This document shows, in pieces, positions 1 to 64,000 of a DNA stretch of 64,000 nt (positions are counted from its first letter, which is position 1; the number at the start of each line of letters is the position of its first letter). Below the pieces are notes generated by a model. It had not been told where the DNA came from, did no database searches, and was given only the letters and a program-made list of their open reading frames with translations. The stretch covers positions 1,472,001-1,536,000 of the forward strand of contig OY759746.1 of assembly GCA_963662795.1 (NCBI GenBank). The letters are read 5' to 3'. A program made the position numbers and the translations under genes. This DNA comes from Spirochaetia bacterium (lineage in GTDB: Bacteria; Spirochaetota; Spirochaetia; CADAEX01).

Positions 1-1
1 T

Positions 2-505
2 GAGGAAAATGAATGGGCGGTCCGGATCCTTAACTGGAGAAATGCCGCAGGGCTTGGGGCCCAGGCTGTTTTTGCGCTGCAGGCGGTCTTTTACAGCGGG
101 ATGATATTTATAGTTTTCGGAGCGGTACTTGTAATCATGAACGCTCTTGTGATATCAGTTTTTGAGAGGATTCCTGAAATCGGAACCATGAGGGGGCTCG
201 GTGCAGGCCGCCGTTTTATCAGTACCCTTTTTATAACAGAATCCATGATTCTTACAATGAGTGCTTCAGCCGCCGGAATCCTCCTTGGGATTATAATCTC
301 GCAGATTACGCTTAAAACAGGCATAACAATTGAAAATGAACTTTTAATTACTCTTTTCGGCGGGAATGTCATCCGCCCGGAAGTAAGCCTTTCAGGTGTT
401 GTAAAACATCTTGTCATGGCATCTCTTGCCGGTTCTGTCGCATGGATATATCCGGTATCTCTTGCGATGAGAATCCAGCCGGTTGAGATTATGGGGAAGG
501 GCTGA
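2..505 (+). CDS. FtsX/LolE-type ABC transporter permease, C-terminal part (5' end outside window)
   Basis: Frame open from base 2 (EENEWAVRILNWRNAAG...); ERIPEIGTMRGLG permease motif; C-terminal YPVSLAMRIQPVE. Confidence 0.9.
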   Translation, partial: EENEWAVRILNWRNAAGLGAQAVFALQAVFYSGMIFIVFGAVLVIMNALVISVFERIPEIGTMRGLGAGRRFISTLFITESMILTMSASAAGILLGIIISQITLKTGITIENELLITLFGGNVIRPEVSLSGVVKHLVMASLAGSVAWIYPVSLAMRIQPVEIMGKG

Positions 506-507
506 TC

Positions 508-1800
508 ATGATGACTTTATTTCTGGCGCTGCGAAATCTTTTCCTGCAGCGGAAAAGATACCTTCTTGTTGCCGTGGCTATAGCGGCCGGATTTGCCCTG
601 GTTACTTTTCAGAGCGGTACTGCTTACGGCGCCATGGAAACAGTAATGGTTAAGGCGGCGCGCTATTTTTCAGGGCACGTGAGCATCTCAGGATACAGGA
701 AAAAGGAAAATGCAATAGAAAATCCTGAAGCAATTATAAATGCCGTAAAGTCAGCGGGCCTTCCTGTAAGGACAGTCTCGAAAAGGACCATCTATGCGGG
801 AAAAGAGGCAAGGCTATTCTTCGGAGGCAATTCAGTAAGGCTCAGGCGGCAGGTGGGATTTGATTTTGAGGGAGAAAGCGGAGAACTTGCAAGACTTCCC
901 TTCACGGAAGGGGGGATTGAGGGGATGGCAGAAAGTGAAGGGCATAACGGCATAATTATAAGCCGTGCCGCTGCCAGGCTGCTTGGGGCCCATCTCGGCG
1001 ATGATGTCAGCTTTTATTTGACTGCGGATAACGGACAACACAATACGGCGACAATGATAGTCCGGGGGATCTTTGATGAGACAAGCATATTCGGTTACGC
1101 TACCTATATGCGAAACGATGACCTGAACGCGCTCCTGCAGAGGCCGGAAGGGGCAGCAACCGAGATAGCGGTTTATGCCAGGGAAGGGGTAAATATTGTA
1201 AAATTCGCGGAAAAAATAAGGACTCTCCTCGATAGTGAGCATTCCGTGTTTCCTCCGATACTGCGCCGTGATGATTTCCCGTCCAAAAGAAACAGAAATA
1301 CGGAAAATGAAACTTTTGCCGTAATGTCGCTTGATGCCCATCTTGATCAGATAAAAAATCTTCTTGATGCTTTTCTCGCCGGGTCATACTTTATTTTTGT
1401 TGTTTTTATGCTTATTGTGATGATTGGCGTTCTTAATACCTACAGGGTAATGGTTTATGAAAGGACAAGGGAAATCGGGACCATGCGGGCAATAGGAATG
1501 CAGAGGGGGCAGGTTAAGGCGCTTTTTCTCTATGAGGCAACCGGTCTTGTAACTTTATCCTCAGCCACTGGTTTTGTTATCGGGATTCTGCTTCTTTACG
1601 CGGCCGGTACAGTTGATTTAAGCGGGATAACCGCCTCGGCCCTTTTTACTGAGTCCGGACGGCTGAAATTTTATTTAAGTCCGGGTATTATTTTTACCAA
1701 CTTTCTGATTATGGCTTTTACAGTGCTGCTTGCGGCATGGGGGCCGGCAGACAGGGCCGGTAAAATGCCTCCGGCAGAGGCCCTTGGCAAAAACGGTTAA
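508..1800 (+). CDS. FtsX/LolC-E-type ABC transporter permease
   Basis: LALRNLF N-terminus, large periplasmic domain, ERTREIGTMRAIG motif, C-terminal PADRAGKMPPAEAL. Confidence 0.9.
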   Translation: MMTLFLALRNLFLQRKRYLLVAVAIAAGFALVTFQSGTAYGAMETVMVKAARYFSGHVSISGYRKKENAIENPEAIINAVKSAGLPVRTVSKRTIYAGKEARLFFGGNSVRLRRQVGFDFEGESGELARLPFTEGGIEGMAESEGHNGIIISRAAARLLGAHLGDDVSFYLTADNGQHNTATMIVRGIFDETSIFGYATYMRNDDLNALLQRPEGAATEIAVYAREGVNIVKFAEKIRTLLDSEHSVFPPILRRDDFPSKRNRNTENETFAVMSLDAHLDQIKNLLDAFLAGSYFIFVVFMLIVMIGVLNTYRVMVYERTREIGTMRAIGMQRGQVKALFLYEATGLVTLSSATGFVIGILLLYAAGTVDLSGITASALFTESGRLKFYLSPGIIFTNFLIMAFTVLLAAWGPADRAGKMPPAEALGKNG

Positions 1801-2628
1801 GTGCGCCCTATGTCAAAATACAGGTTTTACGGAGTTTGTGCAGTGATAATAAAAAAATATTTTACGGTTCTGCTTTATTTTATTCTGGCTTCGGGCATGT
1901 TATGTGCCCAAACAATCGAAGATTATAAAAAGCTGCTTAAAAAGGTAGATGCCAATGTTACTTTTAATAAATCGGATTTATCGGCTGAATATACAATAGT
2001 TAAAAGGGACCCCGGCGGGTCTACCTCAACAACAGTGGCGGCCATGTTCAGGCGGGATAAAACAGACCAGTTTCTTATCCTTGTTCTTGAGCCTGTTTCT
2101 GACAAGGGGAAGGGCTACCTCAAAATCGGGGACAACCTGTGGCTTTATGACCCTGTCGGGCGGAGTTTTACCTTTACAAGCGCAAGGGAGAGGTTTCAGA
2201 ATTCAAGCGCGAGAAATTCCGATTTCAACAGGTCGAATTTTTCAAATGACTACCGCCCTGTCTCAGGCAGGAGAGAAAAACTTGGCCGTTTTGAGTGCAC
2301 CGTCCTTGAGCTTGAAGCTGTAAATACAAGTGTTTCTTTCCCGAAAATGATTATATGGGTATCAGATAACGATAACCTTGTAAGGAAGATTGAGGATTAC
2401 AGCCTTTCGGGACAGCTGATGAGAACTACCGCGGTACCCAGTTATCAGAAAGTCGGGAATCTCTGGGTCCCCCAGGCCCTTGTTATACTTGATCACCTTA
2501 ATTCAAAAGTCATATCCGGAAAGACCGAGTATGAACGGACAACCATTACAATAAAAAATCCTTCAGTTGCGGATATTCCTGATTCAGTCTATACAAAAGA
2601 ATATCTTGAAAAGGTAAATACCAGATGA
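1801..2628 (+). CDS. LolA-like outer-membrane lipoprotein-sorting protein (start uncertain)
   Basis: Signal peptide (…GMLCA); EPVSDKGKGYLKIGDNLWLYDP and 'ERFQNS' patterns typical of LolA-like sorting proteins found next to LolCE-like permeases. Confidence 0.75.
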   Translation: MRPMSKYRFYGVCAVIIKKYFTVLLYFILASGMLCAQTIEDYKKLLKKVDANVTFNKSDLSAEYTIVKRDPGGSTSTTVAAMFRRDKTDQFLILVLEPVSDKGKGYLKIGDNLWLYDPVGRSFTFTSARERFQNSSARNSDFNRSNFSNDYRPVSGRREKLGRFECTVLELEAVNTSVSFPKMIIWVSDNDNLVRKIEDYSLSGQLMRTTAVPSYQKVGNLWVPQALVILDHLNSKVISGKTEYERTTITIKNPSVADIPDSVYTKEYLEKVNTR

Positions 2629-3827
2629 ATTTCAGGAAAAATGCCTCATTTATAAAGCTGCCGGCTTTACTGCTCTGCGGCTTTTTGTTTTTTTACCCGT
2701 CTGCCTTGTACTCACAGGAAGCGGAGTCAAGTTCGGACCTGGATTCCCTTTTTGAGGATGCCCCTGAGGATATTGTGGCAGAGGATACACAGACCGACCA
2801 CCTGACCCAGTTTCAGGAAACCGAGAAAATGAAGGTAAGCGGCAATTTTACCGCTAAGGGAGGCGCGGCCTTCGGCTGGGAAAGCCTTCCTGAAAGCGGC
2901 GGGAGTCTTACTGACGGGCTTGGGTTTACTCCGGGGGCACGATCGCTTGCGAGACTGACTTTTGATTCAAGACCCAGCACGGTGTTCAGTATGTACGGCA
3001 GCTTTTATACGGAAATTGACCCTTCAGAAGGGGAGAACAACTGGTCGGAACCTGTTATTGATGAGCTTTTCAGCGATTACAATTGGCTTGACAAAGCCTT
3101 TATCAGGATGGGAAAGCACAGGGTAACCTGGGGACAGGGGCGTATATATACCCCCGGTGATCTTATGTCCGCAAGTGAAGACGGCGCTACATTCAGGGTA
3201 AGTATGCCTACCCTTCTTGACGGTGTCTCGTTTGTCTCTTTGCTTGATGAAAGTTTTATCGGCGAAGATGAATCGTTATCCGCATACGATCTTGCTTATG
3301 GAGTACTTGCTGACAAGATATTCGGCGGCATAAGGCTTTCCGCAGGAACCCGCTGGCAGAGAGATCTTGGGTTTACTTCACTTGTTTCTTTTAAAAAAGT
3401 TTTATGGAAAACCGATCTGCTTTCGGATTTTATCCTTCATTACAATGATGATGAAATTGATTTTGAGACGCTTGCCGGTTTTTTCAGGGAATGGCCGCAG
3501 TATAAACTATACGGTGAATACTATTTTAACGGAAGAACAGAATCATGTGATGACCATAACATAGGCCTTGCCGGCACATATAAGAATATTTTCTCGACTC
3601 CGCTTGATTTCGGAATTGAGTGGCTTCATGCTTTCATGAATGATTCGGGGCGTCTTACAACCGGCGTTTCCTGGAAACCGTGGAAACTGGTTACTGCAAG
3701 TATCGGGGTACCTTTTTTCTACGGTAACTATGAAAACAGGTATGAAGAGGATGATGATGATGTGAACCTTCTCTCTGAAAGAAAGCTGTCGTTCGCCTTT
3801 TTTCTTGAGCTATCTTCCTCTTTTTAA
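2625..3827 (+). CDS. Putative outer-membrane beta-barrel protein
   Basis: Signal peptide, acidic N-terminal plug (DLDSLFED), GKHRVTWGQG motif, alternating beta-strand pattern, terminal Phe (FFLELSSSF). Confidence 0.6.
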   Translation: MNFRKNASFIKLPALLLCGFLFFYPSALYSQEAESSSDLDSLFEDAPEDIVAEDTQTDHLTQFQETEKMKVSGNFTAKGGAAFGWESLPESGGSLTDGLGFTPGARSLARLTFDSRPSTVFSMYGSFYTEIDPSEGENNWSEPVIDELFSDYNWLDKAFIRMGKHRVTWGQGRIYTPGDLMSASEDGATFRVSMPTLLDGVSFVSLLDESFIGEDESLSAYDLAYGVLADKIFGGIRLSAGTRWQRDLGFTSLVSFKKVLWKTDLLSDFILHYNDDEIDFETLAGFFREWPQYKLYGEYYFNGRTESCDDHNIGLAGTYKNIFSTPLDFGIEWLHAFMNDSGRLTTGVSWKPWKLVTASIGVPFFYGNYENRYEEDDDDVNLLSERKLSFAFFLELSSSF

Positions 3828-4528
3828 GGACTCTGCCTTATGTTTTCCGCCACAAGACCGTCCTTCAGCCTGATGATGTGGTCAGCTATTGAGAAGATAT
3901 TCTGGTCATGTGTTGAAAATATAAAGGTTGTGTGCAGGGTGCTGTTTATCCTCTTCATAAGCCCGATTATTTCTTCGCCGGTTTTACTGTCAAGGTTAGC
4001 TGTAGGTTCATCCGCGAGAACTATCTGAGGTTTTGTTACAAGAGCCCTGGCAATGGCCACCCTCTGTCTCTGTCCGCCCGAGAGTTCATTCGGCCTGTGG
4101 TTCTTCCATTTCGTAAGGCCTACTGATTCTATCAGGTGATCAATATACTCTGTTTCAGATGATCTGCCGGATTCTGATTTTTTCCTTTTTCCCAGCAGCA
4201 GCGGGAATTCAATATTCTCAAAAACATTCAGCACGGGAAGAAGGTTGAAAGACTGAAATATAAATCCTATATATTTATGCCTGAGTTTGGTAATTTCACG
4301 GTCGGAGAGAGAGCCTGTCTGGAGGCTGTTTACTGTCACGGTGCCTGATGTCGGGACATCAATGCAGCCTATCATATTCAGTATTGTTGATTTTCCCGAA
4401 CCGGAAGGACCGATTATCGAGATAAAATCCCCTTTTTCTATTTCAAAAGAGATTCCGTTGACTGCTGTTACTTCGGTTTTTCCAAGGGGATAGGTTTTCC
4501 TTACATCCTTAAGCCTTACTATAGCCAT
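3824..4528 (-). CDS. LolD/MacB-type ABC transporter ATP-binding protein
   Basis: Walker A GPSGSGKS, IGFIFQSFNL, signature LSGGQRQRVAIARAL, Walker B LADEPTANLD, STHD. Confidence 0.95.
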   Translation of the reverse strand: MAIVRLKDVRKTYPLGKTEVTAVNGISFEIEKGDFISIIGPSGSGKSTILNMIGCIDVPTSGTVTVNSLQTGSLSDREITKLRHKYIGFIFQSFNLLPVLNVFENIEFPLLLGKRKKSESGRSSETEYIDHLIESVGLTKWKNHRPNELSGGQRQRVAIARALVTKPQIVLADEPTANLDSKTGEEIIGLMKRINSTLHTTFIFSTHDQNIFSIADHIIRLKDGLVAENIRQSP

Positions 4529-4665
4529 TTACCCTCCAGTCGCTGATTGAGGGATTATAGCAATTTTAGGCTCCATGTTGCAAGGCTGGCGGCCTTAAAC
4601 ACTGCTGCCGTTTAAGACTCAGAAGGCCTTGAATATTTCATGCTTACTGCATAATATTTTCACCT

Positions 4666-5733
4666 GTGAACAAAGATATTAATTACGCCGGCCGCCGGTT
4701 GGGCATATTTACCGCAGGGTTCCGCTGGAGCGGGTCAAGCGCGTTAAGCGACTGGCTTGAATCATTTTCATCAGTCAGAAAACCGCCGGGATGCCAGGCT
4801 GCCTATGATGAAATCAGGGCTCTTAACTATGGCCTTACTCTTGTGATAAAGGCAGTTGAGAAAACGCCCCTTTACGGCGAGCAGCTTTCCAGGTACTCAA
4901 TGTATCCCGATAAGAGCCGGTGGAACAGTATCTTCGGAAAGCCCCTTTCCCTGAAGACAGTATGCACTGATGCCCTGTTTATGACTGCCGCGAAAGGAAA
5001 GCTTAATCCGGGCCTTGAAAGCTACGGCCCTCTTTTAAGCACTTCCCTCGGCCGGGACTACAGAAGCGATACTGAATATATCAAAACCATAGGTAATCTG
5101 ACAGAAGCGGCCAGAAGCCTCATCAAAAAATATCCCGGCAGGCGTAGCTGGGAAGCTGTTGCGGGAGATAAGGATTTTTCCTCATCTGTTTCGGCCTTTC
5201 TCGGGCTTTTTTATGAAAGGCTCAGCTCATCCGGCGTTGTCCCGGTCTTTGATAACGCGATATCAGCCCTTAATCCCCGGTTTTTTGATCTTGTGGAAAA
5301 CTCTGTTTTCCCCGTGCAGCTTATCATGTTTGTAAAACGGGACCCGAGGGACCAGTTCGCGGAGCTTGTAAAATACAGCGCTAAAACTTTTTCCTTTATG
5401 GTCCGCTCTTTCATAAAGGATTACAGAAGGAACATAACCCGCTCCTTAAACTACACTTCCATATCAGGCGGCCGCCCGGATTCAGGGAAAATCATCCGGC
5501 TGATAGATTTTGAGGATTTTGTTTATGATACAAGCGGAATCAGAAGGGAGATGGGATCAGTTCTTTCAGGGCTTCTCTCTGATTTTTCATTTTCCGCTGA
5601 TTTTGATCCCCGTTTTTTTAATCCAGAAAAATCCAAACCTAATATCGGGATATGGAAAAATTCCGGAATGAAAAAGGAAATGGATCTGATTAAAAAAAGT
5701 CTGCCCGAATTCCTCAGGCCGGAATCTGACTGA
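4666..5733 (+). CDS. Sulfotransferase-like P-loop protein
   Basis: N-terminal GFRWSGSSALSDWL loop, RDPRDQ motif and FEDFV segment resemble PAPS-binding sulfotransferase motifs; sits next to glycan genes. Confidence 0.5.
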   Translation: MNKDINYAGRRLGIFTAGFRWSGSSALSDWLESFSSVRKPPGCQAAYDEIRALNYGLTLVIKAVEKTPLYGEQLSRYSMYPDKSRWNSIFGKPLSLKTVCTDALFMTAAKGKLNPGLESYGPLLSTSLGRDYRSDTEYIKTIGNLTEAARSLIKKYPGRRSWEAVAGDKDFSSSVSAFLGLFYERLSSSGVVPVFDNAISALNPRFFDLVENSVFPVQLIMFVKRDPRDQFAELVKYSAKTFSFMVRSFIKDYRRNITRSLNYTSISGGRPDSGKIIRLIDFEDFVYDTSGIRREMGSVLSGLLSDFSFSADFDPRFFNPEKSKPNIGIWKNSGMKKEMDLIKKSLPEFLRPESD

Positions 5734-5758
5734 AAAGCTTTACAGGGGGTTTTATATT

Positions 5759-6745
5759 GTGATTTGTGTTGTGGGGGGATCCGGATTTATCGGCACCAGG
5801 CTGTGCAGACGGCTTAATGCCGGTAAGAGAGAGTTTTCAATTGCTGACAAGTCAATGAGCCGCACTTTCGGAAGCCTGACAGAGATTGCGGATGTGAGGG
5901 ACGTTGAGTCGCTTGGAAGGGCAGTCGGCGCTCCTGAAATACTTGTTAATCTTGCGGCTGAGCATCATGATAATGTGAGACCTTTAAGCCTTTATGACGA
6001 TGTAAATGTTAAAGGCGCTGAGAATGTCTGCGCTGTTGCGCGCGAAAAGAAGATCAATCATATAATTTTTACAAGTTCTGTCGCTGTATACGGGTTTGCC
6101 CCTTCAGATACGGATGAAAATGGTCAGATAAACTATTTTAACGATTACGGAAGAACTAAATGGCTTGCGGAGAAGGTTTACAGAAAATGGCAGGAAGAGG
6201 CCCCTCTTGAAAGAACCCTTGTCATAATCCGGCCGGCAGTTGTATTTGGAGAGCAGAACAGGGGCAATGTCTATAATCTTCTCCATCAGATGGCATCAGG
6301 CCGTTTTGCAATGGTCGGGAACGGAAGAAACAGAAAATCAATGGCTTATGTCGAGAATGTTGCCGCGTTTCTTGAACATTCCATGAATTTCAAACCGGGC
6401 ATACACCTTTATAACTATGCCGATAAACCTGATTTTGACATGAACACCCTTGTTTCTCTTGTCAGAAATACTCTCGGGCGCAAAAAGAGCTTTAATTTAA
6501 GGGTCCCCTATTCTATGGGGCTTCTGGCCGGATATATGTTTGATGCCGCATCATTTATAACAGGGAAAAAATTTACCATCAGCAGCATCAGGGTAAAAAA
6601 ATTCTGTTCTGAAACGCAGTTCGCCTCAAGTGCTTACAAAAGCGGGTTTAAGCCCCCGCATGAACTTGAAGATGCGCTGATAAAAACAATCAGATATGAG
6701 TTTATTGACCGAAACAATGACAGGGAACTTTTTTACTCTGAATAG
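5759..6745 (+). CDS. NAD-dependent epimerase, Gnu-like (UndPP-GlcNAc 4-epimerase family)
   Basis: GGSGFIG, LAAEHHDNV, YFNDYGRTK (YxxxK), VFGEQNRGNVYNL, KSMAYVEN and ISSIRVKKFC match the Gnu subfamily as I recall it. Confidence 0.8.
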   Translation: MICVVGGSGFIGTRLCRRLNAGKREFSIADKSMSRTFGSLTEIADVRDVESLGRAVGAPEILVNLAAEHHDNVRPLSLYDDVNVKGAENVCAVAREKKINHIIFTSSVAVYGFAPSDTDENGQINYFNDYGRTKWLAEKVYRKWQEEAPLERTLVIIRPAVVFGEQNRGNVYNLLHQMASGRFAMVGNGRNRKSMAYVENVAAFLEHSMNFKPGIHLYNYADKPDFDMNTLVSLVRNTLGRKKSFNLRVPYSMGLLAGYMFDAASFITGKKFTISSIRVKKFCSETQFASSAYKSGFKPPHELEDALIKTIRYEFIDRNNDRELFYSE

Positions 6746-6769
6746 AAACTGATATAAATACAATTATTA

Positions 6770-7816
6770 TTAATCAGGGAAATTATAGGGATTGAGCAGT
6801 GATGATGCCCTGCTTCCTGATATTTCAACTTCAAGTGTATTGTCCGGCCCTGATGATAAATTGGGGGAAATCAGCATTGGAAGTGAGTCAGCATAACGGA
6901 TTTTGTATCTATGATTGTGTCCGGTTATAATTAACCGGATGTCATGTTTTTTATAAAATTCTATGGCTTCATCATAATCAGCAAACTCATCATCTACCGG
7001 ATGATGCTGTACGGCAAAAACATTTTTACCCTTTTTTTCGGCATTATAAAGTATATTATCAGCCCATTTTATTGTATCCCCGGAAATGTGTCCGTCAGGC
7101 GGAGTAACCCTGAATGGAAAACCCCTGTTTCTTTTCCATTGGGCTGTATCGAGACATAGAAGAACAAGACCCGGCAGGGGCTCAACAGCATAAGACAGGG
7201 AGGTTTTATCCCTTGAAAATGCTTCTCTGTAACCGAATTCGCCGTAAATCTCTGAAAAATCTTTTGCTGAAATATTTTTTGCGTGCCTGGGTTTGTTTTT
7301 AAGAAACTGAAGCCCTTTGGAATTTTTTACATCGTGGTTTCCCGGAACAACATAGGCCTGTATCCCTGATTTTTCGAAATCAAGCAGGATCTCCGCAAGC
7401 AGTATATGGCTTGCCTTGTCTCCGTTTACAGTAAGGTCCCCAGGTATGACAATGAAGTCTGCCTCAGAACCTGCAGCCCTATCAAGGGCAAATCTGGTAT
7501 TCTCAAAGTTATCATCAAATACTTTTTTTGTTATTTTAAGGTAACTGTTCCATGCCTGGTAATCATTTACAAGTGTGTCAGAGTCATACCCGTGCAGATC
7601 GCCGAGTACTGTCATTGTGAAATCACGGTTTCCCGGTTTTATGCGAAAAATATATGGATTGCCTGTTATGTCTTCTGCTTCTGATATGTAAGTGTAGTCT
7701 TCCAGCGGTGTTTTTACAGAAGCGCATGAAAAAGATATTACGGACAATATTGACAGTATAATTGCTGAAAAAAACAATCTGTTGCTTTTTCTCAGGTACT
7801 CGGTATTTTCAGACAT
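6770..7816 (-). CDS. Calcineurin-like metallophosphoesterase, probable lipoprotein
   Basis: GDLH, GDLT, PGNHD, QHHP, TGHNH motifs; lipobox-like SFSC after a hydrophobic stretch. Confidence 0.88.
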   Translation of the reverse strand: MSENTEYLRKSNRLFFSAIILSILSVISFSCASVKTPLEDYTYISEAEDITGNPYIFRIKPGNRDFTMTVLGDLHGYDSDTLVNDYQAWNSYLKITKKVFDDNFENTRFALDRAAGSEADFIVIPGDLTVNGDKASHILLAEILLDFEKSGIQAYVVPGNHDVKNSKGLQFLKNKPRHAKNISAKDFSEIYGEFGYREAFSRDKTSLSYAVEPLPGLVLLCLDTAQWKRNRGFPFRVTPPDGHISGDTIKWADNILYNAEKKGKNVFAVQHHPVDDEFADYDEAIEFYKKHDIRLIITGHNHRYKIRYADSLPMLISPNLSSGPDNTLEVEISGSRASSLLNPYNFPD

Positions 7817-7888
7817 GTTATTAATTTAGTATAGTGACATGTATAAATCAATAAAAAGAGACATATTCATCTTTCATCGGAGAAATAT

Positions 7889-9211
7889 ATGAAAATTGCT
7901 GTTATCGGAACAGGATATGTAGGACTGGTTTCCGGCGCGTGTTTCGCGGAATTCGGCTGGGACGTTACATGCATTGATAAAAATACGGAAAGGATAACTT
8001 CCCTTGAAAAAGGGGTCATGCCGATATATGAACCGGGACTTGAAGCGCTTGTAATTAAAAACACATCCGCGGGAAGGCTTTCTTTTTCTCTTGAATACGC
8101 GCCGCATGTTGAAAATGCCGATATCGTGTTCATTGCTGTCGGGACTCCTGAAAGAAGGGGCGGGGGCTACGCTGATCTTACCTATGTTTATCAGGCAGCG
8201 GCCGAAATAGCTCATCACCTGAAAGGATATACTGTAATAGTTGATAAAAGCACTGTTCCTGTAGGAACTGCGAGAAATGTGGAAAGGATAATAAGAGAGC
8301 AAAATCCTGAAGCTGATTTTGATGTGGCATCAAATCCCGAATTCCTCCGTGAAGGGTCCGCGATCGGGGATTTCATGAGGCCGGACCGGGTTGTTCTGGG
8401 CGCTGAAAGCGATAAGGCGAAGGAAATGCTTAAAGAACTTTACAGGCCGCTTTTCCTTCTTGAGACGCCGATGCTTATAACCGGCCTTGAAACCGCGGAA
8501 CTTATAAAATACGCGAGCAACTCGTTTCTTGCGGCAAAGATTTCTTTTATTAATGAAATCGCGAACCTCTGCGAAAAGGTGGGGGCGGATGTCAAGGATG
8601 TTTCCCGCGGAATGGGACTTGATAAAAGGATAGGCTCTAAATTTCTTCATGCAGGCCCCGGATACGGCGGCTCCTGCTTTCCAAAGGATGTTTCAGCTCT
8701 TGTCAAAATATTCCACGATAACGGTATGACGGGCCGTATCCTTGAGGCTGTCGTCAATGTGAATAATTCCCAGAAATCCCTTATGGTAGGCAAAATCAGA
8801 TTTGCACTCGGAGGCAGTGAATACGGAAAAACAATCGCCATACTGGGGCTCACTTTTAAACCCGAAACAGATGACATGAGGGAGGCACCCGCGCTAACCA
8901 TAATTCCCGCGCTTCTTGACGGAGGGGCGAAAATTAGCGCGGCTGACCCGGCAGGGATAAACGAGGCAAAAAGACTTCTTCCTGAAGGGATCTCATATTT
9001 TGATGATGCCTATGAGGCCTGCAGGGGAGCGGATGCCGTTGTTCTTCTTACCGAGTGGAATCAGTACAGGGCCCTAAACTTTAAAAAGCTTAAAGATTTG
9101 ATGACTGGAAGGATTTTCATTGATCTTAGAAATGTATTTAATTCCATGATTCTGAAGAACGCAGGATTTGATTATTTCTGTGTCGGGCATGGTGAGAGGG
9201 TTCAGGAGTAG
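7889..9211 (+). CDS. ugd: UDP-glucose 6-dehydrogenase
   Basis: GTGYVGL, KSTVPVGT, SNPEFLREG, GYGGSCFPKD (catalytic Cys), FKPETDDMRE. Confidence 0.95.
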   Translation: MKIAVIGTGYVGLVSGACFAEFGWDVTCIDKNTERITSLEKGVMPIYEPGLEALVIKNTSAGRLSFSLEYAPHVENADIVFIAVGTPERRGGGYADLTYVYQAAAEIAHHLKGYTVIVDKSTVPVGTARNVERIIREQNPEADFDVASNPEFLREGSAIGDFMRPDRVVLGAESDKAKEMLKELYRPLFLLETPMLITGLETAELIKYASNSFLAAKISFINEIANLCEKVGADVKDVSRGMGLDKRIGSKFLHAGPGYGGSCFPKDVSALVKIFHDNGMTGRILEAVVNVNNSQKSLMVGKIRFALGGSEYGKTIAILGLTFKPETDDMREAPALTIIPALLDGGAKISAADPAGINEAKRLLPEGISYFDDAYEACRGADAVVLLTEWNQYRALNFKKLKDLMTGRIFIDLRNVFNSMILKNAGFDYFCVGHGERVQE

Positions 9212-9213
9212 GG

Positions 9214-11997
9214 ATGCTGGATTTTTTTTATACACTGTTTATTTTTCCGATTGAAACTGTAATCAGTGTTTTTTACTGGTTATTTCTGCAGATGTTTGAA
9301 ATACACGGGATCGCCATCATCTGCCTGAGCGTTACCGTAAATATTATACTTCTTCCGCTCTACAATGTCGCCGAAAGGTGGCAGCAGAGGGAAAGGAATA
9401 TCCAGGCTCATCTTAAAAATAAACTTGATGATATAAGGGCCGTATTTAAGGGCGCAGAGCGTCACATGATAATAAGGACATATTACCGGCAGAACCACTA
9501 TCATCCATTTTATTCTTTAAGAAATGTGATAGGGCTTGCAATACAGATCCCCTTTTTTATAGCGGCATATCATTTTTTAAGCCATATGCCGATGTCAGCA
9601 AAAACCAGTTCATATTATTTTATTAAAGATCTCATGCGCCCTGACGCGTTATTGACTGTTTCAGGCCTTTCCATAAATCTGCTTCCCGTAGTCATGACTG
9701 TGATAAACCTTGTTTCCGCGTTTGTTTATTCCGGCAAGCTTCAGAAAAAGGAAAAAAACCAGCTTTTTATAATGGCGCTGCTCTTTCTTGTACTTCTTTA
9801 TAATTCTCCGGCCGGGCTTGTCCTTTACTGGACAATGAATAATGTGATATCCCTGATCAAGAATATTATAAACTCAGGCCGGAATCCCAGGAAGTATTTT
9901 TATATTACTCTTGCTGGTTTTGCAGCTTTCATGTTTGTTTACTCCCTGTTGTTGAGATATCCCCTGTTCATGAGACTGGCCGGCCTTGATGGGTTTGTTT
10001 TTAAGGCAAAAAAAATACGGCAGATAAATATAATTACAGGAAGTTTTTTTGCTTTTGTTTTATTGTTTCCGGTATTTTCAAAATTTATCCATAAAGCAGT
10101 TGAAAATATATTTTCAGGATTAAAGAATTCCCTAAAGGACGGAACAGCTGTTTTTGCGTTATCGTGCATAATATTGTTTATGCTGACAGGCCTTGTTGCC
10201 CCTTCATTTCTGATTTCAGGTTCTCCGCTTGAGTTTGCGGAAGTTATCTCCGGCGGCAACTATAACCCCTCCTGGGCAATAGTTAAATCTGCACTGCAGG
10301 CCTTTTCCCTGTTTATTTTTATTCCTTCTGTAATTTATATCCTTTTCTCCAGGGATGTAAAAAAATACCTGATCCTTTTATCTTTCCTTTTTGCGGTGAC
10401 GGCTCTTGTAAACATTTTTATCTTTTCCGGCTCCTACGGGGTAATCAGTCCGGATTTTACATTTGATAATTCACAGATACTGAAGCCTGAAGTGTATCAG
10501 GTTTTTCTTAACTTTTCTGGAATAGTATCTGCTGCGGCTCTAAGCGTTTTCTTAATTAAAAAAAAATATTATAAAATTATAAACAATTTATTAATTATAA
10601 TAATAATTTCACTTGCAAGTATTTCTGCTTTTAATATACATAAAATCAATTCAGAATTTCGCCACATGCTTTCCTATAATTCTGTTTTGACTTTTGAGGA
10701 AAAAAATCAAAAATCCAAGAATATTTTTACTTTATCAAAAAAAGGAGAAAATGTTTTTGTTATAATGTTGGACAGGGCCCTTGGCGGACTGATGGGTGAG
10801 GTTTTAAACCATAATCCTGAGTTTCTGGAGCAAATGACGGGTTTTGTCTGGTATCCAAATACAGTTTCTTTTAACGGACATACCCTGCTGGGCGCACCGC
10901 CTCTTTTCGGCGGTTATGAATATACGCCAGTTGAAATGAATAAACGTGATAAATTGCCGCTTGTAGATAAGCATAATGAAGCTCTTCTCGTAATGCCTCG
11001 TATTTTTCTTGAAAGTGGATATGAAGTTAAAGTTACAGATCCGAGTAATGCCAACTATTCTGAAATACCGGATCTCAGTATTTTTAAGGAGTATCCCGGC
11101 ATAAAGGCAGAATTAATTGTCGGTAAATTCACCTCAGACTGGATTAATGAAAATATTAAAGATGATTCAAATAGTAACATTTCAGAAGTATTGAATGAAT
11201 ATCTTCTAAATTTCAGTATTTTCAGAATAGCACCTAATTTCCTTCGAAGCAGAATTTATGACAGCTCCAGATGGTTAAAGCCTGTTAAGGCAAACCTTCC
11301 TCTTAGGTTCATAGACAGTTATTCTATTCTTGATTATCTCCCCAGGATAACAGGGTTTGATGCGGAAAAAAATACTTTCAATATGACTGTTAATTATACA
11401 ATTCATGAACCCAGAATACTTAATATATACTTACCTGAAGAGTTCAGAAGTACTCTGTCAGAAGATTTCAACTATAAAACTTCAATTCAGGACAGCTATA
11501 CGCTTAAACATTTTTATACTCAGATTGGGGCATTTCAAAAACTATGTAAATGGTTTAATTATTTAAAAGAGAATAATGTTTATTCCAATACAAAGATAAT
11601 AATCGTTTCAGATCACGGCCGTCGTGATATAGTCGATCCGTTTTTTATTAACTTTTCAGATGATAATAAACTAACAAATAATTATACATATTATCATCCT
11701 TTACTGCTTGTAAAAGAATTTAATGCAGAAGGAAAACTAAAAATCTCTGATGACTTTATGACAAACGCAGATGTTCCATCAATTGCTGTTTCACATCTGG
11801 ATAATGGAGTTAATCCGTTTACAGGCAACCCAATTAAAGGTGAACAGAAGAAGGACGGAGTGGATATTGTAACAGTTCATACCTGGAAAGAAGATCTTAA
11901 CTACAGTAAATATAAATTCAAATTTTCAGATAAAGATATTATTCATGTAAAAAATAATATTTTCATAAAAGAGAACTGGACTGGGATTATTAAATGA
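9214..11997 (+). CDS. YidC/Oxa1 insertase domain fused to a multi-TM segment and an alkaline-phosphatase/sulfatase-fold (LtaS/EptA-like) domain
   Basis: Residues 1-~220 carry YidC core features (IILLPL, QIPFFIAAY, IKDLMRPD, NLLPVVM, PAGLVLYWTMNN). About 6 more TM helices follow, then NVFVIMLD, NTVSFNGHT, IHEP, IIIVSDHG and FMTNADVP. Confidence 0.8.
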   Translation: MLDFFYTLFIFPIETVISVFYWLFLQMFEIHGIAIICLSVTVNIILLPLYNVAERWQQRERNIQAHLKNKLDDIRAVFKGAERHMIIRTYYRQNHYHPFYSLRNVIGLAIQIPFFIAAYHFLSHMPMSAKTSSYYFIKDLMRPDALLTVSGLSINLLPVVMTVINLVSAFVYSGKLQKKEKNQLFIMALLFLVLLYNSPAGLVLYWTMNNVISLIKNIINSGRNPRKYFYITLAGFAAFMFVYSLLLRYPLFMRLAGLDGFVFKAKKIRQINIITGSFFAFVLLFPVFSKFIHKAVENIFSGLKNSLKDGTAVFALSCIILFMLTGLVAPSFLISGSPLEFAEVISGGNYNPSWAIVKSALQAFSLFIFIPSVIYILFSRDVKKYLILLSFLFAVTALVNIFIFSGSYGVISPDFTFDNSQILKPEVYQVFLNFSGIVSAAALSVFLIKKKYYKIINNLLIIIIISLASISAFNIHKINSEFRHMLSYNSVLTFEEKNQKSKNIFTLSKKGENVFVIMLDRALGGLMGEVLNHNPEFLEQMTGFVWYPNTVSFNGHTLLGAPPLFGGYEYTPVEMNKRDKLPLVDKHNEALLVMPRIFLESGYEVKVTDPSNANYSEIPDLSIFKEYPGIKAELIVGKFTSDWINENIKDDSNSNISEVLNEYLLNFSIFRIAPNFLRSRIYDSSRWLKPVKANLPLRFIDSYSILDYLPRITGFDAEKNTFNMTVNYTIHEPRILNIYLPEEFRSTLSEDFNYKTSIQDSYTLKHFYTQIGAFQKLCKWFNYLKENNVYSNTKIIIVSDHGRRDIVDPFFINFSDDNKLTNNYTYYHPLLLVKEFNAEGKLKISDDFMTNADVPSIAVSHLDNGVNPFTGNPIKGEQKKDGVDIVTVHTWKEDLNYSKYKFKFSDKDIIHVKNNIFIKENWTGIIK

Positions 11998-13280
11998 AAT
12001 TCCAATTTTACATCTTTTATTTTATTTTTATCAACACGTTTCTTGTACAGGCTTATATAGATCCGGGTACAGGGAGCATGCTGTTTGCCGTGCTGACCGG
12101 AATAATCTCAACTCTTTTCTTTGCCGGAAAAACACTGTTTATAAGACTGAAGACTTTGCCGTTCTGGTATAAAAAAGATAAAACAGCAGTTTCCGGAGCA
12201 GAAAGAAAGAAATATGTTTTTTATTCTGAAGGAAAGCAGTACTGGAATGTCTTTAAACCTGTTATTGATGAATTCATCAGGCGTAAACTTTCATGCAGTT
12301 ATTATACATCGGATAAGGAAGACCCGGGCCTTGAAGTCTCATCTGAATTTGTTAAACCGGAGTTTATCGGGAGAGGTAATATGGCCTATTCAAAACTGAA
12401 TATGCTTGAGACTGATATCTGTGTTATGACAACTCCCGGTCTTGATGTTTACCAGCTTGAAAGATCTAAAGGGGTAAAGCATTACAGCCATATACTCCAT
12501 GCGGTAGACGATACTACCCTCTATAAACTTTTCAGTTTTGATTATTATGATTCCATGTTTCTTTCAGGGGAATATCAGAAAGAAAGCATCAGGGAGCTTG
12601 AGGCTAAAAGGGGAACAAAAGAGAAAGACCTGTATGTCACAGGCAGCACATATCTTGATGTTCTCTCATCAAAAGTAAAAACGCTTGATGTAAAGAGAAA
12701 AAATGATGTGATAACTGTTCTCGTATCTCCATCATGGGGAGACAATTCTCTTTTAAAAAAATTCGGACTTAAACTGCTTCTTCCATTGGTTAAGTCAGAA
12801 ATGCGTGTAATATTAAGGCCGCATCCGCAGTCGTCCATTTCTGAAACAGAATTGCTTGATAATATAAAAGAAGGTCTTAAGGATTTTAAAAATGTTGAAT
12901 GGGATTTTTCGCGGGAGAACATAACGTCAATGGCAAGATCTGATATAATGATTTCAGATTTTTCCGGAATTATGTCTGATTACCTGTTTCTTTTTTCAAA
13001 ACCTGTTATCTATACGAGTTATGAATTTGATAAAAGAGGTTATGACTTAAGCGATGTCGAAGGAATCCCCTGGAAATTCAGAATGCTGAAAGAAGCGGCA
13101 GTTGAAATCGGTGAAGAAAATTTTAATGATGTTTCAGCAATAATCAAAAAAACACTTGCCAGCGATGTTGTTTCCAGAAAAATTGAGGAAGCTAAAAACA
13201 CTGCATGGTTCTATCAGGGAAAAGCAGGCGAAAAATGCGCCGATGCGCTTGAAAGTATTCATTCAAACCTTGAAAATTGA
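11994..13280 (+). CDS. CDP-glycerol:glycerophosphate phosphotransferase (TagB/TagF family) with N-terminal signal plus TM anchor
   Basis: VSPSWG, LRPHP, SDIMISDFSGIMSDYLFLFSKPVI motifs; N-terminal AYIDPGTGS-TM module. Confidence 0.8.
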   Translation: MKFQFYIFYFIFINTFLVQAYIDPGTGSMLFAVLTGIISTLFFAGKTLFIRLKTLPFWYKKDKTAVSGAERKKYVFYSEGKQYWNVFKPVIDEFIRRKLSCSYYTSDKEDPGLEVSSEFVKPEFIGRGNMAYSKLNMLETDICVMTTPGLDVYQLERSKGVKHYSHILHAVDDTTLYKLFSFDYYDSMFLSGEYQKESIRELEAKRGTKEKDLYVTGSTYLDVLSSKVKTLDVKRKNDVITVLVSPSWGDNSLLKKFGLKLLLPLVKSEMRVILRPHPQSSISETELLDNIKEGLKDFKNVEWDFSRENITSMARSDIMISDFSGIMSDYLFLFSKPVIYTSYEFDKRGYDLSDVEGIPWKFRMLKEAAVEIGEENFNDVSAIIKKTLASDVVSRKIEEAKNTAWFYQGKAGEKCADALESIHSNLEN

Positions 13281-13304
13281 TTCATCGGAACGGGAGGCGG
13301 TAAA

Positions 13305-13787
13305 TTGAAATATGACAGATGTGTAGTAAACGGCGTATTTGATCTTTTTCATGTAGGGCACGTGAGGCTGCTGCAGAGGGCAAAGGAGATGTTCAAAGAA
13401 GTCGTTGTAACAATCGATTCAGATGAACTTACAATGAAAGAAAAAAGAAGACCGATATTTAATCAGGATGAACGGCTTGAAATAGTAAAGGCATGCAGGT
13501 ACGCCGATGACGCTCTTATTATCGACCGTTCGTGGGGGCCGCACGCGGTTGACCCTGCAATGGTTGATGACTTCATGAACAAGTACAATGTAGATGCTGC
13601 TTTTGTCGCGGCTGACGATGAGGAATATGTTAAATACTGGTTCGGGCATTTGCACAGCCAGGGGCGGGTGGTAATTGTCCCGAGGACAAAATACATATCA
13701 ACAACGCATGTGATAAAGATCGTAAACGGTGAAATTGTAAAGGAAGAAAAAGTGAACCTGCTTAACGGCGGCGGACAGGGTAAATGA
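13305..13787 (+). CDS. Cytidylyltransferase, TagD-like
   Basis: GVFDLFHVGH (HxGH), ERLEIVKACRYAD, RTKYISTT (RTxGISTT-like); TTG start with GGAGG SD. Confidence 0.85.
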   Translation: MKYDRCVVNGVFDLFHVGHVRLLQRAKEMFKEVVVTIDSDELTMKEKRRPIFNQDERLEIVKACRYADDALIIDRSWGPHAVDPAMVDDFMNKYNVDAAFVAADDEEYVKYWFGHLHSQGRVVIVPRTKYISTTHVIKIVNGEIVKEEKVNLLNGGGQGK

Positions 13788-14818
13788 AAAAAATTCTTGT
13801 GACAGGGGGATGCGGTTTTATAGGCTTTCACCTTGTAAGGGAGCTTGCGGGAGGTGATTTTAAAATTACCGCGCTTGATTCCATTAACAGCTATTATGAT
13901 CAGGAACTGAAATACCGCAGGCTTGAAGAACTTGGTATCCGAAAAAGCGATATAGCGGATAACAAAATGCTCAAATCAAAGCTTTTTTCGGATGTTGAAT
14001 TCATCAAACTTGATACGGCTGAGAAGGAAGAGCTGGATAATCTGTTTAAGGAAAAAAAATTTGATATTGTATGCCATCTTGCCGCCCAGGCCGGGGTACA
14101 GTATTCGCTGGTCAATCCGCAGTCGTATATTGACAGCAATATAACGGGGTTTTTGAATGTTCTTGAATCCTGCAGAACATACGGCCCCCGAAAACTTGTT
14201 TATGCGAGCAGTTCGAGCGTTTACGGCAATAATGTCAAGCAGCCGTTTGCGGAATCCGACAGGACCGACAGCCCTGTGAGTATGTACGCGGCAAGCAAGA
14301 AATGCAACGAGCTTATGGCCGGAGTCTACAATTCCCTTTACGGACTTAAGTCCGTCGGATTGAGGTTTTTTACGGTTTACGGCCCCTGGGGAAGACCTGA
14401 TATGGCCTATTTCAAGTTTGTCAGGAAGATTTTAAACGGAGAGCCGATTGAGGTTTACAATAACGGAGTAATGAAGAGGGATTTTACATATATCGACGAT
14501 ATTACCGAAGGGCTTAAGAGAGTTATTACTTCCTTTGCCGAAAGCGGTGAGGATGTAAAATCAGAAATTTACAATATCGGCAGGGGCAAGCCAGAAGACC
14601 TCGTATCGTTTATTGAAACTATTGAGAAAAACCTTGAAGTCAGGGCTGAAAAAAAATATATGCCATTCCAGATCGGAGATGTGGAAGAAACCTTTGCCGA
14701 TGTTTCGCTGCTTGAGAAAGATTACGGCTATAAACCCCATGTTGACCTTGAAGAAGGGATCAGGGAGTTTGTGAAATGGTATAAGGCCTGGAATTCCTCA
14801 GGCAAACCTTTCTTTTAA
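13784..14818 (+). CDS. UDP-glucuronate 4-epimerase-like NAD-dependent epimerase (CapI/WbnF type)
   Basis: GGCGFIG, HLAAQAGV, YAASKK, RFFTVYGPWGRPDMA. Confidence 0.9.
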   Translation: MKKILVTGGCGFIGFHLVRELAGGDFKITALDSINSYYDQELKYRRLEELGIRKSDIADNKMLKSKLFSDVEFIKLDTAEKEELDNLFKEKKFDIVCHLAAQAGVQYSLVNPQSYIDSNITGFLNVLESCRTYGPRKLVYASSSSVYGNNVKQPFAESDRTDSPVSMYAASKKCNELMAGVYNSLYGLKSVGLRFFTVYGPWGRPDMAYFKFVRKILNGEPIEVYNNGVMKRDFTYIDDITEGLKRVITSFAESGEDVKSEIYNIGRGKPEDLVSFIETIEKNLEVRAEKKYMPFQIGDVEETFADVSLLEKDYGYKPHVDLEEGIREFVKWYKAWNSSGKPFF

Positions 14819-16111
14819 AAACTTTTTCAGCGCTTCATCGGAATTATCAATTAAAACTGATTCCTTTTTTAAGTTTAAAAGCTTTTCAAGCTGTGCCGGG
14901 AGCGGAGGGTTTTTACCTGTAGCTTTTTCAACTACCTCGAGAAACTTTCCGGGGTGGGCAGTGGACAGGGTTACAACCGCAGTCGCCCCGCTCCTGCCCG
15001 GCAGGGTTTTAATATATCTTTTTGCCGCCGTATAACCCACAGCAGTGTGCGGATCAATAAACCTTTTTTTCTTTTCATAAAAATCCCTTACAGCTTCAAT
15101 TGTCTCATCATCATCTACCCATTCCCCTGTTATCATTTCACCCATCTTTTTGTAATCATCCCTGAAAATATCCTTAAGCCTCTCGAAGTTGCTTGGGTTG
15201 CCGACATCCATGGCATTTGAATATGTCAGAACTGATGGCCGGGGAGTGTAAATTCCTGACTCAAGATATTCGGGCACTTCCCTGTTAAGGTTTGTCGCTG
15301 CGATAAACTTTGTTACGGGAAGGCCCCACCTGGCGGCAAGTACGCCTGCAGTGAGATCTCCGAAATTCCCGCTTGGAACAGAGAAAACAATATCGCTGTA
15401 TCTGTCTTTGAGCTGGTTAACCGCCCAGACATAATAAAACGACTGCGGAAACAGTCTTCCGAGGCTTATGGAGTTTGCGGATGTCAGAGGAAGGGCTGAG
15501 AGTTCGTCGCTTACAAATGCGTCCTTTACCATCCTCTGGCAGTCGTCGAAAGAGCCTTTTACCTCAAGCGCTGTTACATTGCCGCCGAGGGTTGTAAGCT
15601 GTTTTTCCTGGAGAGGGCTTACCCTTCCGGAAGGATAAAGTATTACTACCTCGATATTGTTTCTTTTGTGAAAAGCCTGGGCGACAGCGCTTCCCGTGTC
15701 TCCGGATGTCGCGGTAAGGATTATTGCTTTCCTCTCCTCGTCTTTCAGAAACTCTTCCATGGCGGCGGCAAGAAAGGACGCCCCGAAATCTTTAAAAGCG
15801 CATGACGGGCCGTGATAAAGCTCAAGAATAAACATGTTTTCATCGGCAGATGTCAGTTCCGGTTTAAAGGGAAAAGCTTTCCTGCATACGCTTTCCGCCC
15901 TGTCCGGTGTCAAATCGTCTTTAAGGACAACAGAGGACAGAGCTGATGAGGACTCAATAAAAGAAGTTTTACTGTCCATTGATTTGAATAGATCTGACAG
16001 GTCAGGGTATTCGGCGGGGTTGTACAGCCCTCCGTCAGGCGCAAGCCCCTGAAATACCGCTTCGCGGAAACTTACCATGTTTTCCCTGTTTCTTGTGCTG
16101 TAGAATTTCAT
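14798..16111 (-). CDS. thrC: Threonine synthase
   Basis: MKFYSTR, GLAPDGGL, HGPSCAFKDFG (PLP Lys), ATSGDTG, VPSGNFG, STAHPGKF. Confidence 0.96.
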   Translation of the reverse strand: MKFYSTRNRENMVSFREAVFQGLAPDGGLYNPAEYPDLSDLFKSMDSKTSFIESSSALSSVVLKDDLTPDRAESVCRKAFPFKPELTSADENMFILELYHGPSCAFKDFGASFLAAAMEEFLKDEERKAIILTATSGDTGSAVAQAFHKRNNIEVVILYPSGRVSPLQEKQLTTLGGNVTALEVKGSFDDCQRMVKDAFVSDELSALPLTSANSISLGRLFPQSFYYVWAVNQLKDRYSDIVFSVPSGNFGDLTAGVLAARWGLPVTKFIAATNLNREVPEYLESGIYTPRPSVLTYSNAMDVGNPSNFERLKDIFRDDYKKMGEMITGEWVDDDETIEAVRDFYEKKKRFIDPHTAVGYTAAKRYIKTLPGRSGATAVVTLSTAHPGKFLEVVEKATGKNPPLPAQLEKLLNLKKESVLIDNSDEALKKFLKERFA

Positions 16112-16132
16112 TTTTATCTCCTTGTCAGCCGG

Positions 16133-17518
16133 TCAGCAGCCGAGAAATGTTTTGTGGATTGCGTTAATCGCCTTTACTGTTTCTTCTTTTTTTATTATGA
16201 ATGAAAGATTTCTCTCGGATGAGCCCTGGGCAATAGCCAGGACGTTTATGCTGTTTTCTCCCAGAGTATTGAAAAGTTTACCGGCAATACCCGGTGTTCC
16301 TCTCATGTTTTCCCCGATTATGGCAATTATCTCAAGGTTTTCAATCAGTTCAAACTGCTGAATCTTTTTGGAATCAAGTTCCTCCCTGAGGTTGTCATTA
16401 AGACCTCTAAGCGCCCTTTTGGAATCTTCCTCAAGGCATACAACGCAGATTGTGTGTTCCGATGATGCCTGTGATATCATGATCACATTTACCTCGTTTT
16501 TGGCCAGGACGTCAAAAACCCTTGATGCAAATCCCGGAAGGCCGAGCATGCCTCCCCCCTCAATGTTGATGAGTGAAACGTTATTGATGCTTGCTATCCC
16601 GGTAATCGGCCTGTTATTGGGCTTCGGGGTTTTTATTATCATTGTTCCCGGGGCTGAAGGGTTAAGTGTATTTTTTATACATATCGGTATCTCATTTTCT
16701 ACTGCAGGTATCATCGTATACGGATGAATTACCTTCGCTCCGAAGTATGAAAGCTCCATGGCTTCTTCCACGCTTATCTCCGGTACAACAAAAGCTGTTT
16801 TTACAAGTCTCGGGTCTGCGCTCAATACTCCGTCAACATCTGTCCAAATTTCAATCACATCAGCTTTTATTCCGGCTGCAATTATGGATGCTGTGAAATC
16901 TGATCCGTTCCTTCCGAGTGTTGTGGTTGATCCGTCTTCCGCAGACCCTATAAAGCCTGTAATTACAGGAATACCGCTGATCCCGGAGAGCCTGTCCCTG
17001 ATCAGGGGGTAAGATTCGTCATATTTTACAGAAGCTCTTGTATACTGATTATTGGTTTTGATAATCTCCCTTGAATCAACATATTCTGAATCAACTCCAT
17101 CTGAGTGCATGTATGATGCGATAAGAAAATTATTAAGCCTCTCCCCGAAGCTCGCGACAAGGTCAAGACTTCTCGGGGAACACTCTTTTACAAGTTCAAT
17201 GCCGTGAAGAATATTTGTAAGCTCTTCAATCATCTCTTCTATCTTTGCAATGACATTTACCGCAGTATTTCCGCTCATCAGTTCTTCGGCCGCATTCTTC
17301 TGCCTTGTCCGCAGCAGTTCAATATTTTTCCTGTATCCGCTATTGCCTGAGGCAGCTGTTTTTGACGATTCAATTAAAAGATCAGTAATTCCTTTCATTG
17401 CTGAAAAAACTACCGCTATTTTCGCATCTTTCCTTTCATTTTTTACTATTGCACAAACCTGTCTGATTTTTTCGGCATCCTGCACCGAGCTTCCGCCGAA
17501 TTTCAATACCTTTACCAT
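16133..17518 (-). CDS. Aspartate kinase with two ACT domains (ThrA-like N-terminal half, no homoserine dehydrogenase domain)
   Basis: KFGGSSV, TTLGRNGSD, WTDVDG, ELSYFGAKVIHP, SQASSE and AQGSSERN ACT motifs. Confidence 0.92.
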   Translation of the reverse strand: MVKVLKFGGSSVQDAEKIRQVCAIVKNERKDAKIAVVFSAMKGITDLLIESSKTAASGNSGYRKNIELLRTRQKNAAEELMSGNTAVNVIAKIEEMIEELTNILHGIELVKECSPRSLDLVASFGERLNNFLIASYMHSDGVDSEYVDSREIIKTNNQYTRASVKYDESYPLIRDRLSGISGIPVITGFIGSAEDGSTTTLGRNGSDFTASIIAAGIKADVIEIWTDVDGVLSADPRLVKTAFVVPEISVEEAMELSYFGAKVIHPYTMIPAVENEIPICIKNTLNPSAPGTMIIKTPKPNNRPITGIASINNVSLINIEGGGMLGLPGFASRVFDVLAKNEVNVIMISQASSEHTICVVCLEEDSKRALRGLNDNLREELDSKKIQQFELIENLEIIAIIGENMRGTPGIAGKLFNTLGENSINVLAIAQGSSERNLSFIIKKEETVKAINAIHKTFLGC

Positions 17519-17715
17519 TGCTTAAGTCCTTATCTCGTCAGTTGGAATCAGAAAAATATATATCATTTTTTTAACTTTTGTTTAAGTGTACCGGTGGTAT
17601 AATAATACGGTAAAACCTGATGCCGGGAAAAAAAGGTGGTACAAAACCTCTTTCCTGCTGTATATTTTATATAAAGGGTTTTCAGATGTGCCCATAATAA
17701 TTAAAAAGGGTTTTT

Positions 17716-19101
17716 GTGTCATTTAAAAGAGTTTTATTTACAAAAGCTGAATCTCAAAACAGAAAATATTCCAGATCAGGATGTTTTAGTGATTTGTTGA
17801 CTTTTTTTAAAACATTTTTATTCCTTCCCGGTATCTTCATAATGGTATTTTTTCTTTTTTCATGCTCATCCCTGCAGAAAGCGTCAGATGAAAGTAATGA
17901 TTCAAAAGGAATTGAATCCTCCTCTCTGGCTGGAAAATCCGGAGAGGCGCCGGAAGCTCCGGGAACATCCGGAATATCACCCGAAGGATTACCTGAAAAA
18001 GGAGTTTCCGAAGATGGTAATTCGTATACTGTGACGGCTTCCGGTGCCGGCGAGTGCAGCCCCCGGGAGATTGAGAAACTTTATCATAGCGCAGCCGCAA
18101 ACAGGATAACAAAGGAAGGAAGGATATACCTTCCCGTGAGCGAGGGGAACAAACTTACCTTTATTTCAGGCGATTTCACAGGAGACGGATGCCCCGAGTT
18201 TTATGTGCTTTATTCTGAAGGCAGTTCAGGGGATGATGTATTGAAACTCAATATAACCGATCTTAAGAATATATATCAGGAGGATGTGGGACTGAGACAG
18301 TATCTCCTCGCCGCCTACATCTTTTCAGATAATGCTTTTGTTTATAAAGGGTACGTAAACATTGAAAGCAGGGGAGCTTTCAGCTATCTTGAAAAGAAAG
18401 AGATAAACAGAAATACAAAAACCTATGCGCTCTCTGCAGGATTTCTGACAAGCGAAGGGTCATCAGAGGATCTTGTAATTTTCAGCAGGGATGGAAAATA
18501 CTCCACAATTACAATAAGAAATACCCTTTCCGATTCAATGAGGAAGGAGGACATTGATAACGACGGAATTCTTGACCTGCTCCGTTATGAACAGATTTTT
18601 GTTGACGGGTCAGGCGCCGAGACCTTTATTACCTGGTTTAAATTCAACGGGAAGGAATACCTGCCTGTAAAAACAGTCAATACAGTAAAGGACCTCCGCG
18701 GTTTTCTTGAAAAAACAGAACTGCTGCTTGAAGGGAAAGAACTCGAAAAATTTATTGAAGATTCGATATCACCTCCCGTTCTCAGAAAAATAAGATCAGC
18801 CGGAATCAGCAGCAGCGGGATCCTCCGGAGGGTGTTCATCCCGGCAAGGAGAGATACCGGCTCTTTTGCTGATATAGGGACGCTTCTTTCATCTGAAGCC
18901 GGTATTGATTTTACCTTCCCTGTAATTCTTGAAAACCCTTTCAGGATGGAGAGAGATAACCTTTACAGTTTTACTACCTATGTCAGAGCTTCCCTTAAGG
19001 GAGCGGAAGATACGGAAGAGAATGAGGCTATATATCTGGTGCGTATTTATATGGCGGCTAACCCGTTTGCAGCGAGAAAATATTTTTATTTTGTAAATTA
19101 A
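17716..19101 (+). CDS. Hypothetical lipoprotein (true start probably further downstream)
   Basis: Lipobox-like FFLFSC followed by an S/G/E/P-rich tether; GDFTGDG and DIDNDGILD Ca-loop (FG-GAP-like) motifs. Confidence 0.6.
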   Translation: MSFKRVLFTKAESQNRKYSRSGCFSDLLTFFKTFLFLPGIFIMVFFLFSCSSLQKASDESNDSKGIESSSLAGKSGEAPEAPGTSGISPEGLPEKGVSEDGNSYTVTASGAGECSPREIEKLYHSAAANRITKEGRIYLPVSEGNKLTFISGDFTGDGCPEFYVLYSEGSSGDDVLKLNITDLKNIYQEDVGLRQYLLAAYIFSDNAFVYKGYVNIESRGAFSYLEKKEINRNTKTYALSAGFLTSEGSSEDLVIFSRDGKYSTITIRNTLSDSMRKEDIDNDGILDLLRYEQIFVDGSGAETFITWFKFNGKEYLPVKTVNTVKDLRGFLEKTELLLEGKELEKFIEDSISPPVLRKIRSAGISSSGILRRVFIPARRDTGSFADIGTLLSSEAGIDFTFPVILENPFRMERDNLYSFTTYVRASLKGAEDTEENEAIYLVRIYMAANPFAARKYFYFVN

Positions 19102-19168
19102 TCTTTTTTGATTATTATCCCGGTTTACCCCCTTCTTTTGTGCCGGAATTTTCGATTTTAACCCATTA

Positions 19169-19197
19169 TTGACAACAGTACTTAATGATTGTAGAGT
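19169..19197 (+). promoter_or_regulatory. Sigma70-type promoter of murA (probably leaderless)
   Basis: TTGACA (19169-19174), 17 bp, TAGAGT (19192-19197); ATG lies 7 nt downstream. Confidence 0.6.
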
Positions 19198-19204
19198 CTG
19201 AAAT

Positions 19205-20491
19205 ATGTGCAGATATCATGTTGACGGGTCTTTTCCCATTAAAGGAAAAATAAAGGCAAGCGGTAATAAAAACGCGGCGCTTCCGTGTATCGCGGCAGCG
19301 CTCCTTTCAGACAGCGAGGTTATCCTTGAAAATCTGCCGGAGATTGAAGATGTTTCTGTTATGCTCTCCATTGCGTCCAAGCTGGGAGCAGCAGTTAAAA
19401 AAATAAAACCCACCGAGTATTCAATAAAAACAGGCAATTTAAAATCCGAACTTCCGCTTGAAGAAGCAAAAGCTGTCAGGGCCTCAATTCTTTTTGCAGG
19501 TCCCCTTCTTGCCAGAACAGGAAAAGTTGTTTTCCCGCCTCCAGGCGGTGACGTAATAGGCCGGCGGCGTCTTGATACCCATTTTATTGCGTTTTCCGAG
19601 CTTGGCGCAAGGATTGAAATGGACGGCTTTTTCAAGCTGACGGCAAACAAACTGGTAGGGGTTGATCTGTTTCTTGATGAAGCATCTGTCACAGCAACGG
19701 AAAATGCGATTATGGCATCAGTCCTCGCGGAAGGGAAGACAATTATCCAGAATGCCGCATCAGAGCCTCATGTCCAGGACCTGTGCAAAATGCTTGTTTC
19801 CATGGGGGCAAAAATAGCGGGAATCGGTTCCAATATCCTGTTTATTGACGGAGTTAAAAAGCTTTCGGGAACACGCTATAAAATCGGCTCTGATTTGATT
19901 GAGGTGGGTTCTTTTATAGGGCTTGCCGCAGTTACAAGGGGAGAACTTGAAATAGAAGATGCGGTTGCATCAGACCTTAGAATGACCAGAATTGCTTTTG
20001 CAAAACTGGGGATACACTGGGAAACTGACGGCAGTGTCATAAGGATCAAGCCCGGTCTTCAGCTGAAGGTTGTTCCTGACCTTGGCGGACAGATTCCGAC
20101 TATTGATGATGCGCCATGGCCCGGTTTTCCTCCCGACCTTACAAGTATAATAACTGTCGTTGCGACCCAGGTTGAGGGGACTGTTCTTATCCACGAGAAG
20201 ATGTTTGAATCAAGGATGTTTTTTGTAGACAAGCTTATCGGGATGGGAGCCCGGATTATCCTGTGCGACCCACACAGGGCTGTTGTAAGCGGCCCGTGCC
20301 GGCTTAAGGGGAGCGAGCTGGTCTCTCCCGATATAAGGGCAGGTATGGCAATGCTGATAGCTTCTCTCTGTGCAGAGGGTAAAAGCGAAATAAAAAACGT
20401 TTATCAGATTGAGCGGGGATATGAGAATCTTGTTAAAAGGTTAAAGCTGCTCGGAGCAAGAATTGAAAAGAAAAATGCTTCTGACTGCTGA
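19205..20491 (+). CDS. murA: UDP-N-acetylglucosamine 1-carboxyvinyltransferase
   Basis: [23 protein letters not shown] (Asp at the fosfomycin-target Cys position), DIRAG, IERGYE. Confidence 0.96.
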
Positions 20492-20497
20492 AGATTT

Positions 20498-22198
20498 TCA
20501 GGAATTTTTAATTGATGAAGCTTTATTGATTGTAAATAAGAGAATCCCGAAAATTTCAGCAAATGTTATAATTGAGTAGATAATTGCTGTTTTCAGCATT
20601 CCCAGTTCTCCCATAAAAATTGTTATCATTCCTGTTTTAAGATAAATAATGCTGTTTTCAAAAAGATAGATAAGGAGAACCGCCGCGGGAAGGAGGATCA
20701 GTGAAAAATAGTTTTTCCCCCTGTTTCTCTTTAAAAAGGATATTCCTGCTGCCATAACTGCAAGCAGCGTAAATACAAAATTGAAAAACCTTATAAACCT
20801 GATAAAAAGTTCCCTTGCCGGAGCAGTTTTTCCCGCCCCTGACGCGGCCAGCATTCCAAGATGATCAGCAAGATATGATGTTTTTATTTTCTTGAGGCGG
20901 GTATCTTCCAATCCCATGAAAAGCAGCGCTTCCTGGGGAATCTCAAGTTTTACTGAATATATTTTTTCACTTTCTTTCCCTTTAATTACCTCAGGCGGGA
21001 TCATCATTTTTGTATCCCTTCCGATGCACAGCATATTGAGATCGCCGTCGATTGATTTTCCATACATCGAATGGATCTGGTTTTTGATTTCACCTTTTTC
21101 AGACAGGTGTATTATATCGATATCAAAAAAATAGACACTGTCTCCTGAAAAGATAATTTTTTCTGCCAGGATAAGCTCCTTTCCTGTCTTGTCTGATTTA
21201 TTTACAAAAGCGATCTCTGTTTTTCCAGGCGCGAAATAGAATTTTATTATATCCTCATAAAAAAATGAGATTCCGGTAAGATGTGAAAAAACTTCTTCCC
21301 CCATATCAGCCAGTTCCGGGTCAGTTTTATATGCCAGTGAAAGCTGATGGAAAAGATAATAGGCTTTCTGATATTCCTTTTCATTGATAAGTTTTTCAAG
21401 TTCAAGTTTTCCGTCATAAAGTCTTTCTTCCCTGTTTTTATCCGGAGTATATAAGGTAAGCTTCTTCTCTGCCCTTTTTAAAATTTCACCGGCTTTTTTT
21501 CTGCTGCTTTTTAAACGGCCGGCCATTTGCCCGTAATAAACTGCTGAAGGGTAATCTCCATTTTTGAAATACTTCTCCGCGGTGTCAAGGAGCCTGCTGC
21601 CTGTTATAAAATCCTCAGAATAACTGCCTGCAATTTCTTTATCCTGCTCCTTTCTCCCGGATTCATTATCCGGAAGAGCTATTATGATAGCGCTCTTTTT
21701 TTCATTTATCTCTTTGTTGTTCGGGTCTAAGTAAAGATAAAGATCTGCAAAAACGCGGGCTTCCTCAAGCTTTCCCTCATTCAGATTTTTTATTGTTTCT
21801 TCAAAATATAATTTTCCGGAACCTGACAACTGTTTCAGCCACTCCTTTTTTTCGATTAATACCGGTTCTGTTACAAAAACGAAAAGCAGATAAATAATTA
21901 CAGATGGAATAGCTGCCGGCAGCACAGACAGTATTATTGCCGCCCCGCTTGCAGACGGGGTTTTATCTTTTCCGGAAATTCTGTCTGTCATTACAAGCAT
22001 GATAAAAAGAGCTGCGGCGGTTATGGGAAGGAACAGCCTCGAATATATGTAGAATATGTTTATTATAATATATGGGGTATTTAAAACTGAAATTTGCAGT
22101 TTTTCATGTATCAAAAGGGAGTATAAAACAATAAGTATCAAGGAAAACAGATGAGTAAGGAACAGATACTTGATGCTGCGTCCTGTTGTAAGTTTCAT
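20498..22198 (-). CDS. Hypothetical membrane protein (3 TM, large helical/TPR-like soluble domain, 3 TM)
   Basis: 566 aa ORF with hydrophobic helices at both ends; overlaps the upstream ORF by 4 nt. Confidence 0.7.
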   Translation of the reverse strand: MKLTTGRSIKYLFLTHLFSLILIVLYSLLIHEKLQISVLNTPYIIINIFYIYSRLFLPITAAALFIMLVMTDRISGKDKTPSASGAAIILSVLPAAIPSVIIYLLFVFVTEPVLIEKKEWLKQLSGSGKLYFEETIKNLNEGKLEEARVFADLYLYLDPNNKEINEKKSAIIIALPDNESGRKEQDKEIAGSYSEDFITGSRLLDTAEKYFKNGDYPSAVYYGQMAGRLKSSRKKAGEILKRAEKKLTLYTPDKNREERLYDGKLELEKLINEKEYQKAYYLFHQLSLAYKTDPELADMGEEVFSHLTGISFFYEDIIKFYFAPGKTEIAFVNKSDKTGKELILAEKIIFSGDSVYFFDIDIIHLSEKGEIKNQIHSMYGKSIDGDLNMLCIGRDTKMMIPPEVIKGKESEKIYSVKLEIPQEALLFMGLEDTRLKKIKTSYLADHLGMLAASGAGKTAPARELFIRFIRFFNFVFTLLAVMAAGISFLKRNRGKNYFSLILLPAAVLLIYLFENSIIYLKTGMITIFMGELGMLKTAIIYSIITFAEIFGILLFTINKASSIKNS

Positions 22199-23094
22199 CT
22201 TCGGTTTACTCCGGTTATTTTTTTAATTAAAAAAGCAGCTGTGATAACACCAGTGATAATCAGGTATAATAAATACCAGGTTAATGTTTTGTCCGGGAAC
22301 AGGCCGGGAAGGTTTTCTGCCGAAAGGGGGAGCGGAATTCTTTGAAGATGATAATTACTCAGGATAAAAAGAAAGACAAAAAACTGGGAAAACATGTAGT
22401 TTATTACGGGCCAGCTCCCTGAAGAAAAAAAGATTGAAATTGCAGTGACAGAAATAATAACAGACATTGCTTTTAAAGTTTTTCTGTAGAGTGAAGAGAG
22501 GCCGCCCCTGCTGATATCAGCAGAAATATTTGAAGAATATTTTATAAGAGCGTTGAAAAATTTGTTCCACGGGTTTTCTGTCTCCAGTTTATATTCCCCT
22601 TCCACAGATGAGAGCTTTAATTTCATGTTCTCATTTATCTTGTAATTTCCTCTGTAAACAGCCGGACTGGAAGGGGATGATGAAGCTGAAGCTGAAGAAG
22701 GTGAGATCTGTGAACCGGTTTTTTTATTTATGATAAGTCCTGTCAGTGTTCTGTTTTCTATATTATCAACAAAAAGAAGATTTTTACCAGACTTGTAAAA
22801 TCTTCCTGATTCAACATCAGGCTGGGAAAAAACAATGATGGAGTGAGGGAAAAAAACTCCGGCAGCTGTCAGGAGGAGAGAAAGTATTGCTGTTGTTGCG
22901 AGTGCGGTTAATAAGGGGTGTTTTTTCCTTTTTGCCCAGAATGACGGAATATAAAAAATCATTGAGATAAGTACTATAAGGGTAAGGTTTTCAGCGAAAA
23001 AAACAGTAAAAGCAGTCCCTGCATCTGATGCTGCAGCAAAATTCTGGGAAAAAACAATTACTGAACCGGCTGCAAAAAAAAATAAAAAAGACAT
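22195..23094 (-). CDS. Hypothetical membrane protein (3 TM, soluble loop, 3 TM)
   Basis: 299 aa ORF with several TM segments; coupled to the downstream ORF. Confidence 0.65.
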   Translation of the reverse strand: MSFLFFFAAGSVIVFSQNFAAASDAGTAFTVFFAENLTLIVLISMIFYIPSFWAKRKKHPLLTALATTAILSLLLTAAGVFFPHSIIVFSQPDVESGRFYKSGKNLLFVDNIENRTLTGLIINKKTGSQISPSSASASSSPSSPAVYRGNYKINENMKLKLSSVEGEYKLETENPWNKFFNALIKYSSNISADISRGGLSSLYRKTLKAMSVIISVTAISIFFSSGSWPVINYMFSQFFVFLFILSNYHLQRIPLPLSAENLPGLFPDKTLTWYLLYLIITGVITAAFLIKKITGVNRR

Positions 23095-23230
23095 AATATT
23101 TATTATTAAAGAGGCGATGACCTTACTCCTGTATTATGCTTAAAGAGATCCTGTGGTACTGTTTTTATGCTGATGCAGGACCGGATCAATCTTTTTAATG
23201 AATTTTATCATGTGCTGAACCCCATTGCAA

Positions 23231-23545
23231 TAATAATAATTTTATCCATAATGCGTGCCCTTAGGGGATAAGCTGTTGTTATGCACAGGCGGCAGCCTCT
23301 CCTGCACAAGTTATCCACAGGTAATTAAGGTTAATTATTTGTTATAATGTGCGGATGACAGTGCTTTTTCTGCAGAAAAAATAATTATTTACGGTAATTC
23401 GCCGGGTTGAGATTTAATAATTACTTATAATACATGTATTTATTTGTCTTTTCTCTAAAAAGCCAATTATTGAAAAAAATATTAAAAAGGCAAATAAAAA
23501 ACCTGCAGCTAACGGCAGGAAGTTATCCACAGGTTGTTAACAACA
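23231..23545. other. DnaA-box cluster in an AT-rich intergenic region (oriC-like or DnaA-titration site)
   Basis: Perfect TTATCCACA at 23311 and 23523, each inside an identical 15-mer AAGTTATCCACAGGT. Near-matches: TTATCCATA (23242), TTATGCACA (23279), TTATCCCCT (minus, 23263), TTAACAACA (23537). Confidence 0.6.
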
Positions 23546-23599
23546 GGTTTAATTTAAAAAAAGTTTTCGCTGTTTTTTGAAAAAAGAATAGAAAAGAGT

Positions 23600-24151
23600 T
23601 TATCCCAGGAAGACCTGTCCGTTATTGTCTATCGCAAGAATTGTCTTACATTCAGAACACCTGAATCTTCCTGCTTTTACTGCTTTAAGCTTCTTTGAAC
23701 AGATGGGACATTTGAATATTTTCGGGAATATTTCTGAAGATTTCTGGGGATTTCCCTTGTTAAAGAATTCAACCGCATCTTCGAGTGAATCTTTTATATT
23801 AAAAAACTGTGAAAAGCCAAGCAACTGGAATACTTCATAGACTTTTGGCTGTATTTCGAGAAGAACAATATCCCCTCCTCGCGGTTTTACTGTTTTGAGA
23901 AATGCTGTAAAAGACCCGATTCCTGTGCTTGATACATAATTAAGGCCGTTACAGTTGAAAATCAGTTTTATAAAACCCGAATCAACTGCTTTTGCGATTC
24001 TTTTCTGGAATGAATTGGAATTATATGTATCAATGTATCCGGTAAGGTATAGTACAAGACATTTGGGATCGCTTTCAACTTTTTGTAACCTGATTTTCAG
24101 ACTGTCATCTTTTTCATCATCAAACCCCGGTACTATTTCATTATTTGACAT
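23600..24151 (-). CDS. Anti-sigma factor antagonist (STAS) with C-terminal CxxC...CxxC zinc ribbon, spirochete type
   Basis: GYIDTYN, LNYVSSTGIG (phospho-Ser), VYEVFQLLGF; CPICSKK...RCSEC tail. Confidence 0.92.
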   Translation of the reverse strand: MSNNEIVPGFDDEKDDSLKIRLQKVESDPKCLVLYLTGYIDTYNSNSFQKRIAKAVDSGFIKLIFNCNGLNYVSSTGIGSFTAFLKTVKPRGGDIVLLEIQPKVYEVFQLLGFSQFFNIKDSLEDAVEFFNKGNPQKSSEIFPKIFKCPICSKKLKAVKAGRFRCSECKTILAIDNNGQVFLG

Positions 24152-24356
24152 ATATATACCTTTTTATAGAAAATAATTTTGCAAAATACTGATTTTTCTT
24201 TTTATAATAAAAGTTAATCATTATTTTGTCAAATAATATATAGTTAAGCAACTATTCCGATATTAATTATTATCGGCAGGATATAACCATTTTGTTTATG
24301 GTTTATTTTGCAAATATGGTATAATATCCGAAATTATCTGTTTTTCAGGGGGCGGA

Positions 24357-24836
24357 ATGAATAAAAACCTGTTTATATTTTTTATTATTTTTATTTCATA
24401 CAGCGCTGCGCTTACTGCACAGGAAGCGCCCGGATTTGATAATGTTGTTAATTTTAATATCTCCTTAAAAGACCTTGATGCTCTTGCCAAAAACAATAAA
24501 GTAAAATCCATAGGTGACAAATATCTTATTTTAAACGGGGCAGTTTCTGAATATATGGTTACGGACAAGGAAGATGACAGCTACACAGTTGAAATTGTGC
24601 TTGTCAACGGTGAGTGGGCTGGAATTTCCGATGTGTATATCTACAGAAGCATAATTGTGTTCAAAGGCCCTGAGTTTAAGGAAAAATTTCCTGAGAGAAG
24701 AAGAAGCACTCCCGGCCCTGAAGAAATACCGGTAAATTCCGGTCTTATTGTTGTAGCAAAATTTCTGGAAGTCAGAAACGAGGGGGGGATGGTTATTCCT
24801 GTCCTTGACGGTAAATATCTTAGAGTATACAAATGA
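24357..24836 (+). CDS. Hypothetical exported protein
   Basis: Signal peptide (…AALTA-QE); 159 aa; SD-like GGGGGCGG upstream. Confidence 0.7.
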   Translation: MNKNLFIFFIIFISYSAALTAQEAPGFDNVVNFNISLKDLDALAKNNKVKSIGDKYLILNGAVSEYMVTDKEDDSYTVEIVLVNGEWAGISDVYIYRSIIVFKGPEFKEKFPERRRSTPGPEEIPVNSGLIVVAKFLEVRNEGGMVIPVLDGKYLRVYK

Positions 24837-24904
24837 CCCTGCCGTACCGGCTGCCGGACAGGAAAATATGGCCGTGCCTGAATACTACCCCGGAGTTTTT
24901 TTAA

Positions 24905-25771
24905 ATGAAGCAGTATTTTGATCTTGTAAAATATGTTCTTGAAAATGGAAAAAGAAAGGAAAACCGCACAGGAGTAGCGACTTTAAGCTGTTTTTCCTGT
25001 TTTTATAAAGTTGATCTTGCTCAGGGGTATCCCCTGCTTACTACAAAAAAAATCTTTTTTAATTCAATGCTCAGGGAGCTCCTCTGGTATCTTTCAGGCG
25101 AGGAGCATATCAAAAATCTTAAAAAACACACAAAAATATGGGATTCCTGGGCTGATGAGGAAGGACATCTGGAGACTGCATACGGCAGGTTCTGGAGAAG
25201 GTTTCCTGTTCCTGAAAAAGGGCTTGACGGAGAAGTCTGGTCAGACAGCAGGTGGGTCAGCATGGACCCGGTTACAGGATATCCGGTTTTTGACCAGATT
25301 CAGTACATCATCGATTCGCTTAAGGAAATCAGGGAAAACCCTTATTCAAGTGCTTTGAGGCGCCTTGTTGTTTCTGCGTGGCACCCTGCCAACGCATCTG
25401 TAAGCAGACTTCCCCCCTGTCATTACACTTTCTGCTTTAATGTATCTGACGGAAAACTCAACTGCCATTTGACTCAAAGATCCGCAGATATAGCACTTGG
25501 AGTTCCCTTTAATCTTGCGTGTTACTCTCTTCTTACCATTATGCTTGCCAAAGAATGCGGTTTTATCCCGGGAGAGTTTGCCCATACCCTGATTGACGCC
25601 CATATTTATGAAAACCATGTTGAAGGGCTTAAAATGCAGCTTGAAAGAAAACCGTCACCCCTGCCGGGGATTATAATTGCGGATAAGCCGTTCAATGAGC
25701 TTATGTTTGAGGATTTTGAACTTAAAGATTATAATCCCCAGCCTTTTATCAAATTCGAGGTGGCTGTTTGA
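24905..25771 (+). CDS. thyA: Thymidylate synthase
   Basis: NRTGV, PLLTTKK, ELLWYL, LPPCH (catalytic Cys), QRSADIALGVPFN, HIYENH. Confidence 0.96.
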   Translation: MKQYFDLVKYVLENGKRKENRTGVATLSCFSCFYKVDLAQGYPLLTTKKIFFNSMLRELLWYLSGEEHIKNLKKHTKIWDSWADEEGHLETAYGRFWRRFPVPEKGLDGEVWSDSRWVSMDPVTGYPVFDQIQYIIDSLKEIRENPYSSALRRLVVSAWHPANASVSRLPPCHYTFCFNVSDGKLNCHLTQRSADIALGVPFNLACYSLLTIMLAKECGFIPGEFAHTLIDAHIYENHVEGLKMQLERKPSPLPGIIIADKPFNELMFEDFELKDYNPQPFIKFEVAV

Positions 25772-26298
25772 CCGTTTCAATAAAGCCGGTAAAAGAAATA
25801 TCTCTAATTGCCGCAATGACAGGCAGAGGTGTGATCGGCAAAGGTAATAATCTGCCCTGGAATATATCAGAAGATTTAAAACTGTTTAAAAAGATAACTA
25901 TGGGAAATATCCTTATAATGGGGCGAAAGACTTACGAGTCAATAGGCAAACCGCTGCCGGGGCGAAAAAACTTTATTATAACATCAACCGCCCCGGAATC
26001 TTCTGCCGCGGAAATTTCTTCTTCCGCCCCGGTATTTGAAAATGGAAAAACCTATTATTTCGCCTCATTTTCTGATGCTGCTTCCGCTGCCTCATCAGCA
26101 GAGGGAAGTCCCTTCATTATCGGGGGAGCGTCCATATATGCGCATACCCTCCGTTATGCAGACAGAATGTATCTTTCAATGGTTAAAAAAGAGTATGACG
26201 GAGATGTTTATTTCCCCCGTTTTGACCTTGATGAATGGGTTTTGTCTGAAGAGAAAGATTTCGGCGGGTTTGTTTTAAAAGTACTGCTCCGCACTTGA
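25768..26298 (+). CDS. folA: Dihydrofolate reductase
   Basis: VIGKGNNLPW, MGRKTYESIGKPLPGRKN, IIGGASIY, GDVYFP; overlaps the thyA stop codon. Confidence 0.95.
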   Translation: MTVSIKPVKEISLIAAMTGRGVIGKGNNLPWNISEDLKLFKKITMGNILIMGRKTYESIGKPLPGRKNFIITSTAPESSAAEISSSAPVFENGKTYYFASFSDAASAASSAEGSPFIIGGASIYAHTLRYADRMYLSMVKKEYDGDVYFPRFDLDEWVLSEEKDFGGFVLKVLLRT

Positions 26299-28151
26299 GT
26301 GTGGGCTGATGAAGTGTGAGCAGATAATTTGCCGGCAGGTAAAGGGTGAGCCGGAATAAGCGATTCCCTTCTGCTTCCTATAAGATCGGTTCTTCCCGCC
26401 TTTTCAAGCGCCTTTCTTACCAGCTGATAGTTTTCCGGTTTGTGAAAATGAATCAAAGCTTTCTGCATTCTCTTTTCTTCGTCTGTCGAGGGAATATAAA
26501 CCTTTTTCATTGTAAGCGGATCAAATCCGGTATAATACATGCATGTAGAAAGCGTTCCCGGTGTAGGATAGAAATCCTGCACCTGATCCGGGATAAACCC
26601 GCTTTTCTTAAGATAAATGGCAAGTTCAATTGCATCCTCAAGTGTTGATCCGGGGTGGGATGATATGAAGTAGGGAACCAGAAACTGCTTTTTCCCTTCT
26701 TTCCTGTTCTCTTCATTAAATCGCGAAACAAATTCCTCGTATACCTTTGCAGGAGGTTTCCCCATCAGTGCAAGCACCCTGTCAGAGACATGTTCCGGCG
26801 CAATTTTAAGCTGTCCGCTGATGTGGTGAGAGCAAAGCTCTTCAAGGAAATTGCCCTTCCTGCCGGAGGCTACATCCGGGTCAAGAAGAAGATAGTCAAA
26901 CCTTATGCCGGACCTGATAAATACTTTTTTGACATTTTCCACTTTCCTGAGCTTCCGCAGGAGTGCAATATAGTCCCTGTGGTCTGCGTCAAGGTTTTTG
27001 CAGGGAAGGGGGGTAAGGCATCTTCTTTCACAGCATCCTTTTTTCATTTGCATTTTGCATGAAGGATTTCTGAAATTTGCCGTAGGCCCTCCGACATCAT
27101 GAATGTATCCCTTGAAATCTGATGCCGATGTAATAGCCTCAGCTTCCGCAATAATGGACTGGTGGCTTCTGCTCCTCACCCCTTTTCCCTGGTGGAAGGT
27201 GATGGAACAGAAGCTGCAGCTGCCGAAGCAGCCACGCGAACTTGTTATGCTGAACTTTATTTCCTTAAGAGCCGGTATTCCCCCTGCCCCGTCATAGACC
27301 GGATGGGCTTCCCTCGTATAGGGAAGAGCGTATACTTTGTCAAGCTCTTCCCTTTCAAGGGGAAATGCAGGTTTGTTCTGAATTATAAACTGCTCCCCGG
27401 TTTTTTCTGCAAGGACAGAAGCGGTAACCGGATCAGTATTTCTGTAAGCTGCCGCGTAGTTTTCGGCGAAAAGCTGTTTACTGCCTGCAGTTTCTTCATA
27501 AGAGTGAAGCACTGTTAAATCTTTCAGAGACGGCAATTGAGAGGTTCTGAATACTGTCCCCCTTATATCTGTAAGCGATTTTACGGTTTCTCCCGCGGCA
27601 AGTCTTTCCGCTATTTCCAGTATTGCTGTTTCCCCCATCCCGTAAACAAGAAGGTCTGCCTTGGAATCCGCAAGGATGCTTCTTCTAAGACTTCCGCTCC
27701 AGTAATCATAATGGGCAAGCCTCCTGAGCGATGCCTCAAGTCCGCCCAGAATTACAGCTGTGTCTTTATAAGCTTCCCTGATTCGGGCTGTGTAGGGAAT
27801 CAGTGCCCTGTCCGGGCGCAGTCCTGCTTTCCCTCCGGGAGAATAAAGATCGTCTCTTCTTTTTCTTTTAAAGGAAGTGTAATGGGCAACCATTGAATCT
27901 ATGTTTCCCGAAGTGACAAGAAATCCAAGCTCCGGACGGCCCATTATTTTAAAAGATTCGGGCCCTTCTCTCCACTGCGGCTGGGCAATTATTCCAACCC
28001 TGTATCCCCTGTCCTCAAGAACGCGGGAGATTACAGATGCTCCGAATGAAGGATGGTCCGCATATGCGTCACCCGTCACGAGAATAAAGTCAAGCTTTTT
28101 CCATCCTCTTTCATCCATCCCGTTCCTGTTAACCGGAAGAAATTTATTCAT
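26208..28151 (-). CDS. YgiQ/UPF0313 radical SAM protein (start set at MNKFLP)
   Basis: TGDAYADHPSFG, RRLAHYDYWS, RGCFGSCSFC (CxxxCxxC), QVQDFYPTP. Confidence 0.93.
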   Translation of the reverse strand: MNKFLPVNRNGMDERGWKKLDFILVTGDAYADHPSFGASVISRVLEDRGYRVGIIAQPQWREGPESFKIMGRPELGFLVTSGNIDSMVAHYTSFKRKRRDDLYSPGGKAGLRPDRALIPYTARIREAYKDTAVILGGLEASLRRLAHYDYWSGSLRRSILADSKADLLVYGMGETAILEIAERLAAGETVKSLTDIRGTVFRTSQLPSLKDLTVLHSYEETAGSKQLFAENYAAAYRNTDPVTASVLAEKTGEQFIIQNKPAFPLEREELDKVYALPYTREAHPVYDGAGGIPALKEIKFSITSSRGCFGSCSFCSITFHQGKGVRSRSHQSIIAEAEAITSASDFKGYIHDVGGPTANFRNPSCKMQMKKGCCERRCLTPLPCKNLDADHRDYIALLRKLRKVENVKKVFIRSGIRFDYLLLDPDVASGRKGNFLEELCSHHISGQLKIAPEHVSDRVLALMGKPPAKVYEEFVSRFNEENRKEGKKQFLVPYFISSHPGSTLEDAIELAIYLKKSGFIPDQVQDFYPTPGTLSTCMYYTGFDPLTMKKVYIPSTDEEKRMQKALIHFHKPENYQLVRKALEKAGRTDLIGSRRESLIPAHPLPAGKLSAHTSSAHTQVRSSTFKTNPPKSFSSDKTHSSRSKRGK

Positions 28152-28231
28152 ATATAAGTGATACGGTTTAAAAAAATAAAAGTCAATTTGCTGATAACCC
28201 GTCATTACCTGTATCAGTTCCTAAAAAGAAA

Positions 28232-28260
28232 TTGACTTATGCTTTTTTTGTTAGTATGAT
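28232..28260 (+). promoter_or_regulatory. Sigma70-type promoter
   Basis: TTGACT, 17 bp, TATGAT upstream of 28377. Confidence 0.55.
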
Positions 28261-28376
28261 AGGGATGTATCCCCATTTTATTAACATTTGTAATATAATA
28301 TATAATAAATATAGTAAGTATCACATTTTATTAATTAATAGATGATATAGTTATGCTCTTACTGTGAGGAGTTGAG

Positions 28377-29798
28377 GTGATCAAAACCGGTTTTCCAATT
28401 GTACATTTTTACGATCAGGACTTCGTTGATATATATAACAAAACCTGGACATGGTTATATGATTTCTGGAAAAAAGGGACAAAAAAAAACGGTTTTCAGC
28501 AAAAATATTATAATTTTCAGGGAAATGATATTATAAGCCAGTATGAAGCGTGCCTTTCCACTTTTTTTCTTGTTTACAGCAATAATATTTTCCAGCCTTT
28601 TACAGCGCTTGACAATTTTTACGCGAGGCAGGAAGAATCAGGCGCAATAAGGGGGCTATACAGGGAAGAAGACGGCACTCCGGTTTTTAGCGAAGACAAC
28701 CCTGAATGTGTCCACCCGCCGCTTTTTTCATGGGCGGAATACAACCTCTACCACAAGATAGGGCAAAAAAAAAGGGTAAAAGATGTAATTCCTGTCCTGG
28801 AAAGATATTACAGCTGGCTTGAAGATACTTTTCAGAAAGAAAACGGTTTATACGAAACTCCGCTCTCATCTGTTGTAATGGGCAATACCCCGAGGGAAAA
28901 GGGGTGCTATCTTGTTGATTTCAATACAATGCAGGCTGTAAACGCGCTTTATCTTTCCGCTCTTGGTGATATACTGAACGACAAGGAAGTGAGCTTCCGA
29001 TACAAGAAAAAATATTTTTCCCTGAAAACAAGAATCAATTCCCTGATGTGGAATGAGGAAGACGGTTTTTATTATGATCTTGATAAAGATGAAAATTTTG
29101 TAAGGGTAAAAACCATTGCTTCCTACTGGACCCTGCTTGCAGAGATTCCAAATGAAGACAAGGCGAATGCAATGATAGCTAAACTTTCAGGAGACGACTT
29201 CGGTACTGAAAACCCTTTTCCTTCACTGTCTGTCGAATCGCCTTTATTCAGTGAAGACGGCAACGGATTCAGGGGATCTGTTTATCCCCACATGACTTTC
29301 ATGGTTGTAAAGGGACTTGAGAAATACGCGAGAAATGATCTTGCGAGGGAATGCTCCATAAGACATCTATATTACATCCTTGATACACTTCATCCGGAGG
29401 ACGACAAGAAAGGGAATATATATGAAGCCTATCTTCCGCTTAAGGAAGGGGCTGCGAAATCTGAAGAAGGGGATACTGATTTCCCGAGAGAAAATTTTCT
29501 GACCTACACCGCTTTAAGCACTATAACACTCATGATTGAAAATGTAATAGGCCTTTATATCAGTCTGCCCCGAAAAACTGTTGACTGGATTATTCCAACG
29601 CTTGAGATTATGGGGATAGAAGATCTGTCCCTTAAAAGAAACATGATTACAATACTCGGCAACAAGAGCGGGCGGGGCTGGGAAATAAGGCTTGAGTCGG
29701 AGAAGCTTTATTATTTTACAATCAATATTATGGGACTGAAGAAGAAAACCCTTCCCATTCCATCCGGCAAATGTTCCATGCTTATCGAAAAACTCTGA
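28377..29798 (+). CDS. MGH1-like / trehalase-like (alpha/alpha)6 glycoside hydrolase
   Basis: HPPLFSWAE, MWNEEDGFYYD, FRGSVYPH, IYEAYLP; GTG start with GAGG SD. Confidence 0.75.
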   Translation: MIKTGFPIVHFYDQDFVDIYNKTWTWLYDFWKKGTKKNGFQQKYYNFQGNDIISQYEACLSTFFLVYSNNIFQPFTALDNFYARQEESGAIRGLYREEDGTPVFSEDNPECVHPPLFSWAEYNLYHKIGQKKRVKDVIPVLERYYSWLEDTFQKENGLYETPLSSVVMGNTPREKGCYLVDFNTMQAVNALYLSALGDILNDKEVSFRYKKKYFSLKTRINSLMWNEEDGFYYDLDKDENFVRVKTIASYWTLLAEIPNEDKANAMIAKLSGDDFGTENPFPSLSVESPLFSEDGNGFRGSVYPHMTFMVVKGLEKYARNDLARECSIRHLYYILDTLHPEDDKKGNIYEAYLPLKEGAAKSEEGDTDFPRENFLTYTALSTITLMIENVIGLYISLPRKTVDWIIPTLEIMGIEDLSLKRNMITILGNKSGRGWEIRLESEKLYYFTINIMGLKKKTLPIPSGKCSMLIEKL

Positions 29799-29831
29799 CA
29801 TACGCGGTCACAATCATCAGCATAAATTAAT

Positions 29832-29882
29832 AAAAAAACAGGGCAGTTCAGATTTTAATCTTCTGAAGAATACCCTGTTTTT
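29832..29882. terminator. Bidirectional intrinsic terminator-like hairpin
   Basis: AAAAACAGGG...TTCAGA...TCTGAA...CCCTGTTTTT between convergent genes, with A and T tracts on both sides. Confidence 0.65.
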
Positions 29883-29899
29883 ATTTAATTTTTTATTTC

Positions 29900-30574
29900 T
29901 CAGACAATCTTTCCAAGAAGAACTGCTGATACTTCCTTTACCCCGCCGCTTCCGTCAAGTTCTATATAACTGATACCTTCGGCAGCCGCAATTTTCTTGA
30001 AATAGTATGCAGCCGCGAGCGTTCCGTTGCCCTTGTCATAATAAATATCGTGTCTTTTGTTAATGGCGTTTGAATCCTGGTCATCGGCCCTTGTCGAAAG
30101 AGCGCCGCCGCATACCCTGCACTTGTCCCCGTCCGGTTTTACAGCTTCGAAGTAAATATTGTTGGGGTGATTGTTGTCATTTTCACAGAGTCTTCTTCCC
30201 ATTATTCTTTTTCTCGCCAGTTCCCTGTCCAGCAGCAGTTCAATGACATAATCAAGCTTTATGCCTGATTGTTTAAGGGCTTCAGCAAGTTTTATGGACT
30301 GGATCTTGTTTCTGGGAAACCCGTCAAGCAGCCAGCCTTTTTTGCAGTCATCATCTTTAAGACGGCTGAGTATCATTGGTATTGTAATCTCATCAGGGAC
30401 AAGATCTCCATTGTCGATAAACCCTTTTGCCTTTTTCCCAAGTTCAGTTCCCGCTTTGATGTTTTCCCTGAAGATAACACCGGATTCAATATGGGCAATT
30501 TTATACTTTTCCTTAACGATAGACCCCATTGTCCCTTTACCGCTTCCGTTGGGGCCGAAAATTAAAATATTCAT
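29900..30574 (-). CDS. adk: Adenylate kinase
   Basis: GPNGSGKGT, GDLVPD, LLDGFPR, LID RRLC...HP...CRVC, RADD. Confidence 0.95.
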   Translation of the reverse strand: MNILIFGPNGSGKGTMGSIVKEKYKIAHIESGVIFRENIKAGTELGKKAKGFIDNGDLVPDEITIPMILSRLKDDDCKKGWLLDGFPRNKIQSIKLAEALKQSGIKLDYVIELLLDRELARKRIMGRRLCENDNNHPNNIYFEAVKPDGDKCRVCGGALSTRADDQDSNAINKRHDIYYDKGNGTLAAAYYFKKIAAAEGISYIELDGSGGVKEVSAVLLGKIV

Positions 30575-30662
30575 AATTACTCTCCTTCTGCTGTATTAAT
30601 TTACCAATATAGCATTATATGGAAAAAAAATCAGGCAATAATAAGCGGATTTGATTACTTTA

Positions 30663-30691
30663 TTGACTTACTATTTTAATCAAACTATTAT
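30663..30691 (+). promoter_or_regulatory. Sigma70-type promoter upstream of the structured leader
   Basis: TTGACT (30663-30668), 17 bp, TATTAT (30686-30691). Confidence 0.5.
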
Positions 30692-30751
30692 GAATTTTAT
30701 GGATACCTTAAAAAAAGTGTTTTTTTCGTTTCCGGAAAAAATAATTCTTTA

Positions 30752-30862
30752 CGCCTTTGGCGATCGCGAAGCGTATCCTGTAAGCCCCGGATTTTACAAA
30801 TCCGGGGTAAAGGGCCCAGCCGAACCGAAGGATGGAGGACCCCTATACCGTGCCTTACAGGA
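30752..30862 (+). promoter_or_regulatory. GC-rich multi-stem structured element, candidate cis-regulatory RNA
   Basis: Outer stem TCCTGTAAG (30776-84) / CTTACAGGA (30854-62) encloses a perfect 10-bp hairpin CCCCGGATTT-TAC-AAATCCGGGG and a GGGCCC/GGACCC stem. The 3' arm overlaps the SD of the next gene. Confidence 0.5.
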
Positions 30863-30872
30863 GAAATTATAG

Positions 30873-32198
30873 TTGGCGCAGGACGATTTACTTGTTTTTG
30901 CAGATGAAGAAGAAGCTGTTGCAGAAGTTACAACTGATTTCTGGAACATTCTTATAATCGATGATGAACCTCATGTCCATCAGGTTACAAGAATGGTCCT
31001 CCGCGACCTGGTTTACAACAATAAAAAAATCAAATTCCACAGCGCTTTTTCTGCAGAAGAAGCAAAAACCATACTCAAACAGGATATAGTATTTTCACTT
31101 GCGCTGGTTGATGTTGTAATGGAGGAAGATGACTCAGGTCTTAAACTTGTTGAATATATAAGAAAAGACCTTGCAGAGTACAAGCTGAGGCTTATACTCA
31201 GAACAGGGCAGCCCGGATTTGCTCCTGAAAAAGAGGTAATTATCAATTATGACATTAACGATTATAAGGAAAAAACCGAACTTTCCGCCCAGAAACTTAC
31301 TACCTCTGTAATTTCCGCGCTCAGGAACTATGAGCATATTGATGCAGTTTCAACACTTAACAACGAACTTGAAAAAAAAGTTGCTGACAGGGTAGCTGAT
31401 CTGAATGAAGCCAATAAAAAGCTGAAAAACATGCTTGAAGCGCTTCAGGAGGACCAGGAAGCCGGAAGAATCATGCAGCAGAAGCTTCTCCCTGAACAGG
31501 AAAAAAAGATCCAGGGTTATGTATTTAAAAGCAGATTTTACCCGTCAATGACTTTAAGCGGCGACTTTCTTGATTATTTCGAAATCAATGAAAAATATCT
31601 GGGATTTTATATTGCCGATGTTTCAGGACACGGGGTTTCCTCAGCTATTGTAACTGTACTTCTTAAAAATTTCATTGATAATGCGCTTGAGAAATTCTGG
31701 ATAGAAGGGGATCAGATGATCCTTAAGCCGGATGCGGTCTGCAAAAGGCTTAACGAAGAACTTTTAAGGGAAAAACTCGACAAATATCTTACTATTTTTT
31801 ACGGTATAATTAATACATCGGACAACAGGATGTGTTACATCAACTGCGGACAGTTCCCCTATCCTTTTATGATTTCTCCGCGCGACGGGGTCAAAGTAAT
31901 CGGGGGGAAAGGAACGCCTGTCGGGCTTTTTAAAAAACCGGTATTCAGGGTATGTGAAGAGATGCTTGCTGAAGATTTCAGAATGGTAATGTTTTCTGAC
32001 GGCGTACTTGAAATACTTGATCTCCCTTCAAATAAGGAGAGGGATAATTTTCTTCATTCGCTTTTTCTGGACAGGAATGCAGGTGTTGATGCTGTGGAAG
32101 AGAAACTTGGCCTTGACAGCCTTTCCTCTTTACCGGATGATCTTACTTTCCTGATGATAGAAAAAAACAAAAGTGCGGAAGGCTTTTCCGATGAGTGA
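30873..32198 (+). CDS. Response regulator receiver, coiled coil and SpoIIE/PP2C phosphatase (RsbU/RssB-like)
   Basis: ILIIDDE, LVDVVME (phospho-Asp), RTGQPG; LSGDFLD, IADVSGHG, FSDG, PDDLTFL. Confidence 0.92.
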   Translation: MAQDDLLVFADEEEAVAEVTTDFWNILIIDDEPHVHQVTRMVLRDLVYNNKKIKFHSAFSAEEAKTILKQDIVFSLALVDVVMEEDDSGLKLVEYIRKDLAEYKLRLILRTGQPGFAPEKEVIINYDINDYKEKTELSAQKLTTSVISALRNYEHIDAVSTLNNELEKKVADRVADLNEANKKLKNMLEALQEDQEAGRIMQQKLLPEQEKKIQGYVFKSRFYPSMTLSGDFLDYFEINEKYLGFYIADVSGHGVSSAIVTVLLKNFIDNALEKFWIEGDQMILKPDAVCKRLNEELLREKLDKYLTIFYGIINTSDNRMCYINCGQFPYPFMISPRDGVKVIGGKGTPVGLFKKPVFRVCEEMLAEDFRMVMFSDGVLEILDLPSNKERDNFLHSLFLDRNAGVDAVEEKLGLDSLSSLPDDLTFLMIEKNKSAEGFSDE

Positions 32199-32721
32199 TG
32201 GGAAATATTACTTTGCGCGGGAAGGCGCAAAAGTTTTTTTTAAATTTACCGGCACGCTGAAATACACGATAAGCAGTAAATTTGACGCGTTTCTCGACAA
32301 CCTTCTTGATGAGGGTGATAATATCGAGGATGTTTTTATTGACCTTTCTGAAGCCGCATTTCTCGACAGCACAAATCTCGGCTTCCTTGCCAGAATATCT
32401 GAATACATTACTGAAAAAAACGGAAAAAAGGTTACAATCTATTCACCTGACAATGACATAAACATGCTGCTTGAAAGCGTAGGGTTTGATGAGGTTTTTA
32501 TAATTATTACAGATAAAGATACTGACCGCGCATCTGAGGCCCCTCTTGCGGAAATACCGGACGCCCTGACGGAAGAGAGACAGAGGTCGCTTATGATGCT
32601 TGACGCCCACAGGGCCTTAATGAAAATCTCTGAAAAAAATACTGATACCTTCCGCAACGTTGTTGAACTTCTTGAACAAAGCATTAAAAAAACTGACAGG
32701 GATTTAAATAACAGGAAATAA
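32191..32721 (+). CDS. STAS anti-anti-sigma factor (RssC-like)
   Basis: IDLSEAAFLDSTNLGFLA, LLESVGF, MLDAHRALM...FRNVV tail; ATG overlaps the upstream stop. Confidence 0.88.
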   Translation: MSDGKYYFAREGAKVFFKFTGTLKYTISSKFDAFLDNLLDEGDNIEDVFIDLSEAAFLDSTNLGFLARISEYITEKNGKKVTIYSPDNDINMLLESVGFDEVFIIITDKDTDRASEAPLAEIPDALTEERQRSLMMLDAHRALMKISEKNTDTFRNVVELLEQSIKKTDRDLNNRK

Positions 32722-32745
32722 TCAAAAAATCTGCCCATAGTTCTG

Positions 32746-33477
32746 TCAGAGGTGGTAAGCTTCCCCGAAGCTGTTAAAAAGCTGGCCCGAGAGCCAGTTT
32801 TTCTGTTCCCTGCTTCCCCCTTTTTCCCTGAGGGGCGAATTGATTGTTACAATCTGTCCTCTCGCGGACCTTGAATGATAGTTTTTATACCGCAGATTCA
32901 TTTTTTCGTAAACTATTCCCTGTTCATAGTGATAATGTATATAAACAATATTACCCTGTTTGTCGCATGAGACTACCATCCCGATATGCGTCAGTCTGTC
33001 ATCATCCTTCCCGTTTTTGTTTTTATCAAAGGTGTTGTCCCAGAATATTATATCTCCCGGTTCGGGAAGCCAGTATTTTTTAAGAAGTTTCCGCTCTTCA
33101 AGTGCGCTGTAGATTCTTTCCGTGCCTGTTCCATCATATTTCGGATAGTATTTTTGGAGATCAATTCCCGCGTAATAGTAGATCGCGCTCACTACGCCGG
33201 AACAGTCCATGTTGAATTTTCTGTCCCCGACAGAAAGGTTCTGTGTTTTACGGTAAATCCCGGCTGCCTCGACCAGGGCTTTTTTTATTTTCTCAGTTTC
33301 CGAATCCGGCTTCCGGAATTCGCTGTTATCAGGCTTTCCTTCTTTTTTGCCGCTGTTTTCCATTGTTACGCATGAGATTAACAGTAAAAAAAGAATGCAG
33401 ATTGCAAGGAATGAAGCTGCCAGTCTGACCGGCGGCATCAGATTTCGTACATTAATACGGTTTTTATGGTTTATCAT
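32746..33477 (-). CDS. NlpC/P60 (CHAP-like) lipoprotein
   Basis: Lipobox LISC; DCSGVV, PEPGDIIFWD, THIGMV. Confidence 0.85.
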   Translation of the reverse strand: MINHKNRINVRNLMPPVRLAASFLAICILFLLLISCVTMENSGKKEGKPDNSEFRKPDSETEKIKKALVEAAGIYRKTQNLSVGDRKFNMDCSGVVSAIYYYAGIDLQKYYPKYDGTGTERIYSALEERKLLKKYWLPEPGDIIFWDNTFDKNKNGKDDDRLTHIGMVVSCDKQGNIVYIHYHYEQGIVYEKMNLRYKNYHSRSARGQIVTINSPLREKGGSREQKNWLSGQLFNSFGEAYHL

Positions 33478-34123
33478 TGTCAGGTCTTTCTTCCTTCACT
33501 GCAGTATCAGGGGTTTTCCGGCGCCTGATAAAACCTGTGCCGACAAGATATGTCTCAAATGACATTTTTCTTACTGCTTCAGGTTTGAACGATTTTGCAG
33601 AAGTAAACATTTTTTTCATTCTGTTCATCAGTTCTTTTTCATCTCCTCCCTGAAATATCTTTACGGCAATATTCCCTCCGGGCAGCAGGACTTTTTCGGC
33701 AAGATCAAGAACAGAGGATACCAGCTGGAAAGACCTTTCCGTATCCACGGTTTTATTCCCTGTTGTAGAGGGGGCGGCATCGCTTAATACAGTATTATAA
33801 GGTCCTTTATCAAGGATTGTTCCGATATTGCTCTCTGAAAAAGCATCTCCCTGGATAAAAAAGAAATTATCCCCTTTGCAGGCAGGGTCAAGGGGCAGCA
33901 GGTCAACAGCTGTAATAACACTCTTTTCTCCGAGTTCCCTGATCAGGTAAAGGCTCCAGCTTCCAGGGGCGGCCCCTATATCAAGGACAGATGAGGACCT
34001 GTCTAAAATCCTGAATTTTTTCTGTATTTCCATCAGCTTATAAACAGATCGTGCGGGATATCCTTCCTTTTTTGCTTTAAGCGTATAATGGTCATCAGCT
34101 CTGGGATTATTCTTTTTGCTCAT
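33464..34123 (-). CDS. rlmE: 23S rRNA Um2552 methyltransferase
   Basis: GYPARSVYKL, LDIGAAPGSW, SDAAP, KIFQG, FKPEAVR..SFETY. Confidence 0.93.
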   Translation of the reverse strand: MSKKNNPRADDHYTLKAKKEGYPARSVYKLMEIQKKFRILDRSSSVLDIGAAPGSWSLYLIRELGEKSVITAVDLLPLDPACKGDNFFFIQGDAFSESNIGTILDKGPYNTVLSDAAPSTTGNKTVDTERSFQLVSSVLDLAEKVLLPGGNIAVKIFQGGDEKELMNRMKKMFTSAKSFKPEAVRKMSFETYLVGTGFIRRRKTPDTAVKEERPDNDKP

Positions 34124-34158
34124 ATTGACTAATTCTGTTTTCCCTTTAAAGTATTGTT

Positions 34159-35211
34159 ATGACTACTGATTATAATCAGAGATTGGAAAAAATAGAAGAA
34201 TATATTTTTGCTATTCTCCCTGAAAAGGCCGGCCCATCATGGATGAGCGATATTGCCGGCATCACTGATTCTGACAGGATTATCCGTTCTTTTTTGTTTG
34301 ATAATATAAACAGACCGGCACTGGATCTTGTCCAAAGGGGAGGAAAGAGATGGCGCCCCATGCTGATGGTCCTTCTGTGCGAGGCAAGGTGCGGCAGCAT
34401 GGACATGGCCCTGCCGCTTGCCCCTCTTGTGGAGCTTGCCCACAACGGCAGTCTTATAATTGATGATATAGAGGACAATGCTGATTTCAGAAGGGGAAAA
34501 CCGGCAGTACACCTTCTGCACGGGACAGATATGGCAATAAACAGCGCCAACTTCCTCTACTTTCTTTCACAGCTTGTTATTGAGAAGTCTGACCTTCCTG
34601 AAAAGTCAAGACTTAAGCTTTATACCCTTTACTCGCAGGCAATGCGCCGGCTGCACCTGGGGCAGGGGCTTGATATACATTGGCACGGCAGCAGCATTTT
34701 TATTCCGGATGAAGGTGAATACCTGCAGATGTGCCGTTTCAAGACAGGTTCCCTTTCAAGGCTTGCAGCTGAAGCAGGCATAACCGCAGCCGGCGGAAAC
34801 CCGCTGGAGATTGCTGAAACAGGTCTTGCCTGCGAAGAGATGGGAGTGGGCTTTCAGATCCTTGATGATATTACAAACCTTACGACAGGCAATCCCGGTA
34901 AAAAAAGGGGAGACGATATAGTTGAAGGAAAAAAAAGCCTTCCTGTCATCCTGTACGCCGCAGGGGGAGGAGACAAGGAAAAACTCCTTGAATGTTTCAG
35001 GGAAGCAGGCTCCCTTGGGATAGAAAAAGGTGAAGGGGCCGTGACAAGAGCAATAGAACTTCTGGAAAACAGGAATTCTCTTGAAAAAGCAAGGGAAAAA
35101 GCACTGGAAATACTTTATAATTCAAGGACGAGTATTGAGAAAAGGTACCCTAAATGCAGGGCGCTGGATTTGATTTTGTTTATTTTTGATACTTTTACAA
35201 AAAGTTTCTGA
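34159..35211 (+). CDS. Polyprenyl diphosphate synthase
   Basis: GGKRWRP, IIDDIED...RRG, KTG, FQILDD, DIVEGK. Confidence 0.92.
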   Translation: MTTDYNQRLEKIEEYIFAILPEKAGPSWMSDIAGITDSDRIIRSFLFDNINRPALDLVQRGGKRWRPMLMVLLCEARCGSMDMALPLAPLVELAHNGSLIIDDIEDNADFRRGKPAVHLLHGTDMAINSANFLYFLSQLVIEKSDLPEKSRLKLYTLYSQAMRRLHLGQGLDIHWHGSSIFIPDEGEYLQMCRFKTGSLSRLAAEAGITAAGGNPLEIAETGLACEEMGVGFQILDDITNLTTGNPGKKRGDDIVEGKKSLPVILYAAGGGDKEKLLECFREAGSLGIEKGEGAVTRAIELLENRNSLEKAREKALEILYNSRTSIEKRYPKCRALDLILFIFDTFTKSF

Positions 35212-35256
35212 ACAGCAGTCAATATTATACTGAACTTATAATTCAAGGCGGAGAAA

Positions 35257-35889
35257 ATGAAAAATATTATAAAAAAACAATTTTCATACAGTTTTGATAA
35301 CTATCTTTTAATAATAATCGGAATAAATGTATTTGTCTTTCTGCTTACCACAATGAAACCGTCCCTGCTTGTTAATATCGCGATGAATCCGGTAATGGTT
35401 TTAAAAAGGTATGCCTTCTGGCAGTTTATAACATACATGTTTGCCCATGCAAATATGTCTCACATTTTTTTCAACATGCTGGGTCTTTTTTTCTTCGGGT
35501 TTCCAGTTGAGAGAAGTATGGGAAGCAGGGAGTTCCTTCTTTTCTATTTTTTCTGCGGCATAGCTGCCGGGATATTCTCTTTTCTTGTATATTATACAAC
35601 CGGAAACTACAGGGTTTTTCTTCTTGGGGCATCGGGTGTTGTATACGCCGTTCTTCTGGCTTATGCCCTTTATTTCCCTGATTCATTGATTTACATTATG
35701 GGGATTGTTCCGGTAAAAGCCCTCTATCTGGTAATAGGGTATACAGCTATCGAGCTTTTTTCCCATATCAGCAATCCATATTCAGGAGTTGCCCACCTTA
35801 CCCATCTTGCCGGATTCGCGTTTGCCTATATCTATTTCATGGTGCGGCTTGGAATAAACCCGGCAGATGTTTTTTTCAGGAGAAGATAA
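35257..35889 (+). CDS. Rhomboid intramembrane serine protease
   Basis: WQFITYMFAH...HIFFNM, GASG, AHLTHLAG. Confidence 0.92.
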   Translation: MKNIIKKQFSYSFDNYLLIIIGINVFVFLLTTMKPSLLVNIAMNPVMVLKRYAFWQFITYMFAHANMSHIFFNMLGLFFFGFPVERSMGSREFLLFYFFCGIAAGIFSFLVYYTTGNYRVFLLGASGVVYAVLLAYALYFPDSLIYIMGIVPVKALYLVIGYTAIELFSHISNPYSGVAHLTHLAGFAFAYIYFMVRLGINPADVFFRRR

Positions 35890-35922
35890 CAGATTTCCCT
35901 TTTCCGCCGATAATTTTTACAG

Positions 35923-36627
35923 ATGAAACATATTAGTGTTCCGGCTTCGGTATTGCTGATCCTCCTGCTTTCCGCTTCTGCCGCATCGGGCCAGGGGCGT
36001 GATTATCCGGTATTTGACGCAGAATTCTGGTTTTTTAATGAACATGAACCCCTCTTTTCAGGTCCGGAACAGGATATCAGGAAACCCGGGACAGGGGATG
36101 ACACACGGAAAAAAATTGAGCAGCTTCTAGAAGAGGCATCGTTTGCTTTTTCGGGAATGATATACGGTTTCAATTTCAGCTATACTCCTTCGGATATTTC
36201 AAGAGGGGTCGATGAAATGTTTGAGTTTACACCTGCTGCCGTTATCCGGAAAGGGGATCCTGCCCTTACTGTAAAAAAAACCCGCAGGGATAAAGAGAAG
36301 ACTTATGTTTCAATTGAATACCGGTGTGATGAAAGACATGGAAACTGGATATCATACTGGAACAGCGCAGCTTTTCCTGTTACCGGCGGCAGCGGAAAGG
36401 GAATCCCTGATGCCGCTCCTGATGCGAGAAAAAACGCGGCAGCCGATGCGGTAAAGGAAGCTGTCAGGGAGTATATGAGGGGACGGGTTCATAATAAACC
36501 AAGAAGCATTTCAGGCAGCTGTGTTTTTTCAGAACCTCCCGTGATTACACATATGGCAGGACTTTATAACGCGTCAGTTAAAATCAGGCTTGAAGTTAAA
36601 GATGTGGAACGATACACTGTTTTTTAA
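35923..36627 (+). CDS. Conserved spirochete-type exported hypothetical protein
   Basis: Signal peptide; FSGMIYGFNFSYTPSD motif. Confidence 0.65.
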   Translation: MKHISVPASVLLILLLSASAASGQGRDYPVFDAEFWFFNEHEPLFSGPEQDIRKPGTGDDTRKKIEQLLEEASFAFSGMIYGFNFSYTPSDISRGVDEMFEFTPAAVIRKGDPALTVKKTRRDKEKTYVSIEYRCDERHGNWISYWNSAAFPVTGGSGKGIPDAAPDARKNAAADAVKEAVREYMRGRVHNKPRSISGSCVFSEPPVITHMAGLYNASVKIRLEVKDVERYTVF

Positions 36628-36649
36628 ATAAAGTGGTGCGGAGATATCT

Positions 36650-37510
36650 ATGGAAATAATACTTACCGGCACAGCCGCCAGTTTTAATATTCCGGCCTTC
36701 AGGTGCGTATGCGATGTATGCAGGCAGGCGCGCGAAAGCAGGGACAGGAAATTGAAAAGGAGAAACAGCTGTGCCGTAGTAACCGGAGATCATGGCGAGA
36801 AAATTCTGATAGACGCCCCGCCTCAGTTCATGAACCAGCTTGAGCTGTGCGGTATAGATGATACCGGGATTGATTCCCTTCTTCTGACTCACAGGCATGA
36901 AGACCATGTGCTTGGCCTTTTTTATATGCTTTCGCTTAAAAAATCCAAAGGCGGTATTGTAAGAACTCCTCTTAAAGTATACCTCGGCACTGATACCTAT
37001 AATTCAATTGCGGCAAATTTCAAGACACTTGCAAATGCTGAAAAAATGGAAGATCTTGACGGAATAATCGAGTTCCGGACAATAAATGAGCTTGAGGAAT
37101 TCCGTCCCGGAAGCATTAGTGTTACACCGCTTGAGACTAACCACCTTAACGCTAAATATTTATCCTCTACAGGGGAAAAGGAACAGTCGTTCGGTTTTCA
37201 TTTTTCTGAAAGGGGAAAGAACCTTTATTATCTTGTGGATGCAGCTAAAACACTGCCTGCAAAAACAATCGACTTCATGAAGAGAAGAAGACCTTCCTGC
37301 ATTATAGTTGACTGCACATATGAAAAATCAGAAGAGTCCTCCGGACACGGTGATATAGAAAGCGTAATGGCCCTTCGGGACCTTTTTCCCGAGGGGAGAA
37401 TGATTATCTCACACCTCGGGCATAAAAACCTCACCCCTGAAAGGCTTGCATCAGTTTTCGATAAAGAGGGTATTGAAGTCGGCTATGACGGACTTAAGGT
37501 TGTTGTCTGA
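36650..37510 (+). CDS. PhnP-like metallo-beta-lactamase-fold phosphodiesterase
   Basis: GTAAS..P..CxCxxC zinc motif, THRHEDH, DCT, SHLGH. Confidence 0.82.
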   Translation: MEIILTGTAASFNIPAFRCVCDVCRQARESRDRKLKRRNSCAVVTGDHGEKILIDAPPQFMNQLELCGIDDTGIDSLLLTHRHEDHVLGLFYMLSLKKSKGGIVRTPLKVYLGTDTYNSIAANFKTLANAEKMEDLDGIIEFRTINELEEFRPGSISVTPLETNHLNAKYLSSTGEKEQSFGFHFSERGKNLYYLVDAAKTLPAKTIDFMKRRRPSCIIVDCTYEKSEESSGHGDIESVMALRDLFPEGRMIISHLGHKNLTPERLASVFDKEGIEVGYDGLKVVV

Positions 37511-37525
37511 TTAACCGGAAATGTT

Positions 37526-38269
37526 TCAATTGATGAGGCTGAAATGGTTAAGGATATCTTCAAGTCCTTCAGCAAGGCTTTTGTCGGAACAGTAGAGGGC
37601 CGCTTTCTTTACCGCGTCCCCGGCGTTTGACGGCGCTGCGCTGAATCCTGTTTTTACCATAAACGGGATATCAACTTCTGAATCACCCACACCCAGGATG
37701 GCCTCAAGGGGAACTCCGCTCTCTCTGGAGAGGAAGTCTATCCCTTTTCCCTTGTGAAAACCTTTAGGGATAATATTAATGCTGTCGGATGAATAGATTA
37801 TATCAAAACTGCCGCAGAGCTTTCCGCCGGCTTCAAGAATCAGCTCTTTGAGGCGCGGCGTAATGCTTTTATCCCTGCTGAAAAGGCTTAATGAGTAATC
37901 CTTTCCCCCCTGCATGATTGCCTGCCCTCTTTTGACAAGGGTTCTGTTTATTATTTTTTTAAGATTTTCAAGCTCATCAAGGCAAATGAGATCAGGGTGT
38001 GCCTTAAACACATAATCTTTGGGGTTGTATAACCCGGTACCGTGTTCAAACACGGCAGGGGCGAACCCGTGAATTGCCTGAAGAAGCGATTCAACATAGG
38101 TGCCGGGCCTCCCCGTAATTACAGTAACCGGCGGAAGGCTCCGGTCAGCTGATGCCTTGTCGTTCATCTCTGCAAGGAGCTTTACTATCCTGCCGGAGTA
38201 AAAAGCCCCCTTTGATTTTGATATTACGCCGTCGATATCAAGCGCGATCAGTTTTATTGTGTTTTCCAT
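37526..38269 (-). CDS. HAD-superfamily phosphatase, subfamily IIB (Cof/SPP-like)
   Basis: LDIDGV, ITGR, KGKG, GVGDSEVD, APSNA. Confidence 0.88.
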   Translation of the reverse strand: MENTIKLIALDIDGVISKSKGAFYSGRIVKLLAEMNDKASADRSLPPVTVITGRPGTYVESLLQAIHGFAPAVFEHGTGLYNPKDYVFKAHPDLICLDELENLKKIINRTLVKRGQAIMQGGKDYSLSLFSRDKSITPRLKELILEAGGKLCGSFDIIYSSDSINIIPKGFHKGKGIDFLSRESGVPLEAILGVGDSEVDIPFMVKTGFSAAPSNAGDAVKKAALYCSDKSLAEGLEDILNHFSLIN

Positions 38270-38327
38270 AAGTATCTGCCTTTATAATCCTCTGTCCGCT
38301 GACGCTGTATTACTGTTTTTGAGCCTT

Positions 38328-39191
38328 TTATGCGTCTTCATACACTTTTGCCAGTATATCGATACTTGCGCTGAAAGCTCCCAGGATATCCTGCTCCTTA
38401 AATCTTTCAGGGCTCAGTTCAAGGTTGTAAAGCCCCCTGTACCCGCCGGCCTTAAGCAGTTTTACATTATTTAATATCGGGATTGTGCCGCAGGTAAGCG
38501 GCCAGTGGGTCGCGTCTGTTCCCGGGTAAAGATCGTGAATATGGGTGTGTATTGCCCCTTTAATAAATTCCGGAACAGGATATTCCGCAATAATGCCCCT
38601 CCCGTAATTTGACCAGGCATGCCCCATGTCCCAGCATAATCCTATACTGCCGCTGTTTGTCTCTGCAGCTGCGGAAACAAGATCCTTATAATCAACCGCC
38701 GGATCCGGGAAACCCTTGTCCCTCTGATTTTCATAGGCGATAACAACCGGCAGTTTTTTATTTTCAATTTCCCTGCAGAGGTGGCTTAATATCGATACTG
38801 ATTTTTTATAATTCTCTTCTATGCTTTTCCCTCTGGTTTTAACAGGATGCATTGTTATTACAAGCGGTTTCCCGTCAGGCTGTGAGGCGTTTTCAAGATA
38901 TGCCGGGAGCCACGGCATGCTTTGCATGATATCGAGTGAATCGTAATTTTCTTCAACTTCTCCATGTACTGTTATCTGAAAACCGGCATCGCTTACTGTT
39001 TTAAAACCCTTCCCCGCATGGGCAAGTATTTCTTCCTGCCAGTGCCTGAATTCTATTGAGGAGACTCCCTTTTCTTTCAGTGACTCCAGAAAACTACCTA
39101 TGGTGTGATTCTGTTTCTTAATAGCTGTGCTTCCTTCATCTGTATACAATCCTGAGATGAAAGGCCATGGTAAAGATACTCCAATATTCAT
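38328..39191 (-). CDS. Sugar-phosphate isomerase/epimerase, xylose-isomerase-like TIM barrel (start set at MNIGVS)
   Basis: YEN, CWDMGH, HTHIHD, THWP..G, YNLE metal ligands; AAGGGG SD before 39191. Confidence 0.82.
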   Translation of the reverse strand: MNIGVSLPWPFISGLYTDEGSTAIKKQNHTIGSFLESLKEKGVSSIEFRHWQEEILAHAGKGFKTVSDAGFQITVHGEVEENYDSLDIMQSMPWLPAYLENASQPDGKPLVITMHPVKTRGKSIEENYKKSVSILSHLCREIENKKLPVVIAYENQRDKGFPDPAVDYKDLVSAAAETNSGSIGLCWDMGHAWSNYGRGIIAEYPVPEFIKGAIHTHIHDLYPGTDATHWPLTCGTIPILNNVKLLKAGGYRGLYNLELSPERFKEQDILGAFSASIDILAKVYEDA

Positions 39192-39220
39192 ATATACCCC
39201 TTTCTTATATACTGATAATA

Positions 39221-39301
39221 TGTAATAAATCTTGCAAAATGTCATCACTAAAAACCTGTAATGAAAATATAATTGCATTTATGACATAATAATTATATAA
39301 T
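39221..39301. promoter_or_regulatory. Divergent promoter region with two candidate RpiR operators
   Basis: TGTAA-N6-TTGCA (39221-36) and TGAAA-N6-TTGCA (39262-77); TTGCAT, 17 bp, TATAAT (39273-39301). Confidence 0.55.
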
Positions 39302-39322
39302 TGGGAAAAAGGAGCATGTATC

Positions 39323-40231
39323 ATGAACTGCTATAAAAAGATTTTAAATACCTATGATTCTCTCCCGAAACAGCAGAAAAAGATCGCAGATTACATCGTG
39401 TTAAATATCAACGAAGTTGTGTTTTTTTCAATAACAATGCTCGCTTCAGAGCTCAGTGTAAGTGAAGCCACTATTGTCAGGTTTGCCCAGAATCTGGGTT
39501 ACAAGGGTTTTCCGGAACTTAAAAAAGACCTTGTCCATTATTATCAGAATTATCTGACTCCGGGCGAAAGGCTTAAAAATTCAATTGAGATCCTCGCGGG
39601 CGGGGCTTTCTCGTTTGAAAAGGCGATGAGACACGAACTTAAATGCCTTGAAGAGACAATTGATACTGTCAACGCCTCAATGTTTACAGATATTGTAGAT
39701 TCAATCTGTAAAAAGGATAAAATTTTTATTTTCGGGTTGGGTCTCAGCAACGAACCGATAGTAAATTATCTCTCATTCCGCCTTCGGAGATTCGGCCTTG
39801 ATGTCAGGGATGCGCCCCATTCGGGCAGCAATATGATGGAGTGCATTCCTTCAATCAGAAAAAATGATCTTGTAATAATCTATCAGTTCCTTAAAGCCTC
39901 CCCCGACTACTACAGCCTTACCAATGCACTCCAGAGCACCGGCGCTACCCTGTTTCTTATTACTGACAATAAAAAACTGGATCTTGTAAAAGCGGTCGAC
40001 AAGGTAATTACTGTTAACCGCGGTCCGGTTGAAAATTATCATACGCTTACTGTCCCCTTTACCGTTACAAGCGCGATTATTCTCGGTGTTGCTGAAAAAA
40101 TGGGTGATAAGGCTATTGATTTTACATCAAAGATAGGTCAGCTGCGGCGCGGATACTATCAAAGCATGCATGAGGCATTTCTGCCCTACAATAAGGGAGA
40201 AATTATAAAAGAAGATGTTAAGGAGGATTAA
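39323..40231 (+). CDS. RpiR/MurR family transcriptional regulator (HTH plus SIS)
   Basis: KKIADYI, SEATIVRFAQNLGYKGFPELK, IFIFGLG, LITD. Confidence 0.93.
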   Translation: MNCYKKILNTYDSLPKQQKKIADYIVLNINEVVFFSITMLASELSVSEATIVRFAQNLGYKGFPELKKDLVHYYQNYLTPGERLKNSIEILAGGAFSFEKAMRHELKCLEETIDTVNASMFTDIVDSICKKDKIFIFGLGLSNEPIVNYLSFRLRRFGLDVRDAPHSGSNMMECIPSIRKNDLVIIYQFLKASPDYYSLTNALQSTGATLFLITDNKKLDLVKAVDKVITVNRGPVENYHTLTVPFTVTSAIILGVAEKMGDKAIDFTSKIGQLRRGYYQSMHEAFLPYNKGEIIKEDVKED

Positions 40232-41556
40232 TGGGTATTGTAAAGGCAAATGATATCAGGGGTATATATCCGGATGAGCTGAATGAAGAGACAGCCTGGA
40301 GGATCGGATTTTACCTTAAGGAAGTATTAGGCTGTAAAAAGATTCTCATAGGAAGAGACGGCCGGAGATCCTCAGATATTCTATTCAGTTCGCTTTGCGC
40401 CGGCATAACAGCGTCAGGTGCGGATGCTGTTTCAATCGGCAGGTGCGATACCCCTGCTGTATATTTTGCGACAGCCGGATATGGATTTGAAGGGAGTGTT
40501 ATGATAACGGCTTCCCATAATCCGCCGCACTACAACGGATTCAAGATTTCCGGAAAAGATTCAGTTCCGGTCGGGAAAGAAGACGGGCTTAACGTTCTGG
40601 GCGAATTGATCAGGGTAAAACCTGCTGCTTCTGCAGGAAAGGGGACAATCACAGAACTCGATATTACGGAAGATTATATAAATCATGCAGTCAGATTTGC
40701 CAAAGTGGAAAAACCCCTTAAGGTTGTTGTCGACTGCTCACAGGGTGCTGCCTGCTTTTTCGGGAAAAAAATACTCGCTGGTGTCGCATCTGAATTTATC
40801 TATATTTTTGATGAGCCGGACGGTTCTTTCTCTCTCCATGATCCTAATCCGCTTAAAAAAAGTGTCCATGAAATTGTTGCGCAGGCAGTAATCAGGGAAA
40901 ACGCCGATTTCGGAGTCTGTTTTGACGGAGATGCTGACAGGGCTGTTTTTTTTGATGAGAAAGGCCGTTTTATCTCGCCTGACATTATTACATCATTTTT
41001 TGCATCCTACTACTCGGGCGCGGAAAAAGGGTGGAAAGCTTTTTACGATGTCAGATCATCAAATTGTGTACGGGAATATATAGAAAAAAACGGCGGTGAG
41101 GCATCAGCCTGCAGGACCGGGCATTCCCATATAAAAAAAATAATGAAAGAAAGCAATGCGGTTTTTGCAGGAGAGCTTTCAGGCCATTATTATTTCAGGG
41201 ACAACTTTTTCTGCGATTCCGGGTTCATTGCTTTTCTTATAGTGCTTTCCGCCCTTTCCTCCCAGGAAAAAAAATTAAGCGCTCTTTTAAGCGATATAAA
41301 TCCTTACAGTTTTTCGGGTGAAATTAATTTTGAGGTAAGTGATATAGAGCAGGCAATAAAAAGGATCGGGGAGCACTACAGTCATGGGAAGATTGATACG
41401 ACAGAAGGCTTAAGAATTAATTTTGATGACTGGTGGTTTATTGTAAGACAGTCCACAGCAGAGCCTGTCCTGAGGCTTGTGGTTGAGGCGGACAATGATG
41501 AAATAATGAAAAAACATATAAGCGGTATAACTGATGTTATTAAAAACAGGGGATAA
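40231..41556 (+). CDS. Phosphomannomutase/phosphoglucomutase (paralog 1)
   Basis: ANDIRG, TASHNP, FDGDADR, GELSGH, RQSTAEPVLR. Confidence 0.93.
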   Translation: MGIVKANDIRGIYPDELNEETAWRIGFYLKEVLGCKKILIGRDGRRSSDILFSSLCAGITASGADAVSIGRCDTPAVYFATAGYGFEGSVMITASHNPPHYNGFKISGKDSVPVGKEDGLNVLGELIRVKPAASAGKGTITELDITEDYINHAVRFAKVEKPLKVVVDCSQGAACFFGKKILAGVASEFIYIFDEPDGSFSLHDPNPLKKSVHEIVAQAVIRENADFGVCFDGDADRAVFFDEKGRFISPDIITSFFASYYSGAEKGWKAFYDVRSSNCVREYIEKNGGEASACRTGHSHIKKIMKESNAVFAGELSGHYYFRDNFFCDSGFIAFLIVLSALSSQEKKLSALLSDINPYSFSGEINFEVSDIEQAIKRIGEHYSHGKIDTTEGLRINFDDWWFIVRQSTAEPVLRLVVEADNDEIMKKHISGITDVIKNRG

Positions 41557-41559
41557 AAA

Positions 41560-41601
41560 ATTTAATATGATATGAAAGATTATTTTCATATCATATTAAA
41601 T
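41560..41601. repeat. Perfect 18-bp inverted repeat with 6-nt spacer
   Basis: ATTTAATATGATATGAAA-GATTAT-TTTCATATCATATTAAAT. Confidence 0.9.
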
Positions 41602-41614
41602 ATGAAAATAATTG

Positions 41615-41666
41615 TTTACAAAAGAAAATAATTGCTCTATAATTTACAAAAGAAAATTATTTTACA
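41615..41666 (+). promoter_or_regulatory. Sigma70-type promoter with adjacent candidate operator
   Basis: TTTACA (41615-20), 17 bp, TATAAT (41638-43); AGAAA-N6-TTACA at 41651-66; TTTACAAAAGAAAAT occurs twice. Confidence 0.6.
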
Positions 41667-41906
41667 TGATGGAAATAATCAGAAAGATTATTTGTATTTG
41701 GCAGTTTACTTTGTTGTCCGTTTTTTCTCTTTTATCAGCGGAGCCCCGGGGTAAAATGCAGTATTTCTGATAAACCATCAAACATGGCTGAAAACTTCAC
41801 AATTGTAAAACATCAGCCTGAAGAGGAATACCGGGAAGCTGTAAAAGTTGAAGAAACGGTGCTGTATATTCCACTTCATCATAGGTAAATAAATTTTGGA
41901 GGAGCC

Positions 41907-42698
41907 GTGTCTCTTAAAGCTATTTTTTTTGATTTCGGAGGAACCCTGGATCTTTATCCGGATGTTCCCGAAAAAAGTGCTGCCGCTGCCGGGAAGATGC
42001 TTGATCTTCTGGAATCCGCGGGCCTTGATATGAAAAACAGATTCAGCAATGAAGAATTTTATCATTTTGTCAGGGATAAAAACAGGGAGTATAAAAAGTG
42101 GAAAGACGAAACCCTGATCGAACTTCCGGAGAAAAAAGTCTGGAAAGATTATATTCTCTGCAATGAGTCAAGGAAGGAGCTTCTGGACTGCAATACCGTA
42201 AGGGAACTTACATATCTGATGGACAATGGTTTTCATTCAAGACATGTGAGACCCGAGGCTAAGGAGGCCCTTGAAATCCTGAAACAATACGGACTTGTCA
42301 TGGGAATAATCAGCAATGTCCTAAGTTCCCTCCAGGTACCCAGAGATCTGGAACGTTATGGGTTAGCGGATTTTTTTAATCCTGTTGTAACATCAGCTGA
42401 TTTTGGCAGAGTAAAACCCCATTCTTCAATTTTTTCTCATGCAGTCGAAGCAGCCGGCCTTGAGGCCAGTGAATGTGTTTATGTCGGCAACAGTCCCGTG
42501 AGTGACATACAGGGAGCAAAGGATGCCGGTTTTAAGGCCGCTGTTTTGATCAATTATGAACATACTCCGCTGCGCGACAGAATGACACATGTGAAACCTG
42601 ATTATTATATTGAGAATCTGCTTGAGCTTCCCGCTATAATCGGAATGCTGCTGGAAGAAGGTTCTTTTATTAATCCGGTTTGCCGCGCGAAAAAATAA
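41907..42698 (+). CDS. HAD-superfamily hydrolase, subfamily IA
   Basis: FFDFGGTL, ISN, KPH..IF, VGNSPVSD; GTG start with GGAGGAG SD. Confidence 0.9.
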   Translation: MSLKAIFFDFGGTLDLYPDVPEKSAAAAGKMLDLLESAGLDMKNRFSNEEFYHFVRDKNREYKKWKDETLIELPEKKVWKDYILCNESRKELLDCNTVRELTYLMDNGFHSRHVRPEAKEALEILKQYGLVMGIISNVLSSLQVPRDLERYGLADFFNPVVTSADFGRVKPHSSIFSHAVEAAGLEASECVYVGNSPVSDIQGAKDAGFKAAVLINYEHTPLRDRMTHVKPDYYIENLLELPAIIGMLLEEGSFINPVCRAKK

Positions 42699-42728
42699 AG
42701 CGGTGAAATATTTTTTATGTAGTTAATT

Positions 42729-42765
42729 ATCCGGCTGAAATATCTTACTGCTGTTTCAGCCGGAT
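42729..42765 (+). repeat. Intergenic 12-bp inverted repeat (RNA hairpin)
   Basis: ATCCGGCTGAAA...TTTCAGCCGGAT with no U-tract. Confidence 0.6.
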
Positions 42766-42811
42766 CTGATATTACAGTTAAATAGCCTGGGAAAGGAGTT
42801 GCTGAATAAAT

Positions 42812-43900
42812 ATGGCAAATAAAGTTAAACTGAAAATTGAAAACCTGTCCAAGATATGGGGGGATGTAAAGGCAATAGACAATATTTCAATGGAAATTGA
42901 GGAAGGAAGTTTTTTAACACTGCTCGGCCCTTCCGGCTGCGGTAAAACAACAACTTTAAGATCTATCGCCGGGCTTGAAGAGCCTACTAACGGTAAAATA
43001 TTTATTAATAATAAACTTGTTTATTCAAAAAAAGAAGAAATTGTTGTTGAGCCGGTAAAGAGGGATATTGGACTGATTTTTCAGTCTTATGCCCTTTGGC
43101 CGCACATGACAGTCTACGACAATATTGCTTTCAGCCTTTTATTGAAAAAAATTCCCAAAGACGAAGTAAGCAGAAGAGTCAACGCTATGCTCAGGAATGT
43201 TCATCTGGAAGAACTCGGCGGACGGTTCCCGAATGAACTTTCAGGAGGACAGCAGCAGAGGGTCGCTATAGCGAGAATGCTGATTACATCACCTGACATT
43301 TTTCTTATGGATGAGCCGCTTTCAAATCTTGACGCAAAGCTCAGAATGGGGATGAGGAGCGAATTAAAGAGACTCCACCAGGAGTCGGGCGCTACAACTG
43401 TATATGTTACACATGACCAGGAAGAGGCAATGACAATGTCTACCCATATCTGTGTAATGAAAGACGGTGTAATCAGGCAGCTGGATTCACCTGAGACGCT
43501 TTACAGAAAGCCCGCAGATCTTTTTGTGGCTGATTTTATCAGCAACCCCAAGATGAATTTTTATGATGCTGTTGCAGCACGGGAAAATGGAAAGACTTAT
43601 ATTTCTTTTGCGGGTTTCAGGATTAATGTTGATTCCGGTCTTATCGGAGAGAGAAAAGAAGTAAAAGTTGCGGTACGGCCTGAAGATTATATCCTGGACC
43701 CGAATGGTTCTGATTTCAGGGTTATAACACAGCTCCCGACAGGCCCTGATCAGATACTGAACCTTGAAAAGGATGGCCTTTCCACAACCATGGTTTCTCC
43801 GGATTACATTAAGGTTAATCCGGGTGAAAATATCAGAATCGGAATCAGGGAAGGGGTATACAACCTGTTTGATACTTCAACTGAAAAAAGAATTTATTAG
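42812..43900 (+). CDS. MalK/PotA-type ABC ATP-binding protein
   Basis: GPSGCGKT, FQSYALWPHM, LSGGQQQR, DEPLSNLDAKLR, VTHDQ, C-terminal TOBE with RPE. Confidence 0.94.
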   Translation: MANKVKLKIENLSKIWGDVKAIDNISMEIEEGSFLTLLGPSGCGKTTTLRSIAGLEEPTNGKIFINNKLVYSKKEEIVVEPVKRDIGLIFQSYALWPHMTVYDNIAFSLLLKKIPKDEVSRRVNAMLRNVHLEELGGRFPNELSGGQQQRVAIARMLITSPDIFLMDEPLSNLDAKLRMGMRSELKRLHQESGATTVYVTHDQEEAMTMSTHICVMKDGVIRQLDSPETLYRKPADLFVADFISNPKMNFYDAVAARENGKTYISFAGFRINVDSGLIGERKEVKVAVRPEDYILDPNGSDFRVITQLPTGPDQILNLEKDGLSTTMVSPDYIKVNPGENIRIGIREGVYNLFDTSTEKRIY

Positions 43901-43984
43901 AGATATTTATTTATTCCAGGATAAATTTGAAAACAGCCGGCAGAATGTTTTGTATTGCCGCAAATAAATTTTCGGAGAAATATT

Positions 43985-45337
43985 TTGGGTGTTTTTAACG
44001 CAAATGACATCAGAGGGATCTTTGATAAAGAGTGGGACCTTACTACAGCATACAGAATCGGTTATTTTCTCCCTGAGATCCTTGACTCTGATATCATAGT
44101 TGTAGGCCGTGATGCGCGCCTTACCTCGGGACAAATCTTTGATCATCTCTGCAGCGGGATAAACGACGCGGGAGCTGATGTAATTGATATCGGCCTCTGC
44201 GATACTCCTGCCATGTATTTTACTGTCGGAATGTACGGGTTTGGAGGGGGAGCCATGATTACAGCTTCACACAATCCTGCTGAATATAATGGAATTAAAA
44301 TTGTAAGAAAAGGACCGACGGCCATAGGTTATAAAGACGGAATTGCTGAGCTGGAGAAAATGGTAAATGAGAGCAAGGAACGTGAACCGGATAAAAAAAA
44401 GAAGAAAGGCCGGATAGTCTTTAAAAATATTGAAAAAGACTATATCAGTTTTTATTCTGAATATACAAAAAATATAGGTAATCTTAAAATTGTTGTGGAC
44501 TGTTCAAACGGCAGCGCAGGTGTTTACGGAAGAAAAATTCTTGCAGGAAGCAATGTGAATGCTGTTTATATTAACGAAAAACCTGACGGACACTTCCCCG
44601 GACACGGTCCTGACCCCATGAAAAGTGAAAACCTTGCGCAGCTCTCTGAATCTGTAAAAAATGAGAAAGCGGATATCGGACTCTGTTTTGACGGAGATGC
44701 TGACCGTGTTGTTTTTATTGATGAGAACGGAAATCCGGTCTCTCCTGATATGATAATTGCGATTCTGGGTAAATATTTTTTAAAGAACGGAAAAGAGACA
44801 ATACTGTATGATCTAAGATGTTCAAACGGTATTGCCGAGTTTATTTCCGAATGCGGCGGAGAAGCTGTAATGTGTCCTGTCGGGCATGTATTTTTAAAGA
44901 AAAAATTAAAAGAAACGGGAAGCGCTTTCGGTGGTGAACTTGCCGGGCACTATTATTTCCGAGACTTCTTTTTCTGCGATTCAGGATGGATGACAGCGCT
45001 CCTTGTACTGAGCGTTCTTTCGAAGATTGACGGAGGGGAGAAGCTGTCAGACATGGTAAGCACCATTAGAAAATATTATTTTTCAGGAGAACTCAACTTT
45101 CCGGTAAACGGAGGGGACAGGGAAAGTCTTTATTCCATGCTTAAGGAAAAATATAAAGATGGAGTAAAAAATGAAATCGACGGCATACGAATTGATTATC
45201 CCGACTGGTGGTTTGTTGTAAGGAGATCTACCAATGAACCGCTTGTAAGACTGATTGTTGAAACAAAAACAGAAAATGAGCTCGAAAACAGAATTAAAGA
45301 GCTTGCCGGATTGATCCAGACTTCAGGCAGCAAATAG
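43985..45337 (+). CDS. Phosphomannomutase/phosphoglucomutase (paralog 2; TTG start after GGAGA)
   Basis: FNANDIRG, TASHNP, FDGDADR, GELAGH, RRSTNEPLVR. Confidence 0.93.
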   Translation: MGVFNANDIRGIFDKEWDLTTAYRIGYFLPEILDSDIIVVGRDARLTSGQIFDHLCSGINDAGADVIDIGLCDTPAMYFTVGMYGFGGGAMITASHNPAEYNGIKIVRKGPTAIGYKDGIAELEKMVNESKEREPDKKKKKGRIVFKNIEKDYISFYSEYTKNIGNLKIVVDCSNGSAGVYGRKILAGSNVNAVYINEKPDGHFPGHGPDPMKSENLAQLSESVKNEKADIGLCFDGDADRVVFIDENGNPVSPDMIIAILGKYFLKNGKETILYDLRCSNGIAEFISECGGEAVMCPVGHVFLKKKLKETGSAFGGELAGHYYFRDFFFCDSGWMTALLVLSVLSKIDGGEKLSDMVSTIRKYYFSGELNFPVNGGDRESLYSMLKEKYKDGVKNEIDGIRIDYPDWWFVVRRSTNEPLVRLIVETKTENELENRIKELAGLIQTSGSK

Positions 45338-45353
45338 AAAAGGCAGGTACGGA

Positions 45354-46109
45354 ATGACTAACGTAAAAACTGATGTGTCGGAAATTGATTTTATTTTTTT
45401 TGACAAAGGCGGGACTTTAAGTTATCAGGAACCGCATGAAGACGGAGGGGTAGCAGCGGCGAAAGAGATAATGGATTTTCTCGGATATAAGGGCGACCCG
45501 TCAGAGTTCCGGAAGATGCTTAAGGAACGGGACAAAAAATACAAGAATTGGTCTCTTGAATCATGCTGTGAAGAAACAGTCGAGAATATGTGCGTGAAAT
45601 GGTATTTTTATGACGCACCGGATTTAACAAAAGCGGCTGATAACGCGGACAGGCTTATTAGAATGAATTCCTATGTCAAGGGCGAGAGAATAATGCATGC
45701 TGAGGCCGCCCCTCTTTTAAAAACACTTAGGGAAAGAGGTTACAGGGTGGGCCTAATAAGCAATACCGTAAGTCCTACAATGGTCCCTGAAGAGCTGAAG
45801 GAAGCGGGTATTTTTGATGGCCTTGAAGTTGTTATATTGTCATCTGTCGAAAGACTGCGCAAACCGGACCCGGCGATTTTTCTTCTTGCGTGCGAGAGGG
45901 CAGGTGTTGCCCCTGAAAAATGTGCCTACATCGGAGATGCCCCGAACCGGGATGTCGAAGGACCGAGAAGGGCGGGTTTTGCATCTGTAGTAATAATAAG
46001 CGGCAAAAACTATAATCCTGAATCTGATAAAGGGGCTCTGAGAGAGCCGGACGTTGTAGTTGCAAATCTTGCCGGTCTTTATGAAGTTTTCCCGGAAAAA
46101 AGGGGTTAG
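45354..46109 (+). CDS. HAD-superfamily hydrolase, subfamily IA (paralog of 41907)
   Basis: FFDKGGTL, ISN, RKPDPAIF, IGDAPNRD. Confidence 0.9.
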   Translation: MTNVKTDVSEIDFIFFDKGGTLSYQEPHEDGGVAAAKEIMDFLGYKGDPSEFRKMLKERDKKYKNWSLESCCEETVENMCVKWYFYDAPDLTKAADNADRLIRMNSYVKGERIMHAEAAPLLKTLRERGYRVGLISNTVSPTMVPEELKEAGIFDGLEVVILSSVERLRKPDPAIFLLACERAGVAPEKCAYIGDAPNRDVEGPRRAGFASVVIISGKNYNPESDKGALREPDVVVANLAGLYEVFPEKRG

Positions 46110-46115
46110 CCAGAT

Positions 46116-47174
46116 ATGAGAGACGGAGGATTGGAAATGAAGAGCAGAAGAATAACAGACTGCCGCTTTACCGGAGCGTGGATGACAGATATTGATGACA
46201 CAATAATCAGGTCAGGTGAAATGCCGGATGAAAACTGGGTTAAATGGATCTCTTCCAGAATTGAAAAATTAAACAGCCATAACATTTTGTGGATACCTAT
46301 GAGCGGTGTAGCCCTTGTAAAACTGGGACCCAGGATCCTTTACCGGCTGCCTGAAAACATACTTGATTCAGTCCTTTATTACGGCGGAGACGGAAGCCAG
46401 AAATACTATTTTGATAAGGCAGCCGGAAAATGGGCGGAAGACCTCGACTACAAAAGGGTGTTCACGGATGAACAGGCCCTTGCAGTAATAGGAAAGGATG
46501 AGTTTCTGAAAACAGTTCATGATGAAGGGCGGTATGAAAAGGCGGCCTCTGCACTTGCTGAAGGAAGATTTAAATCAGAAAACGGAATACTTGACACAAT
46601 GAAAAAGATGCTTTCCGATAACGGCTATGATCCGGACCTTTCTGAGACATACTTCCGCGGAGGCTCTGTGAGCTGGATGATGCTGGGAGATATATCTGCC
46701 GAACCCTATAAAACAGAGAAAGCGGCAGAGGTCAGAAGGAAACTTATTGAATACGCGGAAAAGACCCTTGAGGAAGAAGGTTTCCTTAAGCGTTTTGGAA
46801 AAGAGGGGATAAATATTCCATTTCACGGGGCCCGCGGGATAAAATTTGTTATGATGGGCAACGACAAGGAAAGAGGAACGCGTGACCTGGTGGAAAAGGA
46901 AGGGATAAAGCCTGAAAACATTGTATTTGCGGGAAACGAACTTTTCGCTGGCGGAAACGATAACATGATCAGGAAAGTAAAGGGTGTGACCATATTGTCT
47001 GTAGGTGAAAAGACAGATCCGGGAGAGCATGTGATAGCTGCGGGGGAGGGGATTGAAGCGAACAACCTGTGGCTTGATGAGATATGCGGTTCACTTGACA
47101 GGGGTGAGAAATGGGAAGATATTTTTGCAGCCATAAGAATCCAGGGAAAAAAATGGATAGGAAATAAATTATGA
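46116..47174 (+). CDS. HAD-IIB enzyme resembling HAD-type phosphomannomutases
   Basis: TDIDDT motif I, MSG motif II, NDK, FAGNELFAGGND motif IV. The start may be at MKSRR. Confidence 0.65.
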   Translation: MRDGGLEMKSRRITDCRFTGAWMTDIDDTIIRSGEMPDENWVKWISSRIEKLNSHNILWIPMSGVALVKLGPRILYRLPENILDSVLYYGGDGSQKYYFDKAAGKWAEDLDYKRVFTDEQALAVIGKDEFLKTVHDEGRYEKAASALAEGRFKSENGILDTMKKMLSDNGYDPDLSETYFRGGSVSWMMLGDISAEPYKTEKAAEVRRKLIEYAEKTLEEEGFLKRFGKEGINIPFHGARGIKFVMMGNDKERGTRDLVEKEGIKPENIVFAGNELFAGGNDNMIRKVKGVTILSVGEKTDPGEHVIAAGEGIEANNLWLDEICGSLDRGEKWEDIFAAIRIQGKKWIGNKL

Positions 47175-48529
47175 ATGAAGCGTTTAAATCAGGCTGTGTA
47201 AGAGGTCCTTACCCCCGGCAGTGGGATGCGGTTACTGCCTACAGGATAGGCAGGTATCTTCCTTCATTGCTTGATACGGAAAGTATTGTTATAGGACGTG
47301 ACGCAAGGCTTTCCTCTGTTGAAATTTTTGAACATCTGGCAAAAGGGATATCAGAAAGCGGAGCCGATGTATTTGATATCGGCCTTGTCGATACCCCCGC
47401 CCTTTATTTTGCAAATGTAAAATATGATTTCAGCGCATCGCTGATGATAACCGCTTCGCATAACCCCGCGGGAGACAACGGGCTTAAAATACACCGCGGC
47501 AACGCAGTCCCGGTAGACGGCAAAACCGGGCTTAAAGAGCTTGAAGCTCTCATAGAAACTGCTCCGCCTGAGCCGGCTGGAAAAAAGGGGAAAATAGAAT
47601 ATCTTGATATAGAAAAGGATTATTTGTCCCTTCTCGAAACATTCACGCACGGGATAAAAAAACTCAAAGTTGTACTTGACTGTTCTTCCGGAAGCGCCGG
47701 AAGGTTTATACATAAGATCTTAAAGATGATTCCCCAGGGCGAGTTTATAATTTTAAACGATAAGCCGGATGGCAGTTTTCCTGCACACGGACCTAATCCG
47801 CTTAAAGAATCAAGCCAGATTCAGATCAGGGAAAAAATAGCAGAGGCTAATGCTGATTTCGGCATAATTTTTGACGGAGACTGCGACAGGACAATATTTA
47901 TTACAGGGAAAGGCGATATGGTTATGCCTGACCTTATCCTGCCGTATCTGGCAAGGTATTATTTTATCCACTTCCCGGAAAAAAAGAAAGGGGACGACGG
48001 GATAATATATGACCTCAGGTGTTCAAGCAATGTCCGTGAATATGTGGAAAAGCTGGGCGGAAAGGCGCATCAGTGTAAAACCGGTCATACCGCGATACAG
48101 TCTGCCATTCACGGTAATAAAGGGCTTATAGGGGCAGAGCTTGCGGGGCACTACTATTTTCGGGATTTTTACGGACAGGACTCAGCTTATATCGCAATGC
48201 TTATGTCTTTCGCAATTGCATCAAACAGCACCCGGAAATTCTCTGAAGAGATCAGGGAAATTGAGAAATATGCTTTTTCCGGTGAAATAAACTTCAGGGT
48301 AAAAAACAGTATTGGAGTTCTGGATGAACTTCAAAAAGTTTATACCGCTATCGGCGCTAAAATTGACAGGAGCGAAGGAGTCAAAGCTGTTTTGGGCAAC
48401 TGGTGGTTCCTTGCGAGGGTATCAAATACCGAGCCAGTGCTGAGGCTTGTTGTTGAAGCAGATGACAGGGATACAATGAAGAAAAAAGTTGAAGAGCTGA
48501 CAAAAATAATTACAGGAGAACCCGGGTAA
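47171..48529 (+). CDS. Phosphomannomutase/phosphoglucomutase (paralog 3, divergent)
   Basis: FKSGCVRG, TASHNP, FDGDCDR, AELAGH, RVSNTEPVLR. Confidence 0.92.
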   Translation: MNEAFKSGCVRGPYPRQWDAVTAYRIGRYLPSLLDTESIVIGRDARLSSVEIFEHLAKGISESGADVFDIGLVDTPALYFANVKYDFSASLMITASHNPAGDNGLKIHRGNAVPVDGKTGLKELEALIETAPPEPAGKKGKIEYLDIEKDYLSLLETFTHGIKKLKVVLDCSSGSAGRFIHKILKMIPQGEFIILNDKPDGSFPAHGPNPLKESSQIQIREKIAEANADFGIIFDGDCDRTIFITGKGDMVMPDLILPYLARYYFIHFPEKKKGDDGIIYDLRCSSNVREYVEKLGGKAHQCKTGHTAIQSAIHGNKGLIGAELAGHYYFRDFYGQDSAYIAMLMSFAIASNSTRKFSEEIREIEKYAFSGEINFRVKNSIGVLDELQKVYTAIGAKIDRSEGVKAVLGNWWFLARVSNTEPVLRLVVEADDRDTMKKKVEELTKIITGEPG

Positions 48530-48581
48530 AAACCGCCTTACGGCTGCACCCCGGGCTCCATTAAATAATCAGGAGACAGTC

Positions 48582-49463
48582 ATGAAAAAAGAATACAACA
48601 TAGTATCAATCGGTCATGTGACAAATGATGTGAGAAACATGATGGGAACAAAAACACCGTTTGTCGGGGGGGCGGCTTTCTTTTCTCCCCATGCGGCTAA
48701 AAGGTCAGGGGCGGATGTTCTTGTAATTACCAAGATGGCCCAGAAGGACAGGCATACACTTTCCACCCTTACGGATGCCGGTATTGATGTTCTTCCTCTT
48801 CCTTCAAAAGCAACTACGTCAATTGAGAACATATTTGTCACGGAGGACCAGGACAACAGGAAGCTTAAGCTTCTGTCCCTTGCAGACCCGTTCAGCGCGG
48901 ATGAGGTCCCGTCAGATATAAAAGCAGAGGTTTTTCATATCGCCGCCCTTTTCAGCGGAGAAGTTCCGGATGAAATGATTAAAAGCCTTTCAAAGAGGGG
49001 TAAAGTCGCCCTTGACCTTCAGGCTGCGCTCCGCTACATAGGGGAGGAAGATGTTTATTTCGAGGACTGGAAGGACAAGGAAAAATATCTTCCCTACGCT
49101 TATTATATCAAGGCAGACTCTCTTGAAATAAAGGTAATAACCGGGACCGATGACAGGGAAAAGGCGGCTAAGATACTTTACGGATGGGGCGGTAAAGAGA
49201 TAGTCATAACAAGAAAAGATGAAGTTCTCGTTTATGACGGTAAAAATTTCTATAGAGCGCCGTTTAACGCGAAAAACCTTGACGGCAGGGCAGGAAGAGG
49301 CGACACCTGTTTTCTCTCATACATTACAAGAAGATTCACACACACACCTGATGAGGCAACTCACTACGCGGCAGCCCTTACAAGCATCAAGATGGAGAAA
49401 TCAGCGCCGTTTTCAGGAACTGTCCAGGATGTTCTTGACAGGATGAAGACTCAAGTCTACTGA
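48582..49463 (+). CDS. PfkB/ribokinase-family carbohydrate kinase
   Basis: IGHVTND, VGGAA, LDLQ, KADSLE, GRAGRGDTCF anion-hole motif. Confidence 0.88.
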   Translation: MKKEYNIVSIGHVTNDVRNMMGTKTPFVGGAAFFSPHAAKRSGADVLVITKMAQKDRHTLSTLTDAGIDVLPLPSKATTSIENIFVTEDQDNRKLKLLSLADPFSADEVPSDIKAEVFHIAALFSGEVPDEMIKSLSKRGKVALDLQAALRYIGEEDVYFEDWKDKEKYLPYAYYIKADSLEIKVITGTDDREKAAKILYGWGGKEIVITRKDEVLVYDGKNFYRAPFNAKNLDGRAGRGDTCFLSYITRRFTHTPDEATHYAAALTSIKMEKSAPFSGTVQDVLDRMKTQVY

Positions 49464-49516
49464 TTTTTAAAAATATTTTCCTGTTTACTTCTATAATCCT
49501 GTTCCGGGATTTATAT

Positions 49517-49552
49517 CAGGGGCTGATATTTAAAAACAGCCCTGTCTTTTTA
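49517..49552 (+). terminator. Probable intrinsic terminator of the sugar-phosphate operon
   Basis: CAGGGGCTG...CAGCCCTG followed by TCTTTTT. Confidence 0.5.
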
Positions 49553-49657
49553 TAAATGAACTGTCCCCGTCTTGAATAATTACCTGTGCAGATTTATGAT
49601 TTTCCATGATACTGTTAAGATGAATTTTTCAATTATCAGAAGTCAACAGGAGAAATT

Positions 49658-50587
49658 ATGGAGCTTGATGCGGGGAACAGGATTATTGATAACATGTCGA
49701 AAGTTATTGTCGGTAAAAAGGACGCGCTTGAAATGGTTGTTGTCGCGCTTCTTGCCGGAGGGCATATCCTGCTAGAGGATGTTCCGGGTGTCGGAAAAAC
49801 CGTTATAGGCAAATGCCTGGCAAGAAGCATAAACGGCACATTTACGCGGATACAGTTTACCCCGGATGTCCTTCCCGGGGATGTGACAGGCTTTAATGTC
49901 TATGATAATAAAACCGGCCAGTTTAATTTTCAGCCGGGCCCTGTTATGACGAATATCCTCCTCGCTGATGAAATAAACAGGGCAATCCCGAGAACTCAGT
50001 CAAGCCTCCTTGAAAGTATGGAAGAGTGTCAGGTTACGGTAGATTCAAAAACCTGGATCCTTCCGGTCCCTTTCATGGTGATCGCGACACAGAATCCGAT
50101 AGAACTTGAGGGGACTTTTCCCCTTCCTGAAGCTCAGCTTGACAGGTTCCTGCTTAAAATATCACTGGGTTATCCTGACCCTGAAGAGGAAAATATAATC
50201 CTTCAGAGGTTTCAGAAGGATGACCCTCTTCCCTCCCTGACTCCTGTTTTTACCCCTGATGAGATTATGGTTCTGCAGGGAATGAGAAAAGAGGTGATGG
50301 TATCGGAACCTGTGCGCAGGTATATTACTGAAATAACCTCAGCGACAAGGCGCAGCAGAAAGATTAAATACGGGTCCAGCCCGAGGGGTTCGCTGGGGCT
50401 GATGAGGGCCGCGCAGAGTCTTGCCGTCCTTGATAAACGGGACTACGTTATACCTGATGATGTCAAAAAAGTTTCTGTTCCTGTTCTTGCCCACAGGATA
50501 ATCCTTGAGGAAGCGGTTATACTCGGCGGTGAGAAGCCTGAGGATATAATTAACGGAATAGTCAAAAAAACTGAGGTTCCGGTTTGA
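49658..50587 (+). CDS. MoxR-family AAA+ ATPase
   Basis: LEDVPGVGKT, RIQFTPD, LADEINRA, ATQNPIE, LPEAQLDRF, SPRG. Confidence 0.95.
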   Translation: MELDAGNRIIDNMSKVIVGKKDALEMVVVALLAGGHILLEDVPGVGKTVIGKCLARSINGTFTRIQFTPDVLPGDVTGFNVYDNKTGQFNFQPGPVMTNILLADEINRAIPRTQSSLLESMEECQVTVDSKTWILPVPFMVIATQNPIELEGTFPLPEAQLDRFLLKISLGYPDPEEENIILQRFQKDDPLPSLTPVFTPDEIMVLQGMRKEVMVSEPVRRYITEITSATRRSRKIKYGSSPRGSLGLMRAAQSLAVLDKRDYVIPDDVKKVSVPVLAHRIILEEAVILGGEKPEDIINGIVKKTEVPV

Positions 50588-50602
50588 AGCAGGATCTTTG
50601 AG

Positions 50603-51850
50603 ATGAAGATCAGTTTTAACGAGGTTCCCTCTTCAATATTTTTTGTCCTTCCTGTTCAGATATTCCTTGCCGTTTTACTGGCGGCAGGACTTATTCTTAA
50701 CATCAGTGAACTTGTAATCTTTTCTCTTTTATTAATTACCGTTAAAATTTTTACTTATCTGTGGAGCCTCGCAAGTCTTGAGAAAGTCCAATGCAGCATA
50801 ACTCCTGAGAGATACAGGCTTTTTCCGGGTGATCAGCTTAATATTTTATTGAATGTAAACAACATGAAAATTCTTCCGGTTCTTATAAAAGTAGAACTTT
50901 TTCTCCATCATTCCCTTTCAGCGCAAGGTGAAGCAGCAGGTGGGGAAACAGCTGAGGGCAGGTGGATAAATCTGGAAAAAACTTTTATGTGGTTCGAGGG
51001 ATCGGAGTTTACAGTTAAAGCGTTTCCCTCCAGAAGGGGTGTGTATAATCTTGGCCCGCCGGTTCTTACGGGCTGTGATATTTTTTATTTTAACCGGAAA
51101 AAGAAAAAAACAGACACAGCCGCGGAAATACTTGTTTACCCGTCCGCCGTTAAGATAAAAAAATATAAGCTCCTCGAAAGGGAATATTTCGGCCTGCATT
51201 CAGGAATCAGCCCGGTTAAAAATCCTCTGCTTGTCTCAGGAACAAGGGATTATCAAAACGGGACCCCGGCCCGGAGCATTCACTGGAAAGCAAGCGCGAG
51301 GTTTAACCGGCTTCAGGTGAAAATATTTGAATCTGTAAGACAGGAAAAAGTACTGATAATACTTGAGGTGTCAGGTTTTAAAAAGAGCCGGGCAATATCC
51401 GGCAGTCCCGGAACACATGATAATGAAAATTTTGAAAAAATGCTTCAGGTCATTGCAGCTTTTATCCACTCTCTTCAGCACAGGGGAATCCCCTCGGGGT
51501 TTGTTACCAACGGGGTCCTTAACGGCGGAGGGTCAAGAATTATACCGTTTTCATGCAGCAGCGAGCATCACGCACTGGTTCTTGAAACACTTGCAAGACT
51601 TAAGATGGAAGAAGATTCGGGGAATGATATTACAGATTTGATAAAAAAGGGAGACTACCTTTCGGGCAGCGCCGGCTGCATATGCTTTTCTGATAAATAT
51701 TCCGGTTTGACCATGAAAATTTCCGACTGTCTTCTGGCGGGGAAAATACGAAGCAGATTCGTTTTTACTGAAAAAAGAGAAAATGATGTTATCCCTGTCA
51801 ATGCTGAATACCTCGATGACATTATTATAAGCGGAAAGGAGGAATCATGA
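50603..51850 (+). CDS. DUF58 (vWA-like) MoxR partner protein
   Basis: RRGVY, ILVYP, RDYQNG...IHWKASAR. Confidence 0.88.
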   Translation: MKISFNEVPSSIFFVLPVQIFLAVLLAAGLILNISELVIFSLLLITVKIFTYLWSLASLEKVQCSITPERYRLFPGDQLNILLNVNNMKILPVLIKVELFLHHSLSAQGEAAGGETAEGRWINLEKTFMWFEGSEFTVKAFPSRRGVYNLGPPVLTGCDIFYFNRKKKKTDTAAEILVYPSAVKIKKYKLLEREYFGLHSGISPVKNPLLVSGTRDYQNGTPARSIHWKASARFNRLQVKIFESVRQEKVLIILEVSGFKKSRAISGSPGTHDNENFEKMLQVIAAFIHSLQHRGIPSGFVTNGVLNGGGSRIIPFSCSSEHHALVLETLARLKMEEDSGNDITDLIKKGDYLSGSAGCICFSDKYSGLTMKISDCLLAGKIRSRFVFTEKRENDVIPVNAEYLDDIIISGKEES

Positions 51851-53247
51851 TACGGCCGGATAAAGCAGTTCCGGTTTTATTACAGCCGGTTATGCTTATG
51901 AGCGTTCTCTATCCCTGGATTTCCTTTCTGTTTAAAGCTGCCGGTATAAGGCCGCCGCATTTAATTGATCTTTTTCTGATATTTACTATTGCCCTGGTAT
52001 TTTTATATACAGGTAAAAGAAAAAACCTCAGAAGGGTTTACAGGCTTCTTCTGTATTCTGCCGGATTAAGTTTTACAGTGTTCTTAATTTTTCCCGGATA
52101 TTTCAGTGTAAATATCCGGGAAGGACTTCCTTCCGGCTTAATGGAATTGTTTTTCCCGGATAAAACCTTTAAAGGGGTAACCGCCGCGTTTTTATTTTAT
52201 CTGTTTACCGGGATAATATGGCGTTCAGTGTACGGTCTTATTAATAAAAAACTGAATAAAGATACGGCAATCATCAGGTTTGACCTCGCCCTTGCCTTTT
52301 TTCTTCTGCTTCTCCTCGTTAAGACTATTTTTGTCTATAAGGGAGCAGCTTTACCGGCGGATAATTCTACAGCAGGCGGATTTGTCCTTTTTATAATCAC
52401 CGGACTGTTTTATCTGGGTTTTGCCGGTATGGATCAGGAGGGAAATAAGCGTTATTCCGGTTACGCTAAAAACGCATTTGTAATATCAGGATTCAGTTTT
52501 TTTATTATTTTTTTTGTTTCCGCCGTATTTTCCTTTTTTTCCCCTGAACTTAAGCAGGCGGCGGAAACTGTATCAACTCTCGCGGGCAGGGCCTCGGTTC
52601 CTGCTGAAAATACTTTCCTCTTTTTTATAAGGTTTTTTATGAACAGCCCTTACAGGCGCAGTATTAGTGTCGAAAGAGAGTCCGAAAGCCCTCCGTCCGT
52701 TTCTGTACCGGTCGAAGCACCAGGATCTTTTAATGAGACTGTTTTTTATATTTTCGCCGGACTTTTGATTCTCTTTTTTGTACTGGCGGCAGCTGCTGTT
52801 TTATATTTGATATTTAAAAAGCTGATTGCCTGGCTGCTTGAAAGGCCATTGGATAAAACAGGAAGAAGGTCCTTTGCCGCGGGCTGTAAAGATATTCTTT
52901 CCCTGATTGCAGATATATTGACGCGGTTTACTGAAAAACTGATATCTGTAATTTCCGGCAGGAGAAAGCTTAACCCTGCAAAGAGATATTACAGAAAACT
53001 TTTGTTATGGGGCAAACTGAAAGGGCAGAGCAATTCCGCATCCGAGACGCCGAGAGAATATGCGCTGCGCCTCGGGATAAAGTATCCCCGGTTAAAAAAT
53101 GAGATAAGTTATATAGTCAATCTGCATGATGAATTTGTCTATGGCAATATACCGCCGGGAAAAGATCAGATAAAAAAGGGCAGGCATTCTTTGAAGAGGA
53201 TAAACAACCTGTTAAAAATGTTCAAATTTAAAAGGGAAGAGTTCTGA
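51847..53247 (+). CDS. DUF4129-domain membrane protein
   Basis: Multiple TM helices; C-terminal YYRKL...SETPREY...FVYG. Confidence 0.8.
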   Translation: MIRPDKAVPVLLQPVMLMSVLYPWISFLFKAAGIRPPHLIDLFLIFTIALVFLYTGKRKNLRRVYRLLLYSAGLSFTVFLIFPGYFSVNIREGLPSGLMELFFPDKTFKGVTAAFLFYLFTGIIWRSVYGLINKKLNKDTAIIRFDLALAFFLLLLLVKTIFVYKGAALPADNSTAGGFVLFIITGLFYLGFAGMDQEGNKRYSGYAKNAFVISGFSFFIIFFVSAVFSFFSPELKQAAETVSTLAGRASVPAENTFLFFIRFFMNSPYRRSISVERESESPPSVSVPVEAPGSFNETVFYIFAGLLILFFVLAAAAVLYLIFKKLIAWLLERPLDKTGRRSFAAGCKDILSLIADILTRFTEKLISVISGRRKLNPAKRYYRKLLLWGKLKGQSNSASETPREYALRLGIKYPRLKNEISYIVNLHDEFVYGNIPPGKDQIKKGRHSLKRINNLLKMFKFKREEF

Positions 53248-53250
53248 TGC

Positions 53251-53496
53251 CTAAATACGTCCTGAATTGACCCTTGTCCGCAGTTTGACGCCTGCGACAG
53301 AGCATGCTATTTTTACAGAGTCTGTTACATCGGTTTTTGCTGTAACTTCAATCAAACCTTTGACAGGGGAGACTGCGACGCTTTTTACACCCGGAACTGT
53401 TTCAAGTGCGGTTTTCAGAACTTTCCCGTTAGTGCTGTTGAGTGAATCAATCAGATAAAGATAGCTGTTAACTCCAAACATAACTAAATATTGCAT
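53251..53496 (-). CDS. Small HMA/ferredoxin-like fold protein lacking the CxxC motif
   Basis: LKTALETVPGVKSVAVS pattern; directly downstream of add. Confidence 0.55.
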   Translation of the reverse strand: MQYLVMFGVNSYLYLIDSLNSTNGKVLKTALETVPGVKSVAVSPVKGLIEVTAKTDVTDSVKIACSVAGVKLRTRVNSGRI

Positions 53497-53511
53497 AATC
53501 CGTGATTGTTG

Positions 53512-54582
53512 TCAAACCATGCTCTTTCTTATTTCCTCATAACCTGGTTTGATGATATCGTAAATTATTTCAAGCCGTTCATCATAATGAATGAATGCGG
53601 ATTTTATTGCGTTAAGCGTGAGCTTTTCAACATCCTTAAGAGTAAGTGAAAACAGGGAAGAAGCAATCGCGAATTCCTTTGTAAGGGTTGTGTTGCTCAT
53701 AAGCCGGTTGTCTGTACATAGAAAAACCCTGAATCCGTTCCGGTAATAGATGATGAAAGGGTGCTGCTCAAGTGAGACGGCGGCACCGGTATGGATATTT
53801 GATGAAAGGCAGATTTCAAGAGGTATTCTCCTGTCCCTGATAAAATGGGAAAGCGTTCCCATCTTTACCGCTCCGGCGGTAGTAACAGTCATGTCTTCCA
53901 TAAGCCTTGTCGCGTGTCCTATCCTGTGGCTGCCGCAAATCTGCAGTGCCTGCCAGATTGATTCAGTTCCGAAAGCTTCTCCGGCGTGTACGGTTATATT
54001 GAAATTCTTGCTTGTGATATATTTAAAAGCCTCAAGATGCCTTCTCGGAGGATGTCCGAATTCATCTCCCGCGATATCGAATCCGACAACACCTCTCGAC
54101 CTGAAAGAAACCGCAAGCTCTGCAATCTCAAGTGAATCGCTTTTGTCGCGCATGGCGCATAGGATCAGCCCGTACATTATTCCGGTCTCGGCGCTCCCCT
54201 GCTCAAGGCCCGCGAGAACAGATTCAACAATCTCTTCAAGGTTAAGCCCTTTAAGCGTATGAAGCGACGGGGCAAACCTCATTTCAACATAGACTATATT
54301 CTCTTCCGCCCTGTCAATTATTGCTTCCCTTGCCGCTCTTTCCAGCGCTTCCCTGTGCTGCAGGATACTTACCGTAACCGCAAACCCTTCAAGGTATGCC
54401 GAAAGGCTTTTCCTGTCAGCGCCCCTGTGAAACCAGGCTGAGATATCTTCCGGCGTATCTGCCTGCAGCGGGATGCCGTAGCGGGATGCAAGTTCAAGGA
54501 TTGTGAGAGGTCTTAAGCCCCCGTCGAGATGGTCATGAAGCTCAACCTTGGGAACTGCTTTTAAAATTTGCATATCTATCAT
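53512..54582 (-). CDS. add: Adenosine deaminase
   Basis: PKVELHDHLDG, GFDIAG, HAGE, RIGH, EICLSSN, TDN. Confidence 0.94.
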   Translation of the reverse strand: MIDMQILKAVPKVELHDHLDGGLRPLTILELASRYGIPLQADTPEDISAWFHRGADRKSLSAYLEGFAVTVSILQHREALERAAREAIIDRAEENIVYVEMRFAPSLHTLKGLNLEEIVESVLAGLEQGSAETGIMYGLILCAMRDKSDSLEIAELAVSFRSRGVVGFDIAGDEFGHPPRRHLEAFKYITSKNFNITVHAGEAFGTESIWQALQICGSHRIGHATRLMEDMTVTTAGAVKMGTLSHFIRDRRIPLEICLSSNIHTGAAVSLEQHPFIIYYRNGFRVFLCTDNRLMSNTTLTKEFAIASSLFSLTLKDVEKLTLNAIKSAFIHYDERLEIIYDIIKPGYEEIRKSMV

Positions 54583-54642
54583 ATATTAAGGATATCCCTG
54601 CTTTTTAATTATGGCAATTATTATATTTTAAAGGAGCCGGAG

Positions 54643-55524
54643 ATGATATTTGAGATTGACAGAGATACCCGTCTTTATTACAGAATCTGGGAACCCTCCT
54701 GCGGTGATTCTGAAAATGAATCTGCCGGCGGGTCTAAAAATCTGTCCGGGGCAGCTTCGGTAAATGTTATTATAGTGCATGGATACGCCGAACACAGCGG
54801 CAGGTATGAATATACGGGACAATACCTTTCCCGGAAAGGATTCAGGGTTTTTGCTTATGACCATCCCGGCCATGGAAAATCAGCCGGCAGCCGGGGACTC
54901 GTCAGCAGTATTGATGATCTGGTTTCAAAACTTGAATACTTTGTTCAGTTTGTAAAAAAAACTGACAAACACAGCATGCATGGGAAAACATTCATGATCG
55001 GCCACAGTATGGGAGGGGTTATCTCAGCTTTGTTCGCATCCGGATCAGGGTCTGAAATTGACGGACTTATAACAAGCGGCGCTGCTGTTATGCCTCTTCC
55101 TGATCTTAAAGGGCTGCCGCGGAAACTTGCAGAGGAAGCTTCATTCTTTTTTCCGGAATTAAGGACAATTCCGCTTGATCCCGGAAAACTTTCAAGGGAT
55201 GAAAAGGTTGTTAAGGATTACAAAGGCGATTCCTTAAATTATAACGGAAAGGTTAAGCTTAAAACCGCGGTTGAGCTCTCAGGCGCCGGAGAGCGGATTG
55301 AAAAGCTTGCGGAAAAAATAAAAGTCCCCCTGCTAGTCCTGCACGGCTCTGAAGACATGCTTGCAAAGCCTGATGGGAGCAGACTGCTTTTTGAAAAAGC
55401 CTCTTCCGAAGACAAGCAGATCAGAATATTTGAGGGGTTGAGGCATGAAATATTTAATGAACCGGAAAAAGACTTAGTTCTTGAAACAGTGGGGGAATGG
55501 ATTGATTTCAGGTTGTCCCGATAA
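54643..55524 (+). CDS. Alpha/beta hydrolase, lysophospholipase/monoacylglycerol lipase family
   Basis: VHGYAEHSGRY, DHPGHG, GHSMGG, HGSED, HEIFNE; ATG at 54643 after AAGGAG. Confidence 0.92.
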   Translation: MIFEIDRDTRLYYRIWEPSCGDSENESAGGSKNLSGAASVNVIIVHGYAEHSGRYEYTGQYLSRKGFRVFAYDHPGHGKSAGSRGLVSSIDDLVSKLEYFVQFVKKTDKHSMHGKTFMIGHSMGGVISALFASGSGSEIDGLITSGAAVMPLPDLKGLPRKLAEEASFFFPELRTIPLDPGKLSRDEKVVKDYKGDSLNYNGKVKLKTAVELSGAGERIEKLAEKIKVPLLVLHGSEDMLAKPDGSRLLFEKASSEDKQIRIFEGLRHEIFNEPEKDLVLETVGEWIDFRLSR

Positions 55525-55578
55525 TGATTATGTGAATAATGCTAGTTGTGGTAAAATTCCGAGAAAAGAGGTGCACCG

Positions 55579-55773
55579 ATGAACTGTGAAAATAAAAGTA
55601 AAAATATGAATAACTGCAACTGCAGTTACTCCGGCTGTCCGAGAATGGGGATTTGCTGTGAGTGTGTTTTATATCACAGGTCGAGAAACGAGCTTCCCGC
55701 CTGTTATTTTCCGGATAACATTGAAAAAACATATGACAGATCGATCAAACGTTTTATTAAGATTTATTCATGA
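55579..55773 (+). CDS. Small Cys-rich protein (DUF6485-like)
   Basis: [19 protein letters not shown]...LPACYF...TYDRS; GAGG SD. Confidence 0.75.
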
Positions 55774-55785
55774 AAAAAAATCAGC

Positions 55786-56367
55786 ATGACAGATAAAAAA
55801 GAACTTTACAGAATAGTTGATTTCATTTTGAACAAGGCGGATGAGGGAGACCTTGAGGTTGTCGGGGAAGCTCTTAAAAAACGGCTTGCGGCAAGAAGCA
55901 GAAGCCCCGGCGGCATTGATATAAATTATCTTGCCCATTCAATGGGTGAGAATATTTCGAAACAGGTTTCCGCATCAAAGGATCAGCTGAGGGAAACTAT
56001 CACCGGGTTTGTCGCGAGGACCATTAAACAGCAGGTTCCCGATATAAGCGATGAACACCTGGAAATTCTTCTAAAAGAGTGGGTCGCCGACCCGGAAACA
56101 AAAGAGCGGAATACCGGCAAAAGACTTCCGCGTGATGTTGAATTAAAGATGATAGACCAGTTCCTCAGGTTCAGCAGCGGAAAGATGCCTCTTGAAGAGC
56201 AGTCCCGCCTGCGTGAAAGCATTCCCGACTGGCAGCAGGCATACTGGCAGAGGTTTACCCGGAAAATAAGGGGCCTTTTGACATTGTATCTTAAAGGCAG
56301 GATAGACAGCGAAACATGCTGGAGAGAAATACAGAAGGAGCTTTTTGATGAGCAGCAGGAGCAGTAA
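55786..56367 (+). CDS. Hypothetical protein
   Basis: 193 aa ORF within a co-directional operon. Confidence 0.7.
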   Translation: MTDKKELYRIVDFILNKADEGDLEVVGEALKKRLAARSRSPGGIDINYLAHSMGENISKQVSASKDQLRETITGFVARTIKQQVPDISDEHLEILLKEWVADPETKERNTGKRLPRDVELKMIDQFLRFSSGKMPLEEQSRLRESIPDWQQAYWQRFTRKIRGLLTLYLKGRIDSETCWREIQKELFDEQQEQ

Positions 56368-57568
56368 AAAGATAAACAGGAAGGAGCTATTCACCCTTGC
56401 CGGAGGCATAGCAGATGAAATTATTGAGATAAGGCATACCCTGCATGCGAATCCAGAGATTATGTTCAAAGAGAGTGAAACAGCATCGCTTATAAGGGAT
56501 TATCTTGACAGACACGGAATAAGGATTCTTAAGCCGTATCTTGAAACTGATACTACAGCTGTAATAAAGGGAAACGGACCCGGACCCGGCAGGACTGTTC
56601 TGCTCCGTGCCGATATTGACGCTCTTAAGCTGGATGAAAAAACTGATATCCCCTGGAAGTCGGTTAAAGATGGCTTTTCCCATTCCTGCGGGCATGACGG
56701 GCACACTGCGATTCTCCTTGGAGCTGCCCGTATTCTTTCAGAACTTACCGGCTCTTTTTCCGGAAACGTAAAGCTTGTTTTCCAGCCTGCAGAAGAAGAA
56801 GGAGGCGGGGGAAAAGTCCTTGTTGAAAAAGGGATCCTTGAGGATGCGCCTTATGTCGATGAAGTATACGCCCTGCACGGCTGGCCTGGCATTGCAGAAG
56901 GGTCATTCGAAAGTGCACCCGGCGCCATGATGGCAGCTGTTGATAATTTTGAAATTGAAGTTTCTGCTAAAGGGGGGCATGCGGCCATGCCTCATCTGGC
57001 ATCTGACGCTGTACTGACTGCTGCGCAGATTGTAACAGCGCTGCAGGGAATTGTTTCAAGGAATACGGATCCGAAAGATGCGGCAGTTCTTTCTGTATGT
57101 ACAATTCACGGCGGAGAGCTTAACAATGTTCTTCCGGATTCTGTAAAAATGAAGGGAACAGTCAGATATTTCAGAAAAGATATGCAGTCATTCTTTAAGG
57201 AAAGGATTACTCAGATCGTAAATGGAGTATGCTCTGCCAATATGACTTCAGGCAGTCTGAAATATATTCCCAATTATATCCCTCTTGTCAACAGCAGTGA
57301 AAAAGTACGGTTTACAGGCGATGTCATAAAAAGCATATTCGGAAAAGAGAATTGGTCGGATTCTGCCGTTCCAACGGCAGGAGGGGAGGATTTCTCCTTT
57401 TACCTTGACAAAAGACCCGGCGCATTCTACAGACTGGGGCTTGGAGTCGATTATCCTTCCCTGCACAACAGCTGTTTTGATTTTAACGACGCTGTTGTTG
57501 CCGGCGGGATTGTTTCGCTGTGCGCAATTGCACTGTGCTCGCTCGGCGTAAAGTTATCTGATTTTTGA
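56345..57568 (+). CDS. M20D family amidohydrolase
   Basis: LHANPE, LRADIDAL, HSCGHDGH, FQPAEE, GGHAAMPH, GEDF, LHN. Confidence 0.93.
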   Translation: MMSSRSSKKINRKELFTLAGGIADEIIEIRHTLHANPEIMFKESETASLIRDYLDRHGIRILKPYLETDTTAVIKGNGPGPGRTVLLRADIDALKLDEKTDIPWKSVKDGFSHSCGHDGHTAILLGAARILSELTGSFSGNVKLVFQPAEEEGGGGKVLVEKGILEDAPYVDEVYALHGWPGIAEGSFESAPGAMMAAVDNFEIEVSAKGGHAAMPHLASDAVLTAAQIVTALQGIVSRNTDPKDAAVLSVCTIHGGELNNVLPDSVKMKGTVRYFRKDMQSFFKERITQIVNGVCSANMTSGSLKYIPNYIPLVNSSEKVRFTGDVIKSIFGKENWSDSAVPTAGGEDFSFYLDKRPGAFYRLGLGVDYPSLHNSCFDFNDAVVAGGIVSLCAIALCSLGVKLSDF

Positions 57569-58510
57569 TACAAGCTGTGAAGATTCCGAGATTACCTGAA
57601 GCATTGTTTTAATCATTTCTTCGCTTATAAACGGATTGTTAAGCTCTTCAAGGACAGCGATAAGAGTTCTCTTGGTTACGAGGACCTGTTTTTCAAGTAT
57701 AACCTGTTCGTCAAAGCTGCTGTTTTCAAGCCAGGAAGTTAAAGTTTTAATGAGATTGATTGTTTTTTCCTTTACAAACCGTTTTTGTTCGGTAATTTCA
57801 GGATCTTCCTTCTGTACCGAGATCATGTCTGCTATATCGCTTATTTCAGAAATATCAAAAAATTCCTCAAGGCTTAATACAGGATTCTCAAGGAGGGCTT
57901 TGCCCCCATAAAGAAAAGCGTCACTCATCACGTCAGCAACCATCTGAAGTTTTTTATTTTTTTCAAAAACTGTTTTAAACCCGTTTTCAAGTGTATCAAC
58001 CCATTCTGCCGTATCCATATTTTTTGTATCCGGAATGTGCGTTGAAACTTTGTATATCCCTTTTTCCCAGTCATCAATTTTAAAAACAAGTGCAGTTTTC
58101 TGTATAGCCGGCCTCTGGGTGCCAGACTCAGGCAGTATAAGTGATAAATCATAAACTGTAGCACTAAGTTTATAGGTATTGCCTGCTCCGTTTAAAATTA
58201 TTCCGGAGTTCTCATGTCTGTCATCAATAAGGAGAAAAAGGAAATTTTCTTCCCCGTAAAGAGAATAAAAGGGTTTGAGTATTTCGGGATTTGCAGAAAC
58301 GGTTTTCCGGGAAATGTTCTTTCCGTTCTGATCTGTTATTTTAACGTTCCATGGCCTTACGGCGGGGTTTAGAAACGGGATAAATCTGTGGCCCGGAATA
58401 AAAACCTTATTTGAAATTTCAAGGGGGGAGAGATTAACCGTGAAAGAGCCCCCCTTGAAAAAATCTGTTTTAATACTAAAGTCTGTGCTAAAATTATTTT
58501 TTTCCATCAT
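57554..58510 (-). CDS. Hypothetical protein
   Basis: 318 aa ORF with a PGHRFIPF motif, co-directional downstream of leuD. Confidence 0.65.
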   Translation of the reverse strand: MMEKNNFSTDFSIKTDFFKGGSFTVNLSPLEISNKVFIPGHRFIPFLNPAVRPWNVKITDQNGKNISRKTVSANPEILKPFYSLYGEENFLFLLIDDRHENSGIILNGAGNTYKLSATVYDLSLILPESGTQRPAIQKTALVFKIDDWEKGIYKVSTHIPDTKNMDTAEWVDTLENGFKTVFEKNKKLQMVADVMSDAFLYGGKALLENPVLSLEEFFDISEISDIADMISVQKEDPEITEQKRFVKEKTINLIKTLTSWLENSSFDEQVILEKQVLVTKRTLIAVLEELNNPFISEEMIKTMLQVISESSQLVSKIR

Positions 58511-58539
58511 ACCCCGCCTGATTTTAATCTTCCATGAAA

Positions 58540-59061
58540 TCAGTATTTCGTATCAGCGTAATTTACCCAGCCTCCGGATGTAACAAGATCTTTGTTAAAT
58601 CCTGATATTTCAAAGCTGCATACTTTATTTATATTATTAGCATAAAACGTGATTGTCTGTTTAGCAAGGTCTGTACTGACTTCGACCCCGGTTTTTGAGC
58701 AGGTCCTGAAAATTTCTTCAATCTCAGCTTCCGGAAGCTCTATGGCAAGCATGCCGCAGTTAAACATGTTCTGCCTGAATATTCTCGCAAAACTTATCCC
58801 GATGACCATATTTATTCCGTTTACTTCAAAAGCCCAGGGGGCGTGTTCTCTTGAAGAGCCGCAACCGAAATTTGATTTTGTTATAACTACATTTTTTCCT
58901 GCAATCATGTCAACAGAAAACCCTTCGAGTTTAAGATCTTCAAGTAAATACGGTTTTAATGCTTTTTTATCAACTTCTGTAAGATATTTAGCCGGAATTA
59001 TCTCATCAGTATTTATATCGCTTCTGTCAATGAAGAGCGCTTTGCCGTTAAAATTTTTCAT
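58540..59061 (-). CDS. leuD: 3-isopropylmalate dehydratase small subunit
   Basis: DINTDEIIPAKYL, NFGCGSSREHAPW, SFARIF..N. Confidence 0.9.
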   Translation of the reverse strand: MKNFNGKALFIDRSDINTDEIIPAKYLTEVDKKALKPYLLEDLKLEGFSVDMIAGKNVVITKSNFGCGSSREHAPWAFEVNGINMVIGISFARIFRQNMFNCGMLAIELPEAEIEEIFRTCSKTGVEVSTDLAKQTITFYANNINKVCSFEISGFNKDLVTSGGWVNYADTKY

Positions 59062-59065
59062 ATTT

Positions 59066-60361
59066 TTACTGCTCCTTTCCTGTATAGAGGCTGGAATTGG
59101 TTATAAAGCCTTTTACCGCTGCTGTCGCGGCTGAAGCGGGACTCATCAGGTGAACCATCCCCCCTTTTCCCATCCTGCCGTTAAAATTCCTGTTTGTTGT
59201 TGATGCGCACACTTCGCCATCCGCAAGTACTCCGTTGCTCATCCCCAGGCATGCGCCGCAGGTCGGGTTAGTCACACAAAAACCTGCTTCCATGAAGATG
59301 TCAATAATACCCTCTTTCAGTGCCTGCGAGAATATCGCGGGGCTTGCGGGTGAGACGATCGCCCTTACGGAATCGGCAATTTTCCTGCCCTTTAGTACTC
59401 TTGCCGCAATCCGCAGGTCTTCGAGCCTGCCGTTTGTGCAGGAGCCGATATAAATCTGGTCAAGCTTTGTCCCTTCAAGCTCTGCTATAGTTTTAACCTG
59501 GTCCGGTTTGTACCCGAAAGTCGCAAGCGGCTGGAGGTCTGATATGTCATGGACAATAACTTTATCATAGACAGCGTCAGGATCGGATATCCATTTCTTG
59601 TAATCAAGGACCGCGTCATCAATTGTTTTGTAACTGTCCTTTATAAATTCCCAGAGGTATTCTGCCGTAGTTCTGTCCGGATAGCATATCCCTGATGTCC
59701 CGCCTGCCTCTACCGCCATATTGCAGAGAGTCATCCGCTCTTCCATGCTCATTTTATCTATAACCGGGCCTGTAAATTCAATAACCCTGTCTGTCGCGCC
59801 GTTTACGCCGATTTTTTTGATTACAGAAAGAATGATATCCTTGGAGTATACTCCTGATTTAAGTTTCCCCGTTATTTCAATCTTTATTGTTTTGGGACGC
59901 TGGAACGAACAAACTCCTTTTAATATTCCCACTTCAAGATCTGTAGTGCCTACTCCCGCAGCAAAAGAGCCGAATGCCCCGTGTGTACAGGTGTGGGAAT
60001 CTCCCATAATGACAGTATAACCCGGCCTCACAAAACCCTTCTCAGGGAAAATTACGTGGCATACACCGTTTCTTCCTATGTCAAAAAAGTCTTTTATGCC
60101 GTGTCTTCTTGCCCAGTTCCTTAAGATAAGCCCCTGAACTGCTGTTTTTGAATCCTTGGCAGGCGTTACATGATCGATAACCGCCTTTATTTTTGAAGGA
60201 TCAAATACAGTATCCATTCCCCTTTCCCCGAGATCGAGAATGGCAGTGGGAGTTGTGATTTCATGACAGAAAACAGCATCGAGACTGATAACAAAAATAT
60301 CATCTGCCGGCTGATCAATCTTATGCGAATCAAAAATCTTTTCCGCTATTGTTTTTCCCAT
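59066..60361 (-). CDS. leuC: 3-isopropylmalate dehydratase large subunit (LeuC/HacA type)
   Basis: GDSHTCTHGA, TLCNMAVE, IGSCTNGR, CGACLG, STTNRNF.GRMG. Confidence 0.9.
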   Translation of the reverse strand: MGKTIAEKIFDSHKIDQPADDIFVISLDAVFCHEITTPTAILDLGERGMDTVFDPSKIKAVIDHVTPAKDSKTAVQGLILRNWARRHGIKDFFDIGRNGVCHVIFPEKGFVRPGYTVIMGDSHTCTHGAFGSFAAGVGTTDLEVGILKGVCSFQRPKTIKIEITGKLKSGVYSKDIILSVIKKIGVNGATDRVIEFTGPVIDKMSMEERMTLCNMAVEAGGTSGICYPDRTTAEYLWEFIKDSYKTIDDAVLDYKKWISDPDAVYDKVIVHDISDLQPLATFGYKPDQVKTIAELEGTKLDQIYIGSCTNGRLEDLRIAARVLKGRKIADSVRAIVSPASPAIFSQALKEGIIDIFMEAGFCVTNPTCGACLGMSNGVLADGEVCASTTNRNFNGRMGKGGMVHLMSPASAATAAVKGFITNSSLYTGKEQ

Positions 60362-60434
60362 AACTTTACTCCTTTATATTCATTATTGTAAAACGCCGGA
60401 AGTCTTAAAATCCCCGGTTAAATGTATCCATGCA

Positions 60435-61004
60435 TTAAAAAATTCTCGGAGGCGAAAGGACCCATATAGCCCTGAGTGTCTCTTTCCCTGTGTTTTTAAG
60501 AATATGCGGGATGTCTGATGAAAATGAAATGCTGTCGCCCCCGGAAAGGGTGTATTCATCCGTACCGTATGTAAGACTCCCCTGCCCCTCAATAATTATC
60601 CCGATTTCGCTCCCGGGATGGCCGTATTCTATATTGCCTTTTTCCCTGCCGCTTTCTATCTCAAGCCAAACCGCCTCTACCGGCGCAGAACTTTCAGTAC
60701 CCGGGATGGAACAGAGCTGACTGTATGTGCTGCTCTGGGACTTCAGGATGTTTCCTTTGTTTCTTCTCGTGATCATCACTTTCCCCGATTTCTTGTAATC
60801 GCTGAAAAGGTAATCAATATCTATTCCCAGATAATCGGCAACCGAAAGGAGCGTATCAATCGATGGGGAAACCTTGTTTCTTTCAATCTGGCTTACCATG
60901 CTTTCGCTGATGCCCACCGCCTCTGCGACCTGACGCAGGGTTACCTGCCTGCGTTCTCTTATTGTCCTTATTTTCTCACCGAAACTGTATTCCTTCTTAA
61001 TCAA
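60435..61004 (-). CDS. XRE-family HTH regulator with C-terminal cupin
   Basis: TLRQVAEAVGISESMVSQIERNKVSPS; HPGSE...GDSISF...PH. Confidence 0.92.
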   Translation of the reverse strand: MIKKEYSFGEKIRTIRERRQVTLRQVAEAVGISESMVSQIERNKVSPSIDTLLSVADYLGIDIDYLFSDYKKSGKVMITRRNKGNILKSQSSTYSQLCSIPGTESSAPVEAVWLEIESGREKGNIEYGHPGSEIGIIIEGQGSLTYGTDEYTLSGGDSISFSSDIPHILKNTGKETLRAIWVLSPPRIF

Positions 61005-61090
61005 TAATAAAGCTCCTGAAGTATTTATAAAAATATAAACTGCATTCTATGTTTTTGTCAATAATATTTTTAAAGGCGGTAATTAGTAAA

Positions 61091-61119
61091 TTGACATAAG
61101 GAATAAGTAAAAATAGAAT
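61091..61119 (+). promoter_or_regulatory. Sigma70-type promoter
   Basis: TTGACA, 17 bp, TAGAAT. Confidence 0.65.
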
Positions 61120-61156
61120 CACACATACATAAATCAGTTTAAAAAGGAATCATTCT

Positions 61157-62488
61157 TTGACTGCATCTTCTTCGGACAGGGTTTTTCTGAACCTGAAAAC
61201 GGTAGTATTTCTGGTTTTGCTTATCACGCCGCATCTTTCATCCCAGGAAAAGTCATTAAGGTATAAACCGCATCTTGATATAACACTTTCTCCTTCCGCC
61301 GTAGTGAGCATGGTTACAGTATATCCCGGTGATGAGATCTACTCCCTCTTCGGCCACAGCTCTTTCCGGGTATATGACCCTGAAAACAGGATTGACTGGA
61401 TGTATAATTACGGAACATTTGATTTTGATGACCCTCATTTTGTTCCCAAATTTGTTTCAGGCAGACTTGAATACTATCTTGATATAAACAGTTACCAGAG
61501 CGCTTTTAAATTTTATAAATTTGTTGAAAAAAGAAAGATAGTTGAACAGGTTTTAAATCTTGATCCGGGTGAAAGACAGAAGCTTTTTGATTTTCTGCAG
61601 AATAACGGAGAAATGGAAAACCGGTTCTATAAATATGATTTTATATGGGACAACTGCTCAACCCGGATTGCCGACGCGCTTGATAAATCCCTTCCGGGCT
61701 TTGCGGATTATTCTGCCTATAAAAGCAGCGGAGAGAGCTTCAGAACAATGATCCGGCATTATCTTGTCTCCCGTCCTTTTACTGATTTCGGAATCCAGCT
61801 TGCACTGGGCTCAGGCGCTGATGCAATCCCTGAAGGCAATGAGGTTTTCTTTCTTCCTATTCCCATGATGGAAGCATTCTCGGCAGCAGTCGTGAGTAAA
61901 ATATATTCTCCCTTGCCCGGGGAAGGAAAGGGAGGCGAGCCGCTAGTAATTGAGGAACTTGTTCCCGGAGATTCAGAGAGGACTTATTCAAAGAGAGGTG
62001 ATTATCCCCTTCTTATTTTTTCATCCCTCCTTGTTTTATATGGCGTTTTATTATTTGCGTTAAACCGGAAGAAAGGCTGCGGCATCCCTGCCGGCTGCGC
62101 CAAAGCCGCACGTATAGGTATCAGGATAATTGAAAGCTTTGTATTTCTTCTTGCAGGAACGGCAGGTATTATTATTTCCTATTTGTGGTTTTTCTCAGAT
62201 CATACAATTACAGCTGCCAACTACAATCTCCTCTGGTGCACCCCGTTTAACCTGATCCTTCTTTTTACGTGGCCGGGAAAAGGCAATCCAGTCAGCGGGA
62301 GGAAGGCGTGGCGGCTAGCAGAGAGCCTGTCCCTCATCCTGTTTGCGTTATGCGTAGTTTATCTTCTTGCTTCGCTGTTCCGGGCGCAGGCTTTTCTTCC
62401 TGCCTTCCTCCCCCTTATCCTTATTCTTCTGCTGGCAGAGGGGCGGCGCGCTTCCGGTTGTTTAATCAAAGGCAACAGAGAAAGATGA
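61157..62488 (+). CDS. DUF4105 / Lnb-type lipoprotein N-acyltransferase-like membrane protein
   Basis: PGDEIYSLFGHS, YNYGTFDF, EQVLNL, YKYDFIWDNCSTR, FLP, followed by 4-5 TM helices with SDH and NYNLLW. Confidence 0.82.
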   Translation: MTASSSDRVFLNLKTVVFLVLLITPHLSSQEKSLRYKPHLDITLSPSAVVSMVTVYPGDEIYSLFGHSSFRVYDPENRIDWMYNYGTFDFDDPHFVPKFVSGRLEYYLDINSYQSAFKFYKFVEKRKIVEQVLNLDPGERQKLFDFLQNNGEMENRFYKYDFIWDNCSTRIADALDKSLPGFADYSAYKSSGESFRTMIRHYLVSRPFTDFGIQLALGSGADAIPEGNEVFFLPIPMMEAFSAAVVSKIYSPLPGEGKGGEPLVIEELVPGDSERTYSKRGDYPLLIFSSLLVLYGVLLFALNRKKGCGIPAGCAKAARIGIRIIESFVFLLAGTAGIIISYLWFFSDHTITAANYNLLWCTPFNLILLFTWPGKGNPVSGRKAWRLAESLSLILFALCVVYLLASLFRAQAFLPAFLPLILILLLAEGRRASGCLIKGNRER

Positions 62489-64000
62489 AGTTGTTATTGC
62501 TGTAATAGAGACTCCGGGATCACCGGTTTTGCTTGTAAGTGCTTCCGATGTATAATAATTTGCGTTGGGTTTTGTTGAACTGTCAGCAGAATATGCGAGG
62601 CTGCTTACTGAATTTGGGAAGGGCATCTTTGAATAGATAATACCGCTTCCCGTCCAGAGAGAGCTTCTGCCGGCGCTGTCATATGAGCTTCCGGCTTCAA
62701 CAATATTAACTCCATGAACCCGGTTGTCTCCATAGTTTACCTTATTTGAACCTATGTAGCTGTTTATAACATTTTCGTGTATGTGCGTTATCAGAATACC
62801 TGAAGCAGGTACAAAAGGCACAGTGCCTGAGGCGGCTGTTTTCTTTTCGATCAGCAGATGCTGACCCGTCCCCTCATCAAGTTCAATATTAAAAGCCTCT
62901 TTGCCAATTTCAATATCCTCAATAGTTTGTCCTGCTTTATCTGCTGTAATATCAGTAAGAGTTACCCAGTCCGAACCTCCGACCCTGTCTCTTTCCCATG
63001 CAAGAAGCGGTGCCGGATCTTTCCCGTCATCACTTCCCCAGCTTCCGCTTCCCATCAGGCTCCAGCTGCCAACTCCGCTGGTTTGTCCTGAAGTGTCGTA
63101 AAGGTCGGGCAGTCCCAGCACATGACCGAACTCATGGCAGAAAACGCCTATTGTCGGAATACCGGGGGTTTTTGTGTATTCTGGCTGGAGCGTATAGTTA
63201 TTTATTGTGACACCGTCATAATTTCTTGAGCCCTCCCCGTCGCCATAGGCTGCTGCAGATGAAAGTGTCCAGTTGTGGGACCATATACTGTCTTCTTCCC
63301 CTGTATATTCTTCCCCGGATCCGGCGTGTATTACTATAACCGTGTCCGCAATATGGTCTGCGTCATTGTCATAAACAGAAAAGTCAACACCAGCCTGTTC
63401 CGCCATGTCAACAGCTTCCCCGACAAATTTTCCAGGATACAAATCATACCCGGCAGAATCATTTGTCCCATAATACTGCCACCCTTTTGAAACACGGTAA
63501 GGCCCGACTACATCAAAAGTTAGAGTAAGTTTATCCTTGGACATATCTAAATAATACTTCTGCATTGTAAGCCCTGTACCTGTTTCAAGTATCTCTTTAT
63601 AAACAGATTTATCAGTATTGAAATAAAGGGGGTCTCCGTAATCAATTCCAGCTCCGCTTGAAGGGCAGCTCGACAATACAATAAAATATGCGCTTAGTGG
63701 CAATATCCATTTCCATTTTTTTATTACAAAGATAAATAATATGGCGGTTAACACACTTAAAAACAAAAATCCTGGCCTCCCGCTATACAGAGTCATGTTA
63801 TCATCTTTGAAACCAACAGGCGGTGTGGCTGCAACATCTGCCCCGAAATCAGCCAGTATTACCAGCACCCTGACAGTCCCTGTTGCCGGGGCAGAAGATG
63901 AGACCCGGCCCGCGGCTGAACTTCTCATCAGCGACTGGTAAAGAGGTGTATCTCCTTCCAGCGGGGCGGGAGGCCTTTCTCTTCCTGATGGATTTGTGTT
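62462..64000 (-). CDS. M6 (immune inhibitor A-like) metalloprotease, 5' end outside window
   Basis: Frame open to base 64000; VLVILADF, IHAGSGEE, IWSHNW, GVFCHEFGHVLGLPDLYD, WSLMGSGSWG. Confidence 0.9.
   Translation of the reverse strand, partial: NTNPSGRERPPAPLEGDTPLYQSLMRSSAAGRVSSSAPATGTVRVLVILADFGADVAATPPVGFKDDNMTLYSGRPGFLFLSVLTAILFIFVIKKWKWILPLSAYFIVLSSCPSSGAGIDYGDPLYFNTDKSVYKEILETGTGLTMQKYYLDMSKDKLTLTFDVVGPYRVSKGWQYYGTNDSAGYDLYPGKFVGEAVDMAEQAGVDFSVYDNDADHIADTVIVIHAGSGEEYTGEEDSIWSHNWTLSSAAAYGDGEGSRNYDGVTINNYTLQPEYTKTPGIPTIGVFCHEFGHVLGLPDLYDTSGQTSGVGSWSLMGSGSWGSDDGKDPAPLLAWERDRVGGSDWVTLTDITADKAGQTIEDIEIGKEAFNIELDEGTGQHLLIEKKTAASGTVPFVPASGILITHIHENVINSYIGSNKVNYGDNRVHGVNIVEAGSSYDSAGRSSLWTGSGIIYSKMPFPNSVSSLAYSADSSTKPNANYYTSEALTSKTGDPGVSITAITTSSFSVAFD

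Follow-up and report, generated by a model that had tools for sequence, protein, structure and literature searches.

Organization of the operon

The 64,000-nucleotide stretch of DNA analyzed here (the window; contig OY759746.1 of a Spirochaetia bacterium) carries, within a glycan operon, an open reading frame for a 927-aa fusion protein (9214-11997, + strand; no internal stop codons), in which a YidC/Oxa1-like domain (Y) is joined through a membrane region to a domain of the alkaline phosphatase (AP) superfamily (A). The fusion ATG follows the end of the UDP-glucose 6-dehydrogenase gene by 2 bases, and the fusion gene overlaps by 4 bases the gene for a TagF-like phosphotransferase (T); the genes for the cytidylyltransferase and the epimerase/dehydratase also share 4 bases (Table 1). 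A Ppm::cytidylyltransferase gene (Ppm, PEP mutase) is found about 10 kb upstream; the operon itself has no Ppm gene. Promoter-like matches in the region number 26, against 20.2 +/- 3.8 in shuffled sequences, which is little excess.

Table 1. Features of the operon, with positions in the window
Feature	Position	Strand	Basis or remarks
Candidate promoter 5' of the operon	7750..7778	+	TTGACA-17-AACAAT; 10/12 consensus positions, weak match
Ugd/TuaD-like UDP-glucose 6-dehydrogenase, operon gene 1	7889..9211	+	3 UDPG_MGDP_dh domains; TIGR03026 464 bits
YidC/Oxa1-like domain Y (fusion residues 1-230)	9214..9903	+	5 core TM helices, highly conserved cytoplasmic hairpin, N43 at groove
7 hydrophobic segments (fusion residues 229-473)	9898..10632	+	Hydropathy scan
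AP-superfamily domain A, predicted periplasmic (fusion residues 474-927 and stop codon)	10633..11997	+	Family profile
TagF-like phosphotransferase T, 428 aa	11994..13280	+	PF04464; TM and motif analysis
GCT/ECT/CCT-family cytidylyltransferase P0003, 160 aa, TTG start	13305..13787	+	PF01467
NAD-dependent nucleotide-sugar epimerase/dehydratase, final gene of the operon	13784..14818	+	Profile matches
Terminator-like hairpin 3' of the operon	14992..15006	+	Pattern match alone

The YidC-like domain

The fusion scores 80.6 bits on the Pfam 60KD_IMP model (PF02096), whose gathering cut-off is 35; residues 32-219 align with model positions 2-160 of 163, which is the whole five-TM core, and the model is matched by all 39 aligned homologues. 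The score on TIGR03592 is marginally below the cut-off (83.8 vs. 84.3 bits). Because alignment with full-length YidC models begins only at about position 375 of 602, the fusion lacks the P1 domain. The compact YidC/Oxa1 core proposed in a first-pass annotation of this DNA is thus present, and the more than 590 relatives of the fusion in species genomes (890-960 aa when full length) show that the protein is no assembly chimera. Beyond the core, a hydropathy scan finds seven hydrophobic segments, where about six had been counted, and then a 454-aa C-terminal domain; K/R-rich loops lie at residues 379-385 and 449-454 of the TM region. The first two segments form a variable linker hairpin, and the last five correspond, as judged by eye, to the five-TM base of a protein in which Y, A, and T are all fused (P0179). 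Alignment by hhalign with type-B AP proteins spans the TM region of the fusion.

The kinship of Y with the YidC/Oxa1 family, to which the second YidC paralogues of Gram-positive bacteria also belong, extends over the five core TM helices of solved YidCs; Y is 26% identical to the canonical YidC of its own genome, and the motifs Q-x-P-x-F, P-x-x-M, and PSG-L-x-x-Y-W are held in common. Y differs from the family in scoring only about 80-90 bits, compared with roughly 200 for canonical copies, in never adjoining yidD or jag, and in being joined to an enzyme in most representatives. Within TM3-TM5 the Y subfamily has invariant Asn and Gln residues of its own, and its cytoplasmic hairpin is likewise invariant. 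It also departs from the family at the groove. N43, the residue that the first-pass annotation had read as Asn rather than Arg, shares an alignment position with the groove Arg in Thermotoga YidC and a Lys in the canonical YidC of the same genome, and TM1 of Y (residues 32-50) contains no Lys or Arg. This position is Asn, Thr, or Ser in 39/39 aligned homologues and Asn, Ser, Thr, Gln, Cys, or Phe in all 151 subfamily representatives, none of which has Arg or Lys. Sequence comparison makes it nearly certain that Y is a YidC/Oxa1-fold domain without the universal groove Arg/Lys. An invariant lysine close to the cytoplasmic end of TM5, K216, may be the relocated groove charge, in which case loss of the Arg would say less.

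As the first-pass annotation had anticipated, a separate canonical yidC (586 aa) exists elsewhere in the genome, with yidD and jag as its neighbors; five of five other genomes checked likewise have one canonical YidC, plus one to four fusions each. Since the canonical protein is kept in all genomes checked, Y is not the housekeeping insertase. Nor is it a relic: no part of the fusion is better conserved than Y. For 41 pairs of within-locus paralogues, median identity reaches 63% in Y, 39% in A, and 29% in the TM region, and Y is more conserved than A in 41/41 of these pairs and in 300/300 between-locus pairs.

The alkaline phosphatase-superfamily domain

In the single fusion sequence the AP signal is weak: PF01663 is matched at E 0.005 (16.9 bits, below the cut-off of 23), a Pfam search gives no match to PF00884, and a single-sequence search finds no solved relative of A. 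The signal becomes clear once the whole family is considered: among the aligned homologues PF00884 is matched by 35/39 (E <= 0.01; best 1.6e-11) and the phosphodiesterase model PF01663 by 19/39, and the family profile matches in the PDB a sulfatase (7oz8, E 3e-7), further sulfatases near E 1e-3, and LtaS (4uoo, E 0.03). Residues D520, T557, H731, D800, and H801 are invariant in 39/39 sequences, and the pattern also aligns in an unfused protein (L180), which bears out the AP-superfamily domain with Asp, Thr, and Asp-His that had been recognized at first pass. We take D520 to be a metal-binding acidic residue, T557, some 40 residues on, to be the nucleophile, and D800-H801 to be the characteristic late pair. 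The odd number of TM segments, together with the order in P0179 (A, one TM, cytoplasmic TagF-like domain), places A on the periplasmic, outward-facing side by prediction.

LtaS, EptA, MCR, OpgB, GacH, and BcsG likewise consist of a multi-TM base and, after it, an AP/sulfatase-family domain outside the cytoplasm, and the invariant acid, Thr, and Asp-His of A are spaced like the metal ligands and nucleophile of LtaS and EptA; the first metal ligand is presumably Asp in A as against Glu in LtaS/EptA. What sets A apart from LtaS, EptA, OpgB, GacH, and BcsG is its linkage, in one polypeptide or in one locus, to a YidC-like protein and a TagF-like enzyme, and its donor may be other than bulk phospholipid. 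A might instead act hydrolytically, as a phosphodiesterase or sulfatase in the trimming or recycling of a polymer or lipid at the surface; the sulfatases as best PDB matches and the PF01663 matches are in keeping with this. Sulfatases convert a Cys or Ser to formylglycine, however, and the invariant candidate nucleophile of A is Thr; an outward AP domain on a multi-TM base characterizes lipid-headgroup transferases, and the coupling of A with a CDP/CMP-dependent transferase and activating enzymes indicates synthesis. A hydrolytic role is accordingly very improbable. Sequence and predicted topology make it nearly certain that A is a multi-TM, outward-facing AP-superfamily transferase of LtaS/EptA-like build with a Thr nucleophile.

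The TagF-like phosphotransferase

T scores 34 bits on PF04464 (cut-off 22.1), and a paralogue scores 53 bits; with the 70.3 bits of P0003 on PF01467, this upholds the earlier reading of a TagF-like gene that overlaps the fusion and is followed by a cytidylyltransferase. The profile of T matches Cps3D (8qoy, E 1.4e-6) over the C-terminal Rossmann half, which includes the PxW(G/R), R-x-H, and (S/T)D(F/Y)S motifs. T fails the TarF equivalog model (15 bits against a cut-off of 550), and no Pfam relatives of its N-terminal half were detected. A signal-peptide-like or first hydrophobic segment is followed by the motif YIDPGTGS, one TM, a K/R-rich stretch, and the cytoplasmic catalytic domain. The motif (12054-12077) is invariant (Y21, D23, P24, G27); a median of 7 residues precedes it, and one TM and then the K/R-rich stretch follow in 31/31 sequences. 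T homologues of only 371-383 aa occur in four genomes that belong to a single family.

From these features T is nearly certain to be a membrane-tethered cytoplasmic TagF-family phosphotransferase. It resembles TagF, TarF, and Cps3D in its PF04464 score and conserved C-terminal motifs, but differs from them in having its own N-out TM anchor and invariant YIDPGTGS tail, in always being paired with Y and often fused to A, and in being tied in many loci to LicC/PntC-type or phosphonate genes instead of TagD. This context argues for varied donors of T.

Cytidylyltransferases and activating enzymes

Association of the fusion with TagD-like, CDP-polyol genes, as assumed in the first-pass annotation, was not found to be general: P0003 fails the TagD equivalog TIGR01518 (67.1 bits against a cut-off of 165.4), among solved structures it matches ethanolamine-phosphate cytidylyltransferase best (3elb, 5e-18), ahead of TagD (1coz, 1e-15), and a P0003-like gene occurs in only 3/79 fusion loci. 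A LicC/PntC-like nucleotidyltransferase::PLP fusion is interleaved with Y-A and T in 34/79 loci, and Ppm and/or Ppd (phosphonopyruvate decarboxylase) lies within 8 kb in 14/79; in one protein (P0226) a Ppd-like TPP enzyme is fused to T itself. Because the activating enzyme elsewhere is usually LicC/PntC-like, often with Ppm/Ppd, the headgroup is probably not always glycerol phosphate, and of the proposed "teichoic-acid-like or phospho-decoration" pathway the second description is supported while the first is too narrow.

Tde1415 of Treponema denticola is one of the PntC cytidylyltransferases of phosphonyl tailoring, a pathway whose steps beyond CMP activation are described as unknown (Rice et al., 2019, PMC6697681). 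The N-terminal domain of the LicC/PntC-like fusion matches Tde1415 (6pd1, E 5.8e-13), but its PLP domain is of class I/II (best match the Thr-phosphate-decarboxylase-like 6oux, E 2e-47), whereas Tde1415 has a class V AEP transaminase; the operon in the window differs further in using an ECT/TagD-like cytidylyltransferase instead.

A three-component module

Y, T, and A recur in several arrangements. The Y subfamily comprises 1044 clusters at 50% identity (E <= 1e-30), and the Y-A form of this window is shared by 115 of the 150 best subfamily representatives; T-A fusions make up 48 of 56 longer T relatives; Y-A-T occurs in one polypeptide in P0179; and A, Y, and T are separate but adjacent in a second locus of this genome and in L180. 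In 62/79 Y-A loci a same-strand T gene lies no more than 10 kb away, adjacent in 45, and no T is nearby in 6/79 that have full 10-kb flanks. Among 301 Spirochaetota genomes, 57 have A, 58 have T, 54 have both, and 61 have either. The fusions number 117 in the 79 loci, one to three per locus, against mostly one T, and single genomes hold up to five A matches versus one or two T matches, numbers that are not exact copy numbers. The module is thus real, widespread, and mostly one of spirochetes, and its unit is the three components Y, T, and A rather than a fusion plus neighbors. It is apparently unstudied; a literature search found no functional study of the YidC-AP fusion architecture.

TM topology and the domain order of P0179 and P0226 put the catalytic domains of T and A on opposite faces of the membrane by prediction. 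T and A could act independently on one polymer, T on an undecaprenyl-linked glycan in the cytoplasm and A by adding a second headgroup outside from bulk phospholipid, with Y as an assembly factor or scaffold outside the chemistry. This would match the known working of TagF-type and of LtaS/EptA/OpgB/GacH/BcsG enzymes, and glycosyltransferases, a Bac_transf priming enzyme, and sugar-nucleotide genes are frequent neighbors of the module. BcsG, for one, is presented as a phospholipid-headgroup transferase (bioRxiv 10.64898/2026.09.23.753746). Type-B relatives of A are also mostly stand-alone, without Y and T in 69/80 metagenome loci, many with 6-kb flanks, so that the A family as such needs neither. 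Independence leaves unexplained, however, at least 48 T-A fusions across the membrane, the triple fusion P0179, the co-occurrence of T and type-A AP proteins (54/61 genomes), and the standing of Y as the most constrained domain, and it is rated improbable. That Y, T, and A work together is nearly certain, and the two enzymes of the module probably decorate the cell surface with small groups that contain phosphate or phosphonate.

A proposed relay across the membrane

The reading preferred here, tentatively and at somewhat less than even chances, is suggested by domain architecture and by analogy: T would load a lipid inside, Y would pass the headgroup across, and A would transfer it outside. 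A cytidylyltransferase (here P0003; elsewhere LicC/PntC-like, sometimes with Ppm/Ppd) would provide a CDP- or CMP-activated small headgroup, for which glycerol-P, an ethanolamine-P-like group, and 2-aminoethylphosphonate are candidates. T would then place the phospho(no)-headgroup on an acceptor lipid in the inner face of the membrane; Y, through its neutral groove lined by Asn and Gln, would allow the headgroup to cross in a scramblase-like manner and hand the lipid to the adjoining A; and T557 of A would form a covalent headgroup intermediate for transfer to a periplasmic glycan or glycolipid. In this window the acceptor would probably bear uronic acid, as Ugd and the epimerase flank the module. 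Several diverged Y-A paralogues in a genome could serve different acceptors from a single T-made donor, which fits the one to three fusions per locus beside mostly one T.

Cytoplasmic lipid-donor synthase, small flippase, and outward-facing transferase are likewise the parts of GtrA/B/C and ArnC/E/F/T. The likeness is one of analogy only, in that lipid loading inside, flipping, and outside transfer follow one another and several outer transferases could use one donor. The folds differ (GT-A, GtrA/EamA-like, and GT-C there; TagF-like, YidC-like, and AP-type here), as does the cargo, a sugar there and a phospho(no)-headgroup in the present proposal. TagF-family enzymes are known to act directly on lipid-linked glycans and are not known to make a headgroup donor lipid, which counts against the relay. 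The invariant YIDPGTGS tail of T is left unaccounted for by it.

The more specific claim that the Y subfamily is no longer an insertase but a conduit for a lipid-linked phospho- or phosphono-headgroup between T and A is possible, if doubtful. YidC-family proteins are established insertases, and Y could instead serve the membrane proteins of the pathway as their own insertase, as a holdase, or as a docking site, and carry no lipid: it would insert or hold the N-out TM and YIDPGTGS tail of T, and perhaps the TM base of A, thereby tying inner and outer enzymes into one complex. A short N-tail, a single TM, and a K/R-rich stretch, the layout of T, make a classic Sec-independent YidC substrate; the tail motif is conserved far beyond the needs of anchoring, the highly conserved hairpin of Y suggests a specific protein partner, and a stand-alone Y directly adjoins T in 4/4 genomes that have T but no detected type-A AP protein. 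Yet the T homologue is short in the four genomes of one family noted above, and in one genome (G181) the T open reading frame lacks both the TM helix and the motif, although a stand-alone Y gene adjoins it all the same. In P0179 and P0226, moreover, the motif is internal, preceded by a TM hairpin or by an extensive periplasmic domain, and therefore is not simply an N-tail insertion signal. Every Y-A paralogue (up to three per locus) has its own Y where there is usually one T, and every genome checked has a housekeeping YidC. The positive groove residue, described as strictly conserved across all homologues (PMC8920935), is absent throughout the Y representatives. A purely insertional or docking role is thus judged rather unlikely; insertase and flippase are both live readings of the YidC part, with the evidence tilting against a mere insertase of pathway proteins.

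Implications for treponemes and the YidC family

In the usual view YidC inserts proteins and its groove charge is universal; here is a large, tightly constrained subfamily without that charge, wired to enzymes of envelope chemistry. Phospholipid scrambling in vitro has been described for E. coli YidC (bioRxiv 10.1101/2023.09.01.555937), and the Y subfamily offers a natural test of such claims that insertases move lipid; the Y-A, T-A, and Y-A-T fusions are ready-made constructs for structural work. If the proposal is true, the YidC fold would gain its first dedicated role in transporting a small molecule or a lipid.

Treponemes lack classical LPS and bear poorly understood surface glycolipids (PMC3285142). 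The module is a concrete candidate for the surface transfer of CMP-activated phosphonates and lies inside such loci in many Treponema genomes; if the relay is correct, it could be the missing treponeme step that places 2-aminoethylphosphonate and related groups on the surface. A conserved, multi-copy surface-decoration system of this kind bears on how treponemes present themselves to their hosts.

Domain composition of the fusion protein

The 927-residue protein encoded in the window joins an N-terminal YidC-like part (Y) to a membrane-bound enzyme of the alkaline phosphatase (AP) superfamily (A). Its gene belongs to a set of five that are arranged head to tail, with stops and starts that overlap or almost touch; the neighbouring gene for a TagF-like protein (T) and the cytidylyltransferase gene after it lie as the first-pass annotation had them. 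Ahead of the operon there is a promoter-like site and behind it a terminator-like hairpin, both as pattern matches only. Upstream of the operon are Lol/MacB-like transporter genes and a metallophosphoesterase gene, and downstream, on the other strand, are genes for threonine synthase and aspartokinase. The transmembrane (TM) and AP part of the fusion gene has a GC content of 0.33, versus about 0.44 in the flanks, where it ranges from 0.40 to 0.46; the drop could mark a variable or acquired cassette or merely be the gene's own composition.

Coordinates of the operon, of the split second copy and of other features
Feature	Sequence	Position	Strand	Remark
UDP-glucose dehydrogenase	window	7889-9211	+	first of five genes
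927-aa membrane protein (Y-A fusion)	window	9214-11997	+	
TagF-like protein (T)	window	11994-13280	+	
Cytidylyltransferase, 160 aa	window	13305-13787	+	
Nucleotide-sugar epimerase	window	13784-14818	+	last of five genes
Two FtsX-type permease genes, LolA-like gene, ABC ATPase (other strand)	window	508-5733		also two ORFs (400 and 355 aa) without family match
Low-GC stretch	window	10001-12000		
Split module	L004	10149-13893		G000:C1:1453148-1456892
778-aa ORF	L004	13890-16226		directly 3' of split module
LicD-like and classical TagF genes	L089	193-7995		
PEP mutase::cytidylyltransferase	L089	9650-10972		ends about 1 kb before window start
Phosphonopyruvate decarboxylase and PEP mutase::cytidylyltransferase	L099	6746-9228		at about 587-589 kb
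Nucleotidyltransferase::PLP enzyme (example)	L015	14821-16567		commonest neighbour
ABC-importer permease::LicD-like piece	L180	10711-12864		small-genome spirochete family

Residues 32-219 of the fusion match Pfam 60KD_IMP (80.6 bits; cut-off 35) and align with the solved YidCs of Thermotoga, E. coli and Bacillus halodurans. Full-length YidC models align to the fusion by their C-terminal core, so the fusion has no P1 domain, as had been read from the sequence at first. By hydropathy the core helices are followed by seven more hydrophobic segments (residues 229-473), where about six helices had been estimated, and the inner face is marked by short K/R-rich loops (residues 379-385 and 449-454); from this, an outside location is predicted for the C-terminal domain of 454 residues.

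The AP domain is barely detectable in the single protein (PF01663, E 0.005), for which phmmer with the single sequence found no solved relative. PF00884 matches 35 of 39 aligned full-length homologues, and the family profile matches solved sulfatases (7oz8, 3e-7) and LtaS (4uoo, 0.03). D520, T557, H731, D800 and H801 are invariant in the 39 homologues, which upholds the earlier assignment to the superfamily and its choice of D520, T557 and D800-H801; the roles given to individual residues of the AP domain and of the TagF-like domain are based on invariance and on general knowledge of the superfamilies. Part by part the relatives are familiar: A resembles LtaS/EptA-type transferases, T resembles TagF-type phosphotransferases and Y resembles YidC/Oxa1. 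A hydrolytic role for A is very improbable.

Distribution and YidC copies

Full-length relatives of 890-960 residues are abundant, and at least 590 relatives came up in a scan that took a single genome from each species; these homologues make the case against an assembly chimera, which is ruled out. The best 79 loci are nearly all from Spirochaetota (Treponema, Sphaerochaetaceae, Termitinemataceae and others), with a few records labelled otherwise, and organism labels of metagenome bins are possibly wrong.

The fusion is not the housekeeping YidC. This genome has three YidC-domain genes, namely a canonical copy (214 bits), the fusion (86 bits) and a stand-alone gene for a 230-residue protein (86 bits); the canonical protein has 586 residues, and its gene is flanked by yidD and jag, where the first-pass annotation had suggested looking for it. 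All five other fusion genomes inspected have exactly one canonical copy (196-220 bits) together with one to four fusions (78-91 bits).

A constrained YidC subfamily without groove charge

The Y part forms a distinct, strongly constrained YidC subfamily that lacks the groove charge, and its core is 26% identical to that of the canonical YidC of the same genome. All YidC homologues are said, in an excerpt of PMC8920935, to have a strictly conserved positive groove residue. The residue aligned with the groove Arg/Lys is N, T or S in all 39 homologues, so that the replacement of Arg flagged in the window holds for the family; among 151 diverse representatives it is N in 86, S in 40, T in 18, Q in 3, C in 2 and F in 1, and never R or K. 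Invariant or nearly invariant positions include S39, P48, Q111, P113, D144, N155, P158, N165, Q183, Y205, W206, N209 and N210, of which N155, N165, Q183 and N209 are specific to the subfamily when compared with the canonical copy, and a good part of the cytoplasmic hairpin is invariant or nearly so (F78, G80, E82, Y91, Y96 and P98). K216 in TM5 is invariant in the alignment and is Gln in the canonical YidC, so the groove charge may have been relocated.

Conservation within the fusion is highest in Y. Paralogues within a locus (41 pairs) have median identities of 63% in Y, 29% in the TM region and 39% in A, and random pairs between loci (n=300) have 58%, 28% and 37.5%, respectively; Y exceeds A in every pair of both sets (41/41 and 300/300). 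The reading of Y as a decaying membrane anchor is thereby ruled out.

The TagF-like partner and membrane sidedness

All 31 aligned T partners begin with a short N-terminal piece (median 7 residues), after which come the invariant YIDPGTGS motif, one TM helix and a segment averaging 4.7 K+R over 20 residues; in the window and the nearest relatives the piece before the motif resembles either an initial TM helix or a signal peptide. In P0179, a natural Y-A-T fusion, the motif lies between the outward AP domain and the single helix leading to the cytoplasmic TagF-like domain, and in P0226, in which T is joined to another enzyme, it is found at the turn of a TM hairpin. By this layout the motif belongs to the outer face and the catalytic domain to the cytoplasmic side, and the two catalytic domains of the system thus face opposite sides of the membrane. 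The profile of the T family can be aligned with Cps3D, a TagF-like capsule polymerase (8qoy, 1.4e-6), across the motifs of the C-terminal half.

The main alternative to the relay proposed below is that Y inserts or holds the helix and tail of T. Such a docking or insertase role would account for the invariant T motif and the conserved cytoplasmic hairpin of Y; however, the motif is internal in P0179 and P0226, Y is repeated in every paralogue, and a T without a TM helix (locus L180) still keeps a Y, and this explanation is considered rather unlikely.

Gene neighbourhood, co-occurrence and fusion forms

The proposed association of the fusion with a TagF-like gene is supported across the family. 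In 62 of the 79 loci T homologues (38-68% identity) are encoded in the same orientation no more than 10 kb away, and in 45 the distance is at most 300 bp. Both flanks extend the full 10 kb in 6 of the 17 loci that lack T. Fusion copies number one, two or three in 48, 24 and 7 loci, respectively, and T is single in 55.

In an even sample of 301 Spirochaetota genomes, for which match counts are not copy numbers, AP parts of the fusion type occur in 57 (E<=1e-10), T in 58 (E<=1e-30) and both in 54. The three genomes with A and no T comprise two weak hits and one genome that is 86% complete; all four with T and no AP part of the fusion type have a stand-alone Y (224-246 residues) directly beside T, in addition to a canonical YidC. 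Carriers are mostly in four families, and two large families have none (0/17 and 0/45); because the genomes are relatives and not independent, these counts describe co-occurrence rather than test it.

The Y-A form is the commonest: among the best 150 representatives found with the stand-alone Y, 115 have 700-1149 residues, 13 are under 350 and 21 are intermediate (some, at least, cut at contig ends). Y is always N-terminal in these 150, and a Y-T fusion without A is absent from them. T-A fusions make up 48 of 56 longer T relatives, having the N-terminal motif, an R-P-H-P motif and a C-terminal x-D-H-G motif; their sources include Erysipelothrix, Clostridiales and Sphaerochaeta records, and a tagF-homologue mutant of Erysipelothrix, attenuated by the loss of the gene, is mentioned in an excerpt of a review (PMC7174600). 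One cluster (P0179, 1309 residues) has Y-A-T in one chain. T is also joined to a phosphonopyruvate-decarboxylase-like TPP enzyme (P0226, 810 residues) and to a GT4 glycosyltransferase (P0172, about 780 residues).

L180, a locus from a genome with T and no fusion-type AP part, encodes two unfused A proteins, a 370-residue T without TM helix or N-terminal motif, a 224-residue Y, a LicC-like nucleotidyltransferase and an ABC importer. The permease of the importer carries a LicD-like piece fused at its C-terminus (PF04991, weak), suggesting that a headgroup, for example choline or aminoethylphosphonate, is taken up and transferred.

Relatives of the separate AP protein found in the second, split locus of this genome (type B) do not always go with Y and T, a rule that 69 of 80 loci in a metagenome scan exclude by having neither, many of them with 6-kb flanks; Y and T are both present in 7, Y only in 2 and T only in 2. 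By these counts the AP family in general can function without Y and T, which are additions in a subclade, and the closest type-B relatives (41-43% identity) are those with Y and T. Y, T and A are inherited, placed and fused together, with activating enzymes for small headgroups in the operons; the three very probably form one functional module, and independent action of T and A is improbable.

Activating enzymes and the headgroup

The expected association with a TagD-like gene did not extend to the family. A homologue of the 160-residue cytidylyltransferase is nearby in only 3 of the 79 loci, which rules out a constant link with TagD; the protein itself belongs to the GCT/ECT/CCT family, falls below the TagD equivalog cut-off, and has ethanolamine-phosphate cytidylyltransferase as its best solved relative, with TagD second. 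Clustering of genes within 8 kb of the fusion gave as neighbours a LicC/PntC-like nucleotidyltransferase fused to a PLP enzyme (34 of 79 loci), GT4 glycosyltransferases (30), UDP-glucose-dehydrogenase-like enzymes (20), GDP-mannose-dehydratase-like genes (18), PEP mutase::cytidylyltransferase (11) and phosphonopyruvate-decarboxylase-like TPP enzymes (10). PEP mutase and/or phosphonopyruvate decarboxylase, the only phosphonate genes counted, occur in 14 loci, and in 10 of the 34 with the nucleotidyltransferase::PLP fusion.

The nucleotidyltransferase half of this commonest neighbour resembles Tde1415 (6pd1, 5.8e-13), which an excerpt of PMC6697681 describes as the characterised CMP-AEP-forming PntC of T. 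denticola, with a class V transaminase. In contrast to Tde1415, the PLP half is of class I/II and is closest to a Thr-phosphate-decarboxylase-like protein (6oux, 2e-47), so the fusion is not a PntC-AEPT of the Tde1415 kind. With activating enzymes so varied, the headgroup probably differs between loci; it is probably 2-aminoethylphosphonate in some and possibly an amino-alcohol phosphate in others. For the window, glycerol-P, ethanolamine-P and a phosphonate are all candidates.

This genome, which lacks the LicC/PntC::PLP fusion, can probably make phosphonates, judging by its gene content. Genes for phosphonopyruvate decarboxylase and PEP mutase::cytidylyltransferase lie between plsY and a pst phosphate-transport operon, and there is a second PEP mutase::cytidylyltransferase gene (TIGR02320, 317 bits; cut-off 319.6); the cytidylyltransferase domain is N-terminal in both.

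A split second copy in a probable glycan island

A split form of the module lies about 27 kb upstream of the fusion as three adjacent genes, which encode a 577-residue multi-TM protein with PF00884, a 230-residue YidC-like protein (42% identity to the fusion N-terminus) and a 441-residue TagF-like protein (39% identity to T of the window, with the same N-terminal motif). BLASTP of the fusion AP part against the separate AP protein gave nothing significant; profile comparison links the two (probability 94.5%, E 7.6e-8), the aligned region comprising the TM base and the beginning of the catalytic domain. The split module sits in a glycosyltransferase-rich cluster (GT4, GT2, GT8 and a methyltransferase), and the ORF that follows it has neither a Pfam/NCBIfam match nor similarity to the fusion.

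Between the two module copies are glycosyltransferases, three LicD-like genes, a classical soluble TagF-family gene (229 bits) and the second PEP mutase::cytidylyltransferase gene; a GT92-like gene and a weak sulfotransferase-like gene accompany the LicD-like and TagF genes. The stretch at about 1443-1487 kb looks like one large surface-glycan island.

Proposed mode of action

A relay from T through Y to A is proposed tentatively, its probability being put slightly below even. At the inner face, T would attach a headgroup activated with CDP or CMP to a lipid, the loaded headgroup would cross the membrane via Y, and A would take it on T557 and pass it to an outer acceptor. Phospholipids are scrambled in vitro by E. 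coli YidC, according to an excerpt of a preprint (bioRxiv 10.1101/2023.09.01.555937). One T with several diverged Y-A paralogues would fit one donor and many acceptors, and stand-alone relatives of A would, under the relay, be users of ordinary phospholipids.

Synthase-flippase-transferase systems of periplasmic glycosylation follow a logic similar to that of the proposed relay. The literature searched, which covered text outside figures and supplements and few subscription journals, contained no paper on this architecture, in agreement with the first-pass annotation, nor one connecting phosphonate tailoring with YidC or with an enzyme of the TagF kind; the gene map in Fig. 3c of PMC6697681 may already show module genes beside Tde1415, uncommented. 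If the Y domain is a conduit for lipid headgroups, this would be a new function for the YidC fold.

Follow-up and report, generated by a model that had tools for sequence, protein, structure and literature searches.

The window analysed here, a 64,000-nucleotide stretch of contig OY759746.1 from a Spirochaetia bacterium, contains a gene cluster in which a sequence-only reading had proposed an undescribed pathway that moves and removes phosphates on an unusual substrate, organized around an RpiR regulator. Every gene listed in that reading was found, full and intact, and the 12 retained genes from mbl to pfkB (13 including hyp234) are full length, with no frameshifts or stops. The features of the locus are:

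35923..36627, plus strand: hyp234, exported protein of 234 amino acids with a signal peptide, at the locus edge
36650..37510, plus strand: mbl, MBL-fold hydrolase, distantly PhnP-like (Lactamase_B_2, TIGR03307)
37526..38269, minus strand: hadIIB, HAD-IIB phosphatase (Hydrolase_3, TIGR01484)
38328..39194, minus strand: tim, divergent xylose-isomerase-like TIM barrel (AP_endonuc_2)
39323..40231, plus strand: rpiR, RpiR/MurR-family regulator (HTH_6 and SIS)
40231..41556, plus strand: pmm1, alpha-D-phosphohexomutase paralog, clade 1 (four PGM_PMM domains)
41557..41906, plus strand: predicted promoter region and 5' remnant of a lost binding-protein gene (alignment to sister loci)
41907..42698, plus strand: hadIA_a, HAD-IA phosphatase (PF00702, PF13419)
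42699..42811, no strand: deletion scar where sister loci have a phytase and a fused ABC permease (alignment to locus L081 of genome G002)
42812..43900, plus strand: malK, MalK/UgpC-type ABC ATPase (ABC_tran, NF008653)
43901..43984, no strand: deletion scar where sister loci have an NHL-repeat propeller lipoprotein (alignment to G002 L081)
43985..45337, plus strand: pmm2, alpha-D-phosphohexomutase paralog, clade 2 (four PGM_PMM domains)
45354..46109, plus strand: hadIA_b, HAD-IA phosphatase, partner of ORF352 (profile matches)
46116..47174, plus strand: ORF352, HAD family with a PMM/alpha-PGM-like fold (motifs, AF2 fold)
47171..48529, plus strand: pmm3, alpha-D-phosphohexomutase paralog, clade 3 (four PGM_PMM domains)
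48582..49463, plus strand: pfkB, predicted TM0415-type PPi-dependent (myo-)inositol kinase (PDB 1vk4/5ysp match)

The three mutases are full-length paralogs, as had been claimed, each of about 450 amino acids and with pairwise identities of 44.3%, 44.6% and 40.5%. For pmm2, the open reading frame list gives a TTG at 43955; we prefer the TTG at 43985 because GGAG precedes it and the orthologs begin MGVFN. Across the whole 3.93-Mb genome there are five matches to PF02878, three of them inside 8.3 kb at the cluster, against a baseline of one or two per genome in 14 family-f1 genomes (genera g2 and g3), where 24 of 26 matches lie in open frames of 570-735 amino acids. Genomes that carry the cluster already have two long PGMs besides the cluster mutases. 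The trio is accessory, extra mutases being confined to genomes that carry the locus, and the locus is not an ordinary housekeeping PGM/PMM locus. A tree of the paralogs, which the reading had suggested, shows three old clades, each separately conserved. TASHNP and DGDxDR are retained in all 19 of 19 cluster mutases, and the Ser position of the sugar loop differs between clades (S, A, T, P). The pmm1 product keeps the TASHNP and DGDADR loops whole and has GELSGH as its sugar loop; its orthologs follow rpiR in G002 and G011, and none occupies that position in G005. The pmm2 orthologs (sugar loop GELAGH) follow the NHL gene in all three of these genomes. The pmm3 clade is the most widely conserved, with 10 rows at support 99/98 that reach distant Spirochaetia, always downstream of ORF352/HAD-IA; pmm3 itself has the sugar loop AELAGH and an N-terminal GC[VI]RG in place of NDIRG. 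No mutase passes any NCBIfam equivalog cut-off (best 358.8 bits versus 618).

Both of the paralogous HAD-IA enzymes that had been noticed are present, at 29% identity to each other. The first, hadIA_a, reaches 132 bits with TIGR02253, under the cut-off, and has syntenic orthologs at 58-80% identity and a 39% homolog in a compact operon of G287; hadIA_b adjoins ORF352 in 14 of 29 related loci. The count of two HAD-IIB enzymes holds for 37526-38269 (Hydrolase_3, 50.9 bits; TIGR01484, 41.9 bits; syntenic orthologs at 51-81% identity in G002, G005 and G011) and fails for 46116-47174, where ORF352 has a PMM-like HAD fold, no Pfam match at E<=0.001 and only 20 bits with TIGR01484. ORF352 carries a DxDxT motif; across 23 sequences TDIDDT is invariant and a GNDN motif is present. 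The structure closest to its AF2 model (pLDDT 90.9) is the atypical alpha-PGM of Lactococcus (4bnd; E 1.7e-13, TMt 0.78-0.80), and eukaryotic PMMs come next. Nine of its 86 homologs are named by organism, all Spirochaet* except one 'subsurface metagenome'. HAD-IA Pfam domains occur in 5 of the 86, and hadIA_b-ORF352 fusions of 566 and 605 amino acids are found in loci L021 and L035. ORF352 is a new Spirochaetia-centred HAD family whose modelled fold is like that of eukaryotic-type phosphomannomutases, and it is a candidate phosphomutase or phosphatase, between which the fold does not distinguish; as a PMM-like HAD it is therefore a possible fourth mutase.

The MBL-fold product scores 68.5 bits with Lactamase_B_2 and 95.4 bits with the PhnP model TIGR03307, so far under the cut-off of 272 that it is not PhnP proper; we regard it as a candidate (cyclic) phosphodiesterase. 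Left by the reading as a neighbour that might or might not belong, it does belong: its synteny is kept in G002, G005 and G011, and homologs at 35-36% identity adjoin mutase/TIM genes in L021, L027 and L030. The TIM-barrel open frame (AP_endonuc_2, 55.1 bits) extends to 39278, with a likely start at 39194, and orthologs lie in seven related loci. The nearest folds to its AF2 model (pLDDT 93.9) are UlaE, ketose 3-epimerases, TM0416 (2zvr/5h1w) and IolI (1i60), at TM 0.6-0.7 and 13-17% identity, which leaves several functions possible. Divergent from the TIM and HAD-IIB genes is rpiR, which shares 90% identity with its G002 counterpart and 74-76% with those of G005 and G011; RpiR regulators usually sense sugar phosphates. 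The product of hyp234 has no Pfam or NCBIfam match and is syntenic beside the MBL gene (80% identity in G002, 42% in G005, 39% in G011; dN/dS 0.14); its membership in the pathway is uncertain.

The kinase is one of two results that point to inositol phosphates as the substrate, the other being the sister loci. It matches TM0415 of Thermotoga maritima (PDB 1vk4, 5ysp) at E 1e-47 over 272 residues, a ribokinase-family enzyme described in PMC5931981 as a PPi-dependent myo-inositol 1-kinase with catalytic residue D234. Mapped by hand on the TM0415 alignment, with residue roles from that paper, the protein keeps the RXGRGD motif (RAGRGD at residues 236-241), five of five PPi-signature residues and the residues that contact inositol; K171, F221, R229, R232, M266, D11, N78, Q141, R145 and D234 of TM0415 are conserved, and S89 is replaced by Leu. 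It is a close TM0415 relative and presumptively a PPi-dependent (myo-)inositol kinase. The Km of TM0415 for inositol is 12 mM, and the authors question whether inositol is what it truly phosphorylates (PMC5931981). The genome encodes two further TM0415-type kinases and also has iolD (930 bits, above the cut-off) and iolB, the iol pathway lying about 100 kb from the cluster. Among the related loci, PF00459 (inositol monophosphatase) and GFO_IDH adjoin the fusion gene in L035, and PhoU_div and PHO4 lie within the cluster in L030.

Neighbourhood comparison, another of the suggested checks, showed that the same locus recurs in other Spirochaetia, as one conserved functional unit around RpiR. The reading was to be abandoned should the three mutases prove alike in ordinary PGM/PMM activity and the cluster prove unconserved elsewhere; since the locus is conserved in other genomes, that ground for abandoning it falls away. 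A complete form is found in the same-genus genome G002, in sister genus g4 and in several more distant Spirochaetia. In G002 the order is hyp234, mbl, hadIIB, tim, rpiR, pmm1, SBP (binding protein), hadIA_a, phytase, permease, malK, NHL and pmm2, with hadIA_b, orf352, pmm3, pfkB and moxR on a second contig; G011 has the same order, and G005 the same minus pmm1. The phytase scores 155.9 bits with PF02333 (cut-off 21). Signal peptides mark it and the SBP for export, and a lipobox is present in the NHL protein. Loci L027, L030 and L034 repeat SBP/phytase, permease, malK, NHL, PMM, HAD-IA/orf352 and PMM, and in L017 the phytase set adjoins hadIA_b, orf352 and tim. Mutases are present in five of six phytase-bearing loci, the sixth ending just past NHL, and in none of seven 'second-type' loci, which have the transporter and orf352 without phytase. 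PF02333 occurs in 4 of 41 relatives (G002, G005, G008 and G011), and ORF352 in those four and G000. The cluster in the window appears to be the intracellular half of a conserved locus to which, in sister genomes, a secreted phytase and an importer also belong; we found no account of such a locus in the literature searched.

On balance we lean towards reading the region as the cytoplasmic part, one half, of a locus that is specific to Spirochaetia and uses phytate-derived inositol phosphates. Among the substrates that had been offered, inositol phosphates have direct comparative backing from the TM0415-type kinase and from the phytase in orthologous loci, and nothing supports teichoic-acid fragments. 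Phytase, permease and binding protein are all absent from the window, and so the phytate link rests on the relatives; PF02333 proteins, moreover, need not all act on phytate. For the complete form we infer that the secreted phytase and NHL lipoprotein would partly dephosphorylate phytate outside the cytoplasm, and that the binding protein, fused permease and MalK-type ATPase would import lower inositol phosphates, an organophosphate being a plausible cargo. Against this, the binding protein matches only iron-type SBPs in the PDB. Inside the cell, the two HAD-IA enzymes and the HAD-IIB enzyme would strip phosphates, the two or three mutase paralogs and ORF352 may move phosphates among ring positions, and the PhnP-like MBL protein might act on a phosphate that is cyclic or a diester. 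The TM0415-type enzyme would use PPi/Pi to turn inositol into inositol monophosphate and back, RpiR would sense a phosphorylated intermediate, and free inositol would pass to the iol pathway. In a pathway that removes phosphates, a kinase producing an inositol phosphate is an unexpected member. To our knowledge alpha-D-phosphohexomutases act on aldose 1-/6-(5-)phosphates only, none on a cyclitol phosphate, and the literature searched names no inositol phosphate mutase.

It is unlikely, although the best of the alternatives, that the locus serves general sugar-phosphate scavenging, with hexose or heptose phosphates imported as by AfuABC, ordinary PGM/PMM/GlcN-P-type mutases of differing hexose specificity feeding glycolysis, HADs trimming surplus phosphate, and the relatives' phytase and NHL genes merely supplying Pi. 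The closest solved mutase structures are indeed Xanthomonas and Pseudomonas PMM/PGM (E 1e-53 to 1e-87), the catalytic and phosphate-binding loops are canonical, and sugar phosphates are the usual RpiR ligands. The sister transporters also have the architecture of AfuABC, a hexose/heptose-phosphate ABC importer with a binding protein, a fused double-domain permease and an ATPase (PMC4546632). However, scavenging leaves unexplained why mutases track phytase-type loci rather than other orf352-transporter loci, and gives no reason for an inositol-specific PPi kinase at the end of the operon. The two long PGMs, the sub-cut-off mutase scores and the variable sugar-loop Ser also argue against it, and no AfuA chain is among the two PDB matches of the sister SBP (YfuA and an iron(III) SBP, E ~1e-5).

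The cluster in this genome is a reduced derivative, which could not be seen in the window by itself. Window positions 35000-41904 align with G002 L081 4284-11234, which ends some 250 bp inside the SBP gene (start at L081 10981), and the next block restarts at L081 12164, leaving the SBP 5' remnant. Window 42656-42770 corresponds to L081 12945-15965, so about 3.0 kb is missing, and window 43898-43966 corresponds to L081 17094-18366, the NHL deletion. An X1 contig (record 5) spans the 42699..42811 junction with no differences, another (record 7) spans the NHL scar at 43901..43984, and a low-depth X8 contig, about 95% alike, has only small indels at 43913-43963.

That the cluster is a decaying leftover, cut off from its substrate and turning into pseudogenes, is distinctly improbable. 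Three deletions removed four genes (phytase, NHL propeller, binding protein and permease); PF02333 has no match across the whole genome; and with the permease and binding protein gone, MalK (ABC_tran, 121 bits; NF008653 UgpC, 341 bits, under the cut-off) is an orphan ATPase. In the nearest transporter paralog, the SBP shares just 52% identity and the permease 73.5% with the lost counterparts. Yet the deletions took exported and membrane genes only, a pattern that looks selective rather than random, and left the cytoplasmic genes intact. The best predicted promoter of the region, TTTACA-17-TATAAT at 41615-41643 (score 11/12), aligns with the sequence ahead of the SBP gene in G002, G005 and G011 and now apparently heads hadIA_a. 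Retained genes show purifying selection, with dN/dS of 0.04-0.14 (malK 0.11, at 84% identity to the G002 cluster ATPase; flanking moxR 0.07), a mean over the entire G000-G002 divergence that does not bear on selection since the deletions. Six related sets of SBP and fused permease, together with iolB/iolD and the additional TM0415-type kinases, indicate active inositol/organophosphate use in this genome. Under the inositol-phosphate reading, the cytoplasmic set probably acts on inositol phosphates that come in through a transporter paralog encoded at 2.60 Mb or that other organisms release. A biosynthetic role, in which mutases give hexose-1-phosphates and the kinase an inositol phosphate for an inositol/sugar-containing solute or envelope glycolipid, is highly improbable. 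Making nucleotide sugars is a common use of PMM/PGM products, and inositol solutes and lipids are built from inositol 1-phosphate, but genes for a nucleotidyltransferase, glycosyltransferase, CDP-alcohol transferase or MIPS are absent from the conserved locus, its complete form has an importer and secreted hydrolases at its core, and phosphatases outnumber any synthetic step.

Beta-propeller phytases of Proteobacteria often adjoin TonB-dependent receptors. PF02333 systems of the Bacillus PhyC type share with the orthologous loci a secreted PF02333 protein, whereas here the phytase gene is embedded among those of an ABC importer, in an operon that also encodes cytoplasmic mutases, HADs and a PPi kinase, and the present genome has lost it. 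Of the importer genes that resemble AfuABC, only the ATPase survives in the window. TM0415 has as neighbours inositol dehydrogenase and hydrolase genes and a sugar-type ABC importer (PMC5931981), while our PfkB closes an operon of mutases and phosphatases. ORF352 has DxDxT and GNDN-type motifs in common with 4bnd of Lactococcus lactis and eukaryotic PMM1/PMM2, but is only 14-18% identical, about 100 residues longer (352 versus ~250 amino acids) and without PF03332 or another Pfam match. Finally, pmm1-3 share the four-domain build and the phosphoserine, metal and phosphate-binding loops of the PMM/PGM subgroup (Xanthomonas citri PGM, 5bmn; Pseudomonas aeruginosa PMM/PGM, 1k35), and differ from it as three co-located paralogs in clades of their own, with the sugar-loop Ser changed to Ala (pmm2, pmm3) or Thr/Pro (distant orthologs), and genomically tied to phytase rather than to polysaccharide synthesis.

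Every gene that the sequence-only reading had named between 36650 and 49463 was borne out by an ORF listing and by Pfam and NCBIfam scans. The locus comprises the following genes, and the window outside it, in a genome of one 3.93 Mb contig, carries housekeeping genes.

36650-37510, MBL hydrolase (Pfam/NCBIfam)
37526-38269, (-) strand, HAD-IIB protein (Pfam/NCBIfam)
38328-39278, (-) strand, TIM barrel with a weak AP_endonuc_2 match; likely start 39194, from orthologs
39323-40231, RpiR regulator (HTH_6 plus SIS)
40231-41556, pmm1, four-domain phosphohexomutase
41907-42698, hadIA_a, HAD-IA protein
42812-43900, MalK/UgpC-type ATPase
43985-45337, pmm2, four-domain phosphohexomutase
45354-46109, hadIA_b, HAD-IA protein
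46116-47174, ORF352, 352 amino acids, no Pfam match
47171-48529, pmm3, four-domain phosphohexomutase
48582-49463, PfkB protein

The regulator has the RpiR/MurR architecture in Pfam, with an N-terminal HTH_6 domain (78.7 bits) and a C-terminal SIS domain (33.4 bits), and the two HAD-IA proteins share 28.8% identity. The MBL hydrolase, which had been described as PhnP-like, scores below the PhnP cut-off (TIGR03307, 95.4 bits versus 272), and a Pfam and neighborhood scan found no phn genes near it; it falls outside PhnP proper. By sequence the TIM barrel matched only MJ1311 in the PDB (E 1.2e-3), and a fold search with an Atlas look-up returned generic xylose-isomerase-like sugar or sugar-phosphate epimerase/isomerase neighbors, which do not separate IolI/IolE/IolO-like from UlaE-like proteins. 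Elsewhere in the window, an MGH1-like (mannosylglycerate-hydrolase-like/trehalase-like) glycoside hydrolase lies amid the housekeeping genes at 28377-29798, and the kinase is followed at 49658-53247 by genes for a MoxR AAA ATPase, a DUF58 protein and a membrane protein with DUF4129, none with an evident pathway link. The latter set also follows the kinase in G002, a genome of the same genus, and in G011 and G005 of the sister genus g4, a chemoreceptor gene being inserted first in G005.

Judging by its sequence, the PfkB protein points to inositol as the theme of the locus. A PDB search returned Thermotoga maritima TM0415, the PPi-dependent myo-inositol kinase, at E 1e-47, as well as a Thermococcus myo-inositol 3-kinase at 5e-7, and the RXGRGD motif of the window's protein reads RAGRGD (residues 236-241). 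In a phmmer alignment to 5ysp, mapped by hand onto published TM0415 numbering (PMC5931981), all five residues of the PPi-donor signature (K171, F221, R229, R232 and M266) and the catalytic D234 are kept. The acceptor residues D11, I76, N78, L116, Q141 and R145 are conserved as well, and S89 is replaced by Leu. According to the TM0415 study, the enzyme forms inositol 1-phosphate from PPi and inositol, substitutions of S89 accompanied a shifted phosphorylation position, and the Km for inositol is 12 mM, which leads its authors to question whether inositol is the real acceptor (PMC5931981). That study also lists 50 candidate PPi kinases, some of them from 'Spirochetes', and orthologs of the window's kinase may be among them.

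Kinases of the TM0415 type are rare in the phylum, occurring in 6 of 301 genomes at E<=1e-40. The window's genome has two more, both with RXGRGD, the third adjoining a Cof-type HAD. The second (45% identical, RTGRGD; G000:C1:1677121-1684047, locus L046 8402-16050, outside the window) lies beside an HD protein, a glycerophosphodiester phosphodiesterase (GDPD) and an ABC importer of the sugar type that has ROK and LacI regulators; an MBL paralog (37% identical) and a TIM barrel of the AP_endonuc_2 family are found approximately 4-5 kb beyond. The arrangement looks like a glycerophosphoinositol-type locus. In genome G287, a compact operon (L085:10186-17707, (-) strand) holds a binding protein (SBP), fused permease, MalK, RpiR, HAD-IA, TIM barrel and TM0415-type kinase (58% identical), with no mutases, ORF352 or phytase, and may be a minimal core of the system. 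The same genome encodes a 529-amino-acid GDPD-kinase fusion (L090:9538-11127, (-) strand; RTGRGD at residue 464) beside an SBP, permeases and a TIM barrel, which would link phosphodiester cleavage to the PPi kinase. In genome G128, a GFO_IDH, TIM-barrel and pfkB group occurs. The surroundings of these kinases thus return to the theme of the window's locus.

Using ORF352 as the marker for a locus search, we found carriers in five of 41 related genomes: the window's own, G002 and all three g4 genomes. The gene order in G002 is hyp234, MBL, HAD-IIB (-), TIM barrel (-), rpiR, pmm1, SBP, hadIA_a, phytase, fused permease, malK, an NHL-propeller lipoprotein gene and pmm2, then, after a contig break, hadIA_b, orf352, pmm3, pfkB and moxR. 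G011 has the same order, and G005 has it without pmm1. The phytase of these orthologous loci belongs to the beta-propeller family PF02333 (155.9 bits); signal peptides are present on the phytase and SBP, and a lipobox on the NHL protein. Among the 41 relatives, PF02333 occurs in four, precisely the ORF352 carriers minus the window's genome. It lies within the orthologous loci of G002, G005 and G011 and also in the more distant loci L017, L027, L030 and L034. Against the PDB (E<=0.001), the SBP of a sister genome gave two weak iron-type SBP matches, with no AfuA chain and no clue to a ligand.

When 185,579 species genomes were scanned by pattern, at least 29 loci in at least 26 assemblies came up, mostly Spirochaetia by contig titles; absences in many of these say little, since the contigs are short (4-8 kb). 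The order SBP/phytase, permease, malK, NHL, PMM, HAD-IA/orf352, PMM recurs in L018, L022, L027, L030 (where the SBP lies ahead of the stretch mapped) and L034, in some with a further HAD-IA flanking HAD-IA/orf352, and in L017 the phytase set adjoins hadIA_b, orf352 and tim. Among the matches listed, five of the six phytase-bearing loci carry mutases, the sixth stopping just after NHL, and none of seven second-type loci, which hold rpiR, SBP, permease, malK and orf352 but no phytase, does so. Phosphate-transport genes (PhoU_div and PHO4) lie within the L030 cluster, and in L035 an orf352-HAD fusion has a GFO_IDH oxidoreductase and a PF00459 inositol monophosphatase as neighbors. Eight listed loci labelled Gammaproteobacteria, Thiotrichales, Omnitrophota or 'Thermoplasmatota' have none of the other cluster genes. 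The second locus type, in which the orf352 is a second copy, is seen in G005 (L009:11398-17538), L024, L025 and L031, with a histidine-phosphatase (His_Phos_1) gene next in G005 and in G008 of genus g4. The window's genome keeps an ortholog of the second-type transporter at approximately 559-562 kb and has a single copy of ORF352.

The best-supported reading is that the locus uses phytate-derived inositol phosphates; the genomic facts are observations, and every substrate assignment is one that we infer. Outside the cytoplasm, the beta-propeller phytase and the NHL propeller would act, and the ABC importer would carry lower inositol phosphates across the membrane. Inside, the HADs would strip phosphates stepwise, the mutases would reposition them, and inositol and inositol phosphate would be exchanged in a PPi-linked reaction, all under the control of RpiR, with inositol handed over to the iol pathway. 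The window's genome has iolD (930.7 bits, above the cut-off) and iolB at 1,622,709-1,625,517, approximately 100 kb downstream of the locus, as well as a membrane H+-PPase (884 bits). The chief competing explanation is that the locus serves ordinary scavenging of hexose phosphates by way of an AfuABC-like importer (PMC4546632); this agrees with the precedent of the mutase family but does not match the specific tie to a phytase and an inositol kinase.

The weakest link of the inositol-phosphate reading is the role of the phosphohexomutases. All three have PGM_PMM_I, II, III and IV above the Pfam cut-offs, with pairwise identities of 44.3%, 44.6% and 40.5%. The hallmarks of alpha-D-phosphohexomutases are a phosphoserine loop, T/SASHNP, and a metal loop, DGDxDR; TASHNP and DGD[ACG]DR are present in all three and in 19 of 19 aligned cluster mutases, and pmm3 has an altered N-terminal motif. 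In the P. aeruginosa PMM/PGM, the Glu and Ser of a sugar-binding loop, GE(M/E/Q)SGH, reportedly contact sugar hydroxyls. The Glu is kept in all cluster mutases aligned, and the Ser position is clade-specific: Ser in pmm1 (GELSGH), Ala in pmm2 and pmm3, and Thr or Pro in distant clades.

No NCBIfam equivalog cut-off (PMM/PGM, GlmM or CpsG) is reached by any of the three, with scores of 352.6, 358.8 and 310.9 bits for NF007088 (cut-off 618), 349.1, 354.8 and 281.3 for TIGR03990 (cut-off 439), and 171-206 for the glmM model TIGR01455 (cut-off 447.55). The five PF02878 matches in the genome are pmm1-3 and two long PGMs (open frames of 587 and 609 amino acids). One or two long PGMs are the baseline in each of the 41 relatives, and extra mutases of approximately 450 amino acids are confined, within family f1, to genomes with the locus. 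These scores and this accessory distribution reject a housekeeping GlmM/PGM role. In a maximum-likelihood tree of 20 sequences (two long PGMs, L058 and L063, being omitted as poorly alignable), pmm1 (three sequences, 100/100), pmm2 (three, 100/100) and pmm3 (ten, 99/98) form clades, and the 'upstream' mutases of distant Spirochaetia group together (three, 85/81). A G008 protein (34% identical, long branch) stands alone beyond the midpoint root, which is a drawing aid only. The cluster mutases are accessory and old.

ORF352 has 86 homologs; the nine with a named organism are all Spirochaet* save one 'subsurface metagenome'. Seven of the 86 are 536-615 amino acids long, and five of these carry HAD-IA Pfam domains, as fusions to the neighboring HAD-IA. 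A TDIDDT motif is invariant in an alignment of 23 sequences. No Pfam family, PMM included, matched at E<=0.001. The AF2 model (pLDDT 90.9) gave as top Foldseek matches the atypical alpha-phosphoglucomutase 4bnd of Lactococcus and eukaryotic phosphomannomutases, by which closest folds ORF352 is a PMM-like HAD; by sequence, the match to 4bnd is local (28.5 bits, residues 55-142). ORF352 is thus a candidate mutase or phosphatase, two activities that fold alone does not separate. In two Thiotrichales-labelled MAG contigs (L037:3295-5772 and L039:5017-7542), the ORF352 domain is N-terminal in 825-841-amino-acid proteins with no Pfam match, directly 3' of a PEP-synthase/PPDK-like gene and its Kinase-PPPase regulator, and in L036 it ends a 1311-amino-acid ORF. 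An Omnitrophota-labelled MAG contig (L029, 21 kb) has two ORF352-like matches 2.2 kb apart and very few long ORFs under table 11, which could reflect another genetic code or poor sequence.

We know of no precedent for phosphohexomutases acting on cyclitol phosphates, nor of inositol-phosphate mutase activity described in their superfamily, and a literature search, with most subscription journals outside its coverage, found no enzyme named inositol phosphate mutase or variants of that name. A bolder form of the inositol-phosphate reading, which we think improbable, is that the pmm paralogs, perhaps with ORF352, are inositol-phosphate mutases feeding a reversed TM0415-type kinase. The mutases would shift the non-adjacent phosphates left by beta-propeller phytase to the ring position used by the kinase, which would run backwards (inositol phosphate + Pi -> inositol + PPi), and an anaerobe whose economy runs on PPi would in this way keep part of the phosphoester energy of phytate in the form of PPi.

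The window's copy is a reduced derivative of the complete locus. The genome has no PF02333 match, and by blastn the window is colinear with G002 (locus L081) at approximately 80% identity save for three deletions. The first, inside the SBP gene, leaves approximately 250 bp of the 5' end and the conserved promoter at 41557-41904; the second, between 42656 and 42770, removes approximately 3.0 kb with phytase and permease; the third, between 43898 and 43966, removes approximately 1.3 kb with the NHL gene. Contigs from sequencing run X1 bridge all three junctions with no difference, a result that is not independent because X1 may be the source sample. A low-depth contig from a groundwater run (X8), approximately 95% alike, spans the third junction and lends weak independent support to that deletion. 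In run X3, a fraction of 0.91 of sampled words was present, and contigs cover the conserved ABC part only. No RNA runs with the locus appeared among 22 listed.

A further rival, which we think unlikely, is that this copy is a decaying remnant. Against it, all remaining cluster genes are intact, the promoter is retained, and the deletions are limited to exported or membrane genes; dN/dS versus G002, averaged over the whole divergence, is 0.043-0.137 in the cluster and 0.070 in the flanking moxR. The promoter argument uses the conserved site at 41615-41643 alone, from a scan giving 34 promoter-like sites, where shuffles gave 25.6 +/- 5.7, and 20 terminator-like sites, where they gave 13.9 +/- 4.0. 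Between pmm1 and this promoter lies a perfect 18-nucleotide inverted repeat (ATTTAATATGATATGAAA / TTTCATATCATATTAAAT; 41560-41601), whose GAAAG...TTTCA core is kept in G002, G005 and G011 and which may be an operator.

The nearest remaining transporter (G000:C1:2597493-2602524; L045 9457-14596, (-) strand) includes a hadIA_b paralog (62% identical). Its permease and SBP share 73.5% and 52% identity with their counterparts in the G002 cluster, versus 80-92% for true orthologs, so it is a paralog of the lost set, not a moved ortholog; its MalK stands at 68%. The set adjoins a calcineurin-like phosphoesterase. Six SBP sets of the cluster type occur in the genome, with fused permeases 44-74% identical to the cluster permease in five and 36% in the sixth. 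Teichoic-acid fragments, proposed earlier as a possible substrate, and the archaeal pentose-bisphosphate pathway were both dropped, the host being a spirochaete and the locus having no nucleoside phosphorylase or R15P isomerase.

Phytate is the largest organic-phosphorus pool of soils and sediments, and to our knowledge bacterial phytate use ends, on paper, with secreted phytases. Literature searches, with most subscription journals outside their coverage, found no phytase locus with phosphomutases, no gene cluster of phytase, phosphomannomutase and ABC transporter, no phytate/PGM operon and no description of a phytate SBP; beta-propeller phytase with spirochaetes returned unrelated work only. 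Searches on PPi-dependent inositol kinases found neither physiological context nor a follow-up of TM0415 context. The locus suggests an intracellular continuation, in which lower inositol phosphates would be imported and then processed by HAD phosphatases, phosphomutases and an inositol kinase that uses PPi. As such, it would provide the first physiological context for the PPi-dependent kinases of the ribokinase family, a group in search of a role since 2018. It also singles out specific proteins that may extend the phosphohexomutase superfamily to a new class of substrates, and it adds ORF352 as a new PMM-like HAD family.

Compared with a beta-propeller phytase utilization locus, the window lacks the PF02333 gene that its orthologous loci have, and of an AfuABC-type importer (AfuA-like SBP, fused permease and ATPase) it retains the ATPase only; it is a natural 'cheater-like' derivative keeping the cytoplasmic half alone. 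Like the HAD-type PMM/alpha-PGM enzymes, ORF352 is predicted to have a HAD core with DxDxT, an IIB-type cap and a similar fold, but by sequence it falls outside their Pfam family.
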